A DNA stretch of 64,000 nucleotides from Nannocystis sp. GTDB lineage: Bacteria > Myxococcota_A > Polyangia > Nannocystales > Nannocystaceae. The notes under the pieces are model-generated. The model did no database searches. It saw nothing but the letters and a program-made list of their open reading frames with translations, and was not told where the DNA came from. A program made the translations under genes and the position numbers. Positions 1-64,000 of this stretch are shown here, piece after piece (position 1 is the first letter of the stretch; every line of letters starts with the position of its first letter). Location: the NCBI GenBank assembly GCA_016712315.1, contig JADJRG010000022.1, positions 866,522 to 930,521 of the forward strand, in the 5' to 3' direction.

Positions 1-1204
1 CATCCTCGTCGCTCAGCAGGCCGACCTCGCCCGAGGTGACGATCTCAGCCAACACCCCTCGCGCGAGGTATTCTGCCATCTCGGCGCCGCGCGCAGGGTG
101 ATGCGATACGTCGAGCCAGATCTGGAGGGCATCCGCCACTGGTACCCCATCAACCACGGTCGCCCCGCGAAAGACAGAGCTGGCGAATCGAGGCCGGCGA
201 ACAAAGACGTCTACGCGCTCACCGACGCCTGCCACCATCAAGCCGAGGCGCTCAAGCTCTCCAGCTTGCGGGTCCTCGTGCAGGAGGAAAGGCGCGACAC
301 CCTCGACGAAGCCCTGTCCGAGCACCTCGGCTGCGGCGAAGAGCCCGAGCGCCCGACGAGGATCGCCCTCACGCGCAGCATCAACCGCGCGTATCGCCGA
401 GGAGAGTCGCTCGAGCGAGCCCAACCGCGACGGAAAGAGCCATCGTGTGCGGATGTCGAGGCCGCCACGCAAGCTCGCGGCCCGCCAACGAGCCATGAGA
501 ACATCCGTCTGCAGCGGCCTCAGCGGCTCCGGATGGCTGAGCAGCCCCTCCTGCTGCAGCGCGCTGACCGTTCGCCAGGCCACGGGGCCCGACACCCCCG
601 CCACCCTGGCGAGCTCGCTCGCGTTGCGAATCGGTCGCCCCACACGCAGCCCACGCGCGACGATCTGCAGCGCAGGAGGCAAGCGATGGCTGAGCAGCAC
701 CTTGAGGCACCACTGGCCGAGATCCGAGAAGACATTCGCCGGGTTCGACGGAGCGACCCCCTCGCCACGCGGCGTAAACACCTCGTCCGCCGAAACTGCC
801 TCGATCTCCTCCAGACCCTGGCCGTGGAGCTCCATCAGCCCAGCCTCATCCAACACGCCCCATGACGTCCCCTCGCCAAAATCCTCCAAGAACTGTCTCA
901 GCTCGTGAACCATGGATGGCGAGAGGCGCGGCGCCCCCACGATGACCATCGGGGCTCCTTTCACCATAGAGGCGTACTTTCGAGCCCGCAGCAGGCCTGC
1001 GGCAGCGAGCGAGATCACCCCTCTCGTCCGCCCTTCTCTCGCGGTCTGCACTTCGACCGCGTACACGAGCGCACCGCGTCGCGCGATCAAGTCAGCTCGA
1101 TGGCCTGGGCCGACCTGCACCTCCTGTTCGACCGACCAGCCATGGGCCCTCAGAACGACGAGCAGACGCTCAATGACGCGATTCTCCGTGAGTTCGGCCC
1201 CCAT
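1..1204 (-). CDS. hypothetical protein, 3' partial (runs off window start); N-terminal restriction-endonuclease-like (PD-(D/E)xK-like) region
   Basis: My own minus-strand translation: the ATG at 1204 is the first start after an in-frame TAG, and the frame is open down to position 1, giving more than 400 aa (MGAELTENRVIERLLVVLRAHGWSVEQEVQVGPGHRADLIARRGALVYAVEVQ...). It is absent from the ORF track only because it has no stop inside the window. Its composition is balanced, unlike the in-register plus ORF 98..865, which is R/Q/H/P-rich and which I treat as the antisense shadow. Confidence 0.55.
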   Translation of the reverse strand, partial: MGAELTENRVIERLLVVLRAHGWSVEQEVQVGPGHRADLIARRGALVYAVEVQTAREGRTRGVISLAAAGLLRARKYASMVKGAPMVIVGAPRLSPSMVHELRQFLEDFGEGTSWGVLDEAGLMELHGQGLEEIEAVSADEVFTPRGEGVAPSNPANVFSDLGQWCLKVLLSHRLPPALQIVARGLRVGRPIRNASELARVAGVSGPVAWRTVSALQQEGLLSHPEPLRPLQTDVLMARWRAASLRGGLDIRTRWLFPSRLGSLERLSSAIRAVDAAREGDPRRALGLFAAAEVLGQGFVEGVAPFLLHEDPQAGELERLGLMVAGVGERVDVFVRRPRFASSVFRGATVVDGVPVADALQIWLDVSHHPARGAEMAEYLARGVLAEIVTSGEVGLLSDED

Positions 1205-1240
1205 CGCCTCGCCAGGCTATTTCACTCACACTCTACTGTC

Positions 1241-1298
1241 AATTTCTCAACCAAGAAATCTTTCTCAACCAAGAAATCTTTCTCAACCAAGAAATCCC
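1241..1298. repeat. 18-bp direct repeat x3 (tctcaaccaagaaatctt), AT-rich
   Basis: Copies at 1245-1262, 1263-1280 and 1281-1298, with a partial copy before. It lies between the VWA gene stop (1348) and the start of the partial gene (1204). Confidence 0.9.
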
Positions 1299-1347
1299 CA
1301 TGAGCCCGGGCCCGCAGCCCGAGCCGCCCCACGTTCGAGCGAACTCG

Positions 1348-2598
1348 CTAGCCCGAGGGCGGGCACTTATAGCTCGCGTTCAGCGACCCGCTCTGCTTGA
1401 ACAGGCTGCAAGCCTGCCCGCACAGCTCGACCGTCGTGAACATCTCGTCGACGTAGCGCCAGCCGTCCTCGGTCGCGCAGTCGTTCACGGTCGCCTTACC
1501 GAAGTTCACCCCGCCGACGTTCAGCTCGACGAAGCTCGGGAACGTCGGCGCGGGCGCCAGCGAGATCACGCAAGAGACCACCGCTCCGGCGATCTCTGTC
1601 AGCGCCGCTGAGAGCTGCGTCTGGTCGTTCGCGTTGTAGAAGCGCTCGCTGGGGTCGTCCTTGGGCCGCCCGCCCGCGACCGCCAGCGCGTTCAGCTCCT
1701 GGTACGTGTTCACCGAGTTCGGGCTGCCGTCGGTCAACTCCGGCGACAGCTCATCTCGGATATCGATCCCCACCACGAACGTCGGCACCGCCGCTGCCAG
1801 CGCCGCCTCGACCAGCGGCAGCAGGTGCGGGTCATAGGTCTCGAAGCGCTCGTGATGGTTCGCCGCGTCTGCGCGGCAGTTCGCCGCCCCGTCCGTCACC
1901 AGCACGATGTACTGCGGCAGCCCGTCGCTCAGCGTCGACAGGTGCCCGAAGGCCAGCTCGATCCCGCGCGTCGCCGGCGTCCCGCCAGCGAGCGTCATCT
2001 CCGTCGAATTCGGCGACGGCAGCGCCACCAGCACCGCCTCCCCGTTTTGATCCGCGACCGGCACGTCCACCGCGTCGCTCATCAAGCACGCCCCCTCGTC
2101 GTACGTCTTCGTCGCCATCAGCCCCGGGAACAGCACCGCGCCCAAGTTCAGCGACCCGTTGTACGAGCTCACTACCTGCTCGACCACCCCGTGCAAGCTC
2201 CGCCAGCGGGTGATCGGCGGCGTGACAGGGTCGCCGTCGTGGTCCCACGTGTTCGCGACCATCGAGCCCGATTTATCGAGCACCAGCACCATGTTCGCCG
2301 CCTGCACCGGCACCGTGATCGCCACCTCCCCGCAGTTCTCCGGGTCGAGCTGGCACTCCCCCTCCACGCAGACAAAACCAGCCGCGCAACCGCCGTCGAG
2401 CACACACTCAGGCGCCCCCGTCGTCTCGCTCGTCGTCGACCCCGTCGACAGGGTCGTGAACGTCGTGCTCGACGTGCCGGACCCGTCGCTCTCGCTGGTC
2501 TGCACCACGTCTGTGAAGCAACCCAGCGCCGCCGCCGCCAAGAGCGCCGCTCGCCGCGCTGCTGCTCCTCCCCAGACCACACGGCAGCGTATCCACAC
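1348..2598 (-). CDS. von Willebrand factor A (VWA) domain lipoprotein
   Basis: Signal peptide with lipobox (AALGC), then a Ser/Thr-rich linker and a Cys-rich module. It carries the VWA MIDAS motif VLVLDKSGSM and the second VWA motif IVLVTDGAAN. GC3 is high. Confidence 0.85.
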   Translation of the reverse strand: MWIRCRVVWGGAAARRAALLAAAALGCFTDVVQTSESDGSGTSSTTFTTLSTGSTTSETTGAPECVLDGGCAAGFVCVEGECQLDPENCGEVAITVPVQAANMVLVLDKSGSMVANTWDHDGDPVTPPITRWRSLHGVVEQVVSSYNGSLNLGAVLFPGLMATKTYDEGACLMSDAVDVPVADQNGEAVLVALPSPNSTEMTLAGGTPATRGIELAFGHLSTLSDGLPQYIVLVTDGAANCRADAANHHERFETYDPHLLPLVEAALAAAVPTFVVGIDIRDELSPELTDGSPNSVNTYQELNALAVAGGRPKDDPSERFYNANDQTQLSAALTEIAGAVVSCVISLAPAPTFPSFVELNVGGVNFGKATVNDCATEDGWRYVDEMFTTVELCGQACSLFKQSGSLNASYKCPPSG

Positions 2599-2671
2599 CC
2601 GCCCGTCGCCGACAAGCGACCGCCCGCGCCGCGGCCGACGCCCCCCAGAGAGCGCCCCCGCGCGGCCCAGC

Positions 2672-4375
<1,704 letters not shown>

Positions 4376-4423
4376 GGCCGCCCCAGGACAGCCCAGAGCG
4401 GCCGCGAATGCAAGCGCCGCCGC

Positions 4424-5296
4424 TCACGACGGGTTGTAGCTGTACTGCACGCTGTAGGACACGCACGCGTCCTCGGGCGCCTGATCGAGCCGCAGCCGCA
4501 GATCCGCGCTCTCGTTGCTGGTCCCGCCGCAGTTGAGCTCGAACGACAGATCGCCGGCCCCGCAGCAGCCCGTCCAGCCCTCCGGCGACGTCGCCTGCAT
4601 CGACCCTTGCGGGCACTCGAGCTGCGTACTGCCCTGCAGGCAGCGCGCGAAGGCGCACAGCCGCAGATCGCCGTCCGCCATCAACACGTGCGCCGCCAGC
4701 GGATCCGAATTCGCCTGAACGCACTGCTGCCAGCTCCCGCGGTAGGTGAACCAGTCCACGTCCTGCGCCCCATCCAGCACCCCCGAGAGCGCCCCTGCCA
4801 TCGCCATGCAGCCTTGCATCCCCAGATCGATCGCCGCCGTCTCCTCCTCATTCGGCTCCGGCCCCGGGTCCTCACACAGCGGCTGCCCGGTCGTCGCGTC
4901 GCTCGTGCTCGCGTCGCTCGTGCTCGCATCGCTCGTCGACGGCTCGCCCGTCGACGGCTCGCCCGTGCTCGGCTCGCCGGTCGTGCCTGTCGTCTCGCCG
5001 CTGGTCGAGCCGGACGATCCCCCCGCGCACTCACAGATCCCGAAGCTGTTGCCGTCTGGATTACAGACCTGCGCCCCCATCGTCCCGTTCGGGCAGGCGC
5101 ACGCCACGCTCGCGCCCGGCACGCACGCGCCGCCGCCGCTCGTCGAGCCGCCGCTCGTCGATCCGCCGCTCGTCGTGTCGGTGTCACTATCGCCGGTGCT
5201 GCTCGCGCTCGCGCTCGCCCCGGCCGAGTCGTCGCCGCAAGCGACCGGCGCCGCCGCGAGCCCGAATACTAGGAAATACAAGGATGGTCTGTGCAT
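4424..5296 (-). CDS. secreted Cys-rich lipoprotein with GEPST/SDAST short repeats
   Basis: Signal peptide with lipobox (VAC). It contains a Gly/Ser/Thr-rich linker, GEPSTGEPSTGEPSTSDASTSDASTSDA repeats, and many conserved Cys. Confidence 0.65.
   Translation of the reverse strand: MHRPSLYFLVFGLAAAPVACGDDSAGASASASSTGDSDTDTTSGGSTSGGSTSGGGACVPGASVACACPNGTMGAQVCNPDGNSFGICECAGGSSGSTSGETTGTTGEPSTGEPSTGEPSTSDASTSDASTSDATTGQPLCEDPGPEPNEEETAAIDLGMQGCMAMAGALSGVLDGAQDVDWFTYRGSWQQCVQANSDPLAAHVLMADGDLRLCAFARCLQGSTQLECPQGSMQATSPEGWTGCCGAGDLSFELNCGGTSNESADLRLRLDQAPEDACVSYSVQYSYNPS
4895..4985. repeat. 15-bp coding tandem repeats (gcgtcgctcgtgctc x3, gacggctcgcccgtc x2-3)
   Basis: These are visible in the sequence and encode the GEPST/SDAST repeats of the lipoprotein. 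Confidence 0.8.
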
Positions 5297-5343
5297 CCTC
5301 GCTGCCTACCACAGAACGCGCCTGAGCACGCCGCGAGCGAAGG

Positions 5344-8300
5344 TCAACCCGGGCGCCCGCTCACCGCCGGGCGGACGTCTTCGACCGCTGGCGCGAACAT
5401 CCGAGAGATCCGCCGAGGGTTTTGGATCCCTTGCTCGCTCATAAAGAGCTCCGCGACGCTCACCATCTCAGCGCCCACCTCGCCGCCGATCAAGATCCCG
5501 CCGAGCCGCCGCGCCACCGCCGCGTGCAGCCGCATGTCAACCGCGCCGAAGCCCTCCTCCGCGCCGCGCAGCGCGACGATCGCCTCATCCGTCCGTCCCC
5601 GCATGCTCGCCAGGCTCGCCTCCACCAGATCCGCCAGCGCCCGCCCCCACGCCGCCTTCTCCCCGCGCAGCCGGCGGACATCCTCCTCGCACAGCCCCAG
5701 CAGCCCCTCCCGGTCCACGACCCCCTTACCGCCGCACAGCACCGCCAGCGCCGCGCACGCCCGCAGGTAGTGGAAGAGCAGCCGGTACCACTGCGCCTCG
5801 AACACATACGACGCCTTCAGCTGCTCCCACCGCCGCGACAGCCGCCGCCACGCCACCAAGCCCTCGGCCGCGTACAAGTCGATGTGCACGTTCGCGATGA
5901 ACGCCCACAGCCGCTGCACCGCGAAGCCCCCCTCGGACCAGCGCCCGCTCGCCGCGCCCAGCTCTGAGCGCGCCCGCAGGTGCTCATCGACCGCCAGCCA
6001 GCGGATGCACTGCGGCCCGGCGATCAGCGTCGTCTCCGCCCACATATCATCGCGCTCGCGCGCCTCGACCAGCCAGCCGCTCAGCCGCTCTGACATCTCC
6101 TTGATCCGGCCGCGGAAGAACAGCGTCATCAGCCGGTATGACTCGGTCAGCGTGATCTCGTACGAGACCCCCACGCACTCGTTGCGCAGGATCTCCTCCG
6201 CCCGCTCGAAGCGCTCCATCGCCGCCGGGAAGTCGCCGCTGTGGAACGCCGCGAAGCCCCAGCACACCGACAGCAGCCCGCGCGGGTAGGGCCCCTCCAC
6301 CTGCTGCGTCAGCGCCTGCGCGCCCGCCATCACCCGCTCCGTGCGCTCACGCGCCCGCTCCCCGCCCACCGACACATAGCCGACCTCCGCCGCCATCGCG
6401 CACGCCGCCTCGTACGCGTGACCTGTCTTGAGGGCCATATACAAGTGCTTGTTTTGGAACAGCGACGACACCAGCGGATCGATCGTCATCATCCCGCTCG
6501 CCGCGGTCCGCAGCACGCTCATCTTCAGCCGCGCCGCCGCGTCGATCGTCGCCGGGTCGCGCGCCTCGAACTTCAGCCCGCGCAGCTTCAGCCGCATCCG
6601 CTCGAAGATCAGGCTCGACCCCGCCGCCCGCCCGCTCTCGGGCAGCTGCAAGCCCACCGCCTCGATCACCCGCCGCAGCGCCGCCAGCCCGTCCGCCACG
6701 TGCCCGGAGCGCAGGTACTGCTCGGCCGCCCGCCGCCGCAGCTCCAGCGCCTCCGCCGCCGGCGCCATCTCGGCCGCCTCCAGGTAGATCTTCGCCGCAC
6801 GCGCGCCGCGCCCCCCGTTCGCCAGCGCGTCGCCGAGCTGGCACAGCAGCTCCGCCCGCCGCGGATCGCTGTGCGGCTTCAGCTCCAGCGCCAACCGGTA
6901 CAGCCGCGCCGCCCGGTCGAACGCCAGCGCCTCCGCCGCCTCCGCCGCCGCCACCTGCGCGTAGTCGCCGGCGCGCTCCCACTCCCCCGCCTCTCTGAAG
7001 TGCACCGCCAGCGTGTCCGAGTCGAAGTCGCCGGTCGCCTCGAGCGCGAACGCCAGGTCGCGATGGCGCTCGCGCAGCGACACCACGCTGAGGCGCGACC
7101 GCACCACCTCACGCACCCGGTCGTGATAGATCTCGACCAGCTGCGCCTCATCGACCGCGTACGTGTGCACCAGGTGCTCGCGGCGCAGCGTCGACAGCAG
7201 CGCCCGCACGTCGCCGCTCTGCCGGGCCGCCCGCAGCGCCAAGCGTTGATCGATAGGGCCGCCGAAGATCGCGATCACCTCGAGCAGCCGCCGCGACTCC
7301 GGCGTCAAGCGGGCCAGCCGCTCCTCCAGCACCTGCTCGAGCAGCACCGGCCCGCGCTGTCCGGGCGACTCCCCGCCGCCCGCCGCGTAGCGCACCAGCT
7401 CGTTGACGAAGAGCGGCGAGCCCCCCGACTCGCGCGCGATCTGGCGCGCCTGGTGCAGCTGCTGCGCCCGCGACTCCCCGCGCCCGCGCCCGCCCCCGCC
7501 CTCGCGCCCGATCCACAGCTCCGCCAGCGCCGCCGAGTCCTCCAGCGACAGCGGCCCCACCTCCAGCTCGCGCACGTCCACCTCGTCGCGCACGTGCTCG
7601 AGCAGCGCGCGGAACAGCGCCGAGGTCGCCAGCGACTCGCTGCGATAGCCCAAGATCAGCAGCAGCGCCGGCGCGTCTGGCGGCCGCAGCAGATCCGCCA
7701 GCGCCGCCGCCGAGTCGCGGTCACCCCACTGCAAGTCGTCGATGTGTAGGATCAACGATCGACGATCAGCGATCCGCGCCAGCAGCTCCTTCAGCGCCGC
7801 GAACGCGCGCCGCCGCAGCTCGCGCGGGTCGGGGATCTCCAGCGAGCGGCGCGGCGCCTCGACCACCGCCCGCACCCGCTGCAGCACCGGGAACACCCGC
7901 GCCAGCGCCGGGATGTCGCGCGGCATCAGCTCCGCCGCGCGCGCGTCAGGCAGCCGCATCAAGTAGTTGCAGAGCGCGTCGATCAAGCTGTCGAGCGCCT
8001 TATAAGACACCGACTCGCGCTCATAGCAGCGCCCTTGCAGCACCACCGCCCCGTCGCCCTCGCGCAGCATCGCCAAGAAGCGCCGCACCAGCGCCGTCTT
8101 GCCCATGCCTGAGCGCCCGTACACGTGGATCGCCACTGGCCGCCCGCGCTGGGTCGCGTCCAGCGCCTCCTTCAGCAGCCGCAGGTGATACTCCCGCCCG
8201 ACGAAGCTCGCCTCTTGCGCCGCCGCCTCGAGCACCGGCGCGACCGCCGGCTCACCCAGCCGCTTCAGCAGCTCCTTCGCCCCTGGACGCTTGCTCGGGT

Positions 8301-9156
8301 CCCGCGCCAGCAGATCCAGGCACAGCGCCTCCAGCTCCGCCGGCACCCCCGGCGTCACCTCTGAGGGTCGCCGCGGATCGACCTCTTGCTTGGCCAGCAG
8401 CATCGCCAGCCCCTTGCCGCGGAACGGCAGCTCGCCGGTCAGCGCCAAGTACACCATCGTGCCCACCGCGTACCAATCGCTCGCGACCGACGCGTCGCCG
8501 CCGCCAGCCTGCTCGGGCGACACATACGCCGGCGTGCCCACCATATCGCCCCCGGACGAGCGCATCGTCTCCACCAGCGACTCGCTCACCAGGCCGAAGT
8601 CCAGCAGCACCAGCCGCCCCTTGCTGGTCACCAGCACGTTCGACGGCTTGATGTCGCGGTGCAGCTTGCCGGTCGCGTGGATCGCCCCGAGCCCGCTCGC
8701 GAGCTGTCGCAGCGCCGATCGCAGCCGCTGATACAGCGCCGGCCGCGCCTCGGGGTCGTCCGGATCAGCCCCCCGCACGTACGCGACGAAGTCGACCCCG
8801 TCGACGAACTCCATCGTGAAGAAGATCTGCTCCCCCTCGGAGAACAGCTCGTACAGGTTGATCACGTTCGGGTGCGAGACGTCCGCCAGCGCCCGGAATT
8901 CCCGCTTAAAGCGGTACAGCGCCAGCGGGCTCACCCCGAGCAGCGTCTTAAGCGCCACCCACTCGTCGCGCTCGCGGTCCAGCGCCTCGTACACCACCCC
9001 CATCCCGCCCGCGCCGATCCGACGGCGCACGCTGAAGCGCTTGTTGCTCGCGAAGTCGATGAGCTGCAGGTTGTCGCCGACAGTCGGCGTCTTCGCGTCG
9101 ACCGCCGACTCCCCCGGGGGATGGCTCGGCGCCGCCGGTTCATCCCCGTCAGCCAT
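5344..9156 (-). CDS. Ser/Thr protein kinase fused to STAND/AAA ATPase and TPR-like helical repeats
   Basis: Kinase motifs HRDIKPSNVL, DFGL and GTPAYVSPE are at the N-terminus. The central region has the P-loop GRSGMGKTAL, and the C-terminus is helical-repeat-rich. The start was chosen at MADGDEP (ATG 9154-9156), not at the upstream Arg-rich extension of the ORF. Confidence 0.85.
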   Translation of the reverse strand: MADGDEPAAPSHPPGESAVDAKTPTVGDNLQLIDFASNKRFSVRRRIGAGGMGVVYEALDRERDEWVALKTLLGVSPLALYRFKREFRALADVSHPNVINLYELFSEGEQIFFTMEFVDGVDFVAYVRGADPDDPEARPALYQRLRSALRQLASGLGAIHATGKLHRDIKPSNVLVTSKGRLVLLDFGLVSESLVETMRSSGGDMVGTPAYVSPEQAGGGDASVASDWYAVGTMVYLALTGELPFRGKGLAMLLAKQEVDPRRPSEVTPGVPAELEALCLDLLARDPSKRPGAKELLKRLGEPAVAPVLEAAAQEASFVGREYHLRLLKEALDATQRGRPVAIHVYGRSGMGKTALVRRFLAMLREGDGAVVLQGRCYERESVSYKALDSLIDALCNYLMRLPDARAAELMPRDIPALARVFPVLQRVRAVVEAPRRSLEIPDPRELRRRAFAALKELLARIADRRSLILHIDDLQWGDRDSAAALADLLRPPDAPALLLILGYRSESLATSALFRALLEHVRDEVDVRELEVGPLSLEDSAALAELWIGREGGGGRGRGESRAQQLHQARQIARESGGSPLFVNELVRYAAGGGESPGQRGPVLLEQVLEERLARLTPESRRLLEVIAIFGGPIDQRLALRAARQSGDVRALLSTLRREHLVHTYAVDEAQLVEIYHDRVREVVRSRLSVVSLRERHRDLAFALEATGDFDSDTLAVHFREAGEWERAGDYAQVAAAEAAEALAFDRAARLYRLALELKPHSDPRRAELLCQLGDALANGGRGARAAKIYLEAAEMAPAAEALELRRRAAEQYLRSGHVADGLAALRRVIEAVGLQLPESGRAAGSSLIFERMRLKLRGLKFEARDPATIDAAARLKMSVLRTAASGMMTIDPLVSSLFQNKHLYMALKTGHAYEAACAMAAEVGYVSVGGERARERTERVMAGAQALTQQVEGPYPRGLLSVCWGFAAFHSGDFPAAMERFERAEEILRNECVGVSYEITLTESYRLMTLFFRGRIKEMSERLSGWLVEARERDDMWAETTLIAGPQCIRWLAVDEHLRARSELGAASGRWSEGGFAVQRLWAFIANVHIDLYAAEGLVAWRRLSRRWEQLKASYVFEAQWYRLLFHYLRACAALAVLCGGKGVVDREGLLGLCEEDVRRLRGEKAAWGRALADLVEASLASMRGRTDEAIVALRGAEEGFGAVDMRLHAAVARRLGGILIGGEVGAEMVSVAELFMSEQGIQNPRRISRMFAPAVEDVRPAVSGRPG

Positions 9157-9295
9157 CCAGGTCAGCGAGGCCGACCCGCTGTCGCTCCGCTCCCTCACCG
9201 CCGCTCGTTTATACGCCGCCGCCGCCCCGCTGTCTGATCGGCGGCCGCGCTCGCCCTGGCCGATCGCGCGGCCGCCGACATCCCCACGCCGACCA

Positions 9296-10396
9296 TCAAC
9301 CCTCCTCGACCATATTCGGGAAGTGCCGCAGGTACGCCAAGAAGCGCGGACCGACCGCCCGCTCCGCCAGCGCCGCCGCCGAGAGCGGCCCCCGCGTCGG
9401 CGTAAAGCCCTCTTTTTGCGCCTCACGCGGCCAGTCAGGGTTCAGGATCGCCGCCCGCCCCAGCGCCACCGCGTCCGCGCCGAGCGCCAGCGTCGCCGCC
9501 GCGTCCGCCACCGTCCAGATCTTGCCCGCCGCGATGATCGGCAGCGAGCGCGGCAGCGCCGCCCGCAGGCGCGGCAGCACGCTCTCCTCCGGGTACTTCA
9601 GGCTGCTCTTGTGCACGTCCCACAGCGACGCGTGGATAAAGTCCGCGCCCTCCTCCGCGAGCCACTGCGCCACCGTCACCGACTCATCCAGGTCGAGCCC
9701 GCGCGCGTAGCCGAAGTCCTCGAGCGAGAGCCGCACCCCGACCACGAAGCCCGCCGGCGTCGCCGCTCGCACCTGCCGCAGCGCCTCGCGGAGCAGCCGC
9801 GCGCGCCCGCGCAGATCGCCTCCCCACGCGTCCGCGCGCGTATTCATCGTCCTGCTCAAAAATTGGCTGAACAAATAGCCGTGCGCCCCGTGCAGCTCTA
9901 CCCCGCCGAACCCCGCCGCCACGCAGCGCCGCGCCGCCGCCACGAACGCCGCCAGCACCGCCTCGAGATCCCCCTCGGTCGCCGCCCGCGGCCGCTCGAA
10001 CCCCTCCCGCTCCTCCTCGAACTCGCTCGCGCTCCACGGCCGCTGCCCGGTCAACCGCGAGGGCGAGCGCACCCCGCCGTGATAGAGCTGCACCAGCCCC
10101 AGCGCGCCCGTCGCCGCGATCGCCGCCGCCAAGCGGCGCAGCCCTGGCAGGTGCGCGTCGCTCCACACCCCGAGCTGCCCCTCAAAGCCCTTGCCGGTCG
10201 CGCACACGTGCGCCGCGCAGGTCTCGACGATCCCGAAGCCGCCGGTCGCGCGCCGCACCAACCAGCGCAGCTCATCCTCGGAGAGCGTCCCGTCCTCCTC
10301 GCTCTGTTGGTTGGTCAGCGGCGCCAGCGCCACGCGGTTCGGCGCCGACGCGCCGCAGGGGAACAGGAGCGGTTCAAACAGCGAGGGTGCTGACAT
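9296..10396 (-). CDS. NADH:flavin oxidoreductase, Old Yellow Enzyme family
   Basis: OYE-like N-terminus MSAPSLFEPLLFP..NRVALAPLT. The translation is consistent with a TIM-barrel FMN oxidoreductase (HGAHGYLFSQFLS). The start ATG is at 10394-10396. Confidence 0.85.
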   Translation of the reverse strand: MSAPSLFEPLLFPCGASAPNRVALAPLTNQQSEEDGTLSEDELRWLVRRATGGFGIVETCAAHVCATGKGFEGQLGVWSDAHLPGLRRLAAAIAATGALGLVQLYHGGVRSPSRLTGQRPWSASEFEEEREGFERPRAATEGDLEAVLAAFVAAARRCVAAGFGGVELHGAHGYLFSQFLSRTMNTRADAWGGDLRGRARLLREALRQVRAATPAGFVVGVRLSLEDFGYARGLDLDESVTVAQWLAEEGADFIHASLWDVHKSSLKYPEESVLPRLRAALPRSLPIIAAGKIWTVADAAATLALGADAVALGRAAILNPDWPREAQKEGFTPTRGPLSAAALAERAVGPRFLAYLRHFPNMVEEG

Positions 10397-10530
10397 CGAC
10401 ACAACACCTACCACCGCCGCCGATCCTCCACGCGCGTGAGTTTACGGCCACGCAGGCGCGCATCCATGTGAGATCGCACAATCCATCGATCCACCGCCGC
10501 GGCCGCGCCCCCGTGATACGCCAGCTCCCC

Positions 10531-11745
10531 ATGCGCTTCGATGACGCACACACGCCCGTAATCGTCGCCGCCGTTCGCACCCCGATCGGCCGCTTCCGCG
10601 GCGCCCTCGCCTCCCTTCGCCCCGACGATCTCGCCGCCATGGTCGTCCGCGCGATCGCCGAGCGCAACAGCGCCGCGATCGAGCAGCTCGAGGACGTGTA
10701 CTTCGGCGCCGCCAACCAAGCCGGCGAGGACAACCGCAACGTCGCCCGCATGGCCGCCCTGCTCGCCGGCCTGCCGGTAGAGATCCCCGGCGTCACCGTC
10801 AACCGCCTCTGCGGCTCGGGCATGGAGGCCGTGCTTCAGGCCGCCAAGGCCGTCATCTCCGGCGAGGGCGAGATCTACATCGCCGGCGGCGTCGAGAGCA
10901 TGACCCGCGCCCCCTACGTCATGCCCAAGGCCAGCGAGGCCTTCGATCGCGAGGCCAAGCTCTACGACACCGCCCTCGGCTGGCGCATGGTCAACCCGAT
11001 CATGGAGCGCCTCTACCCCCCCGAGGCCCTCGGCCTCACCGCGGAGAACGTCGCCGAGCGCTACCACATCTCCCGCGAGGACCAAGATCAGTGGGCCTTC
11101 GACAGCCACCAGAAGGCCGCGGCCGCCCAAGACGACGGCATCTTCGACAACGAGGTCATCCCCGTCGAGGTCCCCCAGGGCAAGGGCGAAGATCCCCTGC
11201 GGATCACCACCGACGAGTGCGTCCGCCGCGACACCACCCTCGCCAAGCTCGCCAAGCTGAAGCCTGTCTTTAAGGCCAGCGGCACCGTCACCGCCGGCAA
11301 CGCCTCCCCCCTCAACGACGGCGCCTCCGCCCTCCTGATCACCAGCTTACAAAAGGCCCACAACCTCGGCCTCCAGCCGATGGCGCGGATCGTCGCCTGG
11401 GGCCACGCTGGCGTGCACCCTGGCGTCATGGGCATCGGCCCCGTACCCGCCACCCGCAAGGCGCTGCGCCGCGCCGGCCTCGACGTCAAAGACATCGACG
11501 TCGCCGAGCTCAACGAGGCCTTCGCCGCCCAGGTCGTCGCCTCCATCCGCCAGCTCGGCATCGACCCCGCCCGGGTCAACCGCGCCGGCGGGGCGATCGC
11601 CCTCGGCCACCCCCTCGGCTGCTCCGGCGCCCGGATCGTCACCACCCTCGCCCACGGCCTCCAGCAGAGCCGCAGCCGCTACGGCCTCGCCAGCATGTGC
11701 ATCGGCGTCGGCCAAGGCATCGCCTGCGTGATTGAGCGCGCCTGA
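10531..11745 (+). CDS. acetyl-CoA C-acyltransferase (thiolase)
   Basis: Thiolase signatures: the N-terminal active-site region NRLCGSGMEAV and the C-terminal regions GHPLGCSGARIV and CIGVGQGIA. The start is at ATG 10531, which removes the junk N-terminal extension of the ORF. Confidence 0.9.
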   Translation: MRFDDAHTPVIVAAVRTPIGRFRGALASLRPDDLAAMVVRAIAERNSAAIEQLEDVYFGAANQAGEDNRNVARMAALLAGLPVEIPGVTVNRLCGSGMEAVLQAAKAVISGEGEIYIAGGVESMTRAPYVMPKASEAFDREAKLYDTALGWRMVNPIMERLYPPEALGLTAENVAERYHISREDQDQWAFDSHQKAAAAQDDGIFDNEVIPVEVPQGKGEDPLRITTDECVRRDTTLAKLAKLKPVFKASGTVTAGNASPLNDGASALLITSLQKAHNLGLQPMARIVAWGHAGVHPGVMGIGPVPATRKALRRAGLDVKDIDVAELNEAFAAQVVASIRQLGIDPARVNRAGGAIALGHPLGCSGARIVTTLAHGLQQSRSRYGLASMCIGVGQGIACVIERA

Positions 11746-11860
11746 GCGCGCCTGAGCGCGCGTAGAAGTCTCCGATCGCCGATCCCGGCGGTGATCGCCG
11801 TCACCCGTCGACGCGCCACTAATTTCCGCGCCGCGCCCTTTCGGCGACACTCCCGCGCAC

Positions 11861-12427
11861 ATGCGCACCCGCACGCCCTTCGCCCTCACCCTCGCGCTCG
11901 CGCTCGTCGCCTGCTCTGGAGACGACGCCGCCAGCGCCACCGACGCCACCACCACGGCCAGCACCGCCACCACAGCCGGCACCGACGCCAGCGAGAGCGA
12001 CAGCGACACAGCCGCAGTCGACCCCGCCTGCGGCTCCGGTCTCGTCGTCAAGGGCGAAGGCGAGGACAAGATGGCCAAGTGGGGCGCCCCCTGCACCAAG
12101 GACGAAGAGTGCGTCGCCCTGATCGGCGAGGGCGCCCTCTGCTACGCCGCCATCGTCGACGTCTACAAGGCCCCTGGCGGCTACTGCTCCAAGCCCTGCG
12201 AGCTGATGGACGCCGATCCCCTCTACGTCCTCGATCACCCCGACTGCGGCCCGGGCATCACCTGCCTCGGCGTCAACGGCATCTTCACCGCCTGCCTCCC
12301 GGAGTGCACCAGCGACGCCCAGTGCCAGCGCGACGGCTACTCCTGCCACCTGCTCCCGCAGATCGGCATGGAGAACGACCCCACCTTCTGCCTGATGATG
12401 GACTCCTGCCTGGTCAACCCGCCCTGA
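11861..12427 (+). CDS. Cys-rich secreted lipoprotein
   Basis: Signal peptide with lipobox (LVACS). It has a Thr/Ala/Asp linker followed by a C-terminal domain with about 12 Cys. Confidence 0.65.
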   Translation: MRTRTPFALTLALALVACSGDDAASATDATTTASTATTAGTDASESDSDTAAVDPACGSGLVVKGEGEDKMAKWGAPCTKDEECVALIGEGALCYAAIVDVYKAPGGYCSKPCELMDADPLYVLDHPDCGPGITCLGVNGIFTACLPECTSDAQCQRDGYSCHLLPQIGMENDPTFCLMMDSCLVNPP

Positions 12428-12482
12428 TCCCGCCGATGTCGTCGTCGAGCCCCGCGAACGAGCAGCCGCTCGTGCTCCGCCC

Positions 12483-13439
12483 ATGACCATCCTGCTCGAC
12501 GGCGCCATGGGCACGGAGCTCGAGCGCCGGGGCGCCCGCACCGGCGCCCCCCTCTGGTCCGCCCACGCCTTGCTCGAGGCGCCCGAGCTCGTCCGCCAGA
12601 TCCACCTCGACTACCTACGCGCCGGCGCGCAGGTGATCACCACCAACACCTTCCGCACCCACGCGCGTAACCTCGCCCCTGCCGGCCTCGGCGAGCGGGC
12701 CGCCGCGCTCACCCACCTCGCCGTCCAGCTCGCCTGCCAGGCCCGCGATCTCGCGAGCGCCGACGATCCCACCGCCGGGCGCGCCGTCATCGCCGGCTCG
12801 ATCCCACCCCTCGAGGACAGCCTCGCCCCCGAGCGCTCGCCCGCGCGTCAGCGCGCCTTCCTCGAGCATCGAGCGCACGCGCGCCACCTCGCCCAAGCCG
12901 GCTGCGACCTCCTGCTCGTCGAGACCATCGGCCGCGTCGACGAGGCCCACGCCGCCTGCGACGCCGCCCTCGCCACCGGTCTGCCCGTCTGGCTCGCCGT
13001 CGTCGGCCGCGCCGACGGCAAGCTCCTCGGCGGCGAGACCTTCCACGATCTCATCACCGAGCTCGCCCCGCTGCCGATCGGCGCCCTCCTCCTCAACTGC
13101 ACCCAGCTCACCCATCTGCCCGCCCTGCTCCCGCCCCTCCTCCACGCCGCCGAGCGAGCCCCCCACCTCGCCCTCGGCCTCTACCCGCACACGGGCGCCC
13201 AAGACCCACAGCGCGGCTGGTGCACCCACGCCACCGACCCCCAGGGCCTCACCGCGGCGCTCGCCGCCGCCCAACGCGCCTCCCCGCGCCTCACCCTGCT
13301 AGGCGCCTGCTGCGGCTCCACCCCCGCCTGGATCGCCGAGCTCGCCCGCCGCTTCCACCCCACCGCCGACGATCGCCGCGCCGGCTTCGCCGAGCTCGAT
13401 CGCCTGCTCGCCCGCGGCGCCCCGCCGGACCTGGCCTAA
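12483..13439 (+). CDS. homocysteine S-methyltransferase family protein
   Basis: The N-terminus MTILLDGAMGTELERRG and the motif ITTNTF match the MmuM/BHMT homocysteine-methyltransferase domain. The C-terminal Cys cluster GACCGSTP is typical of the zinc site. Confidence 0.8.
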   Translation: MTILLDGAMGTELERRGARTGAPLWSAHALLEAPELVRQIHLDYLRAGAQVITTNTFRTHARNLAPAGLGERAAALTHLAVQLACQARDLASADDPTAGRAVIAGSIPPLEDSLAPERSPARQRAFLEHRAHARHLAQAGCDLLLVETIGRVDEAHAACDAALATGLPVWLAVVGRADGKLLGGETFHDLITELAPLPIGALLLNCTQLTHLPALLPPLLHAAERAPHLALGLYPHTGAQDPQRGWCTHATDPQGLTAALAAAQRASPRLTLLGACCGSTPAWIAELARRFHPTADDRRAGFAELDRLLARGAPPDLA

Positions 13440-13450
13440 AGACCTAACGA

Positions 13451-15346
13451 TCACTGCGGGATCAAGTCGAGGTCCAGCCCGCCCGGGTACCAGTACGAGC
13501 CGTAGCTCTGCACCCCGTACACGCTGATCCCCACCGGCACGTCGCTGCTGACCGCGTGGTTGCCTTGGTTGATGTTCGGCAGCTTCACGTGGGCCACCTG
13601 GTAGTTCGAGGCCCCCACCGCCTGCCAGCTCCCCACGGCCGCCCCGTCGACCGTCACCACCGCGCCCTTCGGCGCCAGGATATCCACATAATTCGCCTGC
13701 CACAGCGTCGCCGCGTGGAACAGGTACGCCGTCCGCCACTGCTGCGGGTTCACGGCCAGCAGCATCGCCGGGTCGCTCGCCCCGAAGCCGCCGTCTTGGC
13801 CCACCATATACTGCGCCACCAAGATCTTCTTATCGGCGGAGACCACGAATTTCTGGGTCGTCGACGGCAGCTCGAGGAAGTCCCCCGCCTTGGCCAGCAG
13901 CTTGTTCCCCGGCTGATCTGGCTCAAAGGTCAGCGTCGTCGCGTCCTCGCTCGCGATCACGCGCACCACCTGACCCTTGTCGAGCTTGTCGTTCGGCACC
14001 TGCACCGGCGGCACCACCACGTACTCCTTCGCCAGCGTCTCGATCGGGAACATCGACTCCTCCAGGTGATCACAGGCGGTCACGTTCAGCGGCACGTTCG
14101 TGCACTTGTGGCCGCCGAACACCTGCACCGGCTTGTCCGCCGCGATGATCGTGCCCGTCACGTCTCCGTTGTAATTGCTCAGCACCTGCAAGACGTCGCC
14201 CTCGTTCAGCGAGATCACCCCCTTGCCGTCCGCCGCCACCCCGCCGCCCGGCTTCACGATCCCGCCCGTCCCGGACGGCTTCAGCGTCACCGTCGTCCCG
14301 TCGAAGCGGGCCACCACCGAATACAGCCCCGGCACCGCGTTCCCCCCGAACGGCCACGTCGGCCACGCCGCCACCACATAGTTCCCCGTCCACGTGTTGG
14401 TCGGCAGCAGCAGCGACGCGTCGTTCGTGTGCGTCACTGTCAGCGGGTTGTACTGGTACACCGTCACCGGCCGGGTGCTACGCAGCCGATACGCCCCATC
14501 GGGCACCACCACGCTGCCCCCGTAGCCCGAGCTCAGCGCCGGCACCCACGGCAGCGTGACGAGCTGCACGCTCGCCGGCGCCACCTGCACCACCGTCACC
14601 GGATCCGGCCCCTTCGTCACCGTCACCTGCACCATCTCGTCCGAGGTGTTCGCCACCGCCACCGCCCAGACGAAGCTCGGCGCCGAGTTGTACCCGTCGA
14701 ATTGTTGCAGCACCGTCGGGTAGTAGTCGCAGCCGATGTAGCTCAGCCCCAGCGCCGCGCACGCCCCCACGCACGCGCCCGCGTCCGGGTCACACGCCAG
14801 CCCCTGCACCGCGTCGCACTCCTCCGAGGGCACGAAGCCCTCGCCCATCGCGTCGCAGGTCAGCACCATCGATCCTTCGCACTTGGTCGACCCTGGCGCG
14901 CACAGCACACAGCCCAGCTCGGCCACGCACTCGTCCGCGCACACCTCCTCGCTCGAGAAGCCCCCGAGCCCGTCGCACACCTTCGCGACCCCCTCCTCGC
15001 ACAGCATCGTCCCCTCCGCGCACGGCGGCTCCCCCGTCGTCGTGCTCGTCGTCGACGCTGTCGTCGCCCCGTCCGTCGTCGTGCCTGCGCTCGTCGTGCC
15101 CGCGCTGCTCGTGCTCGGATCGACCGTATCGCTCGCCCCCGAGCTCGTCGTCTCGCCCGCGCTCATGCCCGTCGTCGCCCCCGAGCTCGTCCCCGTCGTC
15201 GTCGTCGCCCCCGAAGTCGTCGCGCCTGAGCTGCTCGCCGTCGTGCTCCCGCTCCCGCCGGTGGTCGCCGTCGTGTCTGCGCCGCCGTCGTCACCGCAGG
15301 CGAAGAGAGGGAGCGCGAGGAGCGGGGCGAGGCGTCGGAGCTGCAT
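13451..15346 (-). CDS. large secreted lipoprotein with Ser/Thr-rich linker, Cys-rich module and IgGFc-binding-protein-N-terminal-like beta domain
   Basis: Lipobox LFACG. It has a linker of more than 100 aa made of S/T/G, then a Cys-rich EGF-like stretch, then a long beta-rich domain of a type common in myxobacterial secreted proteins. Confidence 0.7.
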   Translation of the reverse strand: MQLRRLAPLLALPLFACGDDGGADTTATTGGSGSTTASSSGATTSGATTTTGTSSGATTGMSAGETTSSGASDTVDPSTSSAGTTSAGTTTDGATTASTTSTTTGEPPCAEGTMLCEEGVAKVCDGLGGFSSEEVCADECVAELGCVLCAPGSTKCEGSMVLTCDAMGEGFVPSEECDAVQGLACDPDAGACVGACAALGLSYIGCDYYPTVLQQFDGYNSAPSFVWAVAVANTSDEMVQVTVTKGPDPVTVVQVAPASVQLVTLPWVPALSSGYGGSVVVPDGAYRLRSTRPVTVYQYNPLTVTHTNDASLLLPTNTWTGNYVVAAWPTWPFGGNAVPGLYSVVARFDGTTVTLKPSGTGGIVKPGGGVAADGKGVISLNEGDVLQVLSNYNGDVTGTIIAADKPVQVFGGHKCTNVPLNVTACDHLEESMFPIETLAKEYVVVPPVQVPNDKLDKGQVVRVIASEDATTLTFEPDQPGNKLLAKAGDFLELPSTTQKFVVSADKKILVAQYMVGQDGGFGASDPAMLLAVNPQQWRTAYLFHAATLWQANYVDILAPKGAVVTVDGAAVGSWQAVGASNYQVAHVKLPNINQGNHAVSSDVPVGISVYGVQSYGSYWYPGGLDLDLIPQ

Positions 15347-15400
15347 CCGAGCAACCTATCACGGCGAAACCCGCCCCCTCGGGCCTGCTCACGGGCCGGC

Positions 15401-16051
15401 TCACGGGCCGCGCAGCCGCGTCCCGAAGACCACGTCCCAGAGCGCGATCGAGATGCCAAAGTTCCCGCCGGAGCGCGCGTGATGGCGCAGGTGATGCCGC
15501 CGCAGCCGCGCCCCGAACCACGGCCGCGCGCTGTGGTGCGCCGCGTAGTGCGCCGCCTCGTACACCAGATACCCGAAGATCTGCCCGGCCAGCGCCGCCT
15601 GCCAGCCGCCACCGATCACCAGCCCATCGATCGCCGCCAGCAGCAGCGCCAGCGATCCGCCTTGGAAGGGCGTCGCCGCCAGTCGCTCGCGGTCCATCGG
15701 CGTCCGGTGGTGGTGCGTGTGCAGCACGAAGCGCGCGACCTTCCGTGCGTCTGTCTCACCAGACAGGTGAAAGATCGCCCGGTGCATCCAGTACTCCAGC
15801 AGCGTCCAGCTCAGCCACCCCCCGGCGAAGAGCGCCCCCAGCGCCCCCCAGCGCGGCCCTATCGCCATCGCCGCGGCCCACAGCGCCCACCCGATCACCG
15901 GCGCGAACAGCACGTACGGGCACGCCGGGTGCGCCCGCGTCAGCCCCTCCAGCAGCCGCGAGCGAAAGAAGCGCACCGGCGCCGCCGAGCGCAGCTCCGG
16001 CGCCGCCAGCCCCGCCGCCACGCACTCCTCCGTCAGCGGCCCCGCGCCCAC
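15401..16051 (-). CDS. fatty acid hydroxylase / sterol desaturase family membrane protein
   Basis: Hydrophobic segments plus histidine boxes (HRAIFH, HTHHH, HHLRHH) characteristic of this di-iron membrane family. Confidence 0.75.
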   Translation of the reverse strand: MGAGPLTEECVAAGLAAPELRSAAPVRFFRSRLLEGLTRAHPACPYVLFAPVIGWALWAAAMAIGPRWGALGALFAGGWLSWTLLEYWMHRAIFHLSGETDARKVARFVLHTHHHRTPMDRERLAATPFQGGSLALLLAAIDGLVIGGGWQAALAGQIFGYLVYEAAHYAAHHSARPWFGARLRRHHLRHHARSGGNFGISIALWDVVFGTRLRGP

Positions 16052-16057
16052 GATCGT

Positions 16058-16843
16058 TCACCCCTCGGCCGTCACCGAGCGCAGCCGCAGCCCGCCGAGC
16101 GACGCCTTCAAGCGCCCGCGCATCTTCTTCAGCTCGCGCGCGTGGAACACCCGCTCGTCCAGCGGCCGCTCGATCCCCTCCGTCTTGTTCATCACGCTCG
16201 CGGGCAGCGACGAGTGCGGCAGCCCGAAGTAGTGCCCCAGCTCATGCGTCAGCACCAGCCGCCCTGCGATCTTCGAGAGGATGATCCAGCGCCGCGAACG
16301 ATCCTCCCGGTCGCGCCAGTGCACCCCGCGGATCTCCCCTGGCTCATCCACGTTCGCCAGCGAGCCCGCCACGAAGACCTGGATCAGCGCCTCATCGTAG
16401 CGCCCTGCCCCGAGCCGATCGCGATCCCGACGGCTCACCACCGCCCCCTCCTCCGGCCGCAACGCCGACGCCGCGCGCACCTCGAAGCTCACCTCGATCG
16501 GCGCGAAGCGGAGCTGCGCCTCGGTCACCTGCCCTGCCAGCCACGCCGCATCGACCACCATACCCGCCGCGTCCGCCGCCACGAACACGTGGATCCCCAC
16601 GCAGCGGCGCGCTGGCGAGCAGCGCGGCGTCGCCTCGACCAGCGCCGCCAGCTCCGCCTCGCCAGGCGATCGCAGCGCCGCCGCGGGCGCGTCGACGCCC
16701 GCCGCCGAGCCCGCGCAAAAACGCGCCTTGGCCGGCGCCGCGACGACCCCCAACGAACCGACCAACAACGCCGCGCCTCCCCACCTGAGGGCGCGTATCG
16801 CTCGCCGGGGCCGCACCGCACGCATCGGCGTTGAGCCTATCAC
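16058..16843 (-). CDS. secreted zinc metalloprotease (HExxH, metzincin-like)
   Basis: The zinc-binding motif VLTHELGHYFGLPHS is present and the N-terminus has a signal peptide. It lies 7 nt downstream of the hydroxylase gene on the same strand. Confidence 0.75.
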   Translation of the reverse strand: MIGSTPMRAVRPRRAIRALRWGGAALLVGSLGVVAAPAKARFCAGSAAGVDAPAAALRSPGEAELAALVEATPRCSPARRCVGIHVFVAADAAGMVVDAAWLAGQVTEAQLRFAPIEVSFEVRAASALRPEEGAVVSRRDRDRLGAGRYDEALIQVFVAGSLANVDEPGEIRGVHWRDREDRSRRWIILSKIAGRLVLTHELGHYFGLPHSSLPASVMNKTEGIERPLDERVFHARELKKMRGRLKASLGGLRLRSVTAEG

Positions 16844-18912
16844 AGCGGCGCTTCGGCGAGCCCTCGCGCTTGCGACGCCCCGCGCTACGCCGCTACCCTC
16901 CTCTCGTGGCGAGCACCTTGCCTGGCATCGGCGCCATCCCCCTCGGCGAGGCCCGCACCCTGCCTGGCATCAGCGACACAGGGCCCTCCGAGCGGAGCGC
17001 CGCCACCCCGCCCGCGTCCCCCACCCTCACCTCGCTCGCCGATCTCTGCGCGCGTCTGGGCGTCGCCGTCCAGATCGCCCCTGGGCTCGCCGCGGACGCC
17101 CCCTCGCTGCGAGGCGGCGACGATCCTCGCTACCAGCTCGGCGTCGAGCTCGGCCGAGGCGGAGGCGGCCGCGTCCACCTCGCCACGGATCGAGACCTCC
17201 GCCGCAGCGTCGCCCTCAAGGTCCTGCAAGAGGCCCACCTCAGCGATCCCTTGCGCGTCCAGGCCTTCCTCGAGGAGGCCGTGATCACCGCCGGCCTCGA
17301 GCACCCCAACATCGTCCCGATCTACGACATTGGTTGGAGCCCCAACTTCGGCGTGTATTACACGATGCAGCGGCTCAGCGGCGGCACCCTCGCCGACCTC
17401 CTAGAGCGCGCCAAGCGCCGCCCCGAGGCCGCCCGCACCTTCGGCCTCTACCGCGCCCTGGGCGCCTTCACCGAGCTCTGTCGCGGCGTCGCCCACGCCC
17501 ACCGCCGCGGCGTCATCCACTCGGATCTCAAGCCCGAGAACGTCTTCGTCGGCGACTACGGCGAGGTCGTGATCGTCGACTGGGGCATGGCTCAATTGCT
17601 CGGCCCTGACGGAGCCAGCCAAGTACGCGCCCAGATCCGCGGCGGCACCCCCGAGTACATGGCCCCAGAGCAGTGCGTCGAGACCGGCAGCCACCTCGGC
17701 GTCGGCGTCGACGTCTGGGCCCTCGGCGTCATCCTCTACGAGCTGCTCACCGGCGACGTCCCGTTTCAGGGCGCCGACCCGCAGGAGACCGCCATGCGCG
17801 TGCTCATCGAGCCCCTCGTCCCCCCCGCCGATCGCGCCCCTGACCGCGGCATCCCCCCTGGAATCGATCAGATCTGCGTACGGGCGCTCGAGCGCGACCG
17901 AGCCCGCCGCTACCCCAGCGTCGACGAGCTGCTCGGCGACGTCCAAGCCTACCTCGCCGGCACCCGCGAGCGCGCCCGCCGGGCCGAGCAGATCGTGCAC
18001 GCGATCGAGAGCGCCAGCCTCCTGCTCGGCGCCATCGCCCCCCCCGAGCGAGAGATCGACGCCGAGCTCCGCCGCCCCGAGGCCCAGCTCGACCTCGAGC
18101 GCCTCGAAGCCCTCCGCGCCCAGCTCCTCGACACCTACGTGCCCGCCGCCCGCGCCCTGCTGCGCGGCCTCGAGCTCGATCCCGCCGCCCCGCTCCTCCA
18201 TCGCCACGCCAGCGATCTCTATTGGCGGCTCTTCACCCGCGTCTATCCCTCGCGCGTGCGCCCCGCCCCGGGGCTCGCCGCCCGCGCCATGGATCTGCTC
18301 ACCGGCCTCAGCCAGCGCGCCTCGGCCGCGATCGTCCGCGCCGGCGCCGAGCGCTCTGGCGGCGACGCCGACACCTCGACCTGGCTCACCGTCGTCCAAC
18401 AGATCGCCGAGCAGGACGCCCGCGGCGGCACCGCCATGAAGCAGGTCGTCACCCGCGTCGCCAGCCTCGGTGAGATCCCGCTCTTCCGCGAGATGCAGCC
18501 CGCCAACCTCCTACCGATCGCCGAGGCCTGCACCGAGCATCGCCACGCCCCTGGCGCCACCATCTTCGCCCAAGGCGCCCCCGGCGACGCCCTCTTCGTC
18601 CTGCTCAGCGGCCACGTCGACATCCTCCGCGACGGCGCCGTCATCAACACCCTGCACCCAGGCGAGTGTTTTGGTGAGATCGCCGTGCTCGGCGAGACCG
18701 CCCGCACCGCCTCCGCGATCGCCGTCGATCACGTCCACGTGCTCACCCTCGACGCCCCGCGCTTCCGCCAGATCGTCCGCGAGCGCGGCGAGATCGGCGT
18801 CGCCGTGATCCAGGCCTTAAGCGAGCGGATCCGCGTCGCCACCCGCCGCGAGGCCGCCCTGCGCTCCCTCGCCGGCGCGATCCTCAGCCAGCACGGCGAC
18901 CGCGGCCCCTGA
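16831..18912 (+). CDS. Ser/Thr protein kinase with C-terminal cyclic-nucleotide-binding (CAP-family) domain
   Basis: Kinase motifs HSDLKPENVF, VDWGMAQ and GTPEYMAPE. The C-terminal cNMP-binding signature is GECFGEIAVLGETARTASAIAV. The exact start is uncertain; it may lie downstream of 16831. Confidence 0.85.
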   Translation: MSLSQRRFGEPSRLRRPALRRYPPLVASTLPGIGAIPLGEARTLPGISDTGPSERSAATPPASPTLTSLADLCARLGVAVQIAPGLAADAPSLRGGDDPRYQLGVELGRGGGGRVHLATDRDLRRSVALKVLQEAHLSDPLRVQAFLEEAVITAGLEHPNIVPIYDIGWSPNFGVYYTMQRLSGGTLADLLERAKRRPEAARTFGLYRALGAFTELCRGVAHAHRRGVIHSDLKPENVFVGDYGEVVIVDWGMAQLLGPDGASQVRAQIRGGTPEYMAPEQCVETGSHLGVGVDVWALGVILYELLTGDVPFQGADPQETAMRVLIEPLVPPADRAPDRGIPPGIDQICVRALERDRARRYPSVDELLGDVQAYLAGTRERARRAEQIVHAIESASLLLGAIAPPEREIDAELRRPEAQLDLERLEALRAQLLDTYVPAARALLRGLELDPAAPLLHRHASDLYWRLFTRVYPSRVRPAPGLAARAMDLLTGLSQRASAAIVRAGAERSGGDADTSTWLTVVQQIAEQDARGGTAMKQVVTRVASLGEIPLFREMQPANLLPIAEACTEHRHAPGATIFAQGAPGDALFVLLSGHVDILRDGAVINTLHPGECFGEIAVLGETARTASAIAVDHVHVLTLDAPRFRQIVRERGEIGVAVIQALSERIRVATRREAALRSLAGAILSQHGDRGP

Positions 18913-18917
18913 GCCGC

Positions 18918-19973
18918 TCAGCCCGCGCGCGGCGCCCCCGGCCACACCCGCTCGAGGAAGTGCGTCTGCACGACCCCCAGGCCCTTCAGCGTCAGCGACC
19001 CGCGCGAGCGCAGGTGGAAGCGCCCGCGATCCAGCAGCGCCGCGCTGCGGTCGCTCACGTGCGCCAGCATCGGCACGCTCGCCCGCTCCAGCCGGCTCGC
19101 CGCGTTCATCGCGTCGCCGAGCAGGCAGAAGCGGGGGGTTCGCGACCCGACCACCCCGCCGATCACCGGCCCCGAGTCGATCCCGATCCGGATCTCCAGC
19201 GGCACCCCGTCGCCTGCGTCGAAGCCGTGGACCGCCTCGATCATGTCCAGCGCCATCGCCGCGACCGCGTCTGCGTCGCCGGGCCGCGCCTCTGGCACCC
19301 CGCCGACCACCACATAGCAGTCGCCGATCGTCTCCACCTTGTAGAGCCCGTGCCGCTCCGAGAGCGCGTCGAAGCTCGTATACAGGCGATCGAGCAGCTC
19401 GAAGATCTGCCGCGCCCCGCGGGCCCGCGCCAGCGCCGTGAAGCCGACGATATCGGCGAAGAGCACCGTCACCGCTGGGAACAGCTCCCCGCCGAAGCTC
19501 CGCCCCTCGCGCAGCGCGCCGGCCACCGCCGCCGGCAGCATGCGATAGAGCAGCGCGTCGGACTTCTCGCGCTCGCGCTTCAGCTCGTCTTGCAGCGCGC
19601 GGATCGTCAAGTGCGTGCGCACCCGCGCCAGCACCTCCTCGATGTGAAACGGCTTGGTCACGTAGTCGACCCCGCCGACCTCGAACGCCCGCACCTTATC
19701 GATCACCTCGTTCAGCGCGCTGAGGAAGATCACCGGCACGTCGCGGGTCGCCGGGTCCGCCTTCAGCCGCCGGCACACCTCATACCCGTCCGGCTCCGGC
19801 ATGTGGATGTCGAGCAGGATCAGCGCCGGAGGGGCCGCCGCCGCCGCGCGGAGCGCCTGCGCCCCGCTGATCACCGGCCGCGCGCGGTAGCCCGCCGCGA
19901 CCAGCACCTCGCTGAGCAGGCGCAGGTTCGCTGGGGTGTCATCGACGATCAGGATCTCATTCGCCTCGCTCAT
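18918..19973 (-). CDS. response regulator (REC) fused to class III adenylate/guanylate cyclase
   Basis: The REC domain is ILIVDD...D...VIFLSA...K. The cyclase CHD motifs are VTVLFADIVGFT and KVETIGDCYVVVGG. Confidence 0.9.
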   Translation of the reverse strand: MSEANEILIVDDTPANLRLLSEVLVAAGYRARPVISGAQALRAAAAAPPALILLDIHMPEPDGYEVCRRLKADPATRDVPVIFLSALNEVIDKVRAFEVGGVDYVTKPFHIEEVLARVRTHLTIRALQDELKREREKSDALLYRMLPAAVAGALREGRSFGGELFPAVTVLFADIVGFTALARARGARQIFELLDRLYTSFDALSERHGLYKVETIGDCYVVVGGVPEARPGDADAVAAMALDMIEAVHGFDAGDGVPLEIRIGIDSGPVIGGVVGSRTPRFCLLGDAMNAASRLERASVPMLAHVSDRSAALLDRGRFHLRSRGSLTLKGLGVVQTHFLERVWPGAPRAG

Positions 19974-22201
19974 CCGCCTCCGCTCCTGGCCTGCGCGGCC
20001 GCGCCTCGATCGCCCTCGTCGTCCTCGAGCAGCCGCAGCACCCCATCATAGTCGAAGCACTGGGCCGCCGACTCGATCGCGCGGGCCACCTCCGGCGCCG
20101 CCGCCGCGATCTCCGCCGCGAGCGCCGTCATTCCGGCCGGATCGGCCGCCAGCGCCGCCCCGCGCGCCGCCTCACGCCAGCGCGCCGGCAGGCGCCGGGC
20201 CCCCTCCTTCGCCGCCGCCTCGATCTCCACCTGTCCTTGTGAATAGGTGAACTTCAGCGGCAAGTGTCGTGACATCGCCCCCAGGATCTCGCGCTCGCGG
20301 AACGGCTTCGCGACGAAGTCGACGCAGCCCGCCTCGCGCATCCGCGCCCGGTCGTCCTCGAAGACGTTCGCCGAGAGGGCCACGATCACCGCCGCGGCGC
20401 CGGTCGGCGACGCCTTGATGATCCTCGTCGCCTCGATCCCGTCCATCACCGGCATCCGGATGTCCATCCAGATGAGGTCGGGGCGCCAGCTCGCCGCGAT
20501 CTCCACCGCCTCGGCCCCGTCGATCGCCTCACGCACGTCGAAGCCGAGCGGACGCAGCAGGCGCACCAGCACCTCCCGGTTGCGCGCGCCGTCCTCGACC
20601 ACCAAGATCCGCCAGCGCGGCTGCCCTGGCGCCAGCCCCACCGGCATCGGCGGCGGCGCCTCCTCCTCCCCTCGGCTGCCCCCGGCGATCGCCCCGACGT
20701 TCACCTCGAAGCTGAAGACCGAGCCGCGGCCGAGCGCCGAGCGCACCGTGATCTCTCCGCCCATCAGGCGCACAAACTGTTGGCTGATCGACAGCCCCAG
20801 CCCGGTCCCCTCCGGCGCGTGCCGCCCGCTCCCAGTCTGCTCGAACGGCTTGAACAGGCGGTGCTGCTCCTCAGCCGCGATCCCGCGGCCGCTGTCCTCG
20901 ACCTCGAAGCGCAGCACGTGGACCCGCTCGCCCGCGCGGACGCTCCCGCGCAGCGTGACCCCCCCCGCGTCGGTGAATTTGATCGCGTTGCTGAGCAGGT
21001 TGAGGATCACCTGCCGCAGCTTCGCCGAGTCCCCCATCACCGCCCGCGGCAGGTCGGGCGCGAGCGTCACCGCCAGGTGCAGCCCCTTCTCGCGCGCCCG
21101 CAGCCGGAGCATGTCCTCGAGGTCATACAAGAGCCGATGCAGATCGAAGCTGCGCTCATTCAGCGTCATCCTGCCGGCCTCGATCTTCGACATCTCGAGG
21201 ACGTCATTGATCAGGCTGAGCAAGTGCTCGCCGCTGCGGTTGATCACCTCCAGGTGCTCGTTCTGCTCGTGGCTGAGCCCTGGGCCGCGGATCAGGAGCT
21301 GAGCGAAGCCCAGGATCGCGTTCAGCGGCGTCCGCAGCTCGTGGCTCATGTTCGCCAGGAAGACGCTCTTCGCCCGGTTCGCCGCCTCGGCCGCCTCGAC
21401 CGCGCGCAGCCGGGCGAGCTCCGCCCGCTTCAGGTCGGTGATGTCGCGTGAGATCGTCGCATATCCGACCAGCTCGCCCGTCTCCGAGCGGATCACCGTG
21501 ATCACCTGCGACACCGGGATCTCGGTCCCGTCGGTGTGCCAGAGGAACATCTCACCCAACCACGAGCCGTGCTGCCGCACGTACGGGAAGATCTCCGTGA
21601 TCAAGCGCTCGTAGTCGCGCGGCGCCTGGAGGTCCGCCACCTGGAGGCTCATCGGCTCCTCGCCCCCTCGCCCGACCAGCGCCATCCCGGCGGGGTTCAC
21701 ATACAAGATCCGCCCCTCGCGATCGGCCAGCGCCACGAAGTCGCTGGTGTTCTCGAGCACCGCCGCCAACGAGCGCAGTCGGGCGAGCAGCCGCGCCTGC
21801 TCGCTCGCCGCGCCCACCTCCCGCTGAACGGGGCGCGCCACCACGACCCGCACGTCCCCCTCGATCCGCAGCGCCACCTCGACCGCGAGCAGCGCCCCCT
21901 CCGCGCTCCGCAGCGCGCCCACCCCGCGCCACGGCTCACCGCGGCGCAGCGCCGCCAGCGCCTCGCCCGCGAGCATCGCCTCGGCGCCGCGGCCGATCAT
22001 CGCGTCGCCGCGATCGCGGCCCAGCAGCGCCAGCCCCGCGGGGTTCACCGCGAGGATCACCCCTGCCCGATCGCAGCGCGCGATCAAGTCTGAAGCCGCG
22101 GCGATCGCCCCCTCCGCGGCCGCGAGCGCCGCCTCGAGCCGCGCGAGCTCGAGCGCCGCCGCCTCGTTCCACTCAAGCGATCGCCGGTCGAGGTGCACCA
22201 C
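19970..22201 (-). CDS. hybrid sensor histidine kinase (PAS x2, HisKA, HATPase, two receiver domains)
   Basis: H-box SHELRTPLNAILGF, followed by an ATPase G-box region and then two REC domains. Its stop overlaps the start of the cyclase gene by 4 nt, so the two are an operon. Confidence 0.9.
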   Translation of the reverse strand: MVHLDRRSLEWNEAAALELARLEAALAAAEGAIAAASDLIARCDRAGVILAVNPAGLALLGRDRGDAMIGRGAEAMLAGEALAALRRGEPWRGVGALRSAEGALLAVEVALRIEGDVRVVVARPVQREVGAASEQARLLARLRSLAAVLENTSDFVALADREGRILYVNPAGMALVGRGGEEPMSLQVADLQAPRDYERLITEIFPYVRQHGSWLGEMFLWHTDGTEIPVSQVITVIRSETGELVGYATISRDITDLKRAELARLRAVEAAEAANRAKSVFLANMSHELRTPLNAILGFAQLLIRGPGLSHEQNEHLEVINRSGEHLLSLINDVLEMSKIEAGRMTLNERSFDLHRLLYDLEDMLRLRAREKGLHLAVTLAPDLPRAVMGDSAKLRQVILNLLSNAIKFTDAGGVTLRGSVRAGERVHVLRFEVEDSGRGIAAEEQHRLFKPFEQTGSGRHAPEGTGLGLSISQQFVRLMGGEITVRSALGRGSVFSFEVNVGAIAGGSRGEEEAPPPMPVGLAPGQPRWRILVVEDGARNREVLVRLLRPLGFDVREAIDGAEAVEIAASWRPDLIWMDIRMPVMDGIEATRIIKASPTGAAAVIVALSANVFEDDRARMREAGCVDFVAKPFREREILGAMSRHLPLKFTYSQGQVEIEAAAKEGARRLPARWREAARGAALAADPAGMTALAAEIAAAAPEVARAIESAAQCFDYDGVLRLLEDDEGDRGAAAQARSGGG

Positions 22202-22390
22202 GCAGCATCCAGCCGCCGATCAGGATAGCCCCCGAGCGCGCGCCTGAGCAAGGATCCTCGCCCGCGCCCGCACGCGCCAAAACCCCCGCCAAACGGCCTA
22301 GAGACGCATCCGCGGACGCCCGAGCGCACCACAGGGAGCGCGCCTGCTGTGCTAGATCCGAGGCCACACCGCCTCGGCCGGCGACCTGCG

Positions 22391-23320
22391 ATGAGCCTCG
22401 TCACCCCGCTCCTGCTCCTCCTCGTCGCCGGACCATCGGCGCTACCGCCGGATGAAGAGCCCCCTGAGGCCCCGCGCCTGGTGGATCAGCCGCCGCCGAC
22501 CCCGCCGCGTGACAGCGACCGAGACGGCCTCAGCGACGCCCTCGAGCGGACGATCAACACCGACCCGTTGGATCCCGACACCGACAACGACGGCGTCCCC
22601 GACGGCCTCGAAGATCGCAACCAGGACGGCGTCGTCGACCCAGGCGAGTCCAACCCGCGGGTCCCTGGCCTCTTCCCTGGTCGCGCCCCTCACATCCCCG
22701 AGCCGCTCGTCTTCGACCTCGTACGCGGCCTCGACGCCCGCCGCGGCGAGCTCGAGGTCAACACCCTCGGCCGGATCAACCTCCGCACCGGCCGCTTCTA
22801 CTGGGCGCCCGAGCTCGAGTGGGCCTTCGCGAAGGGTCACGCCGTCGAGCTCGAGCTGCCGATGCTCAACCGCGAGCTCCAATCGATCAAGGTCGCCCTC
22901 CAAGGCGCCTTCCCCACGCCGGGGCGCCCCCGCGTGGTCCACGGCTGGCAGGCCTTCACCGACGTCTCGCTCGCCGACGGCCGCCCTGACGGCGTCCTCC
23001 TCTACCTCTTCGGCCACCGCCTCTCCCGACGCGCCTCGATCCTCACGATGCTCGGCGGCGCCGCCCCGCTGAGCCGCCTCGGCCGCCGCGGCGGCGCCGT
23101 GCTCCACAACGCGGCCGTCTTCTTCGACGCCGCCGAGTGGTCTACCCTCGGCCTCGAGACCAACCTCGAGATCGACCTACGCGGCGACTGGCGCCTCGCC
23201 ATCTACCCTCAGGCGCACTTCCAAGCGAGCAAGCGCCTGCGCCTCCAGCTCGCCCCAGGCGTCGGCCTCACGACCAACACCGTCACCCCCCTCGCCGCCT
23301 TCCGCTTGATCCTCGAGTAG
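22391..23320 (+). CDS. secreted protein with thrombospondin-type-3-like Ca-binding repeats
   Basis: Signal peptide MSLVTPLLLLLVAGPSA. Asp-rich repeats follow (DSDRDGLSDALE, DTDNDGVPDGLED, DGVVDPGE). The start was set at ATG 22391. Confidence 0.6.
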   Translation: MSLVTPLLLLLVAGPSALPPDEEPPEAPRLVDQPPPTPPRDSDRDGLSDALERTINTDPLDPDTDNDGVPDGLEDRNQDGVVDPGESNPRVPGLFPGRAPHIPEPLVFDLVRGLDARRGELEVNTLGRINLRTGRFYWAPELEWAFAKGHAVELELPMLNRELQSIKVALQGAFPTPGRPRVVHGWQAFTDVSLADGRPDGVLLYLFGHRLSRRASILTMLGGAAPLSRLGRRGGAVLHNAAVFFDAAEWSTLGLETNLEIDLRGDWRLAIYPQAHFQASKRLRLQLAPGVGLTTNTVTPLAAFRLILE

Positions 23321-23449
23321 CCGGGGGGGGGCGCGCGAATGAGCTTGCGCACCTGTCCATGAAGACTCCGAAGTTGCAGTGACGACGGCGCTCAGCGAAC
23401 GTGCGAAACTCCACCCGCGCCCCGGCCGCGGTGCTCTCCCGAGTGATCC

Positions 23450-25768
<2,319 letters not shown>

Positions 25769-25777
25769 AGCGACGAA

Positions 25778-25811
25778 GCGACCACCAGCGCCGCGCGGTG
25801 CTGGTGGTCGC
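25778..25811. terminator. GC-rich hairpin between convergent genes (bidirectional terminator candidate)
   Basis: A perfect 12-bp stem, gcgaccaccagc/gctggtggtcgc, with a 10-nt loop. It lies between stops at 25768 and 25821. There is no U-tract. Confidence 0.45.
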
Positions 25812-25820
25812 GCGTCGCCG

Positions 25821-28112
25821 CTACTCGATCGCCGGCGTCACGCCCATCTCGCGGAGCAAGTGATCGGCGCCGTCGACCGCGTCCATCAGCCACAGCGTGT
25901 AGCGGATATCCACGTGGATCGACCGCGTGATCTCCGGCATGAACAGCCAGTCGCTCGCCATCGCCTCGTAGTTGCCGTCAAAGACCACGCCGACCAGCTC
26001 GCCGCGCGAGTTCAGCGTCGCCGAGCCTGAGTTTCCGCCGGTGATGTCCAGATCCGCCAAGAAGTTCACCGGCACCTCGCCCAGCGCCGCGTCGACGTAC
26101 GGGCCGAAGCGCCGCGCCCGCGCCGCGTCCAGCACCCGCTGCGGCGCCGCGAACGGCTCCGTGCCGGTGTGCTTCGCCACCATCTCGGAGAGCGCCGTGA
26201 ACGGCCGATACAGCGGCGCCCCAGCGCGAGGCCGGTAGCCCCGGACTGTCCCATAGGTCACCCGCAGCGTCGAGTTCGCGTCTGGCGCGATCTCCGCGCT
26301 CGAGAACTTCTGCAGCGCCTCGATGTACCGCGGACGCAGCGCCGACATCGCCCCTTGCCGCGCCTCCCGCTCCTTCGTCAGCGCCTCACCTTGGCCGCGC
26401 AGCGCCAGCGCCAGGCGGATGAACGGGTCCTTGCTCGACTTGAGCTGCGCCGGCGTCGCCTTCTTCAGCAGCCGCACCCGCTCCTCCACCGACCCCAGCT
26501 TCGTCCCCTTGTACAGCCGATCGAGCGCCTTCTCGATCGCCGCTGCATCGACCGCCCCCTTGCCGACCACCAGATCCAACGCGAGCGGCCGATCCGCCGC
26601 CGGCAGCGCCGCCGCGCGGGTCAAGAACAGCGACATCACCGCCCGATCCAGCGCCGGATCGTAGGCCTTCTCGATCGCCACCATCGACTGCTCGAGCTCC
26701 GCTTGGTCGCGCTCTTGATACCCAGCGGCCCGCTGCGCGTCCGGCTTCTTGCGCTCATCGGCCATCTTCACGATCACCTCCGCCGCGCGGATGAGCTGCG
26801 AAGCCCGCACGATCTCATCGTGGGCCATATCGCGCTCGCGGGTCTTCACGCCCGCCGCGTTCAGCGCCTGGATCTGCGCCAGCACATCCCCATAGAGCGC
26901 CTTGCGGTCGGGATCTCCGTCGATCCAGGCCTGCAACGCCGCCTCCCCGCGCACCCGCTCCTCTGCCAGCTTGCCCTTCACCAGCCCGTCGAGCATGCCC
27001 TTAAAATTCGTCTGGTAGTTATTCAGGCCGCGCAGCCGCGGCGCCGCCTTGATCGCCACGTCTGGCCGATCCTTGCCCGCCGCCTCGAGCACCGCGATGT
27101 ACTCCCCGTACATCTTGATCTGCCGCGGGTAGTACCACTCCGCCGCCTCCAGCGCCTCGCCCGCGGTCTTCAGCCGCGAGGTGCGCCCCGGATACCCCGC
27201 CACCATCACGAACTCCCCCGGCTTCACCGAGCCCGTCGCCACCTTGAGCGAGTGCGGCGGCGCGTACGGCTTGTTCTCCGGCGAGAAGTCCGCCGGCTGC
27301 CCATCCGCGCCGACATACGCGCGGAGGAACGAGAAGTCGCCTGTATGCCGCGGCCACCGCCAGTTGTCGATCTCCCCGCCGAACACCCCGATCCCCGCGT
27401 GCGGCGCGTACACCAAGCGGATATCGCGGAGCTCGAGCTGCTCGATCTGGAAGAAGCGAGCGCCCTCGTAGAAGCTCGCCACCTGGCAGCGCGTCCCCGC
27501 CTTCCCGGCCTCGCACGCGCTCACCAGCGCCTTCTTCCGCTCGCCGATCTGCTTGTACCGCTCGCCCGGATCCTTCACCGACTCGAGCCCACCGAGCACC
27601 TGCGAGCTCACGTCCGTGAACGATCGCGTCACGAACACCCGCGCCAGCGGCCCCCCCGAGAGCTCCTCCGCGCGCGTCTTCGCCAAGTAGCCGTCGACGA
27701 GCAGGTTCGACGCGGGCGTCGAGCTCTCCTGCAGGTAGCGGGTCACGCAGTGGTGGTTGGTGATGATCAGCCCGTCTGGCGAGACAAACGACGCCGAACA
27801 GCCGCCGAGGCTGACCACCGCGCCGAGCGGGAACGCCGTCGGCTCCGTCAACACGGCGGGATCCATCCCCCACCCCGCGCGCTTCAGCGAGTCCGCCTGC
27901 GCCGCGAGCTGTGAAGGCATCCACATCCCCCCTGGGTTCTCAAAGCCGCCGGCGGCCGGCGCCGTCGTAGTCGTCGCTCCGCCTTCGACCCCGCCATCGG
28001 CGGTCGGCGGCTGCGGCTCTGGGTTCGTCCCCCCGGAGCAAGCGAGCGTCAGCGAGACAAGAGCGGCGACGAGGACACGAGAGACAGCCCGGGATTGTTT
28101 ACAGGCGCGCAT
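25821..28112 (-). CDS. S46 family dipeptidyl-peptidase (DPP7/DPP11-like) lipoprotein
   Basis: The regions GGCSASFVSPDGLIITNHHC and the C-terminal TGGNSGSATLN match the S46 catalytic His and Ser regions. The start was chosen at MRACKQ (ATG 28110-28112), which gives a lipoprotein signal peptide. Confidence 0.8.
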   Translation of the reverse strand: MRACKQSRAVSRVLVAALVSLTLACSGGTNPEPQPPTADGGVEGGATTTTAPAAGGFENPGGMWMPSQLAAQADSLKRAGWGMDPAVLTEPTAFPLGAVVSLGGCSASFVSPDGLIITNHHCVTRYLQESSTPASNLLVDGYLAKTRAEELSGGPLARVFVTRSFTDVSSQVLGGLESVKDPGERYKQIGERKKALVSACEAGKAGTRCQVASFYEGARFFQIEQLELRDIRLVYAPHAGIGVFGGEIDNWRWPRHTGDFSFLRAYVGADGQPADFSPENKPYAPPHSLKVATGSVKPGEFVMVAGYPGRTSRLKTAGEALEAAEWYYPRQIKMYGEYIAVLEAAGKDRPDVAIKAAPRLRGLNNYQTNFKGMLDGLVKGKLAEERVRGEAALQAWIDGDPDRKALYGDVLAQIQALNAAGVKTRERDMAHDEIVRASQLIRAAEVIVKMADERKKPDAQRAAGYQERDQAELEQSMVAIEKAYDPALDRAVMSLFLTRAAALPAADRPLALDLVVGKGAVDAAAIEKALDRLYKGTKLGSVEERVRLLKKATPAQLKSSKDPFIRLALALRGQGEALTKEREARQGAMSALRPRYIEALQKFSSAEIAPDANSTLRVTYGTVRGYRPRAGAPLYRPFTALSEMVAKHTGTEPFAAPQRVLDAARARRFGPYVDAALGEVPVNFLADLDITGGNSGSATLNSRGELVGVVFDGNYEAMASDWLFMPEITRSIHVDIRYTLWLMDAVDGADHLLREMGVTPAIE

Positions 28113-28222
28113 GTGCTCGAGGCGTAACAGATCTCGGCGCCGCGGGGCGCATGAATCACCGCGGCTCGCCTTGAGCCCACGCACCTCCGTCGCCGCCGAG
28201 TCGGTGAAACCAACCGCCATCC

Positions 28223-29320
28223 GTGAAACCAACCGGCGACCTCGCCTCCGCCGCCCGAGTGGTACCCTGCGCGGGCGTGTCGCGGCTCCGCTGCTCCCTC
28301 CTCGTCGGCAACCCGACCGCCCGAACCGGCAAGGCCGCGGCGGCGATCAGCCGCGCGATGGTCGCGCTCGAGCGAGCCCGCCTCTACCCTGAGTTCTTCC
28401 CCACCCTCCCGCGAGGCGCCACGGTCGCCGCCCTCGCCGATCGCCTCGAGATCGGCGACGTCGCCCGCGTCGTCTACCTCGGCGGCGACGGCACCTTCGC
28501 CGAGACCGCCAAGGGCATCATCCTCGCCCGCGAGCGCACCGGCCTCGACGTCCCCCTGGGCATGATGCCGATGGGGACCGCCAACGACCAAGGCCGCTCC
28601 TTCGGCGTCGCCGCTGGGATCAAGGCGATCGAGCGCAACGTCCAGATCATCGCCGACGGCATCGAGTCTTGGCTCGACGTCGGCCGCGTCCAGGCCTTCG
28701 CTGAGGCCGGCGACGAGCTCGCGCAGGATCTCTGGTTTGACAGCTGGGGCGTCGGCCTCTCCGCCCAGATCCTCGCCAAGCGCAACCGCGATCGCGACCT
28801 CATCGCCCACGTGCCGCTGCTCCGCCAGATCTACCGCGACAAGGTCATCTACCTCCGCGCCGGCCTCTCTAGCTACCTCCGCACGCTGGTCGGCCGCTCC
28901 CGCTTCGCCGCCGCGATCACCATCGACGGCGTATGTCACGAGTACGAGGGCGTCACCGACATCGTCATCAAGGGCACCGCGCTCTTCGGAGGCGACTGGA
29001 TCTTCGCCCCTGACGGCAAGCCAGACGACGGCCGCTTTGAGGTCGTCGTCATGCGCGGCCACGCCGACTGGGCCGCTGCCACCATCACCGCTCACAAGCG
29101 CAACCCCGTCACCCGCGACGACCTCGCCGTCCTCGGCTTACCGGCCGCCGAGGTCCCCTCTGGCCGCGAGATCGACGTCCGCGTCTTCCGCTCCCCGCGT
29201 CACCACCGCCTCTACGCGCAGCTCGACGGGGAGGAGTTCCTCGCCGCCGATCACTATCGCATCGAGAACCTCTTCCACCACCTCCGCGTCATCGTGCCCG
29301 CCGACCCGCGCTGCATCTGA
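28223..29320 (+). CDS. diacylglycerol/lipid kinase catalytic domain protein (YegS/DAGK_cat family)
   Basis: The GGDGT motif and the overall YegS-like pattern are present. The start may be an internal GTG near 28277. Confidence 0.75.
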   Translation: MKPTGDLASAARVVPCAGVSRLRCSLLVGNPTARTGKAAAAISRAMVALERARLYPEFFPTLPRGATVAALADRLEIGDVARVVYLGGDGTFAETAKGIILARERTGLDVPLGMMPMGTANDQGRSFGVAAGIKAIERNVQIIADGIESWLDVGRVQAFAEAGDELAQDLWFDSWGVGLSAQILAKRNRDRDLIAHVPLLRQIYRDKVIYLRAGLSSYLRTLVGRSRFAAAITIDGVCHEYEGVTDIVIKGTALFGGDWIFAPDGKPDDGRFEVVVMRGHADWAAATITAHKRNPVTRDDLAVLGLPAAEVPSGREIDVRVFRSPRHHRLYAQLDGEEFLAADHYRIENLFHHLRVIVPADPRCI

Positions 29321-29358
29321 AGCGGAGCAAGCGCCCCCTTGCCGCCCTCTAGGCGCTC

Positions 29359-30387
29359 ATGTCACCTTGGATCGCCGAGATGCTGCGCCTGCGACTCTGC
29401 CACCTCATCCTCGCCCCGCTGCTCCTCAGCGGCTGCTCCGAGGACACCTCTGAGCAGATCAAGGGCGCCCTCGAGGAGCGCCTACGCGAGCAGCTGAGCG
29501 AGCGCAAGGCCGCGCCGCCGCCGCCGCCGCGGATCAGCGAGACCACCCTGCCCCAGCTCCTCGCCAACAAGCTCGGCCTCTACGGCGAGTGCATCGGCGC
29601 CACCGAGCCGCGCGTACGAGCCGCCCAAGAGGGCGTAGCCGCGCTCTTCGACGGCAAGGGAGCCCTCCGTCCAGCGCCGCCCGCGCTCACCGTCATCGCC
29701 GACGCCTTTTTGGAGAAGTGCGTCAAGGCCGACCGCGAAGGCCCGCTGCTCCAACCCCCACAGCCGCGCCTCGAGGCCGCGCAGGCCGCCTACACGCAGG
29801 CGCTCCAGGGGCACCACGCGCTCCTCCTCGAGCTCCGCGAGCTCGTCATCGCGAGCCCGCCGCCCGCGGATCGCGCCGACCGAGCCGTCACCCTGCGCGA
29901 CCAACTCGGCGCGGCGCTGCTCCGCTGGCAGGAGGCGCGTGATCACCTCGGCGCCGCCATCGACGAAGCGCAGGGAGAGATCGACCAAGCCACCCTCGCG
30001 CAGATCGAAGCCCGCAGCGGCCGCGGCCTCGAGCACGCCTGCCGCACCCTCGTGATCCGAGCCCGACCGCTGGTCCGCTGCATCAGCGCAGAGGGCGACC
30101 CCTCCGCCTGCGAATCGAGCTTCTTTGAGCTCGAGCAGTCGCACGGCGAGCTCCACGCCCAGCTCGCCGCGGCGCAGGCTGCGGGCGGGGCCACCTACTT
30201 CTGGCTCGATACGTTCATGCTCAGCGCCGACGACCTCTACGCGAGCGCACGCGACTTCATGAAGCAGGTCCGCGGCGGCGCCGCTACGTCTGCCGGCCGC
30301 ACCAAGGTCCTCGACGAATTCGCCGACCTACTCCACGACTCCGCCAAGCTGAACTTCGGCATCAAATCCCCGCCGCCCGCCCCCTGA
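29359..30387 (+). CDS. hypothetical lipoprotein (helical)
   Basis: Signal peptide with lipobox LLSGCS. The rest is Ala/Leu/Glu-rich helical sequence with high GC3. Confidence 0.6.
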   Translation: MSPWIAEMLRLRLCHLILAPLLLSGCSEDTSEQIKGALEERLREQLSERKAAPPPPPRISETTLPQLLANKLGLYGECIGATEPRVRAAQEGVAALFDGKGALRPAPPALTVIADAFLEKCVKADREGPLLQPPQPRLEAAQAAYTQALQGHHALLLELRELVIASPPPADRADRAVTLRDQLGAALLRWQEARDHLGAAIDEAQGEIDQATLAQIEARSGRGLEHACRTLVIRARPLVRCISAEGDPSACESSFFELEQSHGELHAQLAAAQAAGGATYFWLDTFMLSADDLYASARDFMKQVRGGAATSAGRTKVLDEFADLLHDSAKLNFGIKSPPPAP

Positions 30388-30447
30388 TCGACCGCGGCGC
30401 CGTCGCCCGAACGACGACGCCGAAGCGGGCCCAACGCCCGACAATGA

Positions 30448-31848
30448 TCAGCGGAGGCGCCGGCGCCGCAGCAACGCGCCCAGCCCGAGCAGCAGCCCGA
30501 GCGCCCCGCCCCCGGCCCCGCCGTCGACCGAGCAGCCCTTGCTCGACGCCCCCGGCGTCCCGCCCACCGCGGACGGCCCGTCCTCACCGCGGCTGCTCTC
30601 CGAGGCCGAGGAAGAGGTCGAGCTCCCCCCGTACGGACCGTCGCTCGAGCCTGAGCCCGAGCTGTAGCTATCCGCGCCGGAGCCGTCGCTCTCGCTGCCC
30701 GACGATCCGCCAGAGCCGCCCTTGCCGCCCTTTCGGCGGTCGCGCTCTTCACGGTACTTCTCTGGGTACGGCGGGAGCTCCCCTTGCGGCCGCATACGCG
30801 CCTCCGCGGCCTTCTTCCAGCCAGAAGGGATCGCCCCGCCTGCGCCCGGCGTCTGATTCGTCATGATGTACGCGGCGCGGCGGTTGCGCTCCTCATCGAC
30901 GTTATCGCCGGTCGCCACCTTGAGCCCCGACTCTCCCATCCCGGCGTAGAAGATCTCGCACCACACGCCCTTTTGCTTGAAGAACTCGGCGATCGCCTTC
31001 GCGCGCGCCTCCGAGAGCTTCTTGTTGTCCGCCGCGCCGCCGACCGTGTCCGTGTAGCCGATGATGTAGAGCTGCGCGGTGATGTTCGCGTTCACCGCCT
31101 TGTTCGCCTTCTCGAGGCCAGCGAGCTCGTGCATCGCGATCACCGCCGCGTCCTCGACGTACTGCGCCTGATCGCCGCGAATCACCGCCTTACCGCTGTC
31201 GAACTTCACGTCCGTGTGCGGGATCTCGACCGACCACGGCACCAGCGCGTACTCAGCCGTCTGTCCTTGGGGGCTGACGATGCTGAGCTTGATCAAGAAG
31301 ACTGGATCGTCGGAGTCCCAACGGAGCGCCATCCGCTCCCCAGCCTTCGCCGTACCGCGGCCGGAGTCGCTGAAGATCGTGTCGCCATCATTATTGAAGA
31401 CCGTGAACTCATAGCTCTCGACGTCGAAGGGGACCCGGTACGCCGCCTCGTGCTTCTCGAGCAGATCGGAGCGCGAGCTCAGCACCTGCAGCGTCCCCCC
31501 GCTCGCCGATGACTGGCGGCTCGACGCGCTCGGCCGGCTGATCTCGAAGTTCGCCTCCAAGTCCATATCCTTGCCGACGATCCGGATCGAGTACGCCGCC
31601 TCGGTCCCGTTCTGCACCCAGCGGATCTTGTACGTCTGCCCAGAGCGCAGCGCCGGCACGTTCTTCTTGATCGTCTGCCGATCGCCCGAGACGGTCACCT
31701 CGAGCGCGTCGAGGTTTTGGTTGGCGGTGAGCACCACCTCTGCCTCCCCCTTCTCATTGGTCTGGCGGTTGAACGAGTAGCCGAAGGGGTCGGCGATCCA
31801 GAGGGACAAGAGCATGCCCGCGAGTGACGTCATCGACATCGTATCCAC
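30448..31848 (-). CDS. OmpA-family protein with C-terminal MYXO-CTERM sorting domain
   Basis: The OmpA C-terminal-like motif is YIIGYTDTVGGAADNKKLSEARAKAIAEFF. The protein ends with GCSVDGGAGGGALGLLLGLGALLRRRRLR, i.e. a Cys, then a hydrophobic helix, then an Arg tail. This matches MYXO-CTERM. Confidence 0.85.
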   Translation of the reverse strand: MDTMSMTSLAGMLLSLWIADPFGYSFNRQTNEKGEAEVVLTANQNLDALEVTVSGDRQTIKKNVPALRSGQTYKIRWVQNGTEAAYSIRIVGKDMDLEANFEISRPSASSRQSSASGGTLQVLSSRSDLLEKHEAAYRVPFDVESYEFTVFNNDGDTIFSDSGRGTAKAGERMALRWDSDDPVFLIKLSIVSPQGQTAEYALVPWSVEIPHTDVKFDSGKAVIRGDQAQYVEDAAVIAMHELAGLEKANKAVNANITAQLYIIGYTDTVGGAADNKKLSEARAKAIAEFFKQKGVWCEIFYAGMGESGLKVATGDNVDEERNRRAAYIMTNQTPGAGGAIPSGWKKAAEARMRPQGELPPYPEKYREERDRRKGGKGGSGGSSGSESDGSGADSYSSGSGSSDGPYGGSSTSSSASESSRGEDGPSAVGGTPGASSKGCSVDGGAGGGALGLLLGLGALLRRRRLR

Positions 31849-31923
31849 TCCAAGCGAGATTGAGGCACGGACCCTATCACGGTCGCTCCGCCGCGCGCGC
31901 GAAATTTAGCGAGCCCCTCGCCG

Positions 31924-32889
31924 CTACTCCAACGCCTTGCTGGCCTTCAGGCCCTCCATCTGCTTGCGGCCGGCGTCGATCAGCCCGTCGACAGCCGCGA
32001 GCTTGCGAGCGCGGGTGAAGAGCGCCCCCGCCGCGCCAGCGTCCCCTTGGAGCTCCGCGCAGAGGCCCAGGCCCACCAGCGCCTGCGCCTCGGTCGCGCC
32101 GCCGACCCCCTCGAGCGAGCGATATACCGCGCTCGCCTCGTGGCAGCGCCCGCGGCGTCGCAGCTTGTCGGCCTTGTCGAGCGCCTCCCGCTGCGACGCC
32201 TTATCACCTGGATCGACCCCTGGCAGCTCGGCCTCTTTCGCCGCCGCCGGCGCGCCGAAGGCGTCGTCGAGCTTCGACTTCGACTTCTTCATCGGCGTCG
32301 GCTTCGCCGCGCCGGGCGCGCTCTTCGCGGGCTTCGCCGCAGGTGTCGCGGCCTCCTTCGCCTCTCCGCCCTCGACCTCATCTTCCGCGATCTCTTCGGC
32401 CTCGATCACCGGGCTCACCGTCGGCGCCGGCTCGACCGGCGACGCGCCGCCCGCCGCCGCCGGCGCGTCCTCTGCTCGCGCCGAGCCGGCCGTCAACGTC
32501 GCGACCTCGCTGGACATGTCCTCTGGGGCAGGTCGCAACCACATCACCAGCAGCGCCGCCGTCGCCGCCAACGCGAGCCCTGGGAGGGCGAACGAGCGGC
32601 GAAGACGGGCCCACAACCCCTCGCCGACCGGCGCGTCAGCCGACACAACCGGCGCCGACGCGGCCGCCTCCGCCAGCACGCCGTCCAACAGACCCGGGCG
32701 CACCTCGACCATCGGTAGCGCCTCGCGCGCGAGCGTCAGCACCGCCCGATAGCCCTCCAGCCGCGCCCGAACCGCCGACGACGTCTCGGGCGGCAGCTCC
32801 AACGGACCCTCGCCCAGATCACTGAGCGCATCTTCGATGCGATCGAGCTCGGCGGGTGTCAGCGCTACGACGTCGAGAGGATTAGCCAT
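31924..32889 (-). CDS. hypothetical single-pass membrane protein with C-terminal TPR-like region (anti-sigma-factor-like architecture)
   Basis: A central hydrophobic helix (LALAATAALLVMWL) is followed by a Pro/Ala/Glu/Lys linker and a C-terminal helical repeat. No family is recognised. Confidence 0.5.
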   Translation of the reverse strand: MANPLDVVALTPAELDRIEDALSDLGEGPLELPPETSSAVRARLEGYRAVLTLAREALPMVEVRPGLLDGVLAEAAASAPVVSADAPVGEGLWARLRRSFALPGLALAATAALLVMWLRPAPEDMSSEVATLTAGSARAEDAPAAAGGASPVEPAPTVSPVIEAEEIAEDEVEGGEAKEAATPAAKPAKSAPGAAKPTPMKKSKSKLDDAFGAPAAAKEAELPGVDPGDKASQREALDKADKLRRRGRCHEASAVYRSLEGVGGATEAQALVGLGLCAELQGDAGAAGALFTRARKLAAVDGLIDAGRKQMEGLKASKALE

Positions 32890-33075
32890 CGCGCCTCAGT
32901 CCCTCGCAGGTTGGCGCGCCCGCGCGCCGCGGGCCTGCGCCCTGAATGTGCACCCGCGCGGTCGCTGACGGCAAGCACCTCGGTCGCGAGCGCGCGTTCA
33001 TCATCCACACCACCGCCCCCTGAACGCTCGATCCCTCGGCCCGGTTCGACGGTCTCAATTTCATGACGTGTCGAA

Positions 33076-34020
33076 TCACACGCTCGTCTGTCCGCGCCGC
33101 GGAGGAACCCAGATCCAACCATCTTCGAGCCAGAGCAGATCGAGCCCCTCGATCGCCGCCTCGAGCGCGCCCGCGGCCCCCCCACCGATGAGGTCCCGAG
33201 GCCCCTGCCACCCCTCCTTCGCCCACAAGAACCCCGTGTACGCGGCGATCACTGCGTCGAAGATATGGGGGCTGCGGACCACGACCTCCGGCCATACATA
33301 GTCGAAGCGCAGCAGCTCACCCAAACGCCCGAGCACATCCTTTCGCAGCGACCAGATCCGCTCGTCCTCACCTTGCCGGAGCCCGCGCTCGATCGACCCA
33401 CCAAGGAGCCGCGCCAACGTCGCGGGCGGGTGCACCTCGATCAAATTTTCGTGCAGCCGCAGCCGCGGCGAGAGCGCGCGGCGCAGGTAGGCGGCCCGAG
33501 CCGCGAGCGGCCCCATACCTTGCCCCAACGACTCCCGCGGGTGCAGCTCTTCGTGCGAGAGCAGCAGGTCGACCGCGCGCTGGGTGTAGGGCGTCACCAC
33601 CGGCTTGTGGGGGTCGCCACGGCCGCGCCGCCCGAGCAGCGACGGACCGTGTCGACGCATCCACGCGACCACCGGCACCTCACACGCGCCGATCCCCGGG
33701 CACACGAGCTGGCAGCGGATACACGCGGGCAACGTCAGCGGCGCGTTGATCGCGACCACCGTCGCCTCATCGAGCCAGCGCTCGACGTACGCGATCAACA
33801 CGTCATCGCGAAACAGCGGATCGCCGTCGCTGGGGCTCGCCTCCCCGCCGCCGCGGTGGCCGTGGCGCAGCCGCGCCTCGACCAGATGCGCGACCTGCCC
33901 CTCGGCGCCCAGCTCCACTCGCGCGATCGCCGTGGTCTTACCGCGTCCGCCGCCGAGGTTGATCCCGAGGAAGCGACGAAAAGGCCGCGACGCGCTCGTA
34001 TTCTCGTCCTCCGAGCTCAC
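33076..34020 (-). CDS. DUF429-like (predicted RNase-H-fold) protein
   Basis: The N-terminus FLGINLGGGRGKTTAIA resembles DUF429. The assignment is tentative. Confidence 0.5.
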   Translation of the reverse strand: MSSEDENTSASRPFRRFLGINLGGGRGKTTAIARVELGAEGQVAHLVEARLRHGHRGGGEASPSDGDPLFRDDVLIAYVERWLDEATVVAINAPLTLPACIRCQLVCPGIGACEVPVVAWMRRHGPSLLGRRGRGDPHKPVVTPYTQRAVDLLLSHEELHPRESLGQGMGPLAARAAYLRRALSPRLRLHENLIEVHPPATLARLLGGSIERGLRQGEDERIWSLRKDVLGRLGELLRFDYVWPEVVVRSPHIFDAVIAAYTGFLWAKEGWQGPRDLIGGGAAGALEAAIEGLDLLWLEDGWIWVPPRRGQTSV

Positions 34021-34033
34021 CCGGCGCCGCGCC

Positions 34034-34675
34034 TTACTCGTGCTCCAGGATCGAAGGCATCCGCTCGCTCAAGAAGAGCAAGTACGCCACCGCGGACGGC
34101 AGCTCCAGCGCCGGCATCCGGTCCACCAGATCACGAGCTTGCCGGCGCAGCGCCTCTGTCGGCCCCTCCCCGCGCTCACCGAGCGGCTTCTGCAGCGGAA
34201 TATCCGGCTCTGCGGGCGGCTCAGGTTTGCCCCACGGAGGCAGCTCGCCGAGATCGATCTCGCGCGGCTCCAACCACAGATCGATATAGATGTGCAGCAA
34301 GTTCGCGCGGTAGGAGAACCACCGATCGCGCTCCACCGGGTACGACAGCAGCACGTCCTTAAAGCGGCGGAACGCCCCTTTGCCGTCGATCGCCAGGATC
34401 AGCCGCTCCTTCAGCGCTGAGTCCTCAACGGAGGCGACGAAGCGCTCCATCCACCGGTACTGCTCGCGGGAGGAGGCCGGATCGAGGTGCACGTAGCGGC
34501 TCCCGCCGCCGCGCACGCTCTTGCGCTTCTCCTCGTCTTCGGGTCGGGTATCGACCACCGAGATCACCTGCCCGGTCTGCAAGTCGAGGTAGCTGTGGGT
34601 GTCGGGGGCGTTGTGCTCGAACGCAGTCTCAAGCGCCGCCCAATCGGGGATCGGCGCGCCTTGAACGACTCGCAT
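34034..34675 (-). CDS. hypothetical protein
   Basis: 213-aa ORF with high GC3 and a protein-like composition. It lies 13 nt upstream of the DUF429 gene on the same strand. Confidence 0.5.
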   Translation of the reverse strand: MRVVQGAPIPDWAALETAFEHNAPDTHSYLDLQTGQVISVVDTRPEDEEKRKSVRGGGSRYVHLDPASSREQYRWMERFVASVEDSALKERLILAIDGKGAFRRFKDVLLSYPVERDRWFSYRANLLHIYIDLWLEPREIDLGELPPWGKPEPPAEPDIPLQKPLGERGEGPTEALRRQARDLVDRMPALELPSAVAYLLFLSERMPSILEHE

Positions 34676-34864
34676 GGTTAGATCACTCTCGCAGGTTATT
34701 ACGGCGCCGATCTCTGGTCAGGATCATCGACGGCCGAGGTGCATGGTTGAGAACGCGCTGAGGCCCTGGGGACAGCTTCAACGCGCGCTCAGGATAGACC
34801 CCCGCATGAAGGGCCGCAACCAGGCCACGAGATCAAGGAGCCCACGAGCTCAGCGCCGCAGCGA

Positions 34865-35989
34865 TCACTCGCTCGCGCTCGCAGCGACGCCCACCGCCGC
34901 GGCGACCTGCGCCCGGAGGCTCGCGAGCTCCGCCTCGATCGCCGCCACCGGCCGCTGGACGAGGCGATCGATCTCAGCCCGCGCCTTCTCCAGCTCCCAG
35001 CGCAAGGTCAGCACGGTCGCCCGCAGCAGCTCGACGCGCTCCTCCGCGCCCTCGCCGCGGGTCGCCTCCCACGCCCCTGCCGCCTGCTGCGCCGCCAACG
35101 CGGCGCGTTGCCCCTCGAGCGCCGCGATCCGCCGCTGCGCCGCGTCGAGCTGCTCGACCAACGACAGGCGCGCGGCCGCGCCTGCCTCGACCTGCGCGAG
35201 CGCCTGCGTGAGCTGAGCCCGCAGCCCCGACTGCTCACCCGACCCCTCGGCCTCGCCGCCCTCCCCCTCGACCTCCACGAGCGTGATCCCGCCAGCGAAC
35301 GGCCGCCCGATCACCGCCACGTAGGCCGCGAACGCCGGCACCTCCGCCGCCAGCGAATTATCGAACGCCAGCGCGACTGAGGCGTCTCCTTGCCCGCGGC
35401 CGTCGTCATCCCGAGCGATCTCGCCGAAGTCGACGATCCCGACCACCGGCATCGGCGCCACCCCGAAGAGCCGCGCTCGGTCAAAGCAGTGCTCCACCAG
35501 CACCTGGAAGTCGGGCGCCCGCGCCTTGTCGGCCGAGATCGACAGCACCACCGCGCGCCCGCGCGACGCCGCCTCTGCGAGCGCGTCGAGCAGCCCGATC
35601 GCCCGGCGGTCGAGGTGACGCCACACTCCCGGCAGATCGCGACGCAGCATCCGCGACGGCGCCGAGCCTTCGCCGAGGAAGCCGTCGAGGTCGACCAACG
35701 CCACCTCCCACGGCAGCTCTGTCAGGCTCGACGTCGCGGCCGAATCGATCACCTCGAGCCCGCGTTGACGACGACCCGCCGACGTCCGGCCAACCTCACC
35801 CAGCAGCCACGCCCGTCCGCGCCCGCGCTCCCCCGTCAGCGCCTGCACCATCTCCCCGAGCGCCCCATGTGTCCGCCGGGGCGTCGCCACCAGCGCCGCC
35901 AGCGCCTCGTCTACCAGCAGGCGATCGCGGCCGTCCCAGAGCTCGCGCAGGAACTCATAGCGGGCCGCCCAGCACCGATCGATCGACAT
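34865..35989 (-). CDS. hypothetical protein with C-terminal coiled coil
   Basis: 374-aa ORF. The C-terminal 120 aa are Ala/Gln/Glu/Leu heptad-like (LVEQLDAAQRRIAALEGQRAALAAQQAA). Confidence 0.5.
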   Translation of the reverse strand: MSIDRCWAARYEFLRELWDGRDRLLVDEALAALVATPRRTHGALGEMVQALTGERGRGRAWLLGEVGRTSAGRRQRGLEVIDSAATSSLTELPWEVALVDLDGFLGEGSAPSRMLRRDLPGVWRHLDRRAIGLLDALAEAASRGRAVVLSISADKARAPDFQVLVEHCFDRARLFGVAPMPVVGIVDFGEIARDDDGRGQGDASVALAFDNSLAAEVPAFAAYVAVIGRPFAGGITLVEVEGEGGEAEGSGEQSGLRAQLTQALAQVEAGAAARLSLVEQLDAAQRRIAALEGQRAALAAQQAAGAWEATRGEGAEERVELLRATVLTLRWELEKARAEIDRLVQRPVAAIEAELASLRAQVAAAVGVAASASE

Positions 35990-36082
35990 AGCCGCCCCGT
36001 CTTAGCCCGAATCCCTGACCGGGTCACCACGATCGTTGCTGCGCCCCCGCCGCGGTGATACCTTCCGCCCCCGGATTTCGCC

Positions 36083-37159
<1,077 letters not shown>

Positions 37160-37165
37160 GCGCGC

Positions 37166-38521
37166 CTAGCCGACGTAGCGCTCGAGCTTGCGGTAGAGCG
37201 TCTTGCGGTCGAAGCCCAGCACCTTCGCCGCCAGCGTCTTGTTGCCGCCCACCGCCTCCATCACCCGCGCGATGTAGCGCTGCTCCACCTCATCCATCGT
37301 CAGCAGCTCGGAGGGGTCATCGCTCGCCAGCACCACGTGCGAGCGGCTGTACGCGCGCACCTTCTCCGGCAGATCCTCGACCGCGATCTGCTCGAAGCGC
37401 GTCAGCGCGACCGCGCGCTCGATGCAGTTGCGCAGCTCTCGCACGTTCCCCGGCCACGGATACGCCAGCAGCCGCTCCGCCGCCGAGGCCTGGATCCCGA
37501 CCACGCTCTTGCCGTTCTGCGCCGCGAAGCGCTCGAGGAACGCCTGCGCGAGCAGCAGCACGTCCCCGCCGCGCGAGCGCAGCGGCGGCAGCGCGACGTG
37601 GATGACGTTGATCCGAAAGAACAGGTCCTCGCGAAAGCGCCCCTCCGCGACCGCGGTCTCGAGATCCACGTTGGTCGCGCAGATCGTCCGAATATCGATC
37701 GGGACCTCCTTGTTGCTGCCCACCGGCCGGATCACCCGCTCTTCCAGCGCCCGCAGCAGCTTCGGCTGCACCGACACCGGCAGGTCGCCGATCTCGTCCA
37801 AGAACAGCGTCCCCCCCTCGGCCTGCGTCAGCAGCCCAGGCCGCTCGGAGCGAGCGTCGGTGAACGCCCCCTTCGCGTGGCCGAAGAGCTCGCTCTCGAA
37901 GAGCCCCTCCGGGATCGCCGAACAATTCACGCCGACGAAGGGGCCGGTGCGCCGGCGCCCGCGCTCGTGCAAGGTCCGCGCGACCACCTCTTTGCCGGTC
38001 CCGGTCTCGCCCGTGATCAACATCGACGCGTCGGTCTCGGCGACGCGGTCGATCAGGTCGAAGACCTCCTGCATCGCCGGGCTCGTCCCGATCACCCCGG
38101 TGAGCGGCCGGCGAGCCGCGATCTCTTGCTTGAGCAGCTTCACCTCCTCCCGCAGCCGCCGCTCCCGCACGACCCGCTGCATACGCACCGCGGTCGCCTC
38201 GAGGTGGAGCGGTTTTTGGATGAAGTCGTACGCGTCGGCGCGGATCGCCGCGATCGCCGTCTCGAGGGTCGCGAAGGCCGTCATCACGACCACCGGCGTC
38301 TCTGGGTGATGGGTCGCGACCTGCTGGCAGAAAGCGATCCCGTCCATGCCTGGCATCTGCAAGTCCGTGAGCACCGCGTCGAAGCCGCCGCTCGCGAGCG
38401 ATCCCAGCGCCTCGCTCGCCGAGGTGCTGGTCACTGACTCGAGCCCGTGCATCCTGAAGCCTGCGGCGAGGAGCGCGCAGAAATCAGGGTCGTCGTCGAC
38501 GATGAGTACACGGCCGATCAT
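37166..38521 (-). CDS. sigma54-dependent Fis-family response regulator (NtrC-like)
   Basis: The REC domain is RVLIVDDD. The AAA+ sigma54-interaction domain has GETGTGKE and ESELFGH. There is a C-terminal Fis-type HTH. The start is ATG 38519-38521. Confidence 0.9.
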
Positions 38522-38693
38522 CGCTGCGCGGGCATTATTAGACGAATTACCGGCCACGAGCAACGCGTCCCTCGCCGATCCCTCACCTGGCCGCCTGGCC
38601 ACCTCAAGGATCGACGCGCGGCCAAGGGCGAGATCACGCGGCGCCGAGGATTGCTCCGCCCTTCACGGCGTGGGACCCTGAGTCTTACTACTT

Positions 38694-39914
38694 ATGGACA
38701 GGTCATACGCTCACACCACCGCGCCAGGACGCGCGCTCGCTGTAGCCCTCTGCACCGCGCTCTGCGCCGCATGCCCCGGCGGCATCGGCGACGACGGCGG
38801 CGAATGGGGCGATGAAGGCTGGGGCGAAGGCGACTGGGGCGACGACGGCTGGGGCGACGACGGCGGCTACCTGCCGATCGACGGCAACCTCTACGTCCAC
38901 AACGGCACCGACGCCCAGCTCAGCGTCCGCCTGCGCCCGCTGCTCACGGACGTTGACATCGACTGCTTCGAGGTCGCCGCGGATCCGGGCCGGCTCCTCA
39001 CTGAGCCGATCTTCGGCGAGGCCACCACCTGGCTCCTGCCCCCGCAGACCAACGCGCCGGTCGCCGCGAGCCACCCCGAGCGCGCCTGCCAGGCCGCCCT
39101 CATCGAGGGTGATCGGCTCCCCTCCGCCGTGCTGTTCTGGCAGAGCGCCGACTACCCCGCCGTCACCTTCCCCGGCGATCACCCCGCCGACCTCGCCGAG
39201 CGGGGCGCAATCGTGATCACCGGCGCGCAAGATCAACCCCACACGATCGCGAGCCCCGGCGCCAAGCTCGTCTTCCTGCGCAGCAACGAGGACCCGCCGG
39301 TGCTCGACACCTGCGAGCTCCCGGGGGACACCGGCAGGATCGCCTGGAGCAGCGTCTCCGACGGCACCTACACGCTCGGCGCCGTCAGCGTCGGCCCGGA
39401 CGGCTGCGTCGGCCACGACCTCGGCGCGCCGCCGACCTGGTACCTCTGCCTGCCACCCGCGATCCTGTACCCGTTCGTCGAAGGCGATCAGATCGACGTC
39501 AGCACCCAATTCTCTGGCGACAGCGAGCTGCTCACGCTGCGGCGCCTCACCGCCGCCGATCCAGACGACACCGGCGCGCTCGAGCTCCGCGCCAGCGTCG
39601 GCGACGACGTCCTCGACCTCTTCGGCGCGACCGCCTCCTTCCTGCCCCGCTACACCTGCGACGCCGCGCCTGATCTCGTCTGCGGCAGCGTCGGCCGCCC
39701 CGGCGATCTCACCGTCCGCTTCGGCGACGGCCCCTACTTCAAGCTGCTCCTCGGCGAGGGCGCTCAAGTGGTCGACGGCGATCGCCAGCACGACCTCTTC
39801 CTCGCGCACGCCGAGCAGCGCGTCGTCATCCACGCGAGCTGCTCCGACGGCCCCGACGTGCTCGGCGCCGACCTCGAGATCGTCGCGATCCAGCGCGCTC
39901 CCGCCCTCCCCTGA
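38694..39914 (+). CDS. hypothetical lipoprotein with (GxWGD) tryptophan-acidic repeats
   Basis: Lipobox LCAACP. Repeats GEWGDEGWGEGDWGDDGWGDDGG follow the signal peptide, and the remainder is a beta-rich domain with Cys. Confidence 0.6.
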   Translation: MDRSYAHTTAPGRALAVALCTALCAACPGGIGDDGGEWGDEGWGEGDWGDDGWGDDGGYLPIDGNLYVHNGTDAQLSVRLRPLLTDVDIDCFEVAADPGRLLTEPIFGEATTWLLPPQTNAPVAASHPERACQAALIEGDRLPSAVLFWQSADYPAVTFPGDHPADLAERGAIVITGAQDQPHTIASPGAKLVFLRSNEDPPVLDTCELPGDTGRIAWSSVSDGTYTLGAVSVGPDGCVGHDLGAPPTWYLCLPPAILYPFVEGDQIDVSTQFSGDSELLTLRRLTAADPDDTGALELRASVGDDVLDLFGATASFLPRYTCDAAPDLVCGSVGRPGDLTVRFGDGPYFKLLLGEGAQVVDGDRQHDLFLAHAEQRVVIHASCSDGPDVLGADLEIVAIQRAPALP

Positions 39915-39975
39915 TCAACCTGTCCCTCAAGACATATTTTTATTCGTTAACTCTCCCCGCGAAACGGCCCTCACG

Positions 39976-41577
39976 ATGCGTATCATCGCCCCCAGCACCC
40001 TCCACCTCGCCCTCTACGGCCTGCTCGCCGCCCCGCTGACCGCCTGTAGCATCGTCGCGGGTGACCAAGCCCAAGGATCCGACGGCGGCGAATCCGCCGG
40101 CTCCGCGAGCGGCGGCGGTGACACCGGCGGCGCCAGCGGCGGCGACGGCGGCCTCAACCCGGGGGTCGGCCAAGGCGGCGCCCAGGACTTCGGCCTCTTC
40201 CGCCAGATCCTCCTCGCCGGCGAGATCCCTGGCCCTGACACCATCGACGACGTCGGCTTCTTCAACGAGCACAAGCTGCTCCTCCCCGCCGCCGACTGCG
40301 GCCACGACGTCTGCCTGCACGGCCTCTTCGGTCAGATGGGCAACATGATCACCGGCTCGAACTGCACCACCGTCTTGCTCGGCATGAACACGCCGATCGA
40401 CCCCGAGACGATCCCCCGGCGCCCGCTCAACCTCGCCCTCGCGATCGACGTCAGCGGCTCCATGCGCGGCGACCCGATCGACTACACCCGCCTCGGCCTC
40501 ACCCAGATGCTCGGCTCCTTGCTCCCTGAGGATCGGATCACCATCGTCGCCTTCAGCGAGTGGGCCGACGTCGTCGCCGACGGCCTCGCAGGCGACGATC
40601 CCGAGCTCCAGGTCGTCATCGAGCAGCTCGACGCTGACGGCGGCACCAACATCTACGACGGCCTCCGCGCCGCCTTTGAGGCCGTCGACGCCGCCGCCGA
40701 CAACGGCATGCAGAACCGCGTCATCCTCCTCTCCGACGGCGTCGCCACCGAAGGGATCACCGCCTCCGCCAAGATCCTGAACATGGCCGCCGCCTACAAC
40801 GCGGCCGGCCTCAACCTCACCACCATCGGCCTCGGCAAGGACTTCGACGTCCAGCTCATGCGCACCCTCGCCGAGGCCGGCAGCGGCGCCTTCTACTTCC
40901 TCGAGGACCCCAAGGCCGTCGCCGAGGTGTTCGTCGAGGAGGTCGAGGCCTTCCTCATCCCGCTCGCGGAGGACGCCTCGATCAATTTTGGCGTCACCGG
41001 CGACTACATCCTCCGCGGCCTCTACGGCACCAAGCTCTTCACCGCCGACGGCCAGGGCGCTGAGGTCGAGATCCCCAGCCTCCAGATCGCCCACCGCAAG
41101 GACGTCGACGACAACGACAAGGGCCGTCGCGGCGGCGGCGGCGCGATCCTCCTCGAGCTCCTACCGGCCCCAGGCGCCGGCGCCGGCGCTCAAGAGGTCG
41201 GCGACCTCCACTTCAGCTACCGCGTCCCTGCCAGCGACGTGATCATCGAGCAAGAGATCGCCGTCACCGCGCCCCTCGGCCCCGGTGAGCCTGGCACCTT
41301 CTTCGCCGACGCCAGCGTCGAGAAGAGCTTCGTCATGCTGAACATCTTCATGGGCTTCAAGATGGCCGCCCTGCGCGCGCAAGGCGGCGACGATCTCGGC
41401 GCGATCAACCTCCTCAACGCGCTCGCCGCGAACGTCCAGATCTGGCTCGAGCAGAACCCGGACGCCGACATCGAGGACGACCTCTTCTACATCGACCTCT
41501 TCCGCACCAACATCCACCAGCGCACCCCGCAAGAGCCCCAGCCGAACCCGCCGCCCGAGCCGTGGCCCTACGACTGA
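39976..41577 (+). CDS. VWA domain lipoprotein
   Basis: Lipobox LTACS. The MIDAS motif is LALAIDVSGSM, and ILLSDG is the second VWA motif. Confidence 0.8.
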   Translation: MRIIAPSTLHLALYGLLAAPLTACSIVAGDQAQGSDGGESAGSASGGGDTGGASGGDGGLNPGVGQGGAQDFGLFRQILLAGEIPGPDTIDDVGFFNEHKLLLPAADCGHDVCLHGLFGQMGNMITGSNCTTVLLGMNTPIDPETIPRRPLNLALAIDVSGSMRGDPIDYTRLGLTQMLGSLLPEDRITIVAFSEWADVVADGLAGDDPELQVVIEQLDADGGTNIYDGLRAAFEAVDAAADNGMQNRVILLSDGVATEGITASAKILNMAAAYNAAGLNLTTIGLGKDFDVQLMRTLAEAGSGAFYFLEDPKAVAEVFVEEVEAFLIPLAEDASINFGVTGDYILRGLYGTKLFTADGQGAEVEIPSLQIAHRKDVDDNDKGRRGGGGAILLELLPAPGAGAGAQEVGDLHFSYRVPASDVIIEQEIAVTAPLGPGEPGTFFADASVEKSFVMLNIFMGFKMAALRAQGGDDLGAINLLNALAANVQIWLEQNPDADIEDDLFYIDLFRTNIHQRTPQEPQPNPPPEPWPYD

Positions 41578-41598
41578 GCCGCCGCTATAGTCGCCGGG

Positions 41599-42345
41599 AT
41601 GCTCGCCCCAGCCAGCGCGACCGAGGAGGCCTACGAGCTCCACCGAGGCGGCGACGACGCCTCCCTCCTGCTCGTCTGCGAGCACGCCTCGCTGCGCCTG
41701 CCGAGCCCGTGGAGCTGGCCAGAGGAGGATCGGTGGCTGCTCGGCACCCATTGGTCCTTTGATCTGGGGGCGGCCGATCTCAGCCGCGGGCTCGCGCGCG
41801 AGATCGGCTGCGCCGCCGTGCTCAGCCGCTTCACCCGCCTGCTCATCGATCCCAACCGCGATCTCGCCGCCCCCACCCTCTTCCGAGTCGAGGCCGAGGG
41901 CCACCCGATCCACCTCAACGCCGCGATCTCCCCCGCCGATCGTGAACGTCGGATCACCGACTACTACACGCCCTACCACGATCAGATCGATCATCGCCTC
42001 CGCGCCGCGCCCGCCGCCGCGCTGCTCTCCGTCCACACCTTCACGCCCGTCTACGACGGTCACGTCCGCGCCGTCGAGATCGGCGTACTCTTCGACGAGC
42101 ACGCCGATCTCGCCCAAGTCTTCGCCCGCGAGCTCCGCCGATGCGGCTGGCGTAGCGCCCTCAACGAGCCCTATTCGGGCCAAGCCGGCTTCGCCTTCTC
42201 GCCCCAGCACCACGCCGCCAATCATCAGCGCCCGTGGCTCGAGATCGAGATCCGCCAGGACATCGCGGTCGATCTTGACCGTCGTCCGGCCCTGATCGCC
42301 GCCCTCACCGCCGCGATCAGGCGCACCTTCGCGAGCGCCGCGTAG
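41599..42345 (+). CDS. N-formylglutamate amidohydrolase (FGase) family protein
   Basis: LLLVCEHAS and the overall length of 248 aa match the FGase/HutG-like zinc amidohydrolase family. Confidence 0.7.
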   Translation: MLAPASATEEAYELHRGGDDASLLLVCEHASLRLPSPWSWPEEDRWLLGTHWSFDLGAADLSRGLAREIGCAAVLSRFTRLLIDPNRDLAAPTLFRVEAEGHPIHLNAAISPADRERRITDYYTPYHDQIDHRLRAAPAAALLSVHTFTPVYDGHVRAVEIGVLFDEHADLAQVFARELRRCGWRSALNEPYSGQAGFAFSPQHHAANHQRPWLEIEIRQDIAVDLDRRPALIAALTAAIRRTFASAA

Positions 42346-42371
42346 GCGCCGCTTTCACCGGCCCCGCCGAT

Positions 42372-42875
42372 GTGTTGGAGTGGACTCAGGAGTGGGGTGA
42401 CGGGAGTATGCAATCGCTTCGAGATACCTTGGGAGACTTCAGCAGCATCGTCTGTTTCAAGGCCGTCGTCGTCGGCGTCGAGGACACGCTCGGCGTCCAG
42501 GCCGCGGGCGTCGCGCTCAAGCGGGCGGGCCGCGAGCGAGGCAAGGCTTTGGCTGCCTCGCTCGGCCTCAGCGTCGACGCCACCACTTTGGATCAGGCCA
42601 CGGCGGCCCTGCGCGCCGCGCTCGGCCCCGAGGGCACGCGCCTCTGCATCGTCGAGTCGATCGAGGAGCGGGGCGACTCGCTCATCGTTCGGCTCAGCGA
42701 GACCATCTGCTCCGCGGGTGAAGCGCAGGGATCACCACGCGAGCTCACCTTCACCATGGGCGCCATCCACGGCGCCGTCGAGGTGCTCACCGGCAGGCGC
42801 CTACGCGCCAAACAGATCGAGTCGGTGCTCCGCGGCGGCGCCCACGACGTGATCGAGCTGATCAGCCTCCTCTGA
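42372..42875 (+). CDS. hypothetical protein, possibly V4R-domain-like
   Basis: About 155-167 aa, with spaced Cys/Gly reminiscent of V4R small-molecule-binding domains. The assignment is weak. Confidence 0.45.
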   Translation: MLEWTQEWGDGSMQSLRDTLGDFSSIVCFKAVVVGVEDTLGVQAAGVALKRAGRERGKALAASLGLSVDATTLDQATAALRAALGPEGTRLCIVESIEERGDSLIVRLSETICSAGEAQGSPRELTFTMGAIHGAVEVLTGRRLRAKQIESVLRGGAHDVIELISLL

Positions 42876-42899
42876 GCTCCGACCGATCTCATGAAGCCC

Positions 42900-43517
42900 T
42901 CAGTAGGGCCGCTCGTGGAACCACAGGTTAAACGCCCACTTCTCGCCGCGCGCGGGGGCGCAGCCTTGGTGATACGTCCGCGGATCGCAGCGCGTCGTCC
43001 CGGGAAAGCAGTTATAAAAAACTAGGAGCCTGCCTCGGCGCGGCCGCACCGCCACACCGAGGCGCGGGAACGCGGTCTCCCCCCCTTGCTCGACCTCACT
43101 CAGGTACGCCAACGCGGTCACCAGCCGTTGCCCGCCGCGCGCGCAGTACAGCCGCCCCTTCTCCGTCGACAGATCATAGGCGTCGAAGTGTGGCCTGTAC
43201 TCTTGGCCAGCCGCGTAGTGGATCACCTGCAGCGGCTCTGCGTGGCCGAGCGGCAGCCCGATCGCCCCCGCGATCCGTGAACAAGCCGCCAGCACCCCCG
43301 CGTCGTGCGAGTGCTTCACCCACGAACGCGAGCTCGTGCGCCCCCCGCTCACCACCCCACGCGCCGCCCCGCTCACCTGCGATCGCCCGAGCGTGGGCGC
43401 CGCCGCCGCGATCACGCGCGCACACTCATCCGCCGACAAAAAATCGTCCCAGCGATGGATCAGCGGCTCCTCGTTCAGTCGGACGCCTCCGTCGAAGTCG
43501 CGGCGCAGCTCCATCAT
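42900..43517 (-). CDS. 2OG-Fe(II) oxygenase, prolyl-4-hydroxylase-like
   Basis: HFDAYD matches the His-x-Asp iron-binding motif, and the downstream His and RLLVFYN resemble the P4Hc/2OG-FeII_Oxy fold. Confidence 0.75.
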   Translation of the reverse strand: MMELRRDFDGGVRLNEEPLIHRWDDFLSADECARVIAAAAPTLGRSQVSGAARGVVSGGRTSSRSWVKHSHDAGVLAACSRIAGAIGLPLGHAEPLQVIHYAAGQEYRPHFDAYDLSTEKGRLYCARGGQRLVTALAYLSEVEQGGETAFPRLGVAVRPRRGRLLVFYNCFPGTTRCDPRTYHQGCAPARGEKWAFNLWFHERPY

Positions 43518-43641
43518 CGATCACGCCCACCAACGCGTGGAGATCGAGCATAGGTCCCTCGCACCGCCCCTCGCAAGGCCCACACGTCACGAGCGACGAG
43601 ACTTCGCCCCATCGCAGCCTCACCCCGCTATCTTCCTCGCC

Positions 43642-45390
43642 GTGACTGAGCGCTCCCTCGCCGCGTTCCTCCGCTGGACCGATCATCTCCCGCGGCTGCG
43701 AGGCGCCCCAGGGCTCGCGCTCGAAGCACGCCTCGCCCTCTGGCGGCGAGCCGCCCGTGAGATCGCCGCCCGCACCGCCCTCGCCCTCGCCCGCGAGGGT
43801 CACCTCGCCGCGCAGCTCGAAGGCGCCTCGCTGCGCCTCGATCTACGCCGAGGTCACCTCACCTTGCCCCTCCTGCGCCGGGGCCAGCTCGGCCTGCACA
43901 CCGCCGATCTCGACGCCCCCCGCGAACCCGCCCTCGATCACCCAGACGCCCTCATCACCAGCCTCACCGAGGATCTCCGCCTCGACCCAGCCACCCACGC
44001 CCGCCTCGCCTTCGAGCTCCGCGACTCCGCCTTCAACCTCGCCCTCATCCACCACAGCGCGGCGCTTCGCGAGCAAGCGCGTAGCAGCGCCCCCTGCCGC
44101 TCGCTCGATCCAGAGGGCCTCGTGATCAGCGGCCACCCATGGCACCCCATGACCCGAGCGCGCCTCGGCCTGCGCGCCGCCGAAGTGCTCCGCCACGCCC
44201 CCGAGCACCTCGCCTGCGGCGACCTCAACTTCCTCGACGTGCAGACCGACCACCTCAACGTTAGTGGCGACGCCCTCTCCATCCTCCACGTTCTCGCCCC
44301 CCCCGCACCGCCTGGTTTTATCCGCCTCCCGGTCCATCCGGCCCAGCTCAAGCGCCTACGTCGCCGCTTCGCCGCCCTCTGGGGCCACGTGATCAAGGAA
44401 GCCTCGATCCGTCCGCTCCCCGCCAGAGCCCTGCTCAGCCTGCGCACCGTCGAGATCGCCGACCCCGCGCGCCCCTACCACATCAAGCTCGCCCTCGACG
44501 TCGTCACCACCAGCGCGCGCCGCACCGTCTCACCGATGAGCGTCGCCAACGGTCCCCCCCTCACCGCGCTCCTCCAGCGGATCCAAGCGCGAGATCACCA
44601 CACCCGGCCCCTCGTGATCCAGGGGGATCGAGGCGGCGCCGGCCTCAGCGGGGCTCGCTACGGCGAAGACGCCGCGCACCTAGGCGTCATCCTCCGAGGC
44701 GACCCGAGGCCCATCGCCCGCGCCCTCGCCCCCGCCGATCACCGAGGCGCACCCGTCGATCTCTGGGTCTGCGCCGCCCTCGGCGAGCGCTCGCCGGGCG
44801 CCACCAGCACCTTTTTGCAGCAGCTCGCCGCCGGCCTCGATCCGCGCCGCTTCCTCCGGCGCTACCTCGATCTACTGCTCCCCCCTGCGCTCCGCCTGCT
44901 CACCGCCCACGGCGTCGCCCTCGAGGCCCACCTCCAGAACACCGTCGCCGTACGCGTCGGCGGCCAGCTCGTCGGCTTCCTCATCCGCGACCTCGGCGGC
45001 CTCCGCGTCGATCGCGCGCGCCTCGCCCGCGCTGGTCATCACATGTCCTTCGCGCCAGGTTCATTCATCGTCACCGACGATCACCTCGAGGTCCGCGACA
45101 AGCTCGTACACGCGCTCTTTCACGCCCACCTCGCCGAGCTCTTCCGCTGGGTCGAGCGCGACCTCGGCGTCGACGCCGCCGAGTCGTGGTCGCTCGCTCG
45201 TCGCCTCGTCGATCGCCTCTACTCCGAGTGGCGCCGCGAACCTGCGCTCACCGCCGCCTGCGACGACGATCACGCCGCCCTGATCGCCCCCGTCGTCCGC
45301 GCCAAGGCGCTCCTCACCATGAGGATCACCGATCGGAGCAGCGACTACAGCTACATCCGCGTCGACAACCCCCTCGCCGGCGCGCGCTGA
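43642..45390 (+). CDS. IucA/IucC-family NRPS-independent siderophore (NIS) synthetase
   Basis: Family motifs are ISGHPWHPMTRARLGL (GHPxHP region) and KLALDVVTTSARRTVSPMSVANGPPLT, plus a C-terminal FhuF-like region. A GTG start at 43642 was chosen, because the upstream part of ORF 43336.. overlaps the divergent oxygenase gene and looks non-coding. Confidence 0.8.
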   Translation: MTERSLAAFLRWTDHLPRLRGAPGLALEARLALWRRAAREIAARTALALAREGHLAAQLEGASLRLDLRRGHLTLPLLRRGQLGLHTADLDAPREPALDHPDALITSLTEDLRLDPATHARLAFELRDSAFNLALIHHSAALREQARSSAPCRSLDPEGLVISGHPWHPMTRARLGLRAAEVLRHAPEHLACGDLNFLDVQTDHLNVSGDALSILHVLAPPAPPGFIRLPVHPAQLKRLRRRFAALWGHVIKEASIRPLPARALLSLRTVEIADPARPYHIKLALDVVTTSARRTVSPMSVANGPPLTALLQRIQARDHHTRPLVIQGDRGGAGLSGARYGEDAAHLGVILRGDPRPIARALAPADHRGAPVDLWVCAALGERSPGATSTFLQQLAAGLDPRRFLRRYLDLLLPPALRLLTAHGVALEAHLQNTVAVRVGGQLVGFLIRDLGGLRVDRARLARAGHHMSFAPGSFIVTDDHLEVRDKLVHALFHAHLAELFRWVERDLGVDAAESWSLARRLVDRLYSEWRREPALTAACDDDHAALIAPVVRAKALLTMRITDRSSDYSYIRVDNPLAGAR

Positions 45391-45417
45391 TCGTCAGCTA
45401 CACTGCCCGGAGTTCTT

Positions 45418-46353
45418 ATGCAGCACAGCGCCCCGTCCCCGCTCGTCTTCGCGATCCCTGAGTACCGAGGCATGCAGGACGCCCTCTGCCGGCGCGGCGG
45501 CTACGAGCCTGGCGAGCTCGAGCTCCGCGTCTTCCCCGACGGCGAGCGCTACCTGCGGATCCTCACCCCTGTCGACGGCCGCGACATCGTGCTGATCGGC
45601 GGCACCATCAACGACGCCGCCACCCTCACCATCTACGACCTCGCCTGCGCGCTCGTGAAGTACGGCGCCCTCCACCTCACCCTCCTGGTCCCGTACTTCG
45701 CCTACGCGACCATGGAGCGGGCCGTACGCCCCGGCGAAGTCGTCACCGCCAAGACCAGGGCCACCCTGCTCTCTGCGATCCCTCCCGCGTGTTATGGCAA
45801 CCGCGTCGTCCTCCTCGATCTCCACAGCGAGGGGATCCCCCACTACTTCGAGGGCGAGCTCACCGCCGTGCACGTCTACGGCAAGCCGATCATCCGCGCC
45901 GCCGCCCGCCGCCTCGGCGGCGACGACTTCGTGCTCGCCTGCACCGACGCTGGCCGCGCCAAGTGGGTCGAATCGCTCGCCAACGACCTCGGCGTCACCC
46001 CGGCCTTCGTCTACAAGCGCCGCCTCAGCGGCAGCGAGACCGCCGTCGCCGCCGTCAACGCCCAGGTCGAAGGTCGCCGCGTCATCATCTACGACGACAT
46101 GATCCGCACCGGCTCCTCCCTCTTGGGCGCCGCCCGGGCCTACCGCGACGCGGGCGCCGCCAGCCTCGCCGTCATCACCACCCACGGCGTCTTCCCCGGC
46201 GACGCCTACGCCACGATCAAGGCCAGCGGCCTCTTCACCGACATCGTCTGCACCGACTCACACCCGCGCGTGCACGCCCTCGCGAGCGACGGCCTCCAGA
46301 TCGAGCCCACCCTCGATCTCTTCCTGCCGCACCTCGGCTACGCCGCGCGCTGA
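45418..46353 (+). CDS. ribose-phosphate pyrophosphokinase (Prs) family protein
   Basis: Two PRTase-type domains are present, and the PRPP-binding loop is [14 protein letters not shown]. The architecture matches PRPP synthetase, but the sequence looks divergent. Confidence 0.8.
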
Positions 46354-46388
46354 GCATCTGTCCCAACGGACAGCACAGTGAGAAAGGC

Positions 46389-46423
46389 GAGAGCCGCCGC
46401 CCCCGGGGGGTGCGACGGCTCTC
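46389..46423. terminator. GC-rich hairpin between convergent genes
   Basis: An 8-bp stem, gagagccg/cggctctc, encloses a cccccgggggg palindrome. A further 6-bp hairpin ctgtcc-caac-ggacag sits just after the prs-like stop. Confidence 0.4.
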
Positions 46424-46444
46424 ATCGGGCCGAGGCCGCGCCGG

Positions 46445-47572
46445 CTACTTCTTGCCCTTCTTCTTGTCCTCCGCGGGCAGCGGCTCGAAGGACGAGGTGA
46501 GCAGCGAGCGGTGCTTCTTCATCGACCCGCAGTCCTTGACCTTCTTATTGTGCTTGTCGAAGGCCTTGCCGCAGCTCGGGTAGAGCCCCTCTGCCTTCCA
46601 CTTCTGCTGGCGGATGTCGTTCAGGCAGTAGGCGCCGTCCGGCGTCCACTCCGCCTCGATCTTCCAGTCGTCGGCGGCGCGCGCGTTGATCTGCGGGGCG
46701 AGGTGATCCCAGATGTCGATCTGGTGCCCCGAGACCGTCCACGGCGTGCCGTCGCCGCAGTAGTCGGCGCGCGCCATCCGCGTGCACGCCTGGTGGTAGT
46801 CGGCGAGGGAGACCTCATCGCAGTCCTTCGACTTCTTCTTCCCCTTCTTGTCCTTGCACTGCTCGGCGTCGGCCCAGGGCCGGTAGCCCCACTGGACGCA
46901 GTGAGCGATCACCGCGTCCGAACAGGCGAGCGTGACCAAGCTCGGATCGTCGATCCGATCGCCCGTGACGTCATCCCACCCGTTGGCGACCGGGATCGCT
47001 GGGACCGCGGCCCCGTAGTCATCGACGCACGGGCTCTGCCACTCGTCATCGCTGCCCTCGAGCCGATACGAGAGCTCGTAGAGCAGCACGTCATCGGTCT
47101 CGGCGTCGGGATCGGGATAGACGTCATCGATCCGCAGCGTGTAGGAGACGAGCGAGTCTTGTCCGCCCTCGGAGACCCGCCCGATCAACCCGAGCTCGCT
47201 GCCCTTCAGGTCGACGCCCGAGCGCACGAGCTCGGCGCCATCGACGACGAAGGCGACCTCAAATTCGCTCCCGTTGAGGCGGAACTCGTTGAGCTTGAAG
47301 TCGTTCAGCTTGAAGTCGTTGAGCCGGAACTCGTTGAGGCGGAACTCGTTGAGCTTGAAGTCGTTCAGCTTGAAGTCGTTCAGCTTGAACTCATTGAGCT
47401 TGAAGTCGTTCAGCCTGAAGTTGTTCAGCCTGAAGCTGTTCAGCCTGAAGTTGTTCAGCCTGAAGTTGTTGACTTCTACGGTTCGGAACGCGCCTTCACC
47501 GTCGACCGGCCCGACGCCCGAGTAGCAGCCGCTCACCACCACCGCCAGCAGAACCATTGAAAATCCGCGCAT
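46445..47572 (-). CDS. lipoprotein with 13-14 tandem pentapeptide repeats (NxF[RK]L) and a C-terminal Cys/Lys-rich domain
   Basis: Signal peptide MRGFSMVLLAVVVSGCYS from ATG 47570-47572. It is followed by NNFRLNNFRLNSFRLNNFRLNDFKLNEFKLNDFKLNDFKLNEFRLNEFRLNDFKLNDFKLNEFRL and then a domain with 10 Cys. Confidence 0.75.
   Translation of the reverse strand: MRGFSMVLLAVVVSGCYSGVGPVDGEGAFRTVEVNNFRLNNFRLNSFRLNNFRLNDFKLNEFKLNDFKLNDFKLNEFRLNEFRLNDFKLNDFKLNEFRLNGSEFEVAFVVDGAELVRSGVDLKGSELGLIGRVSEGGQDSLVSYTLRIDDVYPDPDAETDDVLLYELSYRLEGSDDEWQSPCVDDYGAAVPAIPVANGWDDVTGDRIDDPSLVTLACSDAVIAHCVQWGYRPWADAEQCKDKKGKKKSKDCDEVSLADYHQACTRMARADYCGDGTPWTVSGHQIDIWDHLAPQINARAADDWKIEAEWTPDGAYCLNDIRQQKWKAEGLYPSCGKAFDKHNKKVKDCGSMKKHRSLLTSSFEPLPAEDKKKGKK
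47262..47472. repeat. 15-bp tandem repeat array, about 14 copies, with a 41-nt higher-order duplication
   Basis: The unit is gtt(g/c)ag(c/g)(c/t)(t/g)gaa(g/c)t(c/t). Positions 47281-47321 and 47341-47381 are identical. The array encodes the pentapeptide repeats. Confidence 0.9.
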
Positions 47573-47650
47573 ACCCGCCCTCTCTCCCAACCAGACGCTC
47601 TCATCCTTGATCAGGTCCCAATAGAGTGCAAGCAAAAAATTAGCGGTACA

Positions 47651-50600
47651 CTAATGCGATAGTGTCGCACATACCCGCACCCCGACGAACTCCGAGCGAT
47701 AACCCGCGTCGAGGGTCTCTCGGGACATCACCCGCATCTGCAGCGCGTCCATCGCGAACCCCCCGCCGCGAGCCACGTAGCTCGACGGCTCGAGCGACGA
47801 CGAGACCCACTCGAACGCGTTCCCAGCCATGTCCTGGACCCCATACGGGCTCGTCGACGCAGGGTACGCGCCGACCTCATCGAGGCCCATCAGGCGCGGA
47901 TCTTGGCCATAGGTCCGGTCGAAATTCGCCTCATTCGGGGCGACGGTGTTCCCATGTGGGTAGAAGCGGGAGTCGGCCCCACGAGCGGCTCGCTCCCACT
48001 CATAGTCCGTACAAAGACGCGCCCCTGGGAGCCGCCCGCTACCGTCCAGCCAGCCGACGTACGCGAGCGCATCGACGGCGGTGATCCCGACGACGGGGTA
48101 TCGCTCCCACACCCCCGGTGTCAAATGACCCCCACCCGGATATGTGAACAATTGCCCGCTCGCGACCTCGTACGGCGCGTCACGGTCCCAAGAGAGCACC
48201 CACGCGCCGGGCCCCTCGCGGCGCAGGGTCCGCGGCATATGCTTCTGGCGCAGCTCCTCGTCTGCTCCCTCGAGGAACTCAATATAATCGGCGAAGGTCG
48301 CCTCATGCGTCGCGATCAAGTAGCTCCCGGTGGAGACTTGATGGAGCGGCACCGCGTTCATGAAGCTGCGCCGCAGATCGGGGTCTCCCGCGCCTCCGAA
48401 CAAGAACCTACCCGCTGGGATGTATGTATATCCCGGCGGAATATCATCGGTCTTGCGCATCGTGACATCGACCGGGAGCCGCTCGTCTCGCTCGACCAAT
48501 ACGGGCAGCTTTAGGTCCGCGTATCCCTCGCTTGTGACAGTCAACAAATAGGATCCTGGATCGACCATCACGGGCTCTAGCGCGCGAACGACGCCTAGAT
48601 CGCGCATCTCCGCCAACCTCGCCTTGCCTCCTTCATCAAACACATAGGCCGCGATCGCCACACGCGCCGCAGGCGGTGTGACCGTGAGGTAGAGGTGCGC
48701 CGCCCCCTTCAGTCGCGCGATCCTGGTCCCCTCGCGGTCATAGAGCGCTAACCGCGCGACCAGCTCATCCCGCGACACACCGCCGTCGAACGCCGCGCCC
48801 TTCTCCAGATGCAGCACCCGCTCAAGCAGGACATCCGCCAAGAACATCCGGATGTCCTCGCGACTATTATCAAGGCTCAACGCCGTCTCCGCCGCCTGGG
48901 AGGCCTCCGCGAATTCACGCGCCGCGACCGCACGCTCCGCCTGCGCCTTGGCCCACAGCTCCTCACCTTGTGCCACCGCCTGGCTATCAAACCACTGGAG
49001 CGCCGCGGCGCTCTGCTGCTGAGCGCTGCGCGCGGACACCTCTGCGTCACCGAGGCGCCGCTGGGCCTCGCGAAAGCTCGCGTCCACACGCTCGCGCAGC
49101 GCCCGCTGCCCTTGCACCCACAGCCCCCCATACGTCGACAGCAGCGCCAGCGGCACCGCGACGATCAACGCCCGCCGCAGCCGCCGCGCCCGCGTCGCCT
49201 CACGCGCGCTCACGACCAGGAACTCCGACTCGCGCGGCCGCAGCCCTGCGTGCTCGATCGTCCCGGCCTCTGCGACCTGGCTCGCGCTCCACAGCCCCAC
49301 CTGTCCGCGGCCGAGTCGCTCCCACTCGCTCGCCGCCGCCTCCAGCCGGTGCAGGACCGCCCGCGCCTCCTTCTCCTCCTCGAGCCAGCCCGCGAGCTGC
49401 GCCCAGCCGCCCACAAGCGCCTCATGCGCGATCTCGTAGACCATCCGCTCGCCGGCCTCTTTGACCACCAGCAGCCGCCCACGCACCAACGCGTCGAGCG
49501 CCGCCTTCGACGCCTCCCCTGCGGCCGCCAGCTCGTCCAACGTCAACGACGCCCGCGTGTTGTCCAGCGTCACCAGGCGCATCAACAAGCGCCGCGCCGC
49601 CGCCCGCTGCGCCGGCAGCAGCCCCGCCAGCACCCCGTCCGCGTGGCGAGCGAGCGCCCCCGTCACCCCGCCGATCTTCCGCAGCTCCGCCGTCGAGATC
49701 ACGGACGTCGACGTGTCGCGGCTCTCCCACAGCTCCGCCAGCGCGAACTGCAAGAGCGGCAGCGATCCCTTCACCCCCGCCTCGACCAGCTCATCGACCA
49801 GCTCATCGCTCTCAAACGCGACCCCGTGCGCCTGCGCTGGCCCGGCGATCGCCTCCCGCGCCCCCTCCGGCGACAGCGGCCGCAGCAGGAAGATCCCCCG
49901 CGTCACCTCATCACCGAGCCCTGGCACCGTCGCCACGCGGGTCAAGAAGTCCCCGCGCACCGTCGCCATCACCTTCAGCCCCGGGATCCCGGCGAGCAGC
50001 CGCACCACCAACGGGCCGATGAGCGCCACCTCCGCCGGCTCCGCGATCGTCACGAACTCCTCGAACTGGTCGATGAAGATCATGCAGCCCCCGGCCTCGC
50101 CGAGCTGCTTCCGCAGCGCCCGCACCAGCGCCTCCGGCTCGCTCTTCAGCAGCGTCGACACCTCCTCCTCGCCGAGCCCGAAGCCCCGCGCCACCACCGC
50201 GACGAACGACTGCCGCGGGTAACGCCCCGGCGTCATGATCACGGTGCGCCACGTCTTGCCAGGGTCGAGGTTCCCCTCGTTCACCATCGGCACCACGCCT
50301 GCGCGGCACAGCGACGACTTGCCGACCCCTGAGTCGCCCGCGACCACCACGAACGAGTCCGCGCGCAGACGCTCGACCACCGCGCGGATCTCAGCCGAGC
50401 GGCCGAAGAACAGCGAGCGGTGCTCCGCCTCGAACGCCTGCAGCCCGCGGTACGGGTTCCCGGTCGGGATCCCCGGCCCCCCGCGCCGCTGCGGCGCCGC
50501 CACGACCTCGAGCGCGCTGCGCAGCTCCTCCGCCGAGGCGAAGCGCTGGTACGGGTCTCGCTCGAGGCAACGATCGATGATCCCCGCCAGGCGCGCGTCC

Positions 50601-51583
50601 ACACCTGGCGCGAGGGACAGCAGCGGCAGCGGCTCCTTCTCCTGCACCAGCATCGCCAGGTCGAACGGAGAGTCCGCGTCGTGCGGCGGCTTACCGCAGC
50701 AGAGGATGTACATCAGCACGCCGAGCGCATACACGTCAGAGCGCCGCGACGCCGGATCAGCCAGCCACAGCTCCGGCGCCATGTAGTGAGGCGTGCCCAT
50801 CACCGTGCCTTGCCGGGTGATCGACGCCGCCCCCCCGCTCCACCCGTCCTTGAAGCGCGGGCTCTCGTCGACGCGGCGCTGCACCTTCGGCGTCGGCGCG
50901 TTGCCGGCCACCGGCTCGAGCTTCGCCGTGTCCGCGAGCCGCTGCACGACCATCTGGCGGGCGTTGTTCGCCGCCCGCATCACCAGGTCCTGCCTCGTCT
51001 CCGGGACGATCCCCCGCTGCGTCGACGAAGCAGACGACGACGCGATCGTCCGGTCACCTGGCACATCGACCAGCTTCGCCAGGCCGAAGTCCAGCAGCTT
51101 CACCTGCCCGAACTCGTCGATCAGCGCGTTCGAGAGCTTGATGTCGCGGTGCAGCACCCCTTGCCGGTGAGCCGCCCCAAGCCCGCGCGCCAGCCCGATC
51201 CCGATCTCCAGCACCTTCGCCCACGGCAGCGGCAGCTCCAGGTCCCCGAGGCTCTGCCCGCGGATGTACTCCGAGACCAGATACAGCCGCCCCTGGATCT
51301 CCCCCACCCGGTAGATCCCCATCACGTTCGGGTGCTGAATCCGCGCGACCGCCCGCGCCTCCACCAAGAAGCGCTCGCGCTCGACCGGGTCGGGCCGAAA
51401 CGACCCCAAGAACTTCACCGCGACCGGCCGGTCGAGCACCAGATCCTGGGCGAGGAAGACCTGCCCCATGCTGCCGCGGCCGAGCGGCCGGACGATCCGG
51501 TACTCATCAAACTCGCCGGGGGGCGTCCACGTCGCCTCTTCAAGCACCCGCGGCCCTCCTCGGCGCGCGTGGATCGCCAGCAC
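47651..51583 (-). CDS. Ser/Thr protein kinase fused to STAND (NACHT-like) NTPase and a C-terminal formylglycine-generating-enzyme (FGE-sulfatase) domain
   Basis: Kinase motifs HRDIKLSNAL and DFGLA. The P-loop is VVVAGDSGVGKSSL. The C-terminal 300 aa carry FGE-sulfatase signatures (ARGGGFAMD, YRSEFVGVRVC). Confidence 0.85.
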   Translation of the reverse strand: MLAIHARRGGPRVLEEATWTPPGEFDEYRIVRPLGRGSMGQVFLAQDLVLDRPVAVKFLGSFRPDPVERERFLVEARAVARIQHPNVMGIYRVGEIQGRLYLVSEYIRGQSLGDLELPLPWAKVLEIGIGLARGLGAAHRQGVLHRDIKLSNALIDEFGQVKLLDFGLAKLVDVPGDRTIASSSASSTQRGIVPETRQDLVMRAANNARQMVVQRLADTAKLEPVAGNAPTPKVQRRVDESPRFKDGWSGGAASITRQGTVMGTPHYMAPELWLADPASRRSDVYALGVLMYILCCGKPPHDADSPFDLAMLVQEKEPLPLLSLAPGVDARLAGIIDRCLERDPYQRFASAEELRSALEVVAAPQRRGGPGIPTGNPYRGLQAFEAEHRSLFFGRSAEIRAVVERLRADSFVVVAGDSGVGKSSLCRAGVVPMVNEGNLDPGKTWRTVIMTPGRYPRQSFVAVVARGFGLGEEEVSTLLKSEPEALVRALRKQLGEAGGCMIFIDQFEEFVTIAEPAEVALIGPLVVRLLAGIPGLKVMATVRGDFLTRVATVPGLGDEVTRGIFLLRPLSPEGAREAIAGPAQAHGVAFESDELVDELVEAGVKGSLPLLQFALAELWESRDTSTSVISTAELRKIGGVTGALARHADGVLAGLLPAQRAAARRLLMRLVTLDNTRASLTLDELAAAGEASKAALDALVRGRLLVVKEAGERMVYEIAHEALVGGWAQLAGWLEEEKEARAVLHRLEAAASEWERLGRGQVGLWSASQVAEAGTIEHAGLRPRESEFLVVSAREATRARRLRRALIVAVPLALLSTYGGLWVQGQRALRERVDASFREAQRRLGDAEVSARSAQQQSAAALQWFDSQAVAQGEELWAKAQAERAVAAREFAEASQAAETALSLDNSREDIRMFLADVLLERVLHLEKGAAFDGGVSRDELVARLALYDREGTRIARLKGAAHLYLTVTPPAARVAIAAYVFDEGGKARLAEMRDLGVVRALEPVMVDPGSYLLTVTSEGYADLKLPVLVERDERLPVDVTMRKTDDIPPGYTYIPAGRFLFGGAGDPDLRRSFMNAVPLHQVSTGSYLIATHEATFADYIEFLEGADEELRQKHMPRTLRREGPGAWVLSWDRDAPYEVASGQLFTYPGGGHLTPGVWERYPVVGITAVDALAYVGWLDGSGRLPGARLCTDYEWERAARGADSRFYPHGNTVAPNEANFDRTYGQDPRLMGLDEVGAYPASTSPYGVQDMAGNAFEWVSSSLEPSSYVARGGGFAMDALQMRVMSRETLDAGYRSEFVGVRVCATLSH

Positions 51584-51731
51584 TCCGGCCCGCGCGACGC
51601 ACCTGCGTGGAGTTCAGCACCCTCAGAGCCCTGGCGACAGACGACAACACTGCGATCTTGCCCAGCTTTGCACAGCCCTTCACAGCGCGGCAAGCGACCC
51701 CGACCGCGGCCGCCAGCGTACACTCTCGCCC

Positions 51732-52706
51732 ATGCAGACGCGCACGCTCGCCGGCTATGAGCACGTCTATGAGCTCGAGTGCGCGGGCAGCCGCGCCTTC
51801 ATCGCCATCCACGCCGCCCTCCGCGGCCGCGCCTTCGGAGGCGTCCGGATCCGCGCCTATGCCAGCGACGAGCACGCCCTCACCGACGCCCTCGCGCTCG
51901 CCGAGGCGATGACCCGCAAGGTCGTGCTCGCCGGCATCGACGGCGGCGGCGCCAAGTCCGTGCTGCGACTCCCGCCCCCGCATCGCCGCGCCGCAGCGAT
52001 CCACCAGCTCGGCCGCTTCATCGACTCCTTGGGCGGCCGCTACCAGTGCGGCGGCGACTACGGCTTCACCGCCGCGGACGAGGCTGTCCTCCGCGCCGCC
52101 ACGCGCCACGTCGCCTGCGGCGATCTCGCCGAGGCGACCGCCCGCTCCGTCGAGCTCGCGATCTTCGCCGCCGCGGACCCGCGCGTCGTCGCCCTCCAGG
52201 GCCTCGGCGCGGTCGGTCGCCCGCTCGCCCGCCGCCTCCTCGCCCGCGGCGTCCGGGTCATCGCCGCCGACCCTACCTGGCCCGAAGACCTTGTCCCTGG
52301 GGACACCCTGCAACGCGTCGATCCTGCCGCGATCTACGGCGTCGACTGCGACGTCTTCGCCCCCTGCGCGCACGGCGGCGTGCTCGACGCGTCGACGATA
52401 CCGCGCCTGCGCGCCGCCCTCGTCTGCGGCGCCGCCAACAACCCCTTCGCCGCCGCCGACGACGTCGACCGCCTCAACGCCCGCGGCGTCGCCTACATCC
52501 CCGACGTCATCGCCAACGCGGGCGCCACCATCGTCGGCGCCTCCAACGCCCTCGACGAAGAGGCCCACATCGACCGTCGCTTCGCCGCGATCCCCGCGCT
52601 CATCCACGATCTCCTCGATCGCTCCCGCAGCGAGCGCCGCTCCACCCACTGGATCGCCCACGAGCTCGCCGACCAGCGGATCGCCGCGCTGCGCCGCCCC
52701 GCCTAG
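51732..52706 (+). CDS. Glu/Leu/Phe/Val dehydrogenase family protein (leucine-dehydrogenase-like)
   Basis: The Gly-rich catalytic region is LAGIDGGGAKSV and there is a Rossmann segment (LQGLGAVGRPLARRL). The start is ATG 51732. Confidence 0.8.
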   Translation: MQTRTLAGYEHVYELECAGSRAFIAIHAALRGRAFGGVRIRAYASDEHALTDALALAEAMTRKVVLAGIDGGGAKSVLRLPPPHRRAAAIHQLGRFIDSLGGRYQCGGDYGFTAADEAVLRAATRHVACGDLAEATARSVELAIFAAADPRVVALQGLGAVGRPLARRLLARGVRVIAADPTWPEDLVPGDTLQRVDPAAIYGVDCDVFAPCAHGGVLDASTIPRLRAALVCGAANNPFAAADDVDRLNARGVAYIPDVIANAGATIVGASNALDEEAHIDRRFAAIPALIHDLLDRSRSERRSTHWIAHELADQRIAALRRPA

Positions 52707-53251
52707 CGCTGCAGCGCGTCGATCTGCTCGAGCACCAGCGCCGACGTCGGCCGATCGGAGCTGCGCTCGCCGATGTACTGCCACACGATCACGCCCTCTC
52801 GACTGATCACGAACACCGCCGGGATCGCCACCTCGCCATCAACGACGCCGTAAGCTCGAGCGATCCCGAGCCCCACATCCTGGACCAACGGGAACTCGAT
52901 CCCCAGCTTCGCCGCGAACTTCTTCGAGTCCTCCGGCGGATCAGCGCTGATCCCGACGATCCCCACCGAACGCGCCGCCAGCTCCCCCTGAATCTTCGCC
53001 AAGTCGCCGAACTGGCGACGACAGAAGGGTCACCAAAACCCCCTGTAAAAGACCAGCACCGCCGGCCCCTGCGCCCGTAGCGCGCCCAGGCTGACCGCGC
53101 CGCCCGCCGCGTCGACCGCCGAGAATTCTGGCGCTGCGCTCGCGCTCTTCGGCGCCGCTGGATCGGGCGCCGACACCTTACACGCCAGCCCCAGCGCCAC
53201 CCCGGCCAGCATCGACAACAGCCCGCGACGTCCCTTCGTCATGGTCACCAT
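52703..53251 (-). CDS. thioredoxin-fold redoxin (AhpC/TSA-TlpA-like) lipoprotein with in-frame TGA at the first Cys of its WCxxC motif. Candidate selenoprotein, or else a pseudogene.
   Basis: Track ORFs 53030..53251 and 52703..53002 are in the same frame. They are separated only by TGA (53030-53032) plus 9 sense codons. The read-through gives ...VLVFYRGFW-[TGA]-PFCRRQFGDLAKIQ..., which is the classic redox-motif position. The N-terminus has a lipobox (GLAC). Confidence 0.5.
53003..53019 (-). other. SECIS-like RNA hairpin immediately downstream of the in-frame UGA
   Basis: In the mRNA: UGA, then 10 nt, then a perfect 6-bp stem GUCGCC/GGCGAC with the apical loop AGUUC, which contains GU. The loop G is about 18 nt from the UGA, within the usual bacterial SECIS range. 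Confidence 0.4.
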
Positions 53252-53252
53252 T

Positions 53253-54356
53253 CTAACCCGAGTTCACCGCTCGCTGGTCATCCGCCGCCCCGATCGCCGC
53301 GCAAGGACCCGGCGCCCCCGGCAACGACAGGCAATACGCGACGAACGCCTCAAACACCGGCCGCGGCGCGCCCACCGTCGGCAGCGCGTGGTAGTGCAGC
53401 GCAGGCAGCGCGTTCACCTCGAGGATCGCCGCCTCCCGCCAAGCCTCCGCGCCACCTCGCGGCGCCCGCACAAACGAGGCCAGCGGCCCGCGCAGATCCA
53501 CCCCGCCCACGTCCACCCCCAAGCGAGCGCACGCCGCCTCCGCGACCTCGAACCATGCACGATCGATCGCGTCGCTACGATCGATCACCTCCGCCTCCTC
53601 GCTCGTGATCTCGATCGATGCGCCGGCCGGCAGCGGCTCCTCCAGATCGAGCCCCAGCGCCTCGAGGTGCGCCGCCATCGCCTCCTCCGCCTCGATCACG
53701 TCCATCGCCACCAGCGCCGGCGCGGCCCACGACCCCCGCCGAGGATCCTCATTCAACGCCGCGATCGCCGCCGCCGCGCTCGTGACACCGTCCCCGCGCA
53801 GCAGCGGCCGCACGATCTCCGCCGCCGCCACGCAGCGCCCGCCGATCACCGTCAGCCGCACGTTCGTCCCCTCCAGGTGCGGCTCCAGCAGCGCCTCCTC
53901 GTCGCGGTCGATCGCCTGAGCCCGCGAGATCGCCCGCGCAAGCCCCTCCATCTCCCTGATCCCCGGCGTCACGCCGACCCCGCGGTTCCCCCAGTTCGGC
54001 TTCACCACCACCGCCCCAAAGCGCCGCAAGAAGCCCTGCGCGGCCGCTCCGCGCGGATCATCACCTTCATCCAAGAGCAGGTCTGGAGGGACAGGTAGGC
54101 CGATCGCCGCCAGCAGCTCCCTGCTCACCTTCTTGTTGTTCGACAGCGTCTGCGCCACCTGCGTCAAGAACGGCGAGCGCGTCTTCGAGATGATCACCGA
54201 GCGCCCCTCCCCACGCAGCCGCAAGAAGAAGTCCGTGCGCGCCTGGCTCAGCGGCTCCGCCTTCGCCCCCAGCCGCGCCGCCGCCTGCATGATCAGCAGG
54301 TTCGTCCGGCTCCACCGCCGCGCGCGCGCCCCCTCGTCCTCGTGCTCGGCGCTCAT
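53253..54356 (-). CDS. ATP-grasp ligase, cyanophycin-synthetase-N-terminal / RimK-like
   Basis: The segment SKTRSPFLTQVAQTLSNNKKVSRELLAAIGLPVPP...FGAVVVKPNWGNRGVGV parallels the CphA ATP-grasp region (...KPLDGNHGRGV). There is no Mur-ligase part. It is 1 nt from the redoxin start, and its own start overlaps speE by 4 nt. Confidence 0.7.
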   Translation of the reverse strand: MSAEHEDEGARARRWSRTNLLIMQAAARLGAKAEPLSQARTDFFLRLRGEGRSVIISKTRSPFLTQVAQTLSNNKKVSRELLAAIGLPVPPDLLLDEGDDPRGAAAQGFLRRFGAVVVKPNWGNRGVGVTPGIREMEGLARAISRAQAIDRDEEALLEPHLEGTNVRLTVIGGRCVAAAEIVRPLLRGDGVTSAAAAIAALNEDPRRGSWAAPALVAMDVIEAEEAMAAHLEALGLDLEEPLPAGASIEITSEEAEVIDRSDAIDRAWFEVAEAACARLGVDVGGVDLRGPLASFVRAPRGGAEAWREAAILEVNALPALHYHALPTVGAPRPVFEAFVAYCLSLPGAPGPCAAIGAADDQRAVNSG

Positions 54357-55261
54357 AACGAGGGCAACGTCAACGACGCCATCGCCTCGGCGCCGGTGAT
54401 CACCTTCCCTGGCTCTTCGAGCAGCTCCGCCAGCAGCGGCGGGATCGTCAACGCCGCCTCATGGGCGATCCGCGAGTACACCCGCAGCCCCGTCAACCGC
54501 CGGATCCTCGCCTCGAGATCCGCGGGCATCGCCACGATCGGCGCGCAGCTCGCCAGCGTGAACGCCCACAGGCAGTGAAAGGACGGCACCATCGCCAGCA
54601 GCACCCGCACGTGCGGGAACACCGAGGCCAACGTCGATCGCACCGTCCGCAGCGCGCTCAGGTCGACCGGGTCCGCCTCCCCCGACTGCACCACCAAGAT
54701 CCCGTCTTCCGCCATCACCCGCCGCACCTGCTCAAAGAACGGCGCGCTCCACAAGTGCAGCGAAGGCCCCTCCTCCACCGGATCTGTCAGATCGGCGATC
54801 ACCACATCCCAAGCCCCATCCGCCGAGCCCGCCAGCGTCGCCATAAAATCCTCCGTGCGCGACTCGACCCGCGGATCCTCAAACGCCCCTGCGCTCCACC
54901 CTGGCAGGTGCTCGCGGCACAGCGCCACCACCTCCGCGTCGACGTCCACCGCCACCACCGACTCGATCGTCGGGTGCCTTAGCACCTCACGCAGCGTCGC
55001 TCCTTCGCCCGTGCCGCCGATCAGCACACGCCGAGGCGCCCCGTGGATCACCAGCGCCGGGTGGATCAACAGCTCGTGATACATCGCCTCATCCGCGGCC
55101 GTCGACTGGACGTGCCCGTCCAGGAACAGCGCGCGCCCGTAGCCGGGCGTATCCGCGATGATCACCTCTTGAAACGGCGTCTCACGGCGGACGATCAGCC
55201 GCTCCACCTCGATCTCGATCGCCACCCCGCCGTACGACGGCTCCTTCACGAAGATCGGCAC
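54353..55261 (-). CDS. speE: spermidine synthase-like aminopropyltransferase
   Basis: VLIGGTGEGATLREV...VVAVDVD...VIADLTDP matches the SpeE SAM and polyamine sites. There is an N-terminal tetramerisation-like region. Confidence 0.85.
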   Translation of the reverse strand: MPIFVKEPSYGGVAIEIEVERLIVRRETPFQEVIIADTPGYGRALFLDGHVQSTAADEAMYHELLIHPALVIHGAPRRVLIGGTGEGATLREVLRHPTIESVVAVDVDAEVVALCREHLPGWSAGAFEDPRVESRTEDFMATLAGSADGAWDVVIADLTDPVEEGPSLHLWSAPFFEQVRRVMAEDGILVVQSGEADPVDLSALRTVRSTLASVFPHVRVLLAMVPSFHCLWAFTLASCAPIVAMPADLEARIRRLTGLRVYSRIAHEAALTIPPLLAELLEEPGKVITGAEAMASLTLPSL

Positions 55262-55831
55262 CTACACACGCTCCTCTCGTCGCCTCTTGGCTACCACGTC
55301 TCCCTCGCGGCGCGCTCGCCCAGGCCGCCTCGAGATCACGAAGCCGCTCGCGAGCAGCCCCAGCAGCGCGAGCCCCGTCATCGCGCTCAGCGCGCTCCCG
55401 CTCGCCCCCAGCGCCTCGCCCGTGTGGATCGCGAACAGCCACCCGGTCAGCCCGCGCCGCTTGGACGGCGCCGCCTCGATCACCGCCAGCGATCCGTCGA
55501 GCAGCACCCGCGTCTCCGCCTCATCATCGAGCCACACTTGATACGGCTCCTCTGTCCCTGAGGGCAGGGTGATATCCGTCACCGCAGCCCCGCCCGCCGC
55601 CGCCGACGCCGCCGCCGCCAGCGCGTCCAAGCTCGGCCTCGTGCTCGTCGTCGCCGTCACCCGCGGCAGCGGCGTCCGCAGCGCCTCGCGGAAGATCAGC
55701 GCGATCCCGCTCACCGTCACCGTGGCGATCAGCAGCGCTGAAGCCAGCCCGATCCACCGGTGCCACCGCCGCCACGCCCGCCCGCTCATAGCCACTGCCC
55801 CACCCGCCACGGCGTACGCATCCGCGCCCAC
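55262..55831 (-). CDS. PepSY-associated TM helix protein
   Basis: The motif WRRWHRWIGL is followed by a TM helix, a periplasmic segment and a second TM helix. This type of protein is commonly encoded next to TonB-dependent siderophore receptors. The true start may be at MSGRAW (about 55789). Confidence 0.65.
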   Translation of the reverse strand: MGADAYAVAGGAVAMSGRAWRRWHRWIGLASALLIATVTVSGIALIFREALRTPLPRVTATTSTRPSLDALAAAASAAAGGAAVTDITLPSGTEEPYQVWLDDEAETRVLLDGSLAVIEAAPSKRRGLTGWLFAIHTGEALGASGSALSAMTGLALLGLLASGFVISRRPGRARREGDVVAKRRREERV

Positions 55832-58254
55832 GCGTCGATCCGCCGCGCCCCGATCGCCCCCGCCGTCCCCCGCTGCTTCGCCCGCCGCGCCTCCGCCTGC
55901 GCCCGCGCCCCGCGCGGCAAGAAGTCATGCGCGAAGCCCAGGCTCAAGTAGAACGTCCGCGGTCGCATCGCCAAGATCCCGCGGTTCTCATCGTCGGTGC
56001 GCATGAACCACGACTCATTGAGCAGGTTCTTCACCCCGAAGGTCACCTCGATCTGCCACGCGTCGGGCAGCGGCGCGCGCAGCCGCGCGAACGCCCCCAT
56101 CAGCGTATACGCCGGAATTTGCCCCGTCGCCCCGCTCGCGTCGAAGCCCGCGGGTTTGTTCGCGTAGTCCGTAAACTGCGGGCTGTTGTGGCTGACGTCC
56201 GCCCCCAGCTTCAGCCCGAACGGCCACGCGTACTCCGCCGACCCCCACACCTCGTGCGACGGGTACCACGCCAACCGGTTGCCCTTGTACTGCCCCGCCG
56301 AGATCCTGCTCTCGGTCCACGAGTAGCCGGCGCTCACCCCCAGCCCCTCCGCCGCCTCCCAGATCTCACCTGGCTCCCAGGACACCTCCGTCTCGATCCC
56401 CCACACGTGCGCCCCCGCGATCCGATCGATCATCGTCTCGCCCACGTCCGAGAGGTCTTGATAGTGGCGATACCAGCCCGTCACGTCCGCCTCAACCCCC
56501 GCCAGCTCCATCAGCTTCACCCCGCCCTCCACCATGTCGGCGATCTCTGGGTTGAGCTGGAAGTTCATGTCGCTGGTCGCCGTATCGACCTGCAAGAACT
56601 GTGAAGGCCCGAACGAGCGCCCGTAGCCGGCGAATATCGCCACCTCATCGATCGGCCCGAACCACAGCGACCCCGCGGGCAGCACCTGCCAATACGTCCG
56701 CGACAGCGCCCGCTGGCTCAGGTTATTGCGCCCCGCCAAGCTCGCCACCTCCAGCCGCGCGCCGCCGGTGATCACCAGCCGCGAGTCCAGCAGGTTCAGC
56801 TTATCGTCCACATACAGCGCGTAAGCGGCGATCCGCGCGTCCGAGTCCCGGCGGATCTGCGGGTCAGGTTGGTCCTGGTCGAGCGTCAGCCCCTCGCAGC
56901 TCGCCGCCAGCGCCCCGCTGTATACCCCTGGCTGATCGGGCGGCGAGAGCTCCCGGCACTCGCGGCTGCGCCCGCGCTCCAGCATCACCCGCCCGCCGAA
57001 GGACACGTCCTGGAACGCCTCGTTCTTGTGGCGGATCCGCAGCGCGTAGCGCGGCTCGATCCCTCCAACGTCATAGCGACGCGGCCGAAAGTACAGCGTC
57101 GGCGGCTCGTTCTCCAGGCTACGCAGCCGCTCCATCACCGACATCCGCGTCGTGTGGTTAAAGAAGACGATCGTCTGCAGCTCATGATCCTCGCGCGGGC
57201 GCCAGCGAGCGCGCAGCGCCGTGCCGATCCGATCGCCGATGAACCGATCATACGGCCGCACCGAGCGGAAGCGATCCCCCTCGGTGTACTGCTTCTCATC
57301 CAGCCCGCCTGGCAAGTTTGAGGCCTCGTAGAACAAGTGCGTCGTCGACTGCACGTCCAACGATCGCCTCGGCGAGTACGCCAGCTTGACGAGCCCCCCG
57401 TGCGCCTGGAACTCGCTGTGTTGCCGGTAGTTCCGGCCGAAGCGCGGCGCGTACTCGAAGTACATACCCAAGCCCCGGTGCGTGCCCCCGTACGAGGCCG
57501 CCGCGCCCGCGTCACCGAACTGATCCGACTGCGCGAACACGGCGATCCGCGGGTTCTGCGGGATCGGCTTCGAGATCAAGTTAAAGACCCCGCCCGAGGT
57601 CCGCGGCCCGAAGCGCACCGACGAGCCGCCGCGCACCACGTCGTAGTTATCGATCGAGAAGATCGACAGCGGGAACAAGCTGAGCTGCGGCTGCCCGTAC
57701 GGAGCCGGCGCGATCGGCACCTCATCCAACATCACCGTCGCCTCCGAGGAGAGCCGCGGGTTCGCCCCGCGCACGCCCACGTTCAGCTTCGTGCTCGTCG
57801 ACCCGATCCCCGCGTTCCCCTCCACCGAGCGCACCCCTGCCGCGCGGTCCAGCACCTCGCCCACCGACGAAGAGCCGCGGTCCTTCGCCGCCTCGCTCGT
57901 GATCGTCGAGCGCCCGCCGGCGTGCCGGAACAGATCGAAGCGAGACGCCGTGCCCAGCAGATCCGTCGTCACCACGATCAGCCGGCGCATCCCCCCCGCG
58001 TCGTCATCCTCGCCCTCCGCCTCCTCGCCCCCCGCCTCCGCGATCGGGCGCGCCCGCGCCGGCGCGATCGCCTCCTCCTCAGGCGGCGCCTCGTCCGGCA
58101 GCTCCTCCGCGCTCGCCGCGATCGGCGACCTGTCTTCCGAAGCAGGCGAGACCTCCCGGGACGGCGACGCCACCGACTCCGGCCCGACGAACACGCGCTC
58201 GACCGGCGGCGCGGCGGCCAGCGCCAGCGCCACCCCTACAAGAAGCGCCGCCAT
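55786..58254 (-). CDS. TonB-dependent outer-membrane receptor
   Basis: Signal peptide, then a plug domain (NAGIGSTSTKLNVGVRGANPR...DVVRGGSSVRFGP), then a long beta-barrel. The canonical terminal strand RTFYLSLGFAHDF is present but is followed by a further 44 aa with no stop. Confidence 0.85.
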   Translation of the reverse strand: MAALLVGVALALAAAPPVERVFVGPESVASPSREVSPASEDRSPIAASAEELPDEAPPEEEAIAPARARPIAEAGGEEAEGEDDDAGGMRRLIVVTTDLLGTASRFDLFRHAGGRSTITSEAAKDRGSSSVGEVLDRAAGVRSVEGNAGIGSTSTKLNVGVRGANPRLSSEATVMLDEVPIAPAPYGQPQLSLFPLSIFSIDNYDVVRGGSSVRFGPRTSGGVFNLISKPIPQNPRIAVFAQSDQFGDAGAAASYGGTHRGLGMYFEYAPRFGRNYRQHSEFQAHGGLVKLAYSPRRSLDVQSTTHLFYEASNLPGGLDEKQYTEGDRFRSVRPYDRFIGDRIGTALRARWRPREDHELQTIVFFNHTTRMSVMERLRSLENEPPTLYFRPRRYDVGGIEPRYALRIRHKNEAFQDVSFGGRVMLERGRSRECRELSPPDQPGVYSGALAASCEGLTLDQDQPDPQIRRDSDARIAAYALYVDDKLNLLDSRLVITGGARLEVASLAGRNNLSQRALSRTYWQVLPAGSLWFGPIDEVAIFAGYGRSFGPSQFLQVDTATSDMNFQLNPEIADMVEGGVKLMELAGVEADVTGWYRHYQDLSDVGETMIDRIAGAHVWGIETEVSWEPGEIWEAAEGLGVSAGYSWTESRISAGQYKGNRLAWYPSHEVWGSAEYAWPFGLKLGADVSHNSPQFTDYANKPAGFDASGATGQIPAYTLMGAFARLRAPLPDAWQIEVTFGVKNLLNESWFMRTDDENRGILAMRPRTFYLSLGFAHDFLPRGARAQAEARRAKQRGTAGAIGARRIDAWARMRTPWRVGQWL

Positions 58255-58256
58255 GG

Positions 58257-59444
58257 CTACGGCTCGACCACGACGCGGGTCGCCCCGCGCAGGCGCAGGC
58301 TCTCGATCGGATCGTCGAAGAGCGGCGAGAGATCGTCGTGCACCACCACCGACCAGACATCCGGCTGCTCCGGCGTCGGCTCGATCACCCGGTACACCAG
58401 CCCCAGCGGATCGATCCCATAAAGGACCCCATCGACCCGCGCCAGCCCGTCGATGTCGCGGCCCGCCAGCAGCCCGTCGATCACCACCCCCGTCGACGCA
58501 GGGGCCGCCCCAGGCGCCGCCATATCGACGTGGAACAGCGCATTACGATCCACCGGCATGATCGCCGGATCCTCCGCCCGCACCGCCGCCAGCAGCCGCC
58601 CTTGCGGGTCCTCCGTCAGATCGCCCGCGACCCCCACACGATCCTCAAACAGCGCCTCCACTTCGCAGAGCGGGGCGCACGCGTAGTACTTCGGGTCCAA
58701 CGTGCGGTCGTTCGGGAACACGCAGTGCGACGGCGCCTCGAGGAACGAGCTCGGGATCGAAAAGACCCCTCCCCGCGCGTCGAAGCCGTTGCCCGCCTTA
58801 CCCGCCGAACCGACCACCAACGTGTCACCAACGAAGCCCAAGCCGCTGAGCATCTGCCGCCAGTAGCACGCGTCCGTAGCCGCGTCTGAGACCGGCCCAG
58901 GCATGAACGTATAGCGCTCGACCGCCACGTGGTTGTCGGTGCGTCGCCAGTCCGGCACCGTCAACGACACCAGCCCCCATTCATCGTTCAACGCGTCGTA
59001 GCTGAGCCCCCACAGCCCGCGCTGCGGGTGCCACGCCAGGTCACGCACGCCGAAGCGCTCCAGCGAGCCGTCGCCGACCGACAGCGCGCCCATCGAATCG
59101 TCCAGCCACAGGTGCCCGACCCGCGCCAGCCGACAGCCCGACCCGCCGTCTTCACACTCACGGCGCGGATCGTAGAGGTACAAACCAGCGCCGATGTAGC
59201 GCCCCTCGCCGTCGATCGCGAAGTTCGCGGTGAAATTCGAGCGCGGCCCGCTCAGCTTGGCGTTCACCAGCAAGATCGCCTCGCCGCTGGTCACCTGCTC
59301 CGAAGAACAGCCCGGACAGACCTCGATCTCCGCCGGCAGGCCGTCCCCTGCGAAGCCCGTCGGCGGCTCGACCGTCAGCTCGACGCAGCCACCGAGCAAC
59401 ATCACGACACCGGCCCATCGATGAAAACTGAAAATCACTTTCAT
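58257..59444 (-). CDS. hypothetical lipoprotein, first gene of the receptor operon
   Basis: The signal peptide MKVIFSFHRWAGVVMLLGGC starts at ATG 59442-59444. The rest is a beta-rich domain. The gene ends 2 nt before the receptor gene. Confidence 0.6.
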   Translation of the reverse strand: MKVIFSFHRWAGVVMLLGGCVELTVEPPTGFAGDGLPAEIEVCPGCSSEQVTSGEAILLVNAKLSGPRSNFTANFAIDGEGRYIGAGLYLYDPRRECEDGGSGCRLARVGHLWLDDSMGALSVGDGSLERFGVRDLAWHPQRGLWGLSYDALNDEWGLVSLTVPDWRRTDNHVAVERYTFMPGPVSDAATDACYWRQMLSGLGFVGDTLVVGSAGKAGNGFDARGGVFSIPSSFLEAPSHCVFPNDRTLDPKYYACAPLCEVEALFEDRVGVAGDLTEDPQGRLLAAVRAEDPAIMPVDRNALFHVDMAAPGAAPASTGVVIDGLLAGRDIDGLARVDGVLYGIDPLGLVYRVIEPTPEQPDVWSVVVHDDLSPLFDDPIESLRLRGATRVVVEP

Positions 59445-59480
59445 TTTCTTGAGAGTGGTTATCACTGGAAACCGCCTCGG

Positions 59481-59572
59481 TCAACCGGCCAGGTGGTCCT
59501 TCCGCGATGTGAGATTTTCAATATTGCAATTGATTCTTATTTTCATTAAACACCTTGGAACGGTAACAAGCA
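59481..59572. promoter_or_regulatory. AT-rich divergent promoter region with Fur-box-like hexamer repeats
   Basis: This is the only strongly AT-rich intergenic stretch in the window. In operon orientation it reads TTAATGAAAATAAGAATCAATTGCAATATTGAAAATC. By hand alignment it contains GAAAAT/AAGAAT/CAATTG-type hexamers and matches GATAATGATAATCATTATC at about 13/19 positions. Confidence 0.35.
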
Positions 59573-60760
59573 ATGTCTCGCAGCTTCATTCTTTCTAGCC
59601 CCCTCCTCGCGCTCCTGCTCATCACCGCCTCTGGGTGCGCTGGGGACGACAGCTCCACCACCGCCGACACAGACACCGGCACCGACACCGACACCGACAC
59701 CGGCGACGCGGGTCAACTCGGCGACGAAGCCTCGCAAGCCTGCCGAGACGCCATGCTCGCCTGGCCCGCCCTGCTCGCCGCGACCGACGCGCCCACCGTC
59801 GAGGCCGCCTACGTCGGCTCGGCCATCCAAGACTACCTGCGCGCCAGCGACCCCGAAGGCGCCCGCGGCGACGACGCCGCCATCCTCGCGGCGATCGCGG
59901 ACGGCAGCGCCCCCGCCCTCGCTGGCGTCGCCCCACGCGCGAGGGCCGGCCTCGCCGCTCGCCTGCGCCAAGAGATCGCCGCCCCCGAGATGCTCGTCGA
60001 AGATCCCTACGCCGCCTGGGACGAGGGCTACTGCCTCTGGAGCGGCGCTCTGGAGCCGCTCGCGGAGGTCGCCGCCCTCGCGTCCACGAGCGACAGCGAG
60101 CTCGTCAACCAGATCTCCGCCGCGTTCACCGAAGGCCGCGCCGGCATCAGCGGCCAGCCCCCGGCCGCCGCCATCGACGACTGGAAGGTCCCGCCCGCCA
60201 AGCAGATCATCGAGAAGAGCCTCTTCACCGCCGCCGCTCGCGTCATCATCATCGAGGCCAAGTCCGCGGCCGCCGGCGATCTCAGCGCAGCGCGCCGCGC
60301 CCTCGAGCTCTTCGGCCTGGTCCGTGATCGCCTCGAAGGCCGCAACACCCCCGGCATCGCCGTCATCGAGGGCATGCTCAGCGACCCCGGAGCCACCATC
60401 GACCCCGCCGAGATCGAGCGCCAGATGGCGATCGCGTTCGCCAAGCGCACCCGTAAGTACTGCGACGAGGCCCTCCTGACCGGTCTTATCGGCGCCCCCG
60501 CCGGCTACAAGGGCGCCGTCGAAGGCCGCACCTATTTCAAACTCATCGCCCCCGACATGGCCGCGCGCCTCAGCGCCGAAGGCTTCGACGCCGCCGCCCA
60601 CGCCGCCGCCTGGGACAGCTACGTCGACGGCGTGCGCAGCGGCGACGACATCAACGCCCTCACCGATCTCGCCGCCGATCTCGTCGAGTGGAACTGCGCC
60701 TATCAAGCCGCGCTCGGCATCGCCGCCTGCACCGCCAGCGACGATCAGCCGGGCGCCTGA
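59573..60760 (+). CDS. hypothetical lipoprotein (TD-repeat linker), divergent from the receptor operon
   Basis: Lipobox ITASGCA. The linker is TDTGTDTDTDTG, and the rest is an Ala-rich helical domain. Confidence 0.65.
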   Translation: MSRSFILSSPLLALLLITASGCAGDDSSTTADTDTGTDTDTDTGDAGQLGDEASQACRDAMLAWPALLAATDAPTVEAAYVGSAIQDYLRASDPEGARGDDAAILAAIADGSAPALAGVAPRARAGLAARLRQEIAAPEMLVEDPYAAWDEGYCLWSGALEPLAEVAALASTSDSELVNQISAAFTEGRAGISGQPPAAAIDDWKVPPAKQIIEKSLFTAAARVIIIEAKSAAAGDLSAARRALELFGLVRDRLEGRNTPGIAVIEGMLSDPGATIDPAEIERQMAIAFAKRTRKYCDEALLTGLIGAPAGYKGAVEGRTYFKLIAPDMAARLSAEGFDAAAHAAAWDSYVDGVRSGDDINALTDLAADLVEWNCAYQAALGIAACTASDDQPGA

Positions 60761-60788
60761 TCCGCTCGATCCGCGCTAGCCTGCGCGC

Positions 60789-61514
60789 GTGAGCACCCTC
60801 CTCCTCATCCGCCACGGCCAAGCCTCCTTACGGGCCGCCGACTACGACGTGCTCTCCGAGCTCGGCGTCTTGCAATCGCAGCGCCTCGGGGAGCACCTCG
60901 CCGAGCGCGGTCGCGGCTTCGATCGTCTGCTCTGCGGCCCCCTCCGTCGCCAACGCGACACCGCCGAGCACCTACGCGCGGCCGCGGCCGCCCGCGGCCT
61001 CATTCTGCCTGTCCCTGAGGTCATCCCCGGGCTCGACGAGATGCCCGCCCTCGAGCTCTTGAGCGACCACGCCCCCGCGCACGCAGCTCGGGACCCGGAG
61101 CTCAGCGCGCTGCTCAGCGCCCTCCAAGCCGCCGCCGCCGCCGACCGCCCCACCTACCTGCGCGCCTTCGAGCCCTACTTTCAGGCCGTACTTCAGCGCT
61201 GGATCGCCGGGGTCTTCGACCACCACGGCGTCGAGAGCTACGCGCGCTTCCGCGCCCGCGTCGAAGAGAGCCTCGAGGCCGCCCTCTACCGCGCAGGACG
61301 CGGCGCTCGCATCGCCGTCGTCACCTCCGCGGGCCCGATCGGCCTCGCCCTCCGCCGCGCCTTCGACCTCAGCCCATGGGACGGCATGCGCGCCACCTTC
61401 GTCGCCGCCAACACCTCCATCACGGAGCTCCAACACCGCCCCGGCGAGCTCACCCTCACCCTCTTCAACGCCCTCCCACACCTCCACGACCCCGCCCACA
61501 TCACCCTGCGTTAG
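60789..61514 (+). CDS. histidine phosphatase (phosphoglycerate-mutase-like) family protein
   Basis: The RHG motif is present at the N-terminus (LLLIRHGQAS), from a GTG start. Confidence 0.75.
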   Translation: MSTLLLIRHGQASLRAADYDVLSELGVLQSQRLGEHLAERGRGFDRLLCGPLRRQRDTAEHLRAAAAARGLILPVPEVIPGLDEMPALELLSDHAPAHAARDPELSALLSALQAAAAADRPTYLRAFEPYFQAVLQRWIAGVFDHHGVESYARFRARVEESLEAALYRAGRGARIAVVTSAGPIGLALRRAFDLSPWDGMRATFVAANTSITELQHRPGELTLTLFNALPHLHDPAHITLR

Positions 61515-61523
61515 CGGCCCGCG

Positions 61524-62807
61524 TCAGTCGTCGTCATCATCGTCCGCCTCGACCTGCTCGACGCTCACCCGGATGACGTGGCGAGGATCCGCGGCGAGCA
61601 CCTTAAAGCGCAGGCCCTCCCACACGAACACGGAGCCCGCGATCGGGATCTGCCCCGCCAAGTGAGTCAGCAGATCGCCGATGCTCACCACACCTTCGAT
61701 CTCGTCCTCGATCTCGACCCCGAGCCGCTCCTCCACCGCCGACAAGCTGTCTTGTCCGTCGAGGAACGCGAAGCCCGGCTGCTCCTGCTGGACCACCGGC
61801 GCGCGATCCGTCTCGTCGAAGATCTGCCCGACGATCTGCTCGAGCACGTCCTCCAGCGTCACCACGCCCGCCGTGTCGCCCGCGTCATCGACGACGATCG
61901 CTAGGTGAACCCGCTGCTCCTTGAAGCGCTGCAGCAGATCGTGCAGCCGCAGCGACTCCGAGATAAACACCGGCGGCCGCATCACCCGATCAATCGATCC
62001 CGCCTCGGCCACCCCCACGAGCTGCTTGATGTGCAGCACCCCGACGATGTTGTTGATGCTCGACTCGAACACCGGCAGCCGGCTGTGCCCGGAGCGGCTC
62101 GCCACGTCCCGCACCCGCTTCACATCCCACGCCCGGTTCACCGCGGTCACGCGGTCAGCCGGCACCATGATGTCGCGCACGATCTTGTCCTCGAAGCGGA
62201 TGATCCCCTGCAACAGCGCCGCCTGGCCTGCGCGGATCGATCCCTCGCGGTGGCCGACATCGACCAAGTAGCCGATCTCATCCGCCGTCACGCGGTTCGT
62301 CGTGCTCGCGTCGCGATCGCTCACCAGCCGGTTCAGCAGCACGTTCGTCATCTTGCCCGTCAGCCATAGCACCGGCCGCAGCACCTTCCCCAGCACCCCC
62401 AAGAACCACAGCGCCGGCACCGCGACCTTCTCGGAGAAGACCCGACCGATCGCCTTCGGCGTGATCTCCCCGAACACCAGCAACAAGCTCGTCGTCACGA
62501 ACACCGCGATCGCCACCGCGTACTCCCCGTGCGGCCCGCCGCCGAGGTGGCGGATCGCCAGCGCCGTCACCACCGCGCCGAGCAGCGTGTTCACGACGTT
62601 GTTGCCGATCAAGATCGTCGACAGCACCCGCACCGGGTCCACGACCCACGCGTTCATCACCCGCCCGCGAAAGCCGCCCTCCTCGACCATCCGTCGGGCC
62701 CTGCGCTCGTCCAGGCTGGTGATCGCGGTCTCGGAGCCCGAGAAGAACATGCTGGCGAACAAGCACAAGATCGCTGTCAGCAAGCCGAGGGTGTCGGCAT
62801 CATTCAT
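61524..62807 (-). CDS. CNNM/CorC-family membrane protein (hemolysin-like; DUF21 + CBS pair + CorC_HlyC)
   Basis: There are four N-terminal TM helices, then a CBS pair, then a CorC_HlyC C-terminal domain and an acidic tail (DDDDDD). The start was chosen at MNDADTL. Confidence 0.85.
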   Translation of the reverse strand: MNDADTLGLLTAILCLFASMFFSGSETAITSLDERRARRMVEEGGFRGRVMNAWVVDPVRVLSTILIGNNVVNTLLGAVVTALAIRHLGGGPHGEYAVAIAVFVTTSLLLVFGEITPKAIGRVFSEKVAVPALWFLGVLGKVLRPVLWLTGKMTNVLLNRLVSDRDASTTNRVTADEIGYLVDVGHREGSIRAGQAALLQGIIRFEDKIVRDIMVPADRVTAVNRAWDVKRVRDVASRSGHSRLPVFESSINNIVGVLHIKQLVGVAEAGSIDRVMRPPVFISESLRLHDLLQRFKEQRVHLAIVVDDAGDTAGVVTLEDVLEQIVGQIFDETDRAPVVQQEQPGFAFLDGQDSLSAVEERLGVEIEDEIEGVVSIGDLLTHLAGQIPIAGSVFVWEGLRFKVLAADPRHVIRVSVEQVEADDDDDD

Positions 62808-62861
62808 CGTCTGCGCTCGTTTCTCGCACGCGCGCCACGGGTCCCGCAAGCGCCCCGCGCG

Positions 62862-64000
62862 TCATCGCCCCGACTCCGCCGCCTGCTCGCTCGCCAGGAA
62901 GCACGCGAGCGCCTGCGTCCGTCGCCGCAAGCTCTCGAGATCGCACCACTCCTCCACCTGGTGAAAGTAGCGCCCCGCCGGCCCCAAACCATCAATACAA
63001 GGCACCCCGAGCGCCGCGAGCAGGTTCGCGTCGGAGCCACCACCTTGCAGCGGCGCCTCCCCGGTCCCAAGCCCCGCCGCCGCCGCATGCTCTTCGTACG
63101 CCGCCCGCAGCGCCTGCGTCGCCTCGCTCGCCTCCATCGGCGGCCGAGTCACCCCGCCGCTCACCTCCAAGCGGGCCGCATGCAGCCGCTCCGGCGCCCC
63201 CGGCCAGCGCGCCAGCGATCCCGCCATCCCGAACAGCCGCGCCGCCACCGCCTCCGCGTCGATCAGCCGCTCAAAGCGCGCATCAATCGTACAAGAGGCC
63301 CGCTCTGGCACCGTATTCTTGGCCGTCCCCCCGCTGATGAGGCCGACGCTCAGCGTCACCCCCCGGGCGTAGTCCGTCATCGCCTCGATCGCCGGGATCA
63401 CCAGCGCTAGCGCGTGGATCGCGTTCACCCCCTCTCGGTGGTTGTTGCCCGCGTGCGCGGCCTGCCCGTGCGCCGTGATCGTGAACAGCCCCCCGCCCTT
63501 GCGTGACGTCACGATCCGATCGCCCGCCCGACCTGCCTCAAAGACCAGCGCCGCTGAGGTCAACGGCGCCAGCCGATCGAACACCGCGGCCGAAGAGCTC
63601 GGCGATCCCACCTCTTCATCGCTCACGCAGATGAAGCGCGCGCGCAGCCCCGCCAGGCGCCCCGGCGCCGCCGCCTTCAGCGCCCGCAGCGCGAAGATCA
63701 CCGCCGACAGCCCCGACTTCATGTCCAGCACCCCTGGACCGCGCGCGATCGTCGGCTGCGCCACATCGCGAGAGAACTGGAGGAACCCCAGCGAGCGCGG
63801 GAACACCGTGTCGATGTGTCCAACGAGCGCCAGCGCGCGCCCCTCACCCGCCGCCGGAGTGCTGTAGATCCGGTGATCCGCGAACACCCCCGAAGGATCA
63901 GCCGCCCGCTCGCGCACCAGCCCGAGCGCCGCCGCCGCCTCGTCGACGATCGACGCCGCCGCCTCGACGTCCTCGCGCGCGTAGGTGTGGCTCGGCTGAT
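62862..64000 (-). CDS. M20 family metallopeptidase, 5' partial (continues beyond window end)
   Basis: M20 metal-site motifs are HIDTV and DMKSG. My translation of 63918-63998 stays open (..IVDEAAAALGLVRE..), so the N-terminus lies outside the window. Confidence 0.8.
   Translation of the reverse strand, partial: QPSHTYAREDVEAAASIVDEAAAALGLVRERAADPSGVFADHRIYSTPAAGEGRALALVGHIDTVFPRSLGFLQFSRDVAQPTIARGPGVLDMKSGLSAVIFALRALKAAAPGRLAGLRARFICVSDEEVGSPSSSAAVFDRLAPLTSAALVFEAGRAGDRIVTSRKGGGLFTITAHGQAAHAGNNHREGVNAIHALALVIPAIEAMTDYARGVTLSVGLISGGTAKNTVPERASCTIDARFERLIDAEAVAARLFGMAGSLARWPGAPERLHAARLEVSGGVTRPPMEASEATQALRAAYEEHAAAAGLGTGEAPLQGGGSDANLLAALGVPCIDGLGPAGRYFHQVEEWCDLESLRRRTQALACFLASEQAAESGR

Follow-up and report, generated by a model that had tools for sequence, protein, structure and literature searches.

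The stretch of Nannocystis sp. DNA analysed here (the window, 64 kb) carries a two-component system whose product is most likely cGMP, together with a Hanks-type protein kinase that is probably regulated by cyclic nucleotides (cNMPs) and was placed alongside it recently. Judged from sequence, we give this reading a probability of about 0.55. Because the two units were joined only recently in this lineage, we prefer to view the kinase as one of the possible readers of the cell's cNMP pool, and not as the third component of a dedicated relay. A previous sequence-only reading had proposed a relay in which a hybrid histidine kinase (HK) activates a receiver-cyclase fusion (REC-cyclase), whose cNMP product then controls the kinase. 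The HK/cyclase operon and the cGMP-type residues of the cyclase bear out the first part of this proposal, while the synteny of the kinase gene weakens its third step.

Organization of the locus

The three genes and their domains are all present as had been described (ORF coordinates and Pfam), with the following features:

16831..18912, + strand: ORF of the kinase with a cNMP-binding (CNB) domain (Pfam Pkinase, E 3e-42; cNMP_binding, E 2e-20)
16906..18912, + strand: Ser/Thr kinase with C-terminal CNB domain, 668 aa from the probable GTG start (Pfam, homologues, alignment)
17131..17910, + strand: Hanks-type kinase domain, PknB-like (Pfam, invariant columns, Foldseek, motif positions)
17920..18471, + strand: all-helical linker domain, aa 339-522 of 668 (conserved motifs DLYWRxFxRxYPS and DPWL)
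18541..18783, + strand: CNB domain, then a long C-terminal helix (phosphate-binding cassette FGEIAVLGETARTAS at 18670-18714)
18913..18917, no strand: 5-nt spacer between the convergent kinase and cyclase stop codons (sequence)
18918..19973, - strand: REC-cyclase ORF, 351 aa (Pfam Response_reg, E 3e-25; Guanylate_cyc, E 5e-50)
18951..19481, - strand: class III cyclase catalytic domain, aa 165-341 (best PDB match human GC-A, E 8e-48)
19512..19601, - strand: coiled-coil signalling helix linking receiver and cyclase, aa 125-154 (weak HNOBA match; PDB alignments)
19617..19955, - strand: receiver domain of the cyclase, aa 7-119 (Pfam; Asp11, Asp12, Asp55, Ser85 and Lys107 intact)
19970..19973, - strand: 4-nt overlap of HK stop and cyclase start, indicating translational coupling (ORF coordinates)
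19970..22201, - strand: hybrid HK ORF (Pfam two PAS, HisKA, HATPase_c, Response_reg)

The 4-nt overlap between HK and cyclase (19970-19973) had been noted previously and is real, as is the convergent orientation of the kinase, whose stop codon at 18912 lies 5 nt from that of the cyclase at 18918. Kinase and cyclase are therefore not co-transcribed. Kinase homologues are 663-690 aa long and P0001 (99% identical) has 668 aa, so GTG 16906, and not TTG 16831, is most likely where translation of the kinase begins; the later start also abolishes the overlap with the upstream gene. No terminator was predicted in the 18913..18917 spacer, and the promoter and terminator scan of the window DNA (71% GC) returned nothing useful. 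Rfam gave zero matches in the window, and in NCBIfam none of the three proteins reached a curated cut-off.

CNB and cyclase ORFs each occur once in the window, Hanks kinases three times. The description of the module as self-contained does not hold, as Pfam finds neither a recognisable phosphodiesterase among the 29 window ORFs scanned nor an HPt gene nearby. Just upstream, the reported metzincin protease and lipid hydroxylase do match their families (FA_hydroxylase at 64 bits, Peptidase_M10 at just 27 bits with a cut-off of 24) but are not conserved as neighbours. Missing from two related loci, L081 and L090, these genes were rejected as members of the unit.

Each of the related loci examined (L081, L083 and L084-L090) has the HK/REC-cyclase pair, overlapping by 4 nt as in the window, and we therefore regard it as a genuine operon, as had been claimed. 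The HK orthologues in L087 and L090 are 60-63% identical to the window protein.

Catalytic and specificity residues of the cyclase

The cyclase is 100% identical to MBK8264519.1, a protein named ‘response regulator [Nannocystis sp.]’. Its receiver columns Asp11, Asp12, Asp55, Ser85 and Lys107 are kept in 42-43 of 43 clade members. The coiled-coil helix that follows aligns with the pre-catalytic helix of animal guanylate cyclases (GCs), and PDB alignments to GC-A, GC-C and sGC beta1 begin at cyclase aa 117-132. The catalytic domain contains the metal residues Asp174 and Asp218, the transition-state residues Asn290 and Arg294, and Glu214 and Cys283 at the specificity positions. Its KVETIGD and PRFCLLGD segments align with KVETIGD and PRYCLFGD of GC-A, and Asn290/Arg294 with the GC-A segment NTASRME. 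Every catalytic Asp, Asn and Arg residue on which the proposed relay depends is thus kept in the window protein; across a 43-sequence alignment, both metal Asp residues are present in 43/43 and the Asn and Arg in 38/43. A eukaryotic origin of the cyclase was considered but rejected, as GC-A and the bacterial adenylate cyclase (AC) Ma1120 score similarly (167 vs 155 bits).

Guanylate-type cyclases are recognized by Glu where ACs have Lys, and by Cys or some residue other than Asp where ACs have Asp; mammalian GCs typically carry Glu/Cys, and E-to-K and C-to-D swaps turn a GC into an AC (PMC4215837). In Ma1120 (4p2f), Lys and Asp occupy the columns of Glu214 and Cys283; in the cyanobacterial REC-cyclase relatives, Asp is combined with either Lys or Arg. 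Among the matches listed, the Glu/Cys pair occurs in 40/40 Nannocystaceae REC-cyclases within the 43-sequence alignment, over ~50% sequence divergence. The window protein therefore has the residues of a guanylate-type class III enzyme (two metal Asp, Asn/Arg, and Glu/Cys replacing the AC Lys/Asp). From the Glu214/Cys283 pair and its conservation in Nannocystaceae we predict cGMP as the product, and the inspection of specificity residues that had been suggested thus favours cGMP over cAMP: the cyclase most likely converts GTP to cGMP.

It is improbable that, its Glu/Cys pair notwithstanding, the enzyme is in practice no guanylate cyclase but an adenylate or promiscuous one, or a pseudo-enzyme with a regulatory role. 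All six canonical residues are present, the pair is uniform across the divergent clade, and the nearest solved relatives include GC-A, GC-C and sGC. This possibility draws on reports that substrate selection in GCs is less well defined than in ACs and that mutations of specificity residues often lower activity instead of switching it (PMC4215837).

Histidine kinase and phosphotransfer

The HK is a cytoplasmic hybrid protein with two PAS domains, HisKA, HATPase_c and a receiver of its own (Pfam). Its H-box HELRTP lies at aa 287, the N and G boxes are intact, and Asp580 is the phospho-acceptor of its receiver domain. Together with Asp55, Ser85 and Lys107 in the cyclase receiver and the operon linkage across relatives, these intact boxes mark the two proteins as a probable cognate pair of HK and response regulator. 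An HPt domain or protein, as used in multistep phosphorelays, is absent from the locus: the ~100-aa C-terminal tail of the HK gives no HPt match in Pfam even at E<=10, and Pfam identifies no HPt among the genes neighbouring the HK, though one may be encoded elsewhere in the genome. Since the HK is a hybrid without HPt and none lies nearby, phosphate may reach the cyclase by more than one route. A myxobacterial precedent for direct transfer is SgmT, a hybrid HK that phosphorylates the separate response regulator DigR (PMC3509222).

The kinase-CNB protein

The kinase domain displays the full set of Hanks residues, comprising the Gly loop (GRGGGGRV), the VAxK Lys (Lys105), the helix-C Glu (Glu124), an H-S-D catalytic motif (non-RD) with Asn212, the metal Asp within DWG in place of DFG, and the APE motif in TPEYMAPE. 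All are family-invariant, and the catalytic residues are unchanged in an alignment of 27 homologues. AlphaFold models are confident: it modelled the whole protein with pLDDT 85.6 and pTM 0.66, and the linker plus CNB domain with pLDDT 91.2 and pTM 0.84. In a whole-model Foldseek search, which is dominated by the kinase domain, the best matches were to M. tuberculosis PknB (30-34% identity, TM-score (target) 0.78-0.91); the best 29 matches were bacterial kinases (PknB, PknA, Stk1), and neither PKA nor PKG appeared among the 50 matches listed. With its single C-terminal CNB domain and PknB-like catalytic domain, the protein lies outside the PKG/AGC family. The helical linker has no Pfam family.

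The CNB domain has the beta-roll and the Gly-Glu...Arg-[Thr/Ser]-Ala cassette that define PF00027, and within FGEIAVLGETARTAS Gly-Glu...Arg-Thr-Ala is found without exception in 27 family members. Non-binding CNB-homology domains have lost these cassette residues. It is very improbable that the domain binds no cyclic nucleotide, serving as a CNB-homology or other-ligand domain while the kinase is regulated otherwise; the family-wide invariance of the residues that contact phosphate and ribose argues against it. The residues point less firmly to one particular nucleotide. The Thr after the cassette Arg is PKG-like, and this Arg-Thr fits cGMP yet is also found in cAMP binders. In PKG (Plasmodium PKG, PKG CNB-B), a strand-5 Arg reads guanine; the position aligned to that Arg of Plasmodium PKG is Asn in the window protein. 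Specificity for cGMP or cAMP is thus not readable from sequence.

A eukaryotic origin of the CNB domain was likewise rejected, with bacterial CRP scoring 54 bits per domain vs 49 bits for PKG. The higher PKG totals seen against the CNB domain are sums over two PKG domains. The kinase-CNB family comprises proteins of roughly 670 aa in about 15 clusters at 50% identity. The earlier suggestion that cNMP-gated kinases are uncommon in bacteria is reasonable, as the literature searched gave no characterised kinase-CNB fusion or cNMP-controlled bacterial protein kinase; nor did it give a characterised example linking Nannocystis or Plesiocystis with cGMP.

Genomic context of the kinase

Synteny in relatives, on which the proposed relay had been staked, is retained for the HK/cyclase pair but only in part for the kinase. 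The kinase adjoins the cyclase in three close lineages only (window/L083, L090 and L081; 69-99% identity), and it is unlinked in 8 of 11 independent kinase loci, all of them more distant (L082, L091, L001-L005 and L092) and most with the kinase behind FGase and NudC-like NUDIX genes. A profile search of genome contigs with the kinase alignment was informative only for L001-L005; the other 75 of its 80 loci were generic kinases, because the search patterns came from the kinase domain. In the MAG GCA_041389845.1, kinase and cyclase operon are both present, on different contigs. Linkage in three close lineages only indicates that the juxtaposition is recent, and the unlinked kinase is the ancestral state.

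Elsewhere the kinase has a different company. In L091, L082, L001, L002 and L004, FGase, NUDIX and kinase genes share one strand and are separated by short gaps. Five loci have this FGase-NUDIX-kinase order with a 714-aa gene and TopA next to it, and a cyclase is absent within 10 kb. A NudC-like NUDIX gene also precedes the kinase in L090, and L003, L005 and L092 show further, unrelated contexts. These arrangements make it possible, if on balance doubtful, that kinase and cyclase are coincidental neighbours. The kinase would then read cAMP, or the cGMP of other cyclases, and work with its ancestral partners, the FGase, the NudC-like NUDIX protein and the sigma54 response regulator, having been rearranged beside the cyclase. 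Chance proximity is easier to picture where Hanks kinases are as dense as three within 64 kb and where kinases of unrelated families also flank cyclase operons (L084 and L087), and it fits the convergent orientation, with kinase and cyclase operon on opposite strands in all three linked loci. It leaves unexplained, however, why the junction was kept in three lineages while both flanks changed, and no recognisable cGMP receptor other than the kinase occurs among the Pfam-scanned ORFs of these loci or the window.

That same persistence is an argument for a dedicated three-step relay, in which the three genes form one selected unit with cGMP as messenger and the kinase as its specific effector, analogous to GC-PKG. 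In the window, L090 and L081, at 69-75% identity, the three genes have remained neighbours through loss or rearrangement of the sigma54 regulator/FGase/NUDIX genes upstream and of the ornithine-decarboxylase surroundings downstream. A convergent junction of 5-67 nt is, however, a small rearrangement target, so its persistence is a weak sign of selection, and in L081 a 285-aa gene is already inserted between kinase and cyclase. Within the 64 kb, the only CNB gene lies beside the only cyclase gene, and the kinase CNB domain carries Arg-Thr like PKG; against this, no CNB gene was found within 10 kb of the other cyclase operons examined, and a phosphodiesterase was not found in the window. The kinase family and the Glu/Cys clade are both mainly reported for Nannocystaceae and for Myxococcales MAGs, at least two genomes having both, but the ancestral state is unlinked, with the five FGase-NUDIX-kinase loci lacking a nearby cyclase and three other kinases in unrelated surroundings. 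In Xanthomonas, the guanylate cyclase gene XC_0250 is linked to the cGMP effector gene XC_0249 (PMC3770947), a precedent for a linked cyclase-effector pair; the adjacency seen here holds in 3 close lineages and is lacking in 8 loci. Taken with these points, a dedicated relay seems rather unlikely, and we prefer the reading of a two-component cGMP generator with a kinase placed alongside recently.

Proposed mechanism and comparison with known systems

In the mechanism that we infer for the preferred reading (phosphotransfer route, product, ligand and direction of regulation alike), the soluble PAS-domain hybrid HK would autophosphorylate on a cytoplasmic cue and pass its phosphate to Asp55 of the receiver fused to the class IIIa cyclase. 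From the phosphorylated receiver the signal may then travel along the coiled coil of the signalling helix to the catalytic homodimer, which with Glu214/Cys283 most likely turns GTP into cGMP. In the kinase, the C-terminal CNB domain is the sole recognisable sensor, joined to the PknB-type non-RD kinase by the family-specific helical bundle. Nucleotide binding to the CNB domain would probably alter kinase activity allosterically, and cGMP from the adjacent cyclase is a plausible ligand. More tentatively, and with clear reservation, these parts could make up a cGMP-to-protein-phosphorylation pathway of Nannocystaceae, independent of the eukaryotic GC-PKG pathway, in which cGMP from a two-component cyclase of the eukaryotic Glu/Cys type would switch a PknB-type kinase directly, by way of its C-terminal CNB domain and family-specific helical transducer. 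If true, bacteria would have their first example of a protein kinase dependent on cyclic nucleotides, convergent with PKG.

The signalling helix and catalytic unit of the animal class IIIa enzymes GC-A/NPR1, GC-C and sGC beta1 align with the Nannocystis cyclase over ~210 residues and share its metal, transition-state and Glu/Cys residues. The input differs, being a bacterial receiver in Nannocystis and a kinase-homology or H-NOX/PAS module in the animal GCs, and the Nannocystis enzyme is, unlike them, a soluble protein of 351 aa that is probably homodimeric. Its nearest non-myxobacterial relatives are cyanobacterial receiver-domain adenylate cyclases (e.g. Microcoleus, 43-48% identity), with the same REC-helix-cyclase architecture and length. 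These carry the AC-type Lys/Arg with Asp, whereas the Nannocystaceae clade has switched to Glu/Cys and would provide a natural example of a Lys/Asp to Glu/Cys switch between cousins.

Characterised bacterial cGMP systems are few. Characterised class III enzymes that make cGMP in bacteria are Synechocystis Cya2, the cyst-controlling GC of Rhodospirillum centenum and Xanthomonas XC_0250 (PMC3770947, PMC4215837), none of which is described in the literature searched as a receiver fusion with an operon-encoded hybrid HK. Cya2 differs in having a Glu/Gly pair, and XC_0250 in being fused to TPR repeats. The effectors of these three enzymes are of the CNB-GGDEF or the CRP type, and no protein kinase is among them. 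The receiver-fused Glu/Cys cyclases of Nannocystaceae, each with its own hybrid HK, would be a further, clearly delimited class of bacterial cGMP generators that is easy to test, and the kinase-CNB family is a concrete candidate for a cNMP-controlled bacterial protein kinase. The window offers a natural pair of cyclase and kinase to study together; its practical value lies in decisive experiments and not in a new principle.

PKG and the PKA holoenzyme likewise couple a Ser/Thr kinase to CNB domains with an Arg-Thr-Ala cassette, and the CNB domains of PKG and PKA-R are among the best solved matches of the kinase CNB domain. The Nannocystis kinase is, however, PknB-like and not AGC, with one C-terminal CNB domain vs tandem N-terminal ones in PKG, a helical-bundle linker in place of the PKG autoinhibitory segment, and Asn for the guanine-reading strand-5 Arg. 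It is an analogue of PKG that arose by domain shuffling, not a homologue. Other CNB-fused enzymes differ in their output, namely XC_0249 (CNB-GGDEF), mycobacterial Rv0998 (CNB-acetyltransferase), Bdellovibrio Bd1971 (CNB-EAL) and the myxobacterial PP2C-CNB phosphatases, the output in Nannocystis being a Hanks kinase.

Locus architecture

Three long open reading frames (ORFs) fill positions 16831-22201 of the window (G+C ~71%). ORF calls and Pfam matches bear out the three genes, all of the domains named in the sequence-only reading and the convergent orientation of the kinase.

Features of the locus
From 16831 (+): kinase ORF, 693 aa, from the ORF call; Pfam Pkinase and cNMP_binding
18918-19973 (-): cyclase ORF, 351 aa, overlapping the histidine kinase (HK) ORF by 4 nt; Pfam Response_reg and Guanylate_cyc
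19970-22201 (-): hybrid HK ORF, 743 aa; Pfam two PAS, HisKA, HATPase_c and Response_reg
19970-19973 (-): 4-nt HK/cyclase overlap, from ORF coordinates

The true kinase start is most likely the GTG at 16906, given the lengths of the homologues (663-690 aa) and of a 99%-identical copy (668 aa as called). The stop codons of the convergent kinase and cyclase genes lie 5 nt apart (18910-18920) and no terminator is predicted between them; overlapping transcription of the two strands is therefore unavoidable. The cyclase matches MBK8264519.1 ('response regulator [Nannocystis sp.]') at 100% identity; that protein is encoded on a 1.17-Mb contig of a metagenome-assembled genome (MAG). Relatives of all three proteins came from Nannocystaceae and Myxococcales assemblies. 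Of the two genes placed upstream, the lipid hydroxylase is solid (FA_hydroxylase); the metzincin reaches 27 bits against Peptidase_M10 (cut-off 24), a marginal match. In all 2-kb bins of the window (1-64000), which carries genes on both strands, GC skew is strongly negative (-0.11 to -0.25), a magnitude above what is usual in bacterial chromosomes.

Predicted product of the cyclase

The best solved-structure match of the cyclase is human guanylate cyclase GC-A (E 8e-48), followed by the mycobacterial adenylate cyclase Ma1120, GC-C, mammalian adenylate cyclases and soluble guanylate cyclase. Alignment to GC-A pairs KVETIGDCY with KVETIGDAY and PRFCLLGDAMNAASRLE with PRYCLFGDTVNTASRME. The catalytic residues are all present, comprising metal-binding Asp174 and Asp218 together with Asn290 and Arg294, and the specificity pair, proposed as a means of telling cAMP from cGMP, is Glu214/Cys283; from these residues the product is predicted to be cGMP. 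Glu/Cys is the typical pair of mammalian guanylate cyclases, Cya2 has Glu/Gly, and a guanylate cyclase has been turned into an adenylate cyclase by E-to-K and C-to-D changes (PMC4215837). All Nannocystaceae receiver (REC)-cyclases in our hit list (40/40) have Glu/Cys; cyanobacterial REC-cyclases (43-48% identity) carry Lys or Arg with Asp, and Ma1120 has Lys and Asp in the two columns of the structure-match alignment. The receiver residues Asp11, Asp12, Asp55, Ser85 and Lys107 are intact. In the alignments, the stretch between receiver and catalytic domain (aa ~125-154) falls on the helix that leads into the catalytic domain of animal guanylate cyclases.

Judged by sequence, class IIIa gains a new member here, a receiver-fused cyclase with Glu/Cys whose nearest characterised relatives are the guanylate cyclases of animals and the adenylate cyclases of mycobacteria. 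As a predicted cGMP maker the enzyme joins the bacterial generators Cya2, the R. centenum enzyme and Xanthomonas XC_0250, and its arrangement with the kinase resembles that of XC_0250 and XC_0249 (PMC3770947).

The HK-cyclase operon and phosphotransfer

The proposed operon with its 4-nt overlap is sound: a hybrid HK lies directly upstream of a REC-cyclase, with the same overlap, in eight related loci (L081, L083, L084-L086, L087, L088-L089 and L090). An ornithine/arginine decarboxylase gene stands before the orthologous copies in L087, L090 and L081. A paralogous HK and Glu/Cys REC-cyclase operon directly follows EBP (sterol isomerase family) and 3-beta-HSD genes (L084-L086, 6869-11083; L088/L089, 6700-11095). 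These sterol-type neighbours, in other Nannocystaceae, may be set beside the window FA_hydroxylase (sterol desaturase superfamily, 15401-16051).

The H-box and ATP-binding boxes of the HK are intact, and it has its own receiver with Asp580; no HPt domain was found in it. An HPt protein encoded elsewhere could carry phosphate from HK to cyclase, but direct transfer to the cyclase receiver is more likely by analogy with Myxococcus, where the hybrid kinase SgmT transfers directly to the separate regulator DigR (PMC3509222).

A non-RD kinase with a cyclic nucleotide-binding domain

The 27 full-length kinase homologues align end to end and share an invariant Gly loop, Lys105, Glu124, HxD catalytic Asp, DWG (for DFG) and APE. 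Because Ser, Cys, Thr, Gly or Ala occupies the position preceding the catalytic Asp (window 17518-17581, aa 205-227), the family is non-RD, which together with the invariant DWG suggests regulation independent of activation-loop phosphorylation. Also conserved family-wide is a motif N-terminal to the kinase domain, LxxxCxxLGV...PGLDxDAPxL (aa 1-75, window 16906-17130), with a short modelled helix at aa 43-50.

AlphaFold models the kinase confidently (pLDDT 85.6); linker and cyclic nucleotide-binding (CNB) domain are modelled as a single compact unit (pLDDT 91.2, pTM 0.84). Among 1.84 billion representatives, the full-length linker-CNB module occurs in only ~15 clusters at 50% identity, all of kinase-sized proteins. 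The CNB cassette Gly-Glu...Arg-Thr-Ala is invariant in the 27 homologues; the Thr after its Arg is PKG-like, and is also present in cAMP binders. A conserved Asn aligns to the strand-5 Arg of Plasmodium PKG. The kinase may work like PKG. Membership of PKG was rejected, as kinase class, domain order and CNB number all differ, and the Foldseek neighbours of the kinase domain are M. tuberculosis PknB and PknA rather than AGC kinases. Myxococcales-specific CNB-PP2C phosphatase fusions have been reported (PMC2887360) and Planctomycetota kinases are listed as having CNB among their accessory domains (PMC11032199); we found no characterised bacterial kinase-CNB protein in the literature searched.

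Kinase-cyclase linkage and the proposed relay

Synteny of kinase and cyclase was seen in three relatives only: L083 (same species, 99% identity), L090 (70%; NUDIX, kinase, then convergent cyclase, HK and ornithine decarboxylase) and L081 (69%; the same order). In L081 alone, kinase and cyclase are separated by an inserted 285-aa gene (12113-12970, +) that matches DUF4215 weakly. In L082, L091, L001, L002 and L004 no cyclase lies within 10 kb of the kinase, and the common context is a sigma54 response regulator, FGase, NudC-like NUDIX and kinase, then a 714-aa gene and TopA; L003, L005 and L092 hold the kinase in still other contexts. The juxtaposition is thus derived and confined to one subclade.

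In most relatives, FGase, NudC-like NUDIX (NUDIX-like and Zn_ribbon_NUD) and kinase follow one another on one strand, separated by short gaps (L091, 8109-12034; also L082, L001, L002, L004 and L090), with the sigma54 regulator divergently upstream; this arrangement may be the setting in which the kinase originally worked. The window copies of the sigma54 regulator and FGase are found ~20 kb from the kinase (37175-38521 and 41650-42288). MAG GCA_041389845.1 holds both partners on separate contigs (kinase on contig 13, ornithine decarboxylase-HK-cyclase operon on contig 47), and accession numbers suggest a similar split in the MAG of L001.

Within the subclade the junction outlasted rearrangements on both flanks, which is mild evidence of selection, weakened by its being a very small breakpoint target. 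No CNB gene was found near other cyclase operons; unrelated Hanks kinases do adjoin them, as expected at ~1 kinase per 20 kb.

The relay proposed from the sequence therefore divides. Its steps from HK to cyclase to predicted cGMP are well supported, and that from cGMP to kinase is plausible, though the adjacency behind it is recent and lineage-restricted. The description of the module as self-contained did not hold: Pfam revealed no cyclic nucleotide phosphodiesterase or HPt protein in the 29 predicted window ORFs scanned, and profile searches of all window ORFs of at least 80 aa gave no second CNB gene or cyclase.

Elsewhere in the window, a DUF4388 and TPR protein (23450-25768, +) carries at its centre an acidic tract several hundred residues long, made up of poly-Asp runs and DDIGELGDL-like repeats. 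Two further large Hanks kinases are present (46445-51613, -; 5344-9441, -), one combining Pkinase, nSTAND1 and FGE-sulfatase and adjoining an ADYC-domain protein, the other Pkinase and AAA_16. An IucA/IucC-FhuF siderophore synthetase-like gene (43219-45390, +) and a TonB-dependent receptor (55786-58542, -) are unrelated to the kinase-cyclase locus.

Follow-up and report, generated by a model that had tools for sequence, protein, structure and literature searches.

An orphan IucA/IucC-type synthetase of the Nannocystaceae forms a probable two-gene operon with a Prs-like gene of an NAD-salvage-associated subfamily

In the window, by which we mean the whole 64,000-nucleotide stretch of Nannocystis sp. 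DNA analyzed here, an IucA/IucC-type NIS synthetase gene and a Prs-like gene form a probable two-gene operon whose three other neighbors are bystanders, and the locus does not constitute a new five-gene pathway. Tentatively, we read the synthetase as a stand-alone NIS ligase whose product is a citrate/polyamine-type chelator. What we observed directly are protein families, sequence motifs, folds, taxonomic range, and genomic neighborhoods. A sequence-only reading had named five genes at this locus, all of them present; domain matches bear out four of these identifications, and the names of homologs suggest the fifth, the V4R-like protein:

41599..42345, plus strand: FGase-family amidohydrolase, bystander (PF05013, 113 bits)
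42372..42875, plus strand: putative small protein of the COG1719/V4R type, bystander, start probably at 42408 (homolog names)
42900..43517, minus strand: 2OG-Fe(II) oxygenase (2OG-FeII_Oxy_3), bystander (PF13640, 56 bits)
43518..43641, no strand: spacer separating the divergently transcribed oxygenase and synthetase genes (promoter and Fur scans)
43642..45390, plus strand: orphan IucA/IucC-type NIS synthetase with a C-terminal FhuF-like domain (PF04183, PF06276)
45418..46353, plus strand: Prs-like diphosphokinase, here PrsL, of an NAD-salvage-associated subfamily (Pribosyltran_N, Pribosyl_synth, Pribosyltran)

The synthetase is predicted to be catalytically intact from its motifs, its alignment to AcsD and AsbB, and its fold. 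Both of its domains score above their Pfam cut-offs (PF04183, 115.4 bits against 25; PF06276, FhuF, 96.8 bits against 25.2), and we take the GTG at 43642 as the true start of the ORF, which ends at 45390; the resulting length of 582 aa equals that of a homolog (P0001) with 96% identity. The motifs GHPWHP, SLRT, K282, TTSxRR, ExHxQN, and RD are invariant within the clade and can be aligned with AcsD and AsbB, with H165, H168, R268, T269, K282, T289-S291, R294, E428, H430, Q432, N433, R449, and D450 unchanged in 26 clade members. A supposed replacement of the conserved Lys by Thr proved to be an error of register: in GHPWHPMTRAR, Arg occupies the place of the Lys in GHPxHPxxKxR, and the 118 homologs compared carry either Lys (79) or Arg (39) there. 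The AF2 model (pLDDT 90.8) matches IucC, AsbB, DesD, and AcsD with TM scores of 0.70-0.77, and all 50 PDB matches listed for it are NIS synthetases (TM 0.69-0.77), consistent with a full-length NIS fold. As hints to its substrates, we count the top PDB profile match, AsbB (E = 3e-28), and the top NCBIfam match, the rhizoferrin synthetase FslA (77.6 bits against a cut-off of 1000); identity to solved structures is 18-22%, and that the substrate assignment is based solely on weak similarity counts against our main reading. No sigma-70-like site was found in the intergenic region (43518..43641), and a consensus scan of 34 loci found no Fur-like box 5' of the synthetase, the mean best score being 10.2 of 19 against a background of 10.19. 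We count the missing box against our main reading as well.

The synthetase clade is confined to the Nannocystaceae, with all 37 genome loci belonging to this family or to related MAGs, and its nearest outside relatives are at most 36% identical. As far as they are annotated, none of the 37 loci places the gene inside a standard siderophore cluster. The synthetase shares superfamily and fold with the enzymes of the aerobactin and desferrioxamine clusters (IucABCD, DesABCD), whereas the hydroxamate-type partners of those systems are missing here, as had been claimed: we found no Pfam family of PLP decarboxylase, N-monooxygenase, or siderophore acyltransferase among the ORFs of the whole window, and no hydroxamate-gene families among the recurrent neighbors at the 37 related loci, as far as ORF clusters were annotated. 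No siderophore precursor, export, or uptake genes directly adjoin the synthetase in the window. Nor was an exporter seen near it, and this counts against our main reading. There is precedent for NIS clusters that lack hydroxamate genes, in the rhizoferrin and petrobactin types. An earlier study noted a ‘siderophore BGC’ with a lone IucA/IucC gene in Enhygromyxa and Plesiocystis, strains of which carry elsewhere a separate cluster of the aerobactin/desferrioxamine type, with two IucA/IucC-like genes and an N-monooxygenase (PMC6226438).

The sequence-only reading had suggested a non-siderophore amide, possibly ribosylated or phosphoribosylated. Applied to all five genes (FGase, V4R-like, 2OG oxygenase, IucA/IucC, and Prs), it would make them a single biosynthetic cluster whose amide product is hydroxylated, deformylated, and (phospho)ribosylated, a reading we consider very improbable. 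The genes are indeed physically adjacent in the window and the canonical NIS partners are missing, but the three upstream genes lie within 10 kb of the synthetase at none of the 37 related loci, including those of the closest relatives, which keep synteny downstream of the synthetase yet lack all three. The oxygenase gene is convergent with the V4R-like gene and divergent from the synthetase, and the V4R-like family occurs in unrelated contexts at the two other loci examined. Proteins of this ~155-aa family, among them homologs with 60-95% identity, carry the JGI name ‘predicted hydrocarbon binding protein’ and, in UniRef, the words ‘(contains V4R domain)’; the window protein itself has no NCBIfam match and no Pfam match at E < 0.1. 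Genomic context across related loci thus preserves the IucA/C-Prs junction and not the three upstream genes, which are bystanders rather than partners of the synthetase. A ribosylated product loses its appeal in turn, as the link to Prs is more simply explained by the membership of this Prs subfamily in NAD-salvage operons, and our analysis found no positive evidence for a non-siderophore, PRPP-linked product.

The junction from IucA/C to Prs is the synthetase's sole conserved neighbor junction, present at 27 loci with gaps mostly of -4 to +40 nt and with a 4-nt overlap in 10 of them. In the window, the Prs-like gene begins 27 nt 3' of the end of IucA/IucC, exactly as first described, and the two genes are probably co-transcribed. 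The junction is limited to one of the two branches of the clade (A+B) and to one bacterial family; on the other branch (16 loci; Enhygromyxa, Plesiocystis, and others) the synthetase occurs without prsL nearby. PrsL sequences linked to IucA/C group in a single clade whose branching agrees with the IucA/C tree. A tight junction that outlasts all other changes of neighbor could reflect functional coupling, an observation we count against our main reading.

PrsL belongs to a large and tightly conserved subfamily in which YATMER (YARQDR in canonical enzymes), DLH, KRR, and YDDMIRTG are invariant and the loop reads DDMIRTGSS; the window protein carries this signature, including YDDMIRTG, and is 55-85% identical to other members. 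In canonical Prs, the Arg and Gln of the RQDR motif contact ATP and DDxxDTGGT forms the ribose-5-phosphate loop. The protein had been described as divergent, and so it is: TMER replaces RQDR, and in DDMIDTGGT the third Asp has become Arg. Its TIGR01251 score of 167.7 bits clears the cut-off of 113, but it reaches none of the Prs equivalog cut-offs. Its identity to solved Prs structures is ~30%, and its AF2 model (pLDDT 88.9) matches PRPS1, PRPS2, and E. coli Prs with TM scores of 0.84-0.87. Compared with the class I PRPP synthases of E. coli, B. subtilis, and human, PrsL shares the fold, FxDGE, DLH, the KRR loop, DD, and the T-G-x-S 5-phosphate loop, but is only ~27-30% identical, with TMER invariant throughout the subfamily and DDMIRTG(G/S)S in place of DDMIDTGGT. 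The locus therefore pairs a non-canonical prs with an IucA/IucC gene that stands apart from hydroxamate partners, rather than a housekeeping prs with a gene that elsewhere resides in a standard cluster.

The usual context of the subfamily is a pncB-prsL-nadE-nrtR-pncA NAD-salvage operon, and the presence of PrsL accordingly has an ordinary NAD-related explanation. Among 80 metagenome prsL loci, PncB was detected at ~44 and NadE at ~48, nearly always immediately 5' and 3' of prsL, respectively; the PncB next to prsL scores as a canonical NAPRTase, with 590 bits where the cut-off is 469. In the window, PrsL has IucA/C on its 5' side and a convergent ADYC gene on its 3' side, with neither pncB nor nadE adjacent, while NadE follows PrsL in sister Nannocystis loci and one related MAG has the PrsL-NadE pair without IucA/C. 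The loci examined contain no canonical prs, although these are locus stretches and uninformative on whole genomes. Prs paralogs in NrtR regulons, including prs-nadV, have been described previously (Rodionov et al., 2008, PMC2330246). PrsL resembles them in operon context, as an extra Prs gene inside NAD-salvage operons under the ADPR-responsive NrtR, but its partners are pncB and nadE rather than nadV, and the window copy adjoins no NAD gene. A further likeness is to the phage ADP-ribose diphosphokinase Adps (NARP1), which likewise uses a Prs-like fold in NAD metabolism. PrsL is, however, at most 31% identical to phage Prs-like proteins, including Adps; the Adps PP-loop DDICDxAAS (PMC13586617) corresponds to DDMIRTGSS, the equivalents of Arg87 and Asp216 are Thr and Arg in PrsL, and, unlike in the Adps system, the PncB associated with PrsL is a canonical NAPRTase. 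No annotated window ORF matches a Namat/Nampt-like family, the flanks of PrsL being IucA/C and the ADYC gene.

A candidate partner for the synthetase lies 7.9 kb away in the window, in a module of iron-type genes:

53253..59465, minus strand: tightly packed five-gene module, candidate synthetase partner (family matches, gene spacing)
58257-59465, minus strand: module gene 1, protein without assigned function
55786-58254, minus strand: FecA-like TonB receptor
55262-55831, minus strand: PepSY-like protein
54353-55261, minus strand: polyamine aminopropyltransferase SpeE (spermidine synthase)
53253-54356, minus strand: cyanophycin-synthetase-like ATP-grasp ligase
59424..59550, no strand: cluster of Fur-box-like sites 5' of the module (14/19 and 13/19 matches to GATAATGATAATCATTATC)

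The module adjoins IucA/C convergently in seven loci of the Prs-less branch (L012, L022, L023, L026, L030, L031, and L039), and this adjacency, together with its position in the window, places the linkage on both sides of the clade's root. Of the four related loci that include the region 5' of the homologous first module gene, L030, L031, and L039 have Fur-like boxes there, and L022 does not. Two observations count against our main reading: related Nannocystis loci do not have the module within 10 kb of the synthetase, and the synthetase is convergent to it and outside its operon.

The closest functional parallels are the petrobactin and rhizoferrin systems. With AsbB/AsbA of Bacillus anthracis, the synthetase shares the two-domain IucA_IucC+FhuF layout and the ATP-binding and catalytic motifs (TM 0.76 to AsbB, one of the top fold matches), and the amine substrate of AsbA/AsbB is spermidine, a spermidine-synthase gene being part of the window's associated module. 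The window enzyme is nevertheless ~19% identical to AsbB, is one synthetase gene instead of two, lacks asbC-F-type aryl-capping genes, and lies outside a dedicated operon with no sign of iron regulation in the consensus Fur scan. The rhizoferrin synthetases FslA and LbtA are single NIS enzymes that join citrate and a diamine without hydroxamate-forming enzymes, and here too a citrate-type, FecA-like receptor gene is found near the synthetase; in contrast to those systems, the window enzyme scores far below the FslA cut-off and has no adjacent decarboxylase or MFS exporter. From family chemistry, the synthetase would bind Mg-ATP, adenylate a carboxylate, most likely citrate or a citryl carboxyl, with release of PPi, and then transfer the acyl moiety to an amine, which is probably a diamine or polyamine. 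Its substrates would be primary metabolites, as with stand-alone rhizoferrin or petrobactin-type enzymes, and it would therefore not need a decarboxylase, an N-monooxygenase, or an acyltransferase.

Two other explanations deserve consideration. The synthetase and PrsL, joined by NadE in Nannocystis, could form a real pathway in which the ligase has taken the slot of pncB (NAPRTase) and converts a carboxylate, of pyridine or another kind, into an amide that derives from or feeds a PRPP- or NAD-related intermediate and is not a siderophore. IucA/C lies immediately 5' of prsL, exactly where pncB lies elsewhere; the junction is tight, with overlaps of the translational-coupling type, and is kept across the deep A+B branch while the other neighbors all differ; the synthetase has no Fur-like box upstream; and NIS enzymes and NadE both form amides by way of an acyl-adenylate. 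However, the other branch retains the synthetase without a nearby prsL, the partners of PrsL outside this family are PncB, NadE, NrtR, and PncA and never IucA/C, the related MAG has PrsL-NadE without IucA/C, a search for an IucA/C-Prs fusion protein returned none, and the pattern is accounted for by a single junction formed in an ancestor and passed on to its descendants. No precedent for such a pathway is known, and we judge it quite unlikely.

It is also unlikely that PrsL is the main PRPP synthase, of a bacterial non-class-I type, and that the ligase makes a product unrelated to iron or NAD, such as an osmolyte-like or cell-surface amide, with the signals from the neighborhood being accidental. 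Some 30 of 100 PrsL genes are solitary and beside housekeeping genes such as metK and panC, and PrsL keeps the PRPS fold with the catalytic Lys-Arg loop, DLH, DD, and the 5-phosphate loop; the synthetase, for its part, is conserved family-wide among variable neighbors, as a core gene would be, and lacks a Fur box. Yet PrsL lies mostly in an operon with the ADPR-responsive repressor NrtR, an arrangement that we would not expect for a sole source of PRPP; both branches of the clade show synteny between the synthetase and the iron-type module; and, to our knowledge, every characterized IucA/IucC+FhuF enzyme makes siderophores.

Taken as a whole, our preferred explanation, an intact NIS synthetase with the iron module as its partner and a Prs gene joined to it once without a shared pathway, is one we hold tentatively and a little short of an even chance; its substrates, its link to iron, and its biochemical independence of Prs are what we infer. 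Under this explanation, the FecA-like receptor, PepSY protein, spermidine synthase, and ATP-grasp ligase encoded behind Fur-like boxes would be the likely partners of the synthetase. PrsL, an ortholog of a widespread Prs subfamily, would most simply supply PRPP in NAD-salvage operons, and in the Nannocystaceae it may have become linked to the synthetase in a single event, in the ancestor of one of the family's branches, to be co-transcribed with it while each serves its own pathway.

The synthetase gene of the window (IucA/C) encodes an orphan, Nannocystaceae-specific NIS synthetase, in a likely operon with a non-canonical Prs paralog (PrsL, the product of prsL). Open reading frames annotated across the 64 kb are candidates chosen by codon-position G+C, and those around the synthetase are the following.

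41599-42345, plus strand: FGase (PF05013, 113 bits)
42372-42875 (frame), plus strand: small V4R-like protein, without a Pfam or NCBIfam match, named from its family
42900-43517, minus strand: 2OG-Fe(II) oxygenase (PF13640)
43642-45390, plus strand: IucA_IucC+FhuF synthetase, GTG start at 43642, 582 aa
45418-46353, plus strand: Prs-like protein PrsL, passing TIGR01251
46445-47635, minus strand: ADYC-domain protein
47651-51583, minus strand: Ser/Thr kinase-nSTAND1 NTPase-PEGA-FGE-sulfatase protein, 1310 aa
51468-52706, plus strand: Glu/Leu/Phe/Val-dehydrogenase-family protein, whose best NCBIfam match, ScyB-type tryptophan dehydrogenase, is below cut-off at 166 bits

The first five of these genes, named in the sequence-only reading, are real, as judged by family profile matches and, for the V4R-like protein, by the naming of its homologues. 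That reading was also correct that prsL begins 27 nt past the synthetase and that hydroxamate-type partners are missing, with no PLP decarboxylase, N-monooxygenase or siderophore acyltransferase among the annotated candidate ORFs of the 64 kb. The Lys-to-Thr change it proposed in the synthetase was a register error: in GHPWHPMTRAR an Arg occupies the Lys position of GHPxHPxxKxR, where 118 homologues carry Lys (79) or Arg (39). Although its observations were mostly right, its interpretation of the five genes as one non-siderophore cluster is unsupported, as tblastn with the window proteins found homologues of the FGase, V4R-like, oxygenase, VWA and 406-aa proteins in none of 37 related loci. 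The closest relatives likewise lack the upstream genes, yet share the downstream ADYC, kinase-nSTAND1-FGE and dehydrogenase genes; upstream of the synthetase they carry DUF2330, a TetR regulator and an unrelated 167-171-aa protein. The FGase, V4R-like and oxygenase genes are bystanders. Two misleading features thus drop out: none of these three genes is part of a cluster, and the supposed Lys-to-Thr substitution does not exist.

The V4R-like family (~155 aa) is very conserved and is named 'predicted hydrocarbon binding protein' by JGI and 'contains V4R domain' in UniRef; its contexts were unrelated in both other loci examined. One of its members, a V4R/COG1719-type protein of Pseudanabaena biceps (L166, 6001-7670) with 60% identity to the window's copy, is followed immediately by a Roadblock/LC7 protein and a small Ras-like GTPase, and this context suggests that the family acts in GTPase signalling rather than in metabolism. 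On the other side of the synthetase, the ADYC gene and the 1310-aa kinase gene are kept as a pair downstream of prsL in the closest relatives (L002-L006), where the position of the plus-strand dehydrogenase gene is also conserved. The window has a G+C content of ~70% (C 41.6%, G 28.9%) and a very strong, uniform strand asymmetry: over 1-64000 each of the four quarters has a GC skew of -0.18, whatever the gene orientation, while related loci range from -0.02 to -0.125. Promoter and terminator consensus scans over 41000-47800 found no site.

A scan restricted to a single genome for each species yielded 37 loci that are 36-55% identical to the synthetase, exclusively from Nannocystis, Enhygromyxa, Plesiocystis and unnamed Nannocystaceae, Myxococcales and Polyangia MAGs. 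The remaining loci listed, from Bacillaceae, haloarchaea and actinomycetes, reach 26-36% identity, and many have a pair of adjacent IucA/C genes like those of classical siderophore clusters; in a neighbour-joining tree the Nannocystaceae relatives form an orphan clade apart from them, divided into two branches. An antiSMASH analysis of Enhygromyxa and Plesiocystis recorded one 'siderophore BGC' whose only IucA/IucC gene is conserved, alongside a separate cluster with two IucA/IucC genes and an N-monooxygenase (PMC6226438), so the orphan gene had already been seen in marine myxobacteria, though not studied. Exact-sequence look-ups of two Enhygromyxa proteins, P0087 and P0098, gave no match. Nannocystaceae bacterium ST9 carries part of another IucA/C-like sequence 1.5 kb 3' of its orphan synthetase (L032, 13105-13993), which may be a decayed tandem duplicate. 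Five Enhygromyxa/Plesiocystis loci (L011, L013, L018, L019 and L035, ~11.7-20 kb in locus coordinates) carry a conserved same-strand trio after the synthetase, encoding a ~1090-aa Tubulin_2 (tubulin-like) protein and proteins of ~880 and ~770 aa.

Read from its GTG, the synthetase has the same length as P0001, a 96%-identical homologue. GHPxHP, SxRT, Lys282, TTSxRR, ExHxQN and RD are invariant in 26 orphan-clade members and align to AcsD and AsbB as the ATP-binding and adenylation residues of solved NIS enzymes. AlphaFold modelling from the alignment of the clade gave a confident structure (pLDDT 90.8), and all 50 PDB matches listed were NIS synthetases aligned over the full length (TM 0.69-0.77, 17-22% identity), IucC, AsbB, DesD, DfoC, AlcC, AcsD and IucA among them. 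By its invariant residues and its full-length fold, the synthetase is therefore a divergent yet intact NIS-type ligase. Its top NCBIfam matches, FslA and SbnF, fell far under their cut-offs. In a PDB profile search AsbB scored best (3e-28), followed by AcsD (9e-25), and type C enzymes (AsbB, IucC, DesD) ranked slightly above type A (AcsD, IucA) in profile and fold, margins too small to decide between types A, B and C.

PrsL is divergent, as the sequence-only reading held: it matches the broad TIGR01251 model, passes no Prs equivalog model and is ~27-30% identical to solved Prs enzymes, with a predicted structure (pLDDT 88.9) resembling Prs folds at TM 0.84-0.87. Like E. coli Prs it has FxDGE, DLH, the KRR catalytic loop, the DD pair and the T-G-x-S phosphate loop, but where that enzyme has YARQDR it carries YATMER, and where that enzyme has DDMIDTGGT it carries DDMIRTG(G/S)S, so that residues of the ATP site are altered. 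Because the YATMER and DDMIRTG changes are invariant in the best 120 homologues and in a 22-sequence alignment (61-85% identity), PrsL defines a sharply bounded subfamily (window 45418-46353; loci L084 and L099-L162). Subfamily-specific peptides retrieved 80 metagenome loci spanning 30-75% G+C, in which PncB (~44 of 80) lies nearly always immediately upstream of prsL and NadE (~48 of 80) nearly always immediately downstream; NrtR and PncA often follow, giving a dominant order pncB-prsL-nadE-nrtR-pncA. The adjacent PncB scores as a canonical NAPRTase, at 590 bits where the cut-off is 469, and the other neighbours score as NAD synthase, ADPR-responsive repressor and nicotinamidase. About 30 of ~100 PrsL genes stand alone, and besides PncB and IucA/C we found no recurrent upstream partner. 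NadD was not among the genes identified in prsL operons.

Extra prs paralogs in NrtR regulons were recorded in 2008 with their role left open (PMC2330246). The simplest reading of these sequence contexts is that PrsL would be a variant PRPP synthase that in most cases is devoted to NAD salvage. PrsL could instead be an ADP-ribose diphosphokinase resembling phage Adps, in a 'deamido NARP1' route in which ADPR-PP and nicotinate yield NaAD for NadE; this idea is weakened because the PncB of these operons is canonical and above equivalog cut-offs, identity to the phage Prs-like/Adps proteins is at most 31%, and the PP-loop differs, the Adps loop residues described in PMC13586617 being missing from PrsL. 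The locus segments retrieved contain no canonical prs, which is uninformative on whole genomes. The present analysis assigns the odd Prs to a large subfamily that has sharp boundaries and is linked with NAD salvage.

The gene immediately 5' of prsL is IucA/C in 21 loci from genomes and 6 from metagenomes, exactly the slot held elsewhere by pncB, with gaps mostly of -4 to +40 nt and an ATGA overlap in 10 loci. Nannocystis has the order IucA/C-prsL-nadE; in the window's own group nadE no longer adjoins prsL. The junction is limited to one of the two IucA/C branches, and the PrsL sequences linked to IucA/C group in one clade whose branching agrees with the IucA/C tree, so one ancestral joining event suffices. 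The other branch (Enhygromyxa, Plesiocystis and others) retains the synthetase with no prsL nearby, in a related MAG prsL-nadE occurs with no synthetase, and no homologue is an IucA/C-Prs fusion; in P0107 (930 aa) and other long homologues, considered as fusions, the extra length is a spurious N-terminal extension. This pattern makes co-transcription of synthetase and prsL likely and leaves biochemical coupling possible but unsupported. We regard it as improbable that in one branch the NIS-type ligase replaced the NAPRTase heading pncB-prsL-nadE and, with the Prs paralog and any NadE present, builds a PRPP- or NAD-related amide. Were that replacement real, this would be the first IucA/IucC enzyme in a non-siderophore, nucleotide-cofactor-linked role, and a synthetase-Prs operon acting as a true pathway would extend NIS chemistry past siderophores.

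A better candidate partner of the synthetase is a five-gene module at 53253-59465 on the minus strand, recognized by family matches and spacing, with its genes 0-2 nt apart or overlapping.

minus strand: first gene, unknown protein of 402 aa, no family match
minus strand: FecA-like TonB-dependent receptor (FecA model score 324 bits, under its cut-off)
minus strand: PepSY-like protein
minus strand: polyamine aminopropyltransferase (SpeE, spermidine synthase; 237 bits)
minus strand: cyanophycin-synthetase-like ATP-grasp ligase

To find uptake genes combined with genes for polyamine and ligase functions is unusual, and several Nannocystaceae share the module. Family searches found no match for the module's first gene or for a 420-aa gene between SpeE and the receptor in sister loci. 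Upstream of the module, at 59424-59550, sites resembling Fur boxes are clustered (14/19 and 13/19). In 7 loci of the branch without prsL this gene set is convergent with the synthetase and directly adjoins its 3' end, and in 3 of these the homologous first gene has Fur-like boxes ahead of it; in the window's group a block from prsL to AhpC separates synthetase and module. The linkage is thus found on both sides of the clade root, and it fits an NIS enzyme joining a carboxylate to a polyamine. Against such a partnership, the synthetase's own promoter region lacks a Fur-like box in all 34 loci scanned, with no enrichment over background, the synthetase never shares a transcription unit with the module, and Nannocystis loci have no module within 10 kb. 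On the best reading, the synthetase may build a polyamine/citrate chelator together with this putatively iron-regulated SpeE/ATP-grasp/FecA-like module. If so, the Nannocystaceae would possess a family-wide, uncharacterised NIS enzyme, offering a tractable lead to a new myxobacterial siderophore.

Follow-up and report, generated by a model that had tools for sequence, protein, structure and literature searches.

The selenoprotein family, the position of the selenocysteine (Sec) residue and the decoding mechanism dealt with here are all established, and nothing in our analysis overturns them. In the GOS data the group designated "Prx-like 1" (pfam00578, with the motif UxxC) has 225 members (PMC2398784), and the Prx-like thiol:disulfide oxidoreductases appear as a high-confidence selenoprotein family in a 2026 review that gives WP_010940744.1 as the exemplar (PMC13188914). 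The hairpins that direct Sec insertion in bacteria (bSECIS) are characterised by a loop of 3–9 nt with a G within its first two positions, a stem of 4–16 bp, a distance of 16–37 nt from the UGA to the loop and a minimum free energy (MFE) of −7.5 kcal/mol or lower (PMC13188914).

The stretch of Nannocystis DNA that we analysed (64 kb, referred to below as the window, with all positions counted in it) contains a redoxin gene with an in-frame TGA. We consider it highly probable, at roughly 0.87, that this TGA is a genuine Sec codon served by a recoding hairpin in a redoxin of the lipoprotein type. The same estimate covers the nature of the product, a thiol-disulfide oxidoreductase of about 18 kDa with a thioredoxin fold, belonging to the AhpC/TSA–Redoxin superfamily and having a ResA/TlpA-like "Prx-like" sequence. 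By its domain, its motif and its hairpin the gene matches the known Prx-like selenoproteins (PF00578, UxxC). What is new is a Nannocystis copy of a known selenoprotein family that has not been annotated as such. A full-text literature search that combined Nannocystis with selenocysteine, selenoprotein or selenium returned no relevant paper, and the supplements of BSepDB and deep-Sep contain nothing on the Nannocystaceae.

One Gene Interrupted by an In-Frame UGA

The complete gene lies on the reverse strand at 52703..53251, as delimited by its translation, its Pfam domain and the identical TGA at other loci. Its length is 182 codons if translation begins at the ATG at 53251; the GenBank and JGI gene calls both choose the ATG at 53242 (the MTK start), which leaves 179 codons. 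The gene ends with TAG (52705..52703). In the conventional reading it is divided into an upstream ORF of 73 aa (53251..53030, reverse strand) terminated by the TGA at 53032..53030, and a downstream ORF of 99 aa with a TTG start (53002..52703, reverse strand). The earlier note on this DNA had claimed that the two ORFs share a frame, are split only by the TGA and nine codons and read through as VLVFYRGFW-U-PFCRRQ, and our translation confirms each of these points, the nine codons being PFCRRQFGD. The Pfam domains AhpC-TSA (1.4e-29) and Redoxin (7.7e-22) together occupy residues 36–165 with the TGA inside the span; the PF00578 match alone (103 bits, cut-off 26; E 1.4e-29) covers residues 39–157 and also runs across the TGA. 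This is one gene, not two, and it was halved by automatic annotation. Its two pieces are entered in GenBank as MBK8264544.1, a hypothetical protein of 70 aa, and MBK8264543.1, a peroxiredoxin family protein of 99 aa, and the annotation should be mended to present them as halves of what is in all likelihood a single selenoprotein.

The predicted Sec codon, the UGA at 53030..53032 (reverse strand), opens the redox motif U-P-F-C; it specifies residue 74 when the count begins at the first ATG and residue 71 when it begins at the MTK start. All of the 8 protein homologues and 28 genomic Cys forms have Cys at the corresponding column, and in the alignment with ResA this column is paired with the N-terminal Cys of WCxxC. 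These data support the initial proposal of a redoxin bearing Sec at the first Cys of a WCxxC motif. That proposal had spoken of the "resolving or attacking Cys" of the motif; the residue is the attacking, N-terminal one, and the first half of the phrase has to be dropped. The resolving partner is presumed to be Cys77 (first-ATG numbering), which is encoded by the UGU at 53021..53023 of the reverse strand, aligns with the second ResA Cys and would form a selenenylsulfide with the Sec. This second Cys is found in all the Cys-form homologues that were matched, by a pattern that itself required it, and its presence in the metagenome matches is likewise uninformative since the search pattern demanded it.

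Relation to Described Thioredoxin-Fold Families

Four features that mark the Prx-like family are seen in the Nannocystis gene: the PF00578 domain, the Sec/Cys pair in W-TGA-P-F-C, TGA-containing homologues elsewhere and a bSECIS. With Prx-like 1 in particular it has in common the AhpC/TSA domain, the Sec in the first position of UxxC (the motif being defined as in Table 2 of PMC2398784), the abundance of Cys homologues and the location of the hairpin directly after the UGA. What sets the Nannocystis copy apart from the described Prx-like selenoproteins is its lipoprotein-type signal and its place at the close of a row of genes running from a TonB receptor to an ATP-grasp protein.

The best sequence matches among solved structures are those to ResA (PDB 4nmu and 1st9, 1e-12), where the WCxxC motif corresponds residue for residue; both proteins also have an N-terminal export or anchor signal. 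One difference from ResA, TlpA and CcmG, which are extracytoplasmic thiol-disulfide oxidoreductases, is the Sec that stands in place of the attacking Cys. We rejected membership in the ResA, TlpA or DsbE families, as the NCBIfam scores are below the cut-offs (53 bits vs 170 for ResA, 31 vs 123 for DsbE and 22 vs 230 for TlpA) and no ccm or res genes for cytochrome c maturation are present among the about 40 window genes scanned; the likeness in fold and motif nevertheless stands. The protein in fact stays below the curated cut-off of every NCBIfam model. Its best match there, the SelL-related redox protein NF040769 (6.5e-18, over the N-terminal 100 residues), reaches 65 bits against a curated 120, and membership was rejected on this ground too. 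Eight other Sec-form relatives scored 38–55 bits with this model or gave no match at E values up to 1e-8. NF040769 is related to the PRX-like2 group (cd02970), and the signature FYRGxWCPxC is common to the Nannocystis protein and to GenBank entries named "peroxiredoxin-like family protein". Eukaryotic SelL has the motif UxxU, in contrast to the UxxC of the Nannocystis protein. The typical peroxiredoxins (TxxC) were rejected as well: BCP scores 43 bits vs 140 and AhpC 22 vs 272, and the Thr located three residues before the peroxidatic Cys is replaced by Sec/Cys in a CxxC-type site.

Conservation of the UGA and Distribution of the Sec Form

The identical TGA is found in the source GenBank MAG, two Logan assemblies, the JGI contig L002 and 18 more loci from 18 samples. 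The gene with its TGA is located at a syntenic position in all of them (L001, L002, L003 and L176–L193), and the loci represent three diverged sequence lineages and more than 20 independent assemblies. Between the window and L002, dS is about 0.3; the mature part ahead of the TGA has a dN/dS of 0.13 and the part after it one of 0.23, values that point to purifying selection on both sides of the codon. At this level of divergence the 37-nt stretch made up of the UGG codon, the UGA and the hairpin has no substitutions between the lineages. The clean assemblies show no extra stops or frameshifts in the gene.

The Sec form is widespread. Our pattern scan recovered FYRGxW-TGA-P[FY]C from at least 120 metagenome contigs, with an open and homologous frame on both sides of the TGA. 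The mis-splitting observed in GenBank is systematic: when the C-terminal part was compared with a library of 1.8 billion proteins, 80 (about half) of the best 150 representative relatives were N-terminally cut gene calls that start just past the Sec column. The comparison is built on metagenome and Logan contigs and not on genomes of related myxobacteria. A peptide-pattern scan of 185,579 species-representative genomes revealed no close orthologue of either the Sec or the Cys form; the matches to the protein among the genome contigs were distant Cys forms with at most 38% identity over a full-length match, none of them from Nannocystis.

The Hairpin Downstream of the UGA

The bSECIS-like hairpin (53003..53019, reverse strand) consists of the 5′ arm GUCGCC (53019..53014), the loop AGUUC (53013..53009) and the 3′ arm GGCGAC (53008..53003). 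It begins 10 nt past the UGA and its 6-bp stem is perfect, exactly as had been noted from the sequence at the outset; the UGA-to-loop spacing is 16 nt. Taken alone, the hairpin has a folding energy of −9.5 kcal/mol (z = −4.4), a stability matched by 1 of 200 shuffles, and its 66-nt context is no more stable than shuffled sequence (z = −1.1). Whether the hairpin goes beyond chance was decided by comparison across relatives, not by the folding of a single sequence. In 46 sequences aligned in the hairpin register, 80% of the cells are paired vs 52% after shuffling, double-sided changes number 85 vs 31, and compensatory changes occur at 6 of the 6 pairs. The covariation score is 0.673 vs 0.209 for shuffled alignments and 0.25 or less in slid controls; none of 500 shuffles reached the observed values for pairing, double-sided changes or covariation. 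RNAalifold independently predicts the same 6-bp stem. The covariation backs not only the stem but also its register. The MFE fold of the 48–66-nt context is a different, longer hairpin (15–23 paired with 28–37), which we rejected because it lacks comparative support: its pairing is 56.5% vs 55.5% and its covariation score 0.168 vs 0.170 in shuffled controls.

The resemblance to a bacterial SECIS, also suggested in the earlier note, was examined with our own strict implementation of the published constraints (PMC13188914). The window hairpin falls within all of them, with −9.5 kcal/mol, a spacing of 16 nt, a loop of 5 nt having G at position 2 followed by U, and a stem of 6 bp. The same constraints are passed by 69 of the 111 Sec forms vs 1 of the 28 Cys forms (Fisher p = 5e-9), and the hairpin stability differs in the same direction, with a z of −1.33 in the Sec forms vs −0.06 in the Cys forms (p = 2e-8). 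The hairpin is conserved, covarying and specific to the TGA-containing genes. In one family subgroup it is shifted by 3 nt, and the covariation in that subgroup links a Val/Ala codon to a synonymous Leu codon. As in the E. coli fdhF SECIS, the archetype of the bacterial elements, the hairpin lies within the coding sequence, immediately 3′ of the UGA, and presents G-U in a small apical loop; it differs in having no sequence similarity to fdhF and in its short, perfect 6-bp stem without a bulged U. The spacing of 16 nt is the smallest that the model allows, and the register within the family shifts by at least 3 nt between subgroups. The models of bacterial SECIS elements are described as incomplete by the field itself, and hairpins that covary against coding constraints and change register between subgroups could help to improve them. 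At gathering thresholds Rfam gave no match in the whole window. To our knowledge Rfam contains no general model of bacterial SECIS elements, and this null result therefore weighs little.

Alternative Explanations of the UGA

The simplest alternatives question either the codon or the integrity of the gene. It might be suspected that the TGA is an artefact of sequencing or assembly in the source MAG, since noisy assemblies do contain homopolymer indels near the site that lead to frameshifted calls (P0012 and P0017). The identity of the TGA in the more than 20 independent assemblies, obtained from different runs and through different pipelines (GenBank MAG, Logan and JGI), however, reduces the probability of such an error practically to nil, and the base-call error that the earlier note had kept as an alternative is therefore excluded. 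The other alternative named there, a nonsense pseudogene, would take only a single base change, a TGC or TGT for Cys having become TGA, with the gene now decaying, and would agree with the two fragments annotated in GenBank. A decaying gene is hard to reconcile with a TGA common to three diverged lineages, with the selection apparent on both halves, with the absence of further stops or frameshifts from the clean assemblies and with the at least 120 other genes that carry TGA at the same column followed by a hairpin. The retention of the TGA in three lineages under purifying selection therefore makes a pseudogene very unlikely. The annotation of GenBank and JGI would also fit two true small genes, one for a secreted peptide of 70–73 aa and the other for a 99-aa peroxiredoxin fragment. 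Against this, a single thioredoxin-fold domain bridges the junction, the 99-aa piece alone is devoid of the active site and the first beta-strand, and the nine intervening codons are the conserved PFCRRQFGD with the second active-site Cys; we regard the existence of two genes as scarcely credible.

It is also conceivable that the UGA is real and conserved without being read as Sec, the codon permitting low-level near-cognate (Trp or Cys) read-through or regulated termination in a lineage that lost the Sec machinery or never possessed it. The 64-kb window, in which no Sec machinery genes were seen, and the species-representative genomes, in none of which the peptide-pattern scan found a close orthologue, are compatible with such a state. 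But a covarying, TGA-specific hairpin that fits the bSECIS model has no role in near-cognate read-through, the UGG-UGA-hairpin stretch has stayed unchanged over 37 nt, and a relative from the same family, Plesiocystis, is a documented Sec user. We consider this explanation improbable. Genome-wide reassignment of TGA was rejected because, of the window's 50 candidate coding ORFs, taken as stop-to-stop frames, 30 end in TGA, which is thus the commonest ordinary stop.

Proposed Decoding and Chemistry

Read as a Sec codon, the UGA (53032..53030) would place Sec at the N-terminal nucleophilic residue of the W-C-x-x-C site. By analogy to the established bacterial mechanism, the hairpin would serve as a SECIS during translation: SelB-GTP, loaded with Sec-tRNA(Sec), would dock on the loop and compete with RF2 for the UGA, supplying Sec there, and translation would then proceed through the remaining 108 codons. 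We infer actual Sec insertion, and with it that this organism possesses the Sec machinery. The genes selA, selB, selD and the gene for tRNA-Sec were not found within the 64-kb window: a Pfam scan of about 40 window ORFs detected no SelA, SelB or SelD, ARAGORN found no tRNA-Sec in the window and 176 further sequences, and a regex motif search in all the loci gave no SelA or SelB signatures. Plesiocystis pacifica SIR-1 is a member of the Nannocystaceae. Table S2 of PMC5029168 names this bacterium among the Sec users, with 6 selenoproteins, and Myxococcus xanthus is given there as a Sec user too. The gene described here implies Sec decoding in this Nannocystis lineage too and would extend the use of selenoproteins in myxobacteria to an exported redox enzyme. 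In the proposed reaction the selenolate would attack disulfides or peroxides of the substrate, and a selenenylsulfide between the Sec and Cys77 would resolve the intermediate.

Localisation and Gene Neighbourhood

The sequence at 53180..53242 (reverse strand) reads as a predicted lipoprotein signal peptide, MTKGRRGLLSMLAGVALGLA followed by C, in which a hydrophobic core comes after a basic n-region and GLAC resembles a lipobox. The lipobox Cys is present in all three lineages, as GLAC in two of them and ALAC in L002, and similar signals are found in many full-length Cys relatives. Since the N-terminus resembles a lipoprotein signal, the mature protein is probably anchored at the periplasmic face of the membrane; its export, like its substrate, we infer.

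Upstream of the redoxin gene there is a gene for an ATP-grasp ligase of 367 aa (53253..54356, reverse strand), identified by sequence matches in the PDB to the ATP-grasp domain of cyanophycin synthetase (6e-21) and also to GshAB and RimK; it gave no Pfam match. Its stop codon sits only 10 nt ahead of the MTK start, and co-transcription of the two genes is therefore probable. The redoxin gene ends a row that comprises genes for a TonB receptor, a PepSY_TM protein, a spermidine-synthase-like protein and the ATP-grasp protein, and the order of the neighbouring genes is the same in all the lineages. One may speculate that this membrane-anchored, periplasm-facing selenoprotein of an aerobic myxobacterium works together with the products of the preceding genes as a selenol-based reductase when a metallophore derived from a polyamine, or some other oxidised substrate that is imported, is taken up or processed. 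We hold this for doubtful and rather unlikely as it stands; if true, it would be a role undescribed for any Prx-like selenoprotein.

Three other in-frame TGA junctions of the window were checked and provided no candidate for a second selenoprotein. Those at 41575-41577 and 45388-45390 merely set unrelated genes apart (VWA from FGase and IucA/IucC from PRPP synthetase, respectively), and that at 16058-16060 lies between an M10-peptidase-like ORF and one for a fatty-acid hydroxylase. A further in-frame TGA junction of the window is located at 62862-62864.

Probable Sec coding of the redoxin gene

The candidate selenoprotein proposed in the earlier note has held up: gene, TGA and hairpin were all found as described, the TGA is conserved, purifying selection acts on both sides of it and the hairpin both covaries and is specific to TGA-containing genes. 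We consider it very probable (about 0.87) that the UGA encodes selenocysteine (Sec) through this hairpin. The minus-strand frame 53251..52703 comprises 182 codons with a sole internal stop, the TGA at 53032..53030; read-through gives MVTMTKGRRGLLSMLAGVALGLACKVSAPDPAAPKSASAAPEFSAVDAAGGAVSLGALRAQGPAVLVFYRGFW before the TGA and PFCRRQFGDLAKIQGE...DALQR, followed by the terminal stop, after it. Translation bears out that the two mechanically called minus-strand ORFs, the upstream one of 73 aa (53251..53030) and the downstream one of 99 aa with a TTG start (53002..52703), share one frame, with the TGA and nine codons between them. In the GenBank annotation of the Nannocystis sp. MAG the halves are consecutive proteins, MBK8264544.1 (upstream half; hypothetical, 70 aa, IPK80_24775) and MBK8264543.1 (downstream half; peroxiredoxin family protein, 99 aa). 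Judged from the sequence, they are a single mis-annotated, predicted selenoprotein gene, and their annotation should be corrected.

A base-call error and a nonsense pseudogene had been named as alternatives. The split and the TGA recur in the Logan assemblies SRR11674035 and SRR14932504, in the JGI contig L002, the DNA of which is about 90% identical, and, as a third allele, at 18 further loci from 18 different JGI/SRA samples, with identical gene order at all of them. More than 20 independent assemblies, falling into three sequence lineages, thus share the TGA, which a base-call error does not explain. Two database proteins from the same locus in other assemblies, P0012 and P0017, seem to bridge the TGA; they were rejected as frameshifted gene calls because these noisy assemblies have lost single bases in homopolymer runs, namely TTTT and GGGGG on either side of the site, giving ...VTLLSSPVRRLGEDSG..., and the second loss restores the frame. 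A nonsense pseudogene would have to carry the same TGA in three lineages, and between the window and L002 (dS about 0.3) dN/dS is 0.13 before the TGA (mature part) and 0.23 after it, so that both halves are under purifying selection. Not one substitution separates the two sequences across the 37 nt that cover UGG codon, UGA and hairpin. TGA is also the most frequent ordinary stop: of 50 candidate coding ORFs (stop-to-stop frames) in the window, 30 end with it, and the genetic code is therefore standard.

The SECIS-like hairpin

The mRNA 3' of the UGA reads CCCUUCUGUC-GUCGCC-AGUUC-GGCGAC, and the perfect 6-bp stem described 10 nt 3' of the UGA is present at 53019..53003. Bacterial SECIS elements are defined by a loop of 3–9 nt, a stem of 4–16 bp, a minimum free energy of -7.5 kcal/mol or lower, a G within the first two positions of the loop, with G or U usually next, and a UGA-loop distance of 16–37 nt (PMC13188914). 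The hairpin lies within all these constraints (loop A-G-U-U-C, 6 bp, 16 nt, -9.5 kcal/mol), its spacing of 16 nt being the lower bound.

The register of the stem is backed by covariation. We used the tetramer AGUU at +20..+23 (nt after the UGA) as the sole criterion of a class, without selection on pairing, and tested columns 14–19 against 25–30 in its 46 distinct sequences, window included. Paired cells amounted to 80.4% versus 51.8% in shuffled alignments, two-sided changes occurred in 85 cells versus 31 and the covariation score was 0.673 versus 0.209; none of 500 shuffles matched these values, a slid 3' arm gave at most 0.25, and compensatory changes were present in 6 of 6 pairs. RNAalifold independently returned the 15–19/25–29 pairing with the loop at 20–24. 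Since the peptides encoded by the stems differ (RRQFGD, LRQLAE, NSELRS, ARQLAG and others), the pairing is not explained by protein conservation. In a second class, with GAGCUGG at +19..+25 (n = 26), the hairpin is shifted by 3 nt (16–23/27–34), and a Val(GUA)/Ala(GCN) codon covaries with the synonymous Leu CUA/CUG opposite (CG:10, UA:10). The minimum-free-energy fold of the wider context in the window is a different, longer hairpin, which was rejected for want of comparative support (56.5% paired versus 55.5% shuffled).

By folding, nearly all Sec forms, that is, homologues with an in-frame TGA at the active-site column, have a hairpin that starts 13–17 nt after the UGA. In a strict, bulge-free implementation of the published bSECIS criteria, 69 of 111 Sec forms passed versus 1 of 28 Cys forms, which have Cys at that column (Fisher p = 5e-9); the median best stem was 7 bp versus 3 bp (p = 2e-13) and the composition-corrected stability z was -1.33 versus -0.06 (p = 2e-8). 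The hairpin therefore belongs to the TGA-containing genes and not to the protein family. Among the metagenome loci L058–L175, the region from +13 to +40 holds at least three hairpin registers within the Prx-like redoxin family; their loops are centred at about +22, +25 and +29.5 and read AGUUN, GGN and GGUC. The Prx-like hairpins offer a clean comparative data set on bacterial SECIS variation.

Protein family and spread of the Sec form

With Cys put in place of the TGA, the matches are a single AhpC/TSA domain (PF00578; E 1.4e-29) and, at 7.7e-22, a Redoxin domain; both lie within residues 36–165 and straddle the TGA. The scores lie under the curated cut-offs of all NCBIfam models, among them SelL-related redox protein (65 bits, cut-off 120), ResA (53 bits, cut-off 170) and BCP (43 bits, cut-off 140), and we therefore assign the redoxin to none of these three. 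Among solved structures, ResA-type extracytoplasmic thiol-disulfide oxidoreductases are nearest in sequence (4nmu, 1.2e-12), and in them G-T-W-C-K-P-C aligns with G-F-W-U-P-F-C of the redoxin. The TGA therefore sits at the N-terminal, attacking Cys of the CxxC site; the earlier note had offered the resolving or the attacking Cys, and only the latter stands. In full-length homologues (28–40% identity) this column is an invariant Cys within the signature VLVFYRGxWCPxC. Read by eye, the N-terminus, MTKGRRGLLSMLAGVALGLA-C, has the shape of a predicted lipoprotein signal, in which a basic n-region leads into a hydrophobic core and a small residue precedes the Cys; the lipobox and its Cys are kept in all lineages of the locus, and similar lipobox signal peptides are found in many full-length Cys relatives.

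Recognition of the "Prx-like thiol:disulfide oxidoreductase" as a bacterial selenoprotein family dates from 2005–2006, and the family is common in Deltaproteobacteria (PMC1794560). For "Prx-like 1, pfam00578, UxxC", the GOS survey counted 225 members with Sec alongside 2,740 Cys homologues (PMC2398784), and in a 2026 review the family is among those predicted with high confidence (PMC13188914). The redoxin shares the domain, the UxxC motif with its Sec/Cys pair, TGA homologues elsewhere and the bSECIS, and by these defining features it is a further predicted member of this known family.

In JGI metagenome contigs, the pattern TTYTAYMGNGGNNNNTGGTGACCNTWYTGY, coding for F-Y-R-G-x-W-TGA-P-[FY]-C, matched at least 120 contigs; by our own estimate, about one match or fewer is expected by chance. 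The matching contigs have an open frame on both sides of the TGA, the downstream translation runs into the conserved ...AISVD/ISPQ... core, and the part after the TGA has 110–135 residues in most of them. The 108-residue stretch past the TGA, used as query in an exhaustive HMMER search of 1.84 billion representatives, yielded 1370 matches at E up to 0.001. Among the best 150 of these, 80 were short gene calls beginning just past the Sec column (MYCRTQ..., MFCRKQ..., VFCRRQ...), 48 were full-length WCxxC proteins and 22 were longer proteins in which a regular expression did not find the WCxxC motif. With 80 of the best 150 relatives being cut gene calls, it is therefore common for selenoprotein genes of this family to go unrecognised in public annotation. 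The short calls among these relatives (P0019–P0168) point to large-scale mis-annotation of the Prx-like Sec family in public protein sets.

Proposed Sec decoding

The cis elements, their conservation and their TGA specificity were observed directly; for the later steps we infer the following from the established bacterial pathway. SelB-GTP with Sec-tRNA(Sec) would bind the apical loop of the SECIS when the ribosome arrives at the UGA, Sec would be inserted in competition with RF2, and translation would then proceed. The redoxin would be exported through its lipoprotein signal and may work as a selenol/thiol oxidoreductase, in which Sec would attack a putative substrate and the Cys three residues past it would resolve the intermediate via a selenenylsulfide.

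The 64-kb window contained no tRNA or sel genes, and all that the genome contig scan with the redoxin protein yielded were distant Cys forms, none of them from Nannocystis. Plesiocystis belongs to the Nannocystaceae. PMC5029168 Table S2 gives 6 selenoproteins for Plesiocystis pacifica SIR-1, 3 for Haliangium ochraceum and 2–3 for Myxococcus species. A SECIS-bearing UGA kept under purifying selection is difficult to account for unless a Sec system is at work, and the redoxin gene would imply Sec use by this Nannocystis lineage.

The window also encodes a class-I release factor (36059-37159, plus strand); besides PCRF and RF-1 domains it has the PAT tripeptide and GGQ, which mark it as RF1 (prfA) and not the UGA-reading RF2. 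Four other same-frame TGA junctions of long high-GC3 ORFs occur in the window, at 41575-41577, 45388-45390, 16058-16060 and 62862-62864. None of the three scanned against Pfam gave a further selenoprotein candidate: 41575-41577 separates unrelated VWA and N-formylglutamate amidohydrolase genes, 45388-45390 unrelated IucA/IucC and PRPP-synthetase-like genes, and 16058-16060 an M10-peptidase-like ORF and a fatty-acid hydroxylase ORF.

Gene neighbourhood

The redoxin gene is the last in a minus-strand row (52703-59480), the order of which is kept in three lineages and more than 20 assemblies. It is preceded, in order, by genes for a protein of about 381 aa with no family assigned, a TonB-dependent receptor, a PepSY_TM protein, a spermidine-synthase-like enzyme and a 367-aa ATP-grasp ligase (53253-54356, minus strand). 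The latter has a cyanophycin-synthetase ATP-grasp match (6e-21), also matches GshAB and RimK and gave no Pfam match at E up to 1e-4; its stop lies 10 nt before the MTK start of the redoxin (ATG at 53242). The row may be a metallophore/polyamine-related uptake or biosynthesis unit, and the gene order hints at a link of the redoxin to such a system.

An IucA/IucC-FhuF siderophore-type synthetase is encoded at 43219-45390. Convergent with the redoxin gene is a Glu/Leu/Phe/Val dehydrogenase gene (51468-52706, plus strand), and the two stops overlap in a CTAG palindrome at 52703-52706, which reads TAG on both strands. The minus strand at 47651-51583 encodes a fusion protein of 1310 aa that joins a Ser/Thr protein kinase to an nSTAND1 NTPase (2.4e-100) and, at the C-terminus, to an FGE-sulfatase domain; next on this strand comes an ADYC-domain protein (46445-47650).

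Follow-up and report, generated by a model that had tools for sequence, protein, structure and literature searches.

Which function could require that genes for an outer-membrane receptor be packed into one operon with genes for a polyamine aminopropyltransferase and an ATP-grasp ligase? This question is raised by a locus in the 64 kb stretch of Nannocystis DNA analysed here (the window). It had been predicted from the letters alone that six genes form a tightly packed operon, and this was borne out. ORF calling gave six ORFs on the minus strand (52703-59444), and their junctions, in gene order from the lipoprotein to the redoxin, measure +2, -4 (ATGA), 0, -4 (ATGA) and +1 nt. All of the earlier domain calls were upheld by Pfam and NCBIfam.

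58257..59444, minus strand: lipoB, lipoprotein of 395 aa with lipobox LLGGC and a five-bladed beta-propeller
55786..58254, minus strand: FecA-like TonB-dependent receptor (TBDR) with plug and barrel domains (Pfam)
55262..55789, minus strand: short PepSY_TM protein of 175 aa (Pfam PF03929, 61.8 bits)
54353..55261, minus strand: SpeE-like polyamine aminopropyltransferase of 302 aa (Pfam Spermine_synth and N-terminal domain)
53253..54356, minus strand: stand-alone ATP-grasp ligase of 367 aa (NCBIfam, PDB profile search)
52703..53251, minus strand: lipoprotein redoxin with AhpC/TSA fold and a selenocysteine (Pfam, NCBIfam)

A conserved Fur-type element

The operon was thought to lie behind the only AT-rich intergenic region of the window. 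The lowest-GC 100-nt stretch (0.37 versus a window mean of 0.70) is indeed at 59448-59572, but raised AT content is also seen at two other places, ~1204 (GC 0.42, intergenic, an 18-nt repeat in three copies) and ~47379 (GC 0.45, coding, a 15-nt repeat). The following elements were annotated in the lipoB upstream region; both Fur-type boxes are copies of one palindrome (15-17 bp).

59531..59545: upstream Fur-type box, TGAAAATAAGAATCA on the minus strand, ~100 nt upstream of the lipoB ATG; TTGCAA follows
59479..59484, minus strand: -35-like TTGACC
59458-59465: -10-like GGTG(A/C)TA(A/C), 13 nt downstream of TTGACC
59429..59443: second Fur-type box over the lipoB start codon, A-TGAAAGTGATTTTCA on the minus strand, coding for M K V I F
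59573..60760, plus strand: lipoDiv, divergent lipoprotein of 395 aa with lipobox ITASGC (ORF and GC3)

The delta-proteobacterial Fur consensus WTGAAAATNATTTTCAW has been defined upstream of feoAB and fur (PMC545781). The 17-mer of the upstream box matches 13 of its 16 specified positions and that of the second box 14 of 16. When TGAAAANNNTTTTCA was searched with up to two mismatches, a single match was found in the 64 kb (59429-59443), compared to none in 50 shuffles. In addition, 787 kb of related loci were scanned, and nearly all box matches fall at the lipoB promoter. The Fur-like element is beyond chance. Both boxes are kept in 24 distinct loci, mostly with 12-15 of 16 matches to the consensus (10-11 at a few upstream sites); the second box has 13-15 in nearly all orthologous loci, while the upstream box varies in position from -89 to -157. 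Such conservation among orthologous loci amounts to phylogenetic footprinting and supports the predicted Fur-type control element. The -35-like and -10-like sequences are conserved in a by-eye alignment of 24 orthologous upstream regions and may function as promoter elements; a strict sigma70 scan made no call on this pair.

Control by another metal has to be weighed at this point. Actinobacterial Zur boxes also read TGAAAATNATTTTCA, and in cnt operons (pseudopaline/staphylopine) a TBDR gene is combined with one for a SAM-dependent aminoalkyl transferase, so that the operon might specify a metallophore for, e.g., zinc under Zur-type control. We judge this to be very improbable. The SpeE-like protein is not nicotianamine-synthase-like, and the FecA-like receptor, the PepSY_TM protein and the IucA/IucC synthetase with its FhuF domain (see below) are all iron-associated. 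Furthermore, the box matches the Fur box of the delta-proteobacteria, a group in which Zur boxes are different (PMC545781).

The divergent orientation of lipoDiv and lipoB is kept in ~17 loci and in P. pacifica. No Pfam or PDB match was obtained for lipoDiv, even by profile search; it is predicted to be all-alpha, and a single-sequence AF2 model had a low pLDDT of 41.

The aminopropyltransferase and the ATP-grasp ligase

The SpeE-like protein falls into the clade of triamine/agmatine aminopropyltransferases and thermospermine synthases (237 bits to PRK00811, cut-off 260). Its best PDB match is the Thermus thermophilus triamine/agmatine aminopropyltransferase (1UIR, 188 bits) which, together with thermospermine synthases, represents the closest solved relatives and has GGxGEGATLREVL and DLTDP in common with it. 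Family-wide invariants include G.GEGA and D....D.TDP. While these relatives serve bulk polyamine synthesis, the SpeE-like gene shares its operon, with Fur-type boxes in front, with the gene for a putative siderophore receptor. In two loci (L040, L043), the SpeE-like orthologues are fused to AdoMetDC.

Both by sequence and among solved structures, the ATP-grasp ligase is most closely related to the G domain of cyanophycin synthetase (CphA1), GshAB and Ngg (NCBIfam; PDB profile search). The protein is stand-alone (about 350-367 aa) and lacks the N and M (Mur-ligase) domains of CphA; assignment as a cyanophycin synthetase was therefore rejected. The family is restricted to Nannocystaceae, and all of its members have K119, E313 and N315, presumably the nucleotide/Mg2+ residues of ATP-grasp enzymes.

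The nearest stand-alone relatives outside Nannocystaceae are from Paenibacillus (P0268, P0261), the nearest one having 33% identity over the full length. Their clusters, of the NIS type, have the order ATP-grasp - aminotransferase (Aminotran_3) - MFS - IucA/IucC x2 - aldolase (HpcH/HpaI) - decarboxylase (Orn/DAP) and adjoin FecCD/FhuF uptake genes. They share the logic of combining an amine-building module with NIS synthetase, ATP-grasp ligase, exporter and uptake genes. The Paenibacillus amine, however, is made by aminotransferase and decarboxylase (diamine route) and not by aminopropyl transfer, and uptake is by a Gram-positive ABC system. A characterised product of this cluster was not found in the literature.

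A NIS synthetase as the probable missing partner

The original prediction relied on a pathway with two enzymes, which is probably not correct, as a siderophore synthetase gene that had been overlooked is located 7-8 kb from the SpeE-like and ATP-grasp genes.

43639..45390, plus strand: IucA/IucC and FhuF-domain NIS siderophore synthetase of about 583 aa (Pfam)
45418-46353: PRPP-synthetase-like gene, after the IucA/IucC gene

The best NCBIfam match of the synthetase is FslA (rhizoferrin), and it matches AsbB, AcsD and IucC in the PDB. In 11 distinct loci, an IucA/IucC homologue occurs not more than ~5 kb from the SpeE/ATP-grasp pair, and in 8 of these it directly adjoins the pair or is in an operon with it. 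It is convergent and directly follows the ATP-grasp gene in L010, L019, L027, L037, L038 and L039, follows it by ~1.4 kb in L022 and by ~3.4 kb in L003, and is part of a same-strand operon in L040/L049 and L043. The L049 cluster, which is preceded by the box TGATAATCACTTTCA, has the order lipoB x3 - TBDR - PepSY - IucC - MFS - AdoMetDC::SpeE - ATP-grasp - AdoMetDC::SpeE. The gene arrangement around the synthetase of the window is conserved in its close relative L053, while in N. exedens the IucA/IucC gene is megabases away from the operon; no Fur box could be recognised at the IucA/IucC gene in any of these three. We consider it probable that the synthetase is the partner which the SpeE-like protein and the ATP-grasp ligase were lacking. 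Since it adjoins the pair in other genomes, the system can be assigned to the known class of NIS siderophores.

It could be argued, in line with the second option of the original prediction, that the operon serves import and processing, the receptor taking in a polyamine conjugate or foreign siderophore which is modified or recycled by the SpeE-like protein and the ATP-grasp ligase. There is no exporter gene in or adjoining the operon of the window, and the presence of a PepSY_TM protein and a FhuF domain suggests post-uptake handling. Such a role is quite improbable, however. Both reaction types, aminopropyl transfer and ATP-dependent ligation, belong to anabolism, L040 and L043 have an MFS exporter and AdoMetDC fusions along with the pair, and the Paenibacillus relatives occur in biosynthetic clusters.

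Even less can be said for an envelope function. P. aeruginosa PA4773-PA4775 (speD2/speE2) reportedly provide an outer-membrane-stabilising polyamine under cation limitation; a second, regulated aminopropyltransferase that responds to metals would have its precedent there. That a modified polyamine plays this role here is highly improbable, as the NIS synthetase, the MFS exporter, the FecA-like receptor and the NIS context in Paenibacillus would be left unexplained.

Gene order in Nannocystaceae

The order lipoprotein-TBDR-PepSY_TM-SpeE-like-ATP-grasp was found in ~25 of 40 Nannocystaceae species genomes and thus is not an arrangement of a single genome. The five genes are contiguous in 20 genomes, and a homospermidine-synthase-like (HSS-like) gene is inserted in 5 more; in L040 they belong to a larger one-strand cluster. 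SpeE-like and ATP-grasp genes are adjacent in nearly all genomes (39 of 40), and the HSS-like gene adjoins them in 17 of 40 loci. For the pair in Enhygromyxa, Plesiocystis, some MAGs and the HSS-containing loci, a separate GC-rich promoter is present in which no Fur box was found. These promoters argue that co-regulation of the pair with the receptor is lineage-specific. As the whole gene family is confined to one bacterial family, common descent rather than selection could explain part of the conserved adjacency.

Housekeeping genes (SpeE-like, ATP-grasp, HSS-like) of a polyamine pathway that is ordinary in role, though unusual in kind, might simply hitch-hike with an uptake operon for ferric citrate or a xenosiderophore. 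This would fit the pair being alone, with its own promoter lacking a Fur box, in at least 12 loci, the receptor module of P. pacifica being at a separate locus, a synteny that may be inherited within one family, and a SpeE-like protein that retains every canonical aminopropyltransferase motif. We nevertheless regard it as unlikely. The association of these genes with the TBDR-PepSY module is seen in three architectures, one of them a one-strand cluster that has a Fur box in front and also contains NIS synthetase and MFS exporter genes. The nearest outside relatives of the ATP-grasp ligase are found in siderophore clusters. Also, we know of no canonical polyamine pathway that uses an ATP-grasp ligase.

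Uptake proteins

Bacteroides XusABC, a xenosiderophore uptake system, consists of lipoprotein, TBDR and PepSY_TM protein, with a beta-propeller lipoprotein gene adjoining the receptor gene. The operon of the window has this three-part layout, with the PepSY_TM gene after the receptor gene, but XusABC lacks biosynthetic genes. In the window, the PepSY_TM protein is a short form with two TM segments and HRW and HTG motifs (start codon and TBDR stop codon overlap), and no Pfam family, DUF4374 included, was matched by lipoB, whose propeller has only distant structural neighbours. The receptor has an acidic low-complexity N-terminus without STN domain, and an Arg-rich tail of ~45 aa beyond the canonical terminal Phe is present in all orthologues. 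E. coli FecA is its sole PDB match (263 bits); it scores 324 bits against NCBIfam FecA (cut-off 1100).

A putative citrate-polyamine siderophore

Siderophore pathways with ATP-grasp ligases (PMC4431377, PMC5577590) and NIS siderophores with polyamine backbones (PMC7857480) have precedents. The vibrioferrin locus pvsABCDE-pvuA of Vibrio parahaemolyticus is alike in IucA/IucC, ATP-grasp (PvsA), MFS, an amine-supplying enzyme and TBDR (PMC5577590; PMC4431377). It is iron-regulated, as is predicted for the locus in Nannocystaceae. In vibrioferrin, the amine is ethanolamine, obtained via a decarboxylase, and the locus lacks aminopropyltransferase, HSS-like enzyme, lipoprotein and PepSY_TM protein.

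For rhizoferrin (FslA/LbtA) and petrobactin/rhodopetrobactin (AsbA/AsbB), IucA/IucC enzymes condense citrate onto putrescine, spermidine or homospermidine (PMC7857480). The NIS enzyme of the window matches FslA and AsbB best, and the receptor, being FecA-like, would suit a citrate-type ligand. These pathways use housekeeping polyamines and no ATP-grasp ligase, whereas the synthetase of Nannocystaceae has dedicated aminopropyltransferase(s), AdoMetDC fusions and the HSS-like gene in its cluster.

Independent genomic context points to a polyamine-based metallophore. Of the iron-regulated, polyamine-derived metallophore first proposed, the core is supported by the conserved Fur-type element and gene order, the NIS synthetase, the MFS exporter, AdoMetDC::SpeE, the HSS-like gene and the Paenibacillus context, while the redoxin is not a conserved part of the operon, the two-enzyme scheme is probably not correct and co-regulation with the receptor is lineage-specific. 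The product structure first suggested, an aminopropylated amine ligated to Glu or Asp, is a hypothetical one. We favour, with moderate confidence, Fur-controlled uptake and biosynthesis of a citrate/polyamine siderophore of the NIS type which is specific to Nannocystaceae. Fe(II)-Fur, when bound, would block transcription of the operon, and iron limitation would lead to expression. The aminopropyltransferase (dcSAM-type) may extend a di- or triamine to an unusual polyamine backbone, a task possibly shared with the HSS-like enzyme in other genomes. The FslA/AsbB-like synthetase would join citrate to primary amines of this backbone, and the ATP-grasp ligase might add a further amide bond (compare the ester bond proposed for PvsA in vibrioferrin). 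The ferric citrate-type complex would re-enter via the FecA-like receptor, aided by the lipoB lipoprotein, which may reside at the surface or in the periplasm, and the PepSY_TM protein and the FhuF domain could free the iron by reduction.

This gene set, found only in Nannocystaceae, probably joins putative iron-repressed outer-membrane uptake to enzymes building a new citrate-polyamine iron chelator. As cultured strains carry it, the siderophore prediction can be tested.

The redoxin

The redoxin is a single ORF only upon readthrough of an in-frame TGA (53030-53032).

53003-53019: SECIS-like hairpin of the redoxin

Since the TGA is exactly at the first Cys position of the CxxC motif (FYRGFW-U-PFC) and is kept in six orthologues, it is a selenocysteine codon and not an error, and the redoxin is a UxxC selenoprotein. 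Its membership in the operon is not conserved. In the closest relatives, the ATP-grasp gene and the redoxin gene have a sigma54-activator gene between them, and elsewhere the redoxin is absent. The redoxin is attached to the operon only in the lineage of the window and is a recent passenger.

Conservation of the operon

The window has a G+C content of about 70%, and its sequence is found identically in a 10-kb Logan contig. The tight packing of six genes that had been read from the sequence was borne out. All six ORFs have coding-type GC3 and they are separated by a 2-nt gap (lipoprotein/TonB-dependent receptor), a 4-nt ATGA overlap (receptor/PepSY_TM), no gap at all (PepSY_TM/SpeE-like), a second 4-nt ATGA overlap (SpeE-like/ATP-grasp) and a 1-nt gap (ATP-grasp/redoxin). 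Pfam and NCBIfam upheld the domain calls for the receptor, PepSY_TM, SpeE-like, ATP-grasp and redoxin (AhpC/TSA) proteins.

52703-59444, minus strand: operon lipoB (lipoprotein) - TonB-dependent receptor (TBDR) - PepSY_TM - SpeE-like - ATP-grasp - redoxin
59573-60760, divergent from the same intergenic region as lipoB: lipoDiv, a lipoprotein gene without family

The ATP-grasp family is tight: a search returned 231 matches, the best 120 of which are all at least 55% identical, and every named match belongs to Nannocystaceae or Myxococcales. A scan with one genome per species yielded 40 loci, which are spread over Nannocystis (six named species or strains), Enhygromyxa salina (three strains), Plesiocystis pacifica and MAGs. 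The labels of 38 loci are Nannocystaceae or parent taxa; the exceptions are one Deltaproteobacteria MAG and one Enterobacteriaceae MAG, which is probably mis-binned.

Architectures were assigned by tblastn of the window proteins and further queries against the 40 loci. The genes for the SpeE-like and ATP-grasp proteins (the pair) are neighbours in 39 of them, the exception being P. pacifica, where two genes are inserted between them. The complete order from lipoB to ATP-grasp recurs in half of the loci. The operon is a real, conserved feature.

Table. Architectures of the 40 loci. HSS-like, homospermidine-synthase-like; arrows give divergent orientation.
A: lipoDiv<- ->lipoB-TBDR-PepSY-SpeE-grasp; 20 loci (all Nannocystis genomes and the window's clade)
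B: uptake genes as in A, then a divergent HSS-like gene, then SpeE-grasp; 5 loci
C: HSS-like<- ->SpeE-grasp, no receptor within 10 kb; 12 loci (Enhygromyxa and Plesiocystis included)
D: single-strand cluster; two MAGs
SpeE-grasp pair alone; one short contig

In P. pacifica, lipoDiv<- ->lipoB-TBDR is present at a locus separate from the pair. The HSS-like protein has a saccharopine-dehydrogenase fold, and among solved structures it is related to bacterial homospermidine synthases alone (E about 1e-10). Two peculiarities were seen in Enhygromyxa (E. salina L002/L035; 2795-6453 and 11041-12246). A gene for a membrane-anchored protein of metallo-beta-lactamase fold lies 3' of the pair, and the place of the TBDR is taken by a nearby unit that encodes a lipoprotein of 601 aa, a ferritin-like or desaturase-like protein of 402 aa and PepSY_TM.

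A predicted Fur-type operator pair in the promoter region

The spacer at 59.45-59.57 kb has indeed the lowest GC of the window (0.37). Contrary to what had been proposed, it is not its only AT-rich region, since there are two further short AT-richer stretches. One of these is intergenic and contains a perfect 18-nt direct repeat in three copies (TTTCTCAACCAAGAAATC, 1243-1296). The other (47272-47472) consists of about 13 copies of a 15-nt tandem repeat with higher-order periods of 30, 45 and 60; it lies within the N-terminal part of the coding sequence of an ADYC-domain gene (46445-47635, minus strand) and is thus a pentapeptide-type repeat.

For regulatory comparison, 24 orthologous upstream regions were lined up. 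They share an AT-rich palindrome, TGAAAAnnnTTTTCA, placed about 90-160 nt ahead of the lipoB ATG, a promoter-like pair (TTGACC, then GGTG(A/C)TA(A/C)), and a second copy of the palindrome that covers the lipoB start codon, where ATGAAAGTGATTTTCA encodes M-K-V/T-I-F. The two sites of the window match the 17-bp palindrome WTGAAAATNATTTTCAW at 13 and 14 of its 16 specified positions and are kept in 24 distinct loci, most orthologous sites matching at 12-15 of the 16. WTGAAAATNATTTTCAW is the delta-proteobacterial Fur box that was derived by Rodionov et al. upstream of feoAB and fur, and the Zur boxes of delta-proteobacteria differ from it (PMC545781). With up to two mismatches the motif occurs once in the window and never in shuffled sequences, and of its occurrences in 787 kb of loci nearly all are at the lipoB promoter. 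The Fur-like element of the original prediction was thus substantiated, and there is strong evidence from footprinting for a Fur-family operator pair in the lipoB promoter. We infer that iron is the metal to which it responds.

A strict scan for sigma70 promoters and terminators called no promoter. Its single terminator-like site is weak and falls where lipoB and TBDR meet; shuffled sequences gave more. An Rfam scan of 52.0-60.8 kb returned a lone chance sRNA match (E 0.86) and neither riboswitch nor SECIS families.

No Fur box was found in the HSS-like/SpeE intergenic spacers, so that the promoters of the pair in architectures B and C lack one. This favours the main alternative to a metallophore locus, in which the SpeE-like, ATP-grasp and HSS-like proteins would form an unusual housekeeping polyamine pathway merely located beside an iron-uptake operon. 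The confinement of the distribution to a single family speaks for the same explanation. We nevertheless consider it improbable and favour a metallophore locus.

The uptake genes

The receptor consists of plug and barrel domains (Pfam), and neither Pfam nor NCBIfam detected an STN domain in it. Its sole PDB relative is FecA (263 bits); against the NCBIfam FecA model it reaches 324 bits, with an equivalog cut-off of 1100, and the alignment begins past the signalling domain. True FecA identity was dropped on account of the missing STN domain and the score under the cut-off, and the protein can be classed as a FecA-like receptor. The N-terminus of the window receptor is an acidic, low-complexity stretch of about 90 aa. 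All orthologues (L003-L045) extend 20-60 aa beyond the canonical C-terminal Phe by an Arg/Lys-rich tail, which often ends in GGWL, GAWL or VWF (55786-55925, minus strand, in the window). One possibility is that this tail contacts the PepSY_TM protein in the periplasm.

lipoB has a lipobox and no family match in Pfam or NCBIfam. Its confident structural model (pLDDT 88.5) is a five-bladed beta-propeller with distant structural neighbours only. We take the layout of lipoprotein, receptor and PepSY_TM protein to resemble that of Bacteroides XusABC, an analogy of arrangement that covers gene order and the presence of a PepSY_TM protein. The XusABC lipoprotein is of DUF4374 type; LipoB is a beta-propeller but has no Pfam match, and XusB was not among the fold-search matches. 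For lipoDiv, neither the single sequence nor an 11-sequence profile found matches in Pfam and PDB, and the single-sequence AF2 model (pLDDT 41) is unusable.

The SpeE-like aminopropyltransferase

The SpeE-like protein matches Pfam Spermine_synth with 125 bits and its N-terminal tetramerisation domain with 36.7 bits. It stays under the NCBIfam equivalog cut-offs (PRK00811, 237.1 versus 260; TIGR00417, 194.6 versus 249.55) and is best regarded as a divergent family member, for which equivalog transfer gives no guide to the substrate. The closest solved relative is the Thermus triamine/agmatine aminopropyltransferase (1UIR), followed by thermospermine synthase. None of the glycine-rich, DE..YHE and D....D.TDP motifs varies among 39 family members. 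In architecture D, the SpeE orthologues (L040 and L043) carry a fused AdoMet decarboxylase (AdoMetDC) domain. These fusions argue, indirectly, for genuine aminopropyl transfer from decarboxylated SAM by the SpeE-like enzymes. A survey of bacterial aminopropyltransferases mentions neither myxobacteria nor siderophores (PMC11107197).

The ATP-grasp ligase and its relatives outside the family

The ATP-grasp protein (367 aa; close family members all have 335-377 aa) matches the G-domain region of cyanophycin synthetase, Ngg and GshAB in NCBIfam. The alignment to CphA is limited to profile positions 196-468 of 871, and GshAB can be aligned as well. Cyanophycin synthetase itself was rejected, as the true enzyme has about 870 aa with G, Mur-ligase M and N domains and the latter two are missing here. 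That only the CphA G domain and GshAB can be aligned points to an amide-forming ligase. K119, E313 and N315 are invariant across the family and presumably are the nucleotide- and Mg2+-binding residues. A tblastn search against plasmids matched cphA and ngg only.

In an exhaustive profile search, the ranks immediately beneath the family proper were taken by a few stand-alone proteins about 330-350 aa long, two of which could be put into genomic context. One represents a 90%-identity cluster of 98 sequences, whose named members are all Paenibacillus, while the other comes from one further Logan contig. Over its full length, the Paenibacillus protein shares 33% identity with that of the window. 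In both cases (contigs L050 and L051, about 8000-17000), the ATP-grasp gene heads a cluster that continues with aminotransferase (Aminotran_3), MFS, two IucA/IucC, HpcH/HpaI aldolase and Orn/DAP decarboxylase genes; FecCD/FhuF uptake genes adjoin one of the two. IucA/IucC-type enzymes are siderophore synthetases (NIS), and as both located outside relatives reside in NIS clusters, the ATP-grasp clade is a recurrent component of such clusters. The Paenibacillus-type NIS cluster with a CphA-like ATP-grasp at its head is apparently uncharacterised. A precedent for an ATP-grasp enzyme in a siderophore pathway is PvsA of vibrioferrin (PMC4431377, PMC5577590), the likeness to the window protein being an analogy of genomic context alone.

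A siderophore synthetase lies close to the pair in several loci

Annotation of the rest of the window revealed a siderophore synthetase gene.

43639-45390, plus strand: IucA/IucC + FhuF NIS siderophore synthetase

It lies 7.3 kb beyond the redoxin gene, with unrelated kinase, ADYC-domain and dehydrogenase-like genes between them. Among named proteins, the synthetase is most closely related to FslA (rhizoferrin), AsbB (petrobactin), AcsD and IucC. No Fur box was found upstream of it in the window, in N. exedens (L052) or in a related MAG (L053). In 11 distinct loci a homologue occurs no more than about 5 kb from the pair, in eight of them directly beside the pair or inside its operon. The homologues located past ATP-grasp are 35-47% identical.

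Table. Position of IucA/IucC genes close to the pair.
Convergent, immediately past ATP-grasp: L010, L019, L027, L037, L038, L039
Past ATP-grasp at a distance: L022 (about 1.4 kb), L003 (about 3.4 kb)
Inside a single-strand cluster: MAG LC016 (L049, JAKFCH010000003.1), 2414-16802

In MAG LC016, the whole system is encoded on one strand behind the box TGATAATCACTTTCA, in the order 710-aa protein - lipoB (three copies) - TBDR - PepSY_TM - IucA/IucC - MFS - AdoMetDC::SpeE - ATP-grasp - AdoMetDC::SpeE - flavoprotein (FAD_binding_3). This compact cluster is the best candidate for heterologous expression. An MFS exporter accompanies the pair in L040/L049 and L043 only; in the window, tblastn found neither an MFS exporter nor an AdoMetDC domain or an HSS-like gene.

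In Nannocystis the IucC gene is distant, which again favours a housekeeping polyamine pathway. In N. exedens, IucC and a PRPP-synthetase-like gene are a pair far from the operon. The related MAG, whose operon proteins are about 58-76% identical to those of the window, retains the window's gene order of IucC - PRPP-synthetase-like - ADYC - kinase ... operon. The PRPP-synthetase-like (ribose-phosphate-diphosphokinase-like) gene is found immediately 3' of IucA/IucC-FhuF in all three (window 43639-46353, plus strand; L052 10001-12750; L053 10001-12663). In the window, a 2OG-Fe(II) oxygenase gene (42900-43517) is divergent from IucA/IucC.

Proposed function

Uptake genes show a conserved linkage with the pair and, in several lineages, also with a NIS synthetase, an MFS exporter, AdoMetDC and an HSS-like enzyme. 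The idea of a metallophore, originally based on uptake genes next to SpeE-like and ATP-grasp genes, is partly supported and has been sharpened. We consider it rather likely that the locus serves the Fur-repressed synthesis of a citrate-polyamine siderophore and its uptake. Fur would repress the operon, the enzymes would assemble a citrate-polyamine carboxylate siderophore, the FecA-like receptor would import the ferric complex, and PepSY_TM and the FhuF domain would release the iron.

More tentatively, the product might be a long or branched polyamine capped with citrate, such as aminopropylated homospermidine, and represent a structurally new class of siderophore. Aminopropyl transfer from decarboxylated SAM would then be a dedicated tailoring step, possibly acting on a citryl-polyamine intermediate rather than a free amine, and the CphA-type ATP-grasp would close or extend the chelator. 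If true, this would be the first siderophore pathway that owns an aminopropyltransferase and AdoMetDC, and import would involve a receptor whose C-terminal tail is basic, together with a new lipoprotein folded as a five-bladed propeller.

Iron-regulated NIS loci that combine a cognate TonB-dependent receptor with an ATP-grasp partner and a polyamine backbone form an already known class, and polyamine backbones occur in NIS siderophores (PMC7857480). What appears to be new are the dedicated aminopropyltransferase(s), AdoMetDC and HSS-like enzyme in such a locus, the LipoB propeller and the tailed receptor. A full-text literature search for this gene combination found no description. Confirmation would widen NIS siderophore logic to dedicated aminopropyl transfer, assign a function to the orphan clade of stand-alone CphA-like ATP-grasp proteins, including its widespread Paenibacillus members, and provide a clean Fur operator pair for iron regulation in myxobacteria.

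Nannocystaceae are prolific and under-explored producers of natural products. To our knowledge, the nannochelins (citrate-hydroxamate) are the only siderophores described from this family. From the locus we predict a second iron chelator that differs from these in its chemistry and has a custom polyamine as backbone. The predictions are testable in cultured carriers (N. exedens DSM 71, N. punicea FL3, N. pusilla Na p29, E. salina and P. pacifica SIR-1).

The redoxin and other neighbours

The redoxin gene (52703-53251, minus strand) has an in-frame TGA (53030-53032) at the first Cys of the CxxC motif (FYRGFW-U-PFC). The TGA, the flanking peptide and a downstream SECIS-like hairpin are shared by all six orthologues that could be compared. 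The hairpin (53003-53019) starts 13 nt past U and has a G/U-containing loop; covariation is absent from it, since the orthologues hardly differ in sequence. Conservation of the TGA in six genomes rules out a sequencing error. Together, these features indicate that the gene is intact and encodes a UxxC selenoprotein, and the redoxin is predicted to be a lipoprotein selenoprotein. No tRNA gene was found within the 64-kb window.

The redoxin gene and a downstream Leu/Phe-dehydrogenase-like gene are syntenic only in the closest relatives of the window, where a gene for a sigma54 activator (enhancer-binding protein) lies between ATP-grasp and redoxin. As this gene is missing in the window, redoxin begins 1 nt past the ATP-grasp stop codon. 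Redoxin thus joined the operon in this lineage only.

Two giant Ser/Thr kinase-NTPase (STAND-type) proteins are encoded on the minus strand, at 5344-9426 and 47651-51583. The latter has an FGE-sulfatase-like domain at its end, and in the closest relatives its gene shares synteny with the operon. In addition, the window codes for a cNMP-binding kinase (16831-18912) and a response-regulator adenylate cyclase (18918-19973).
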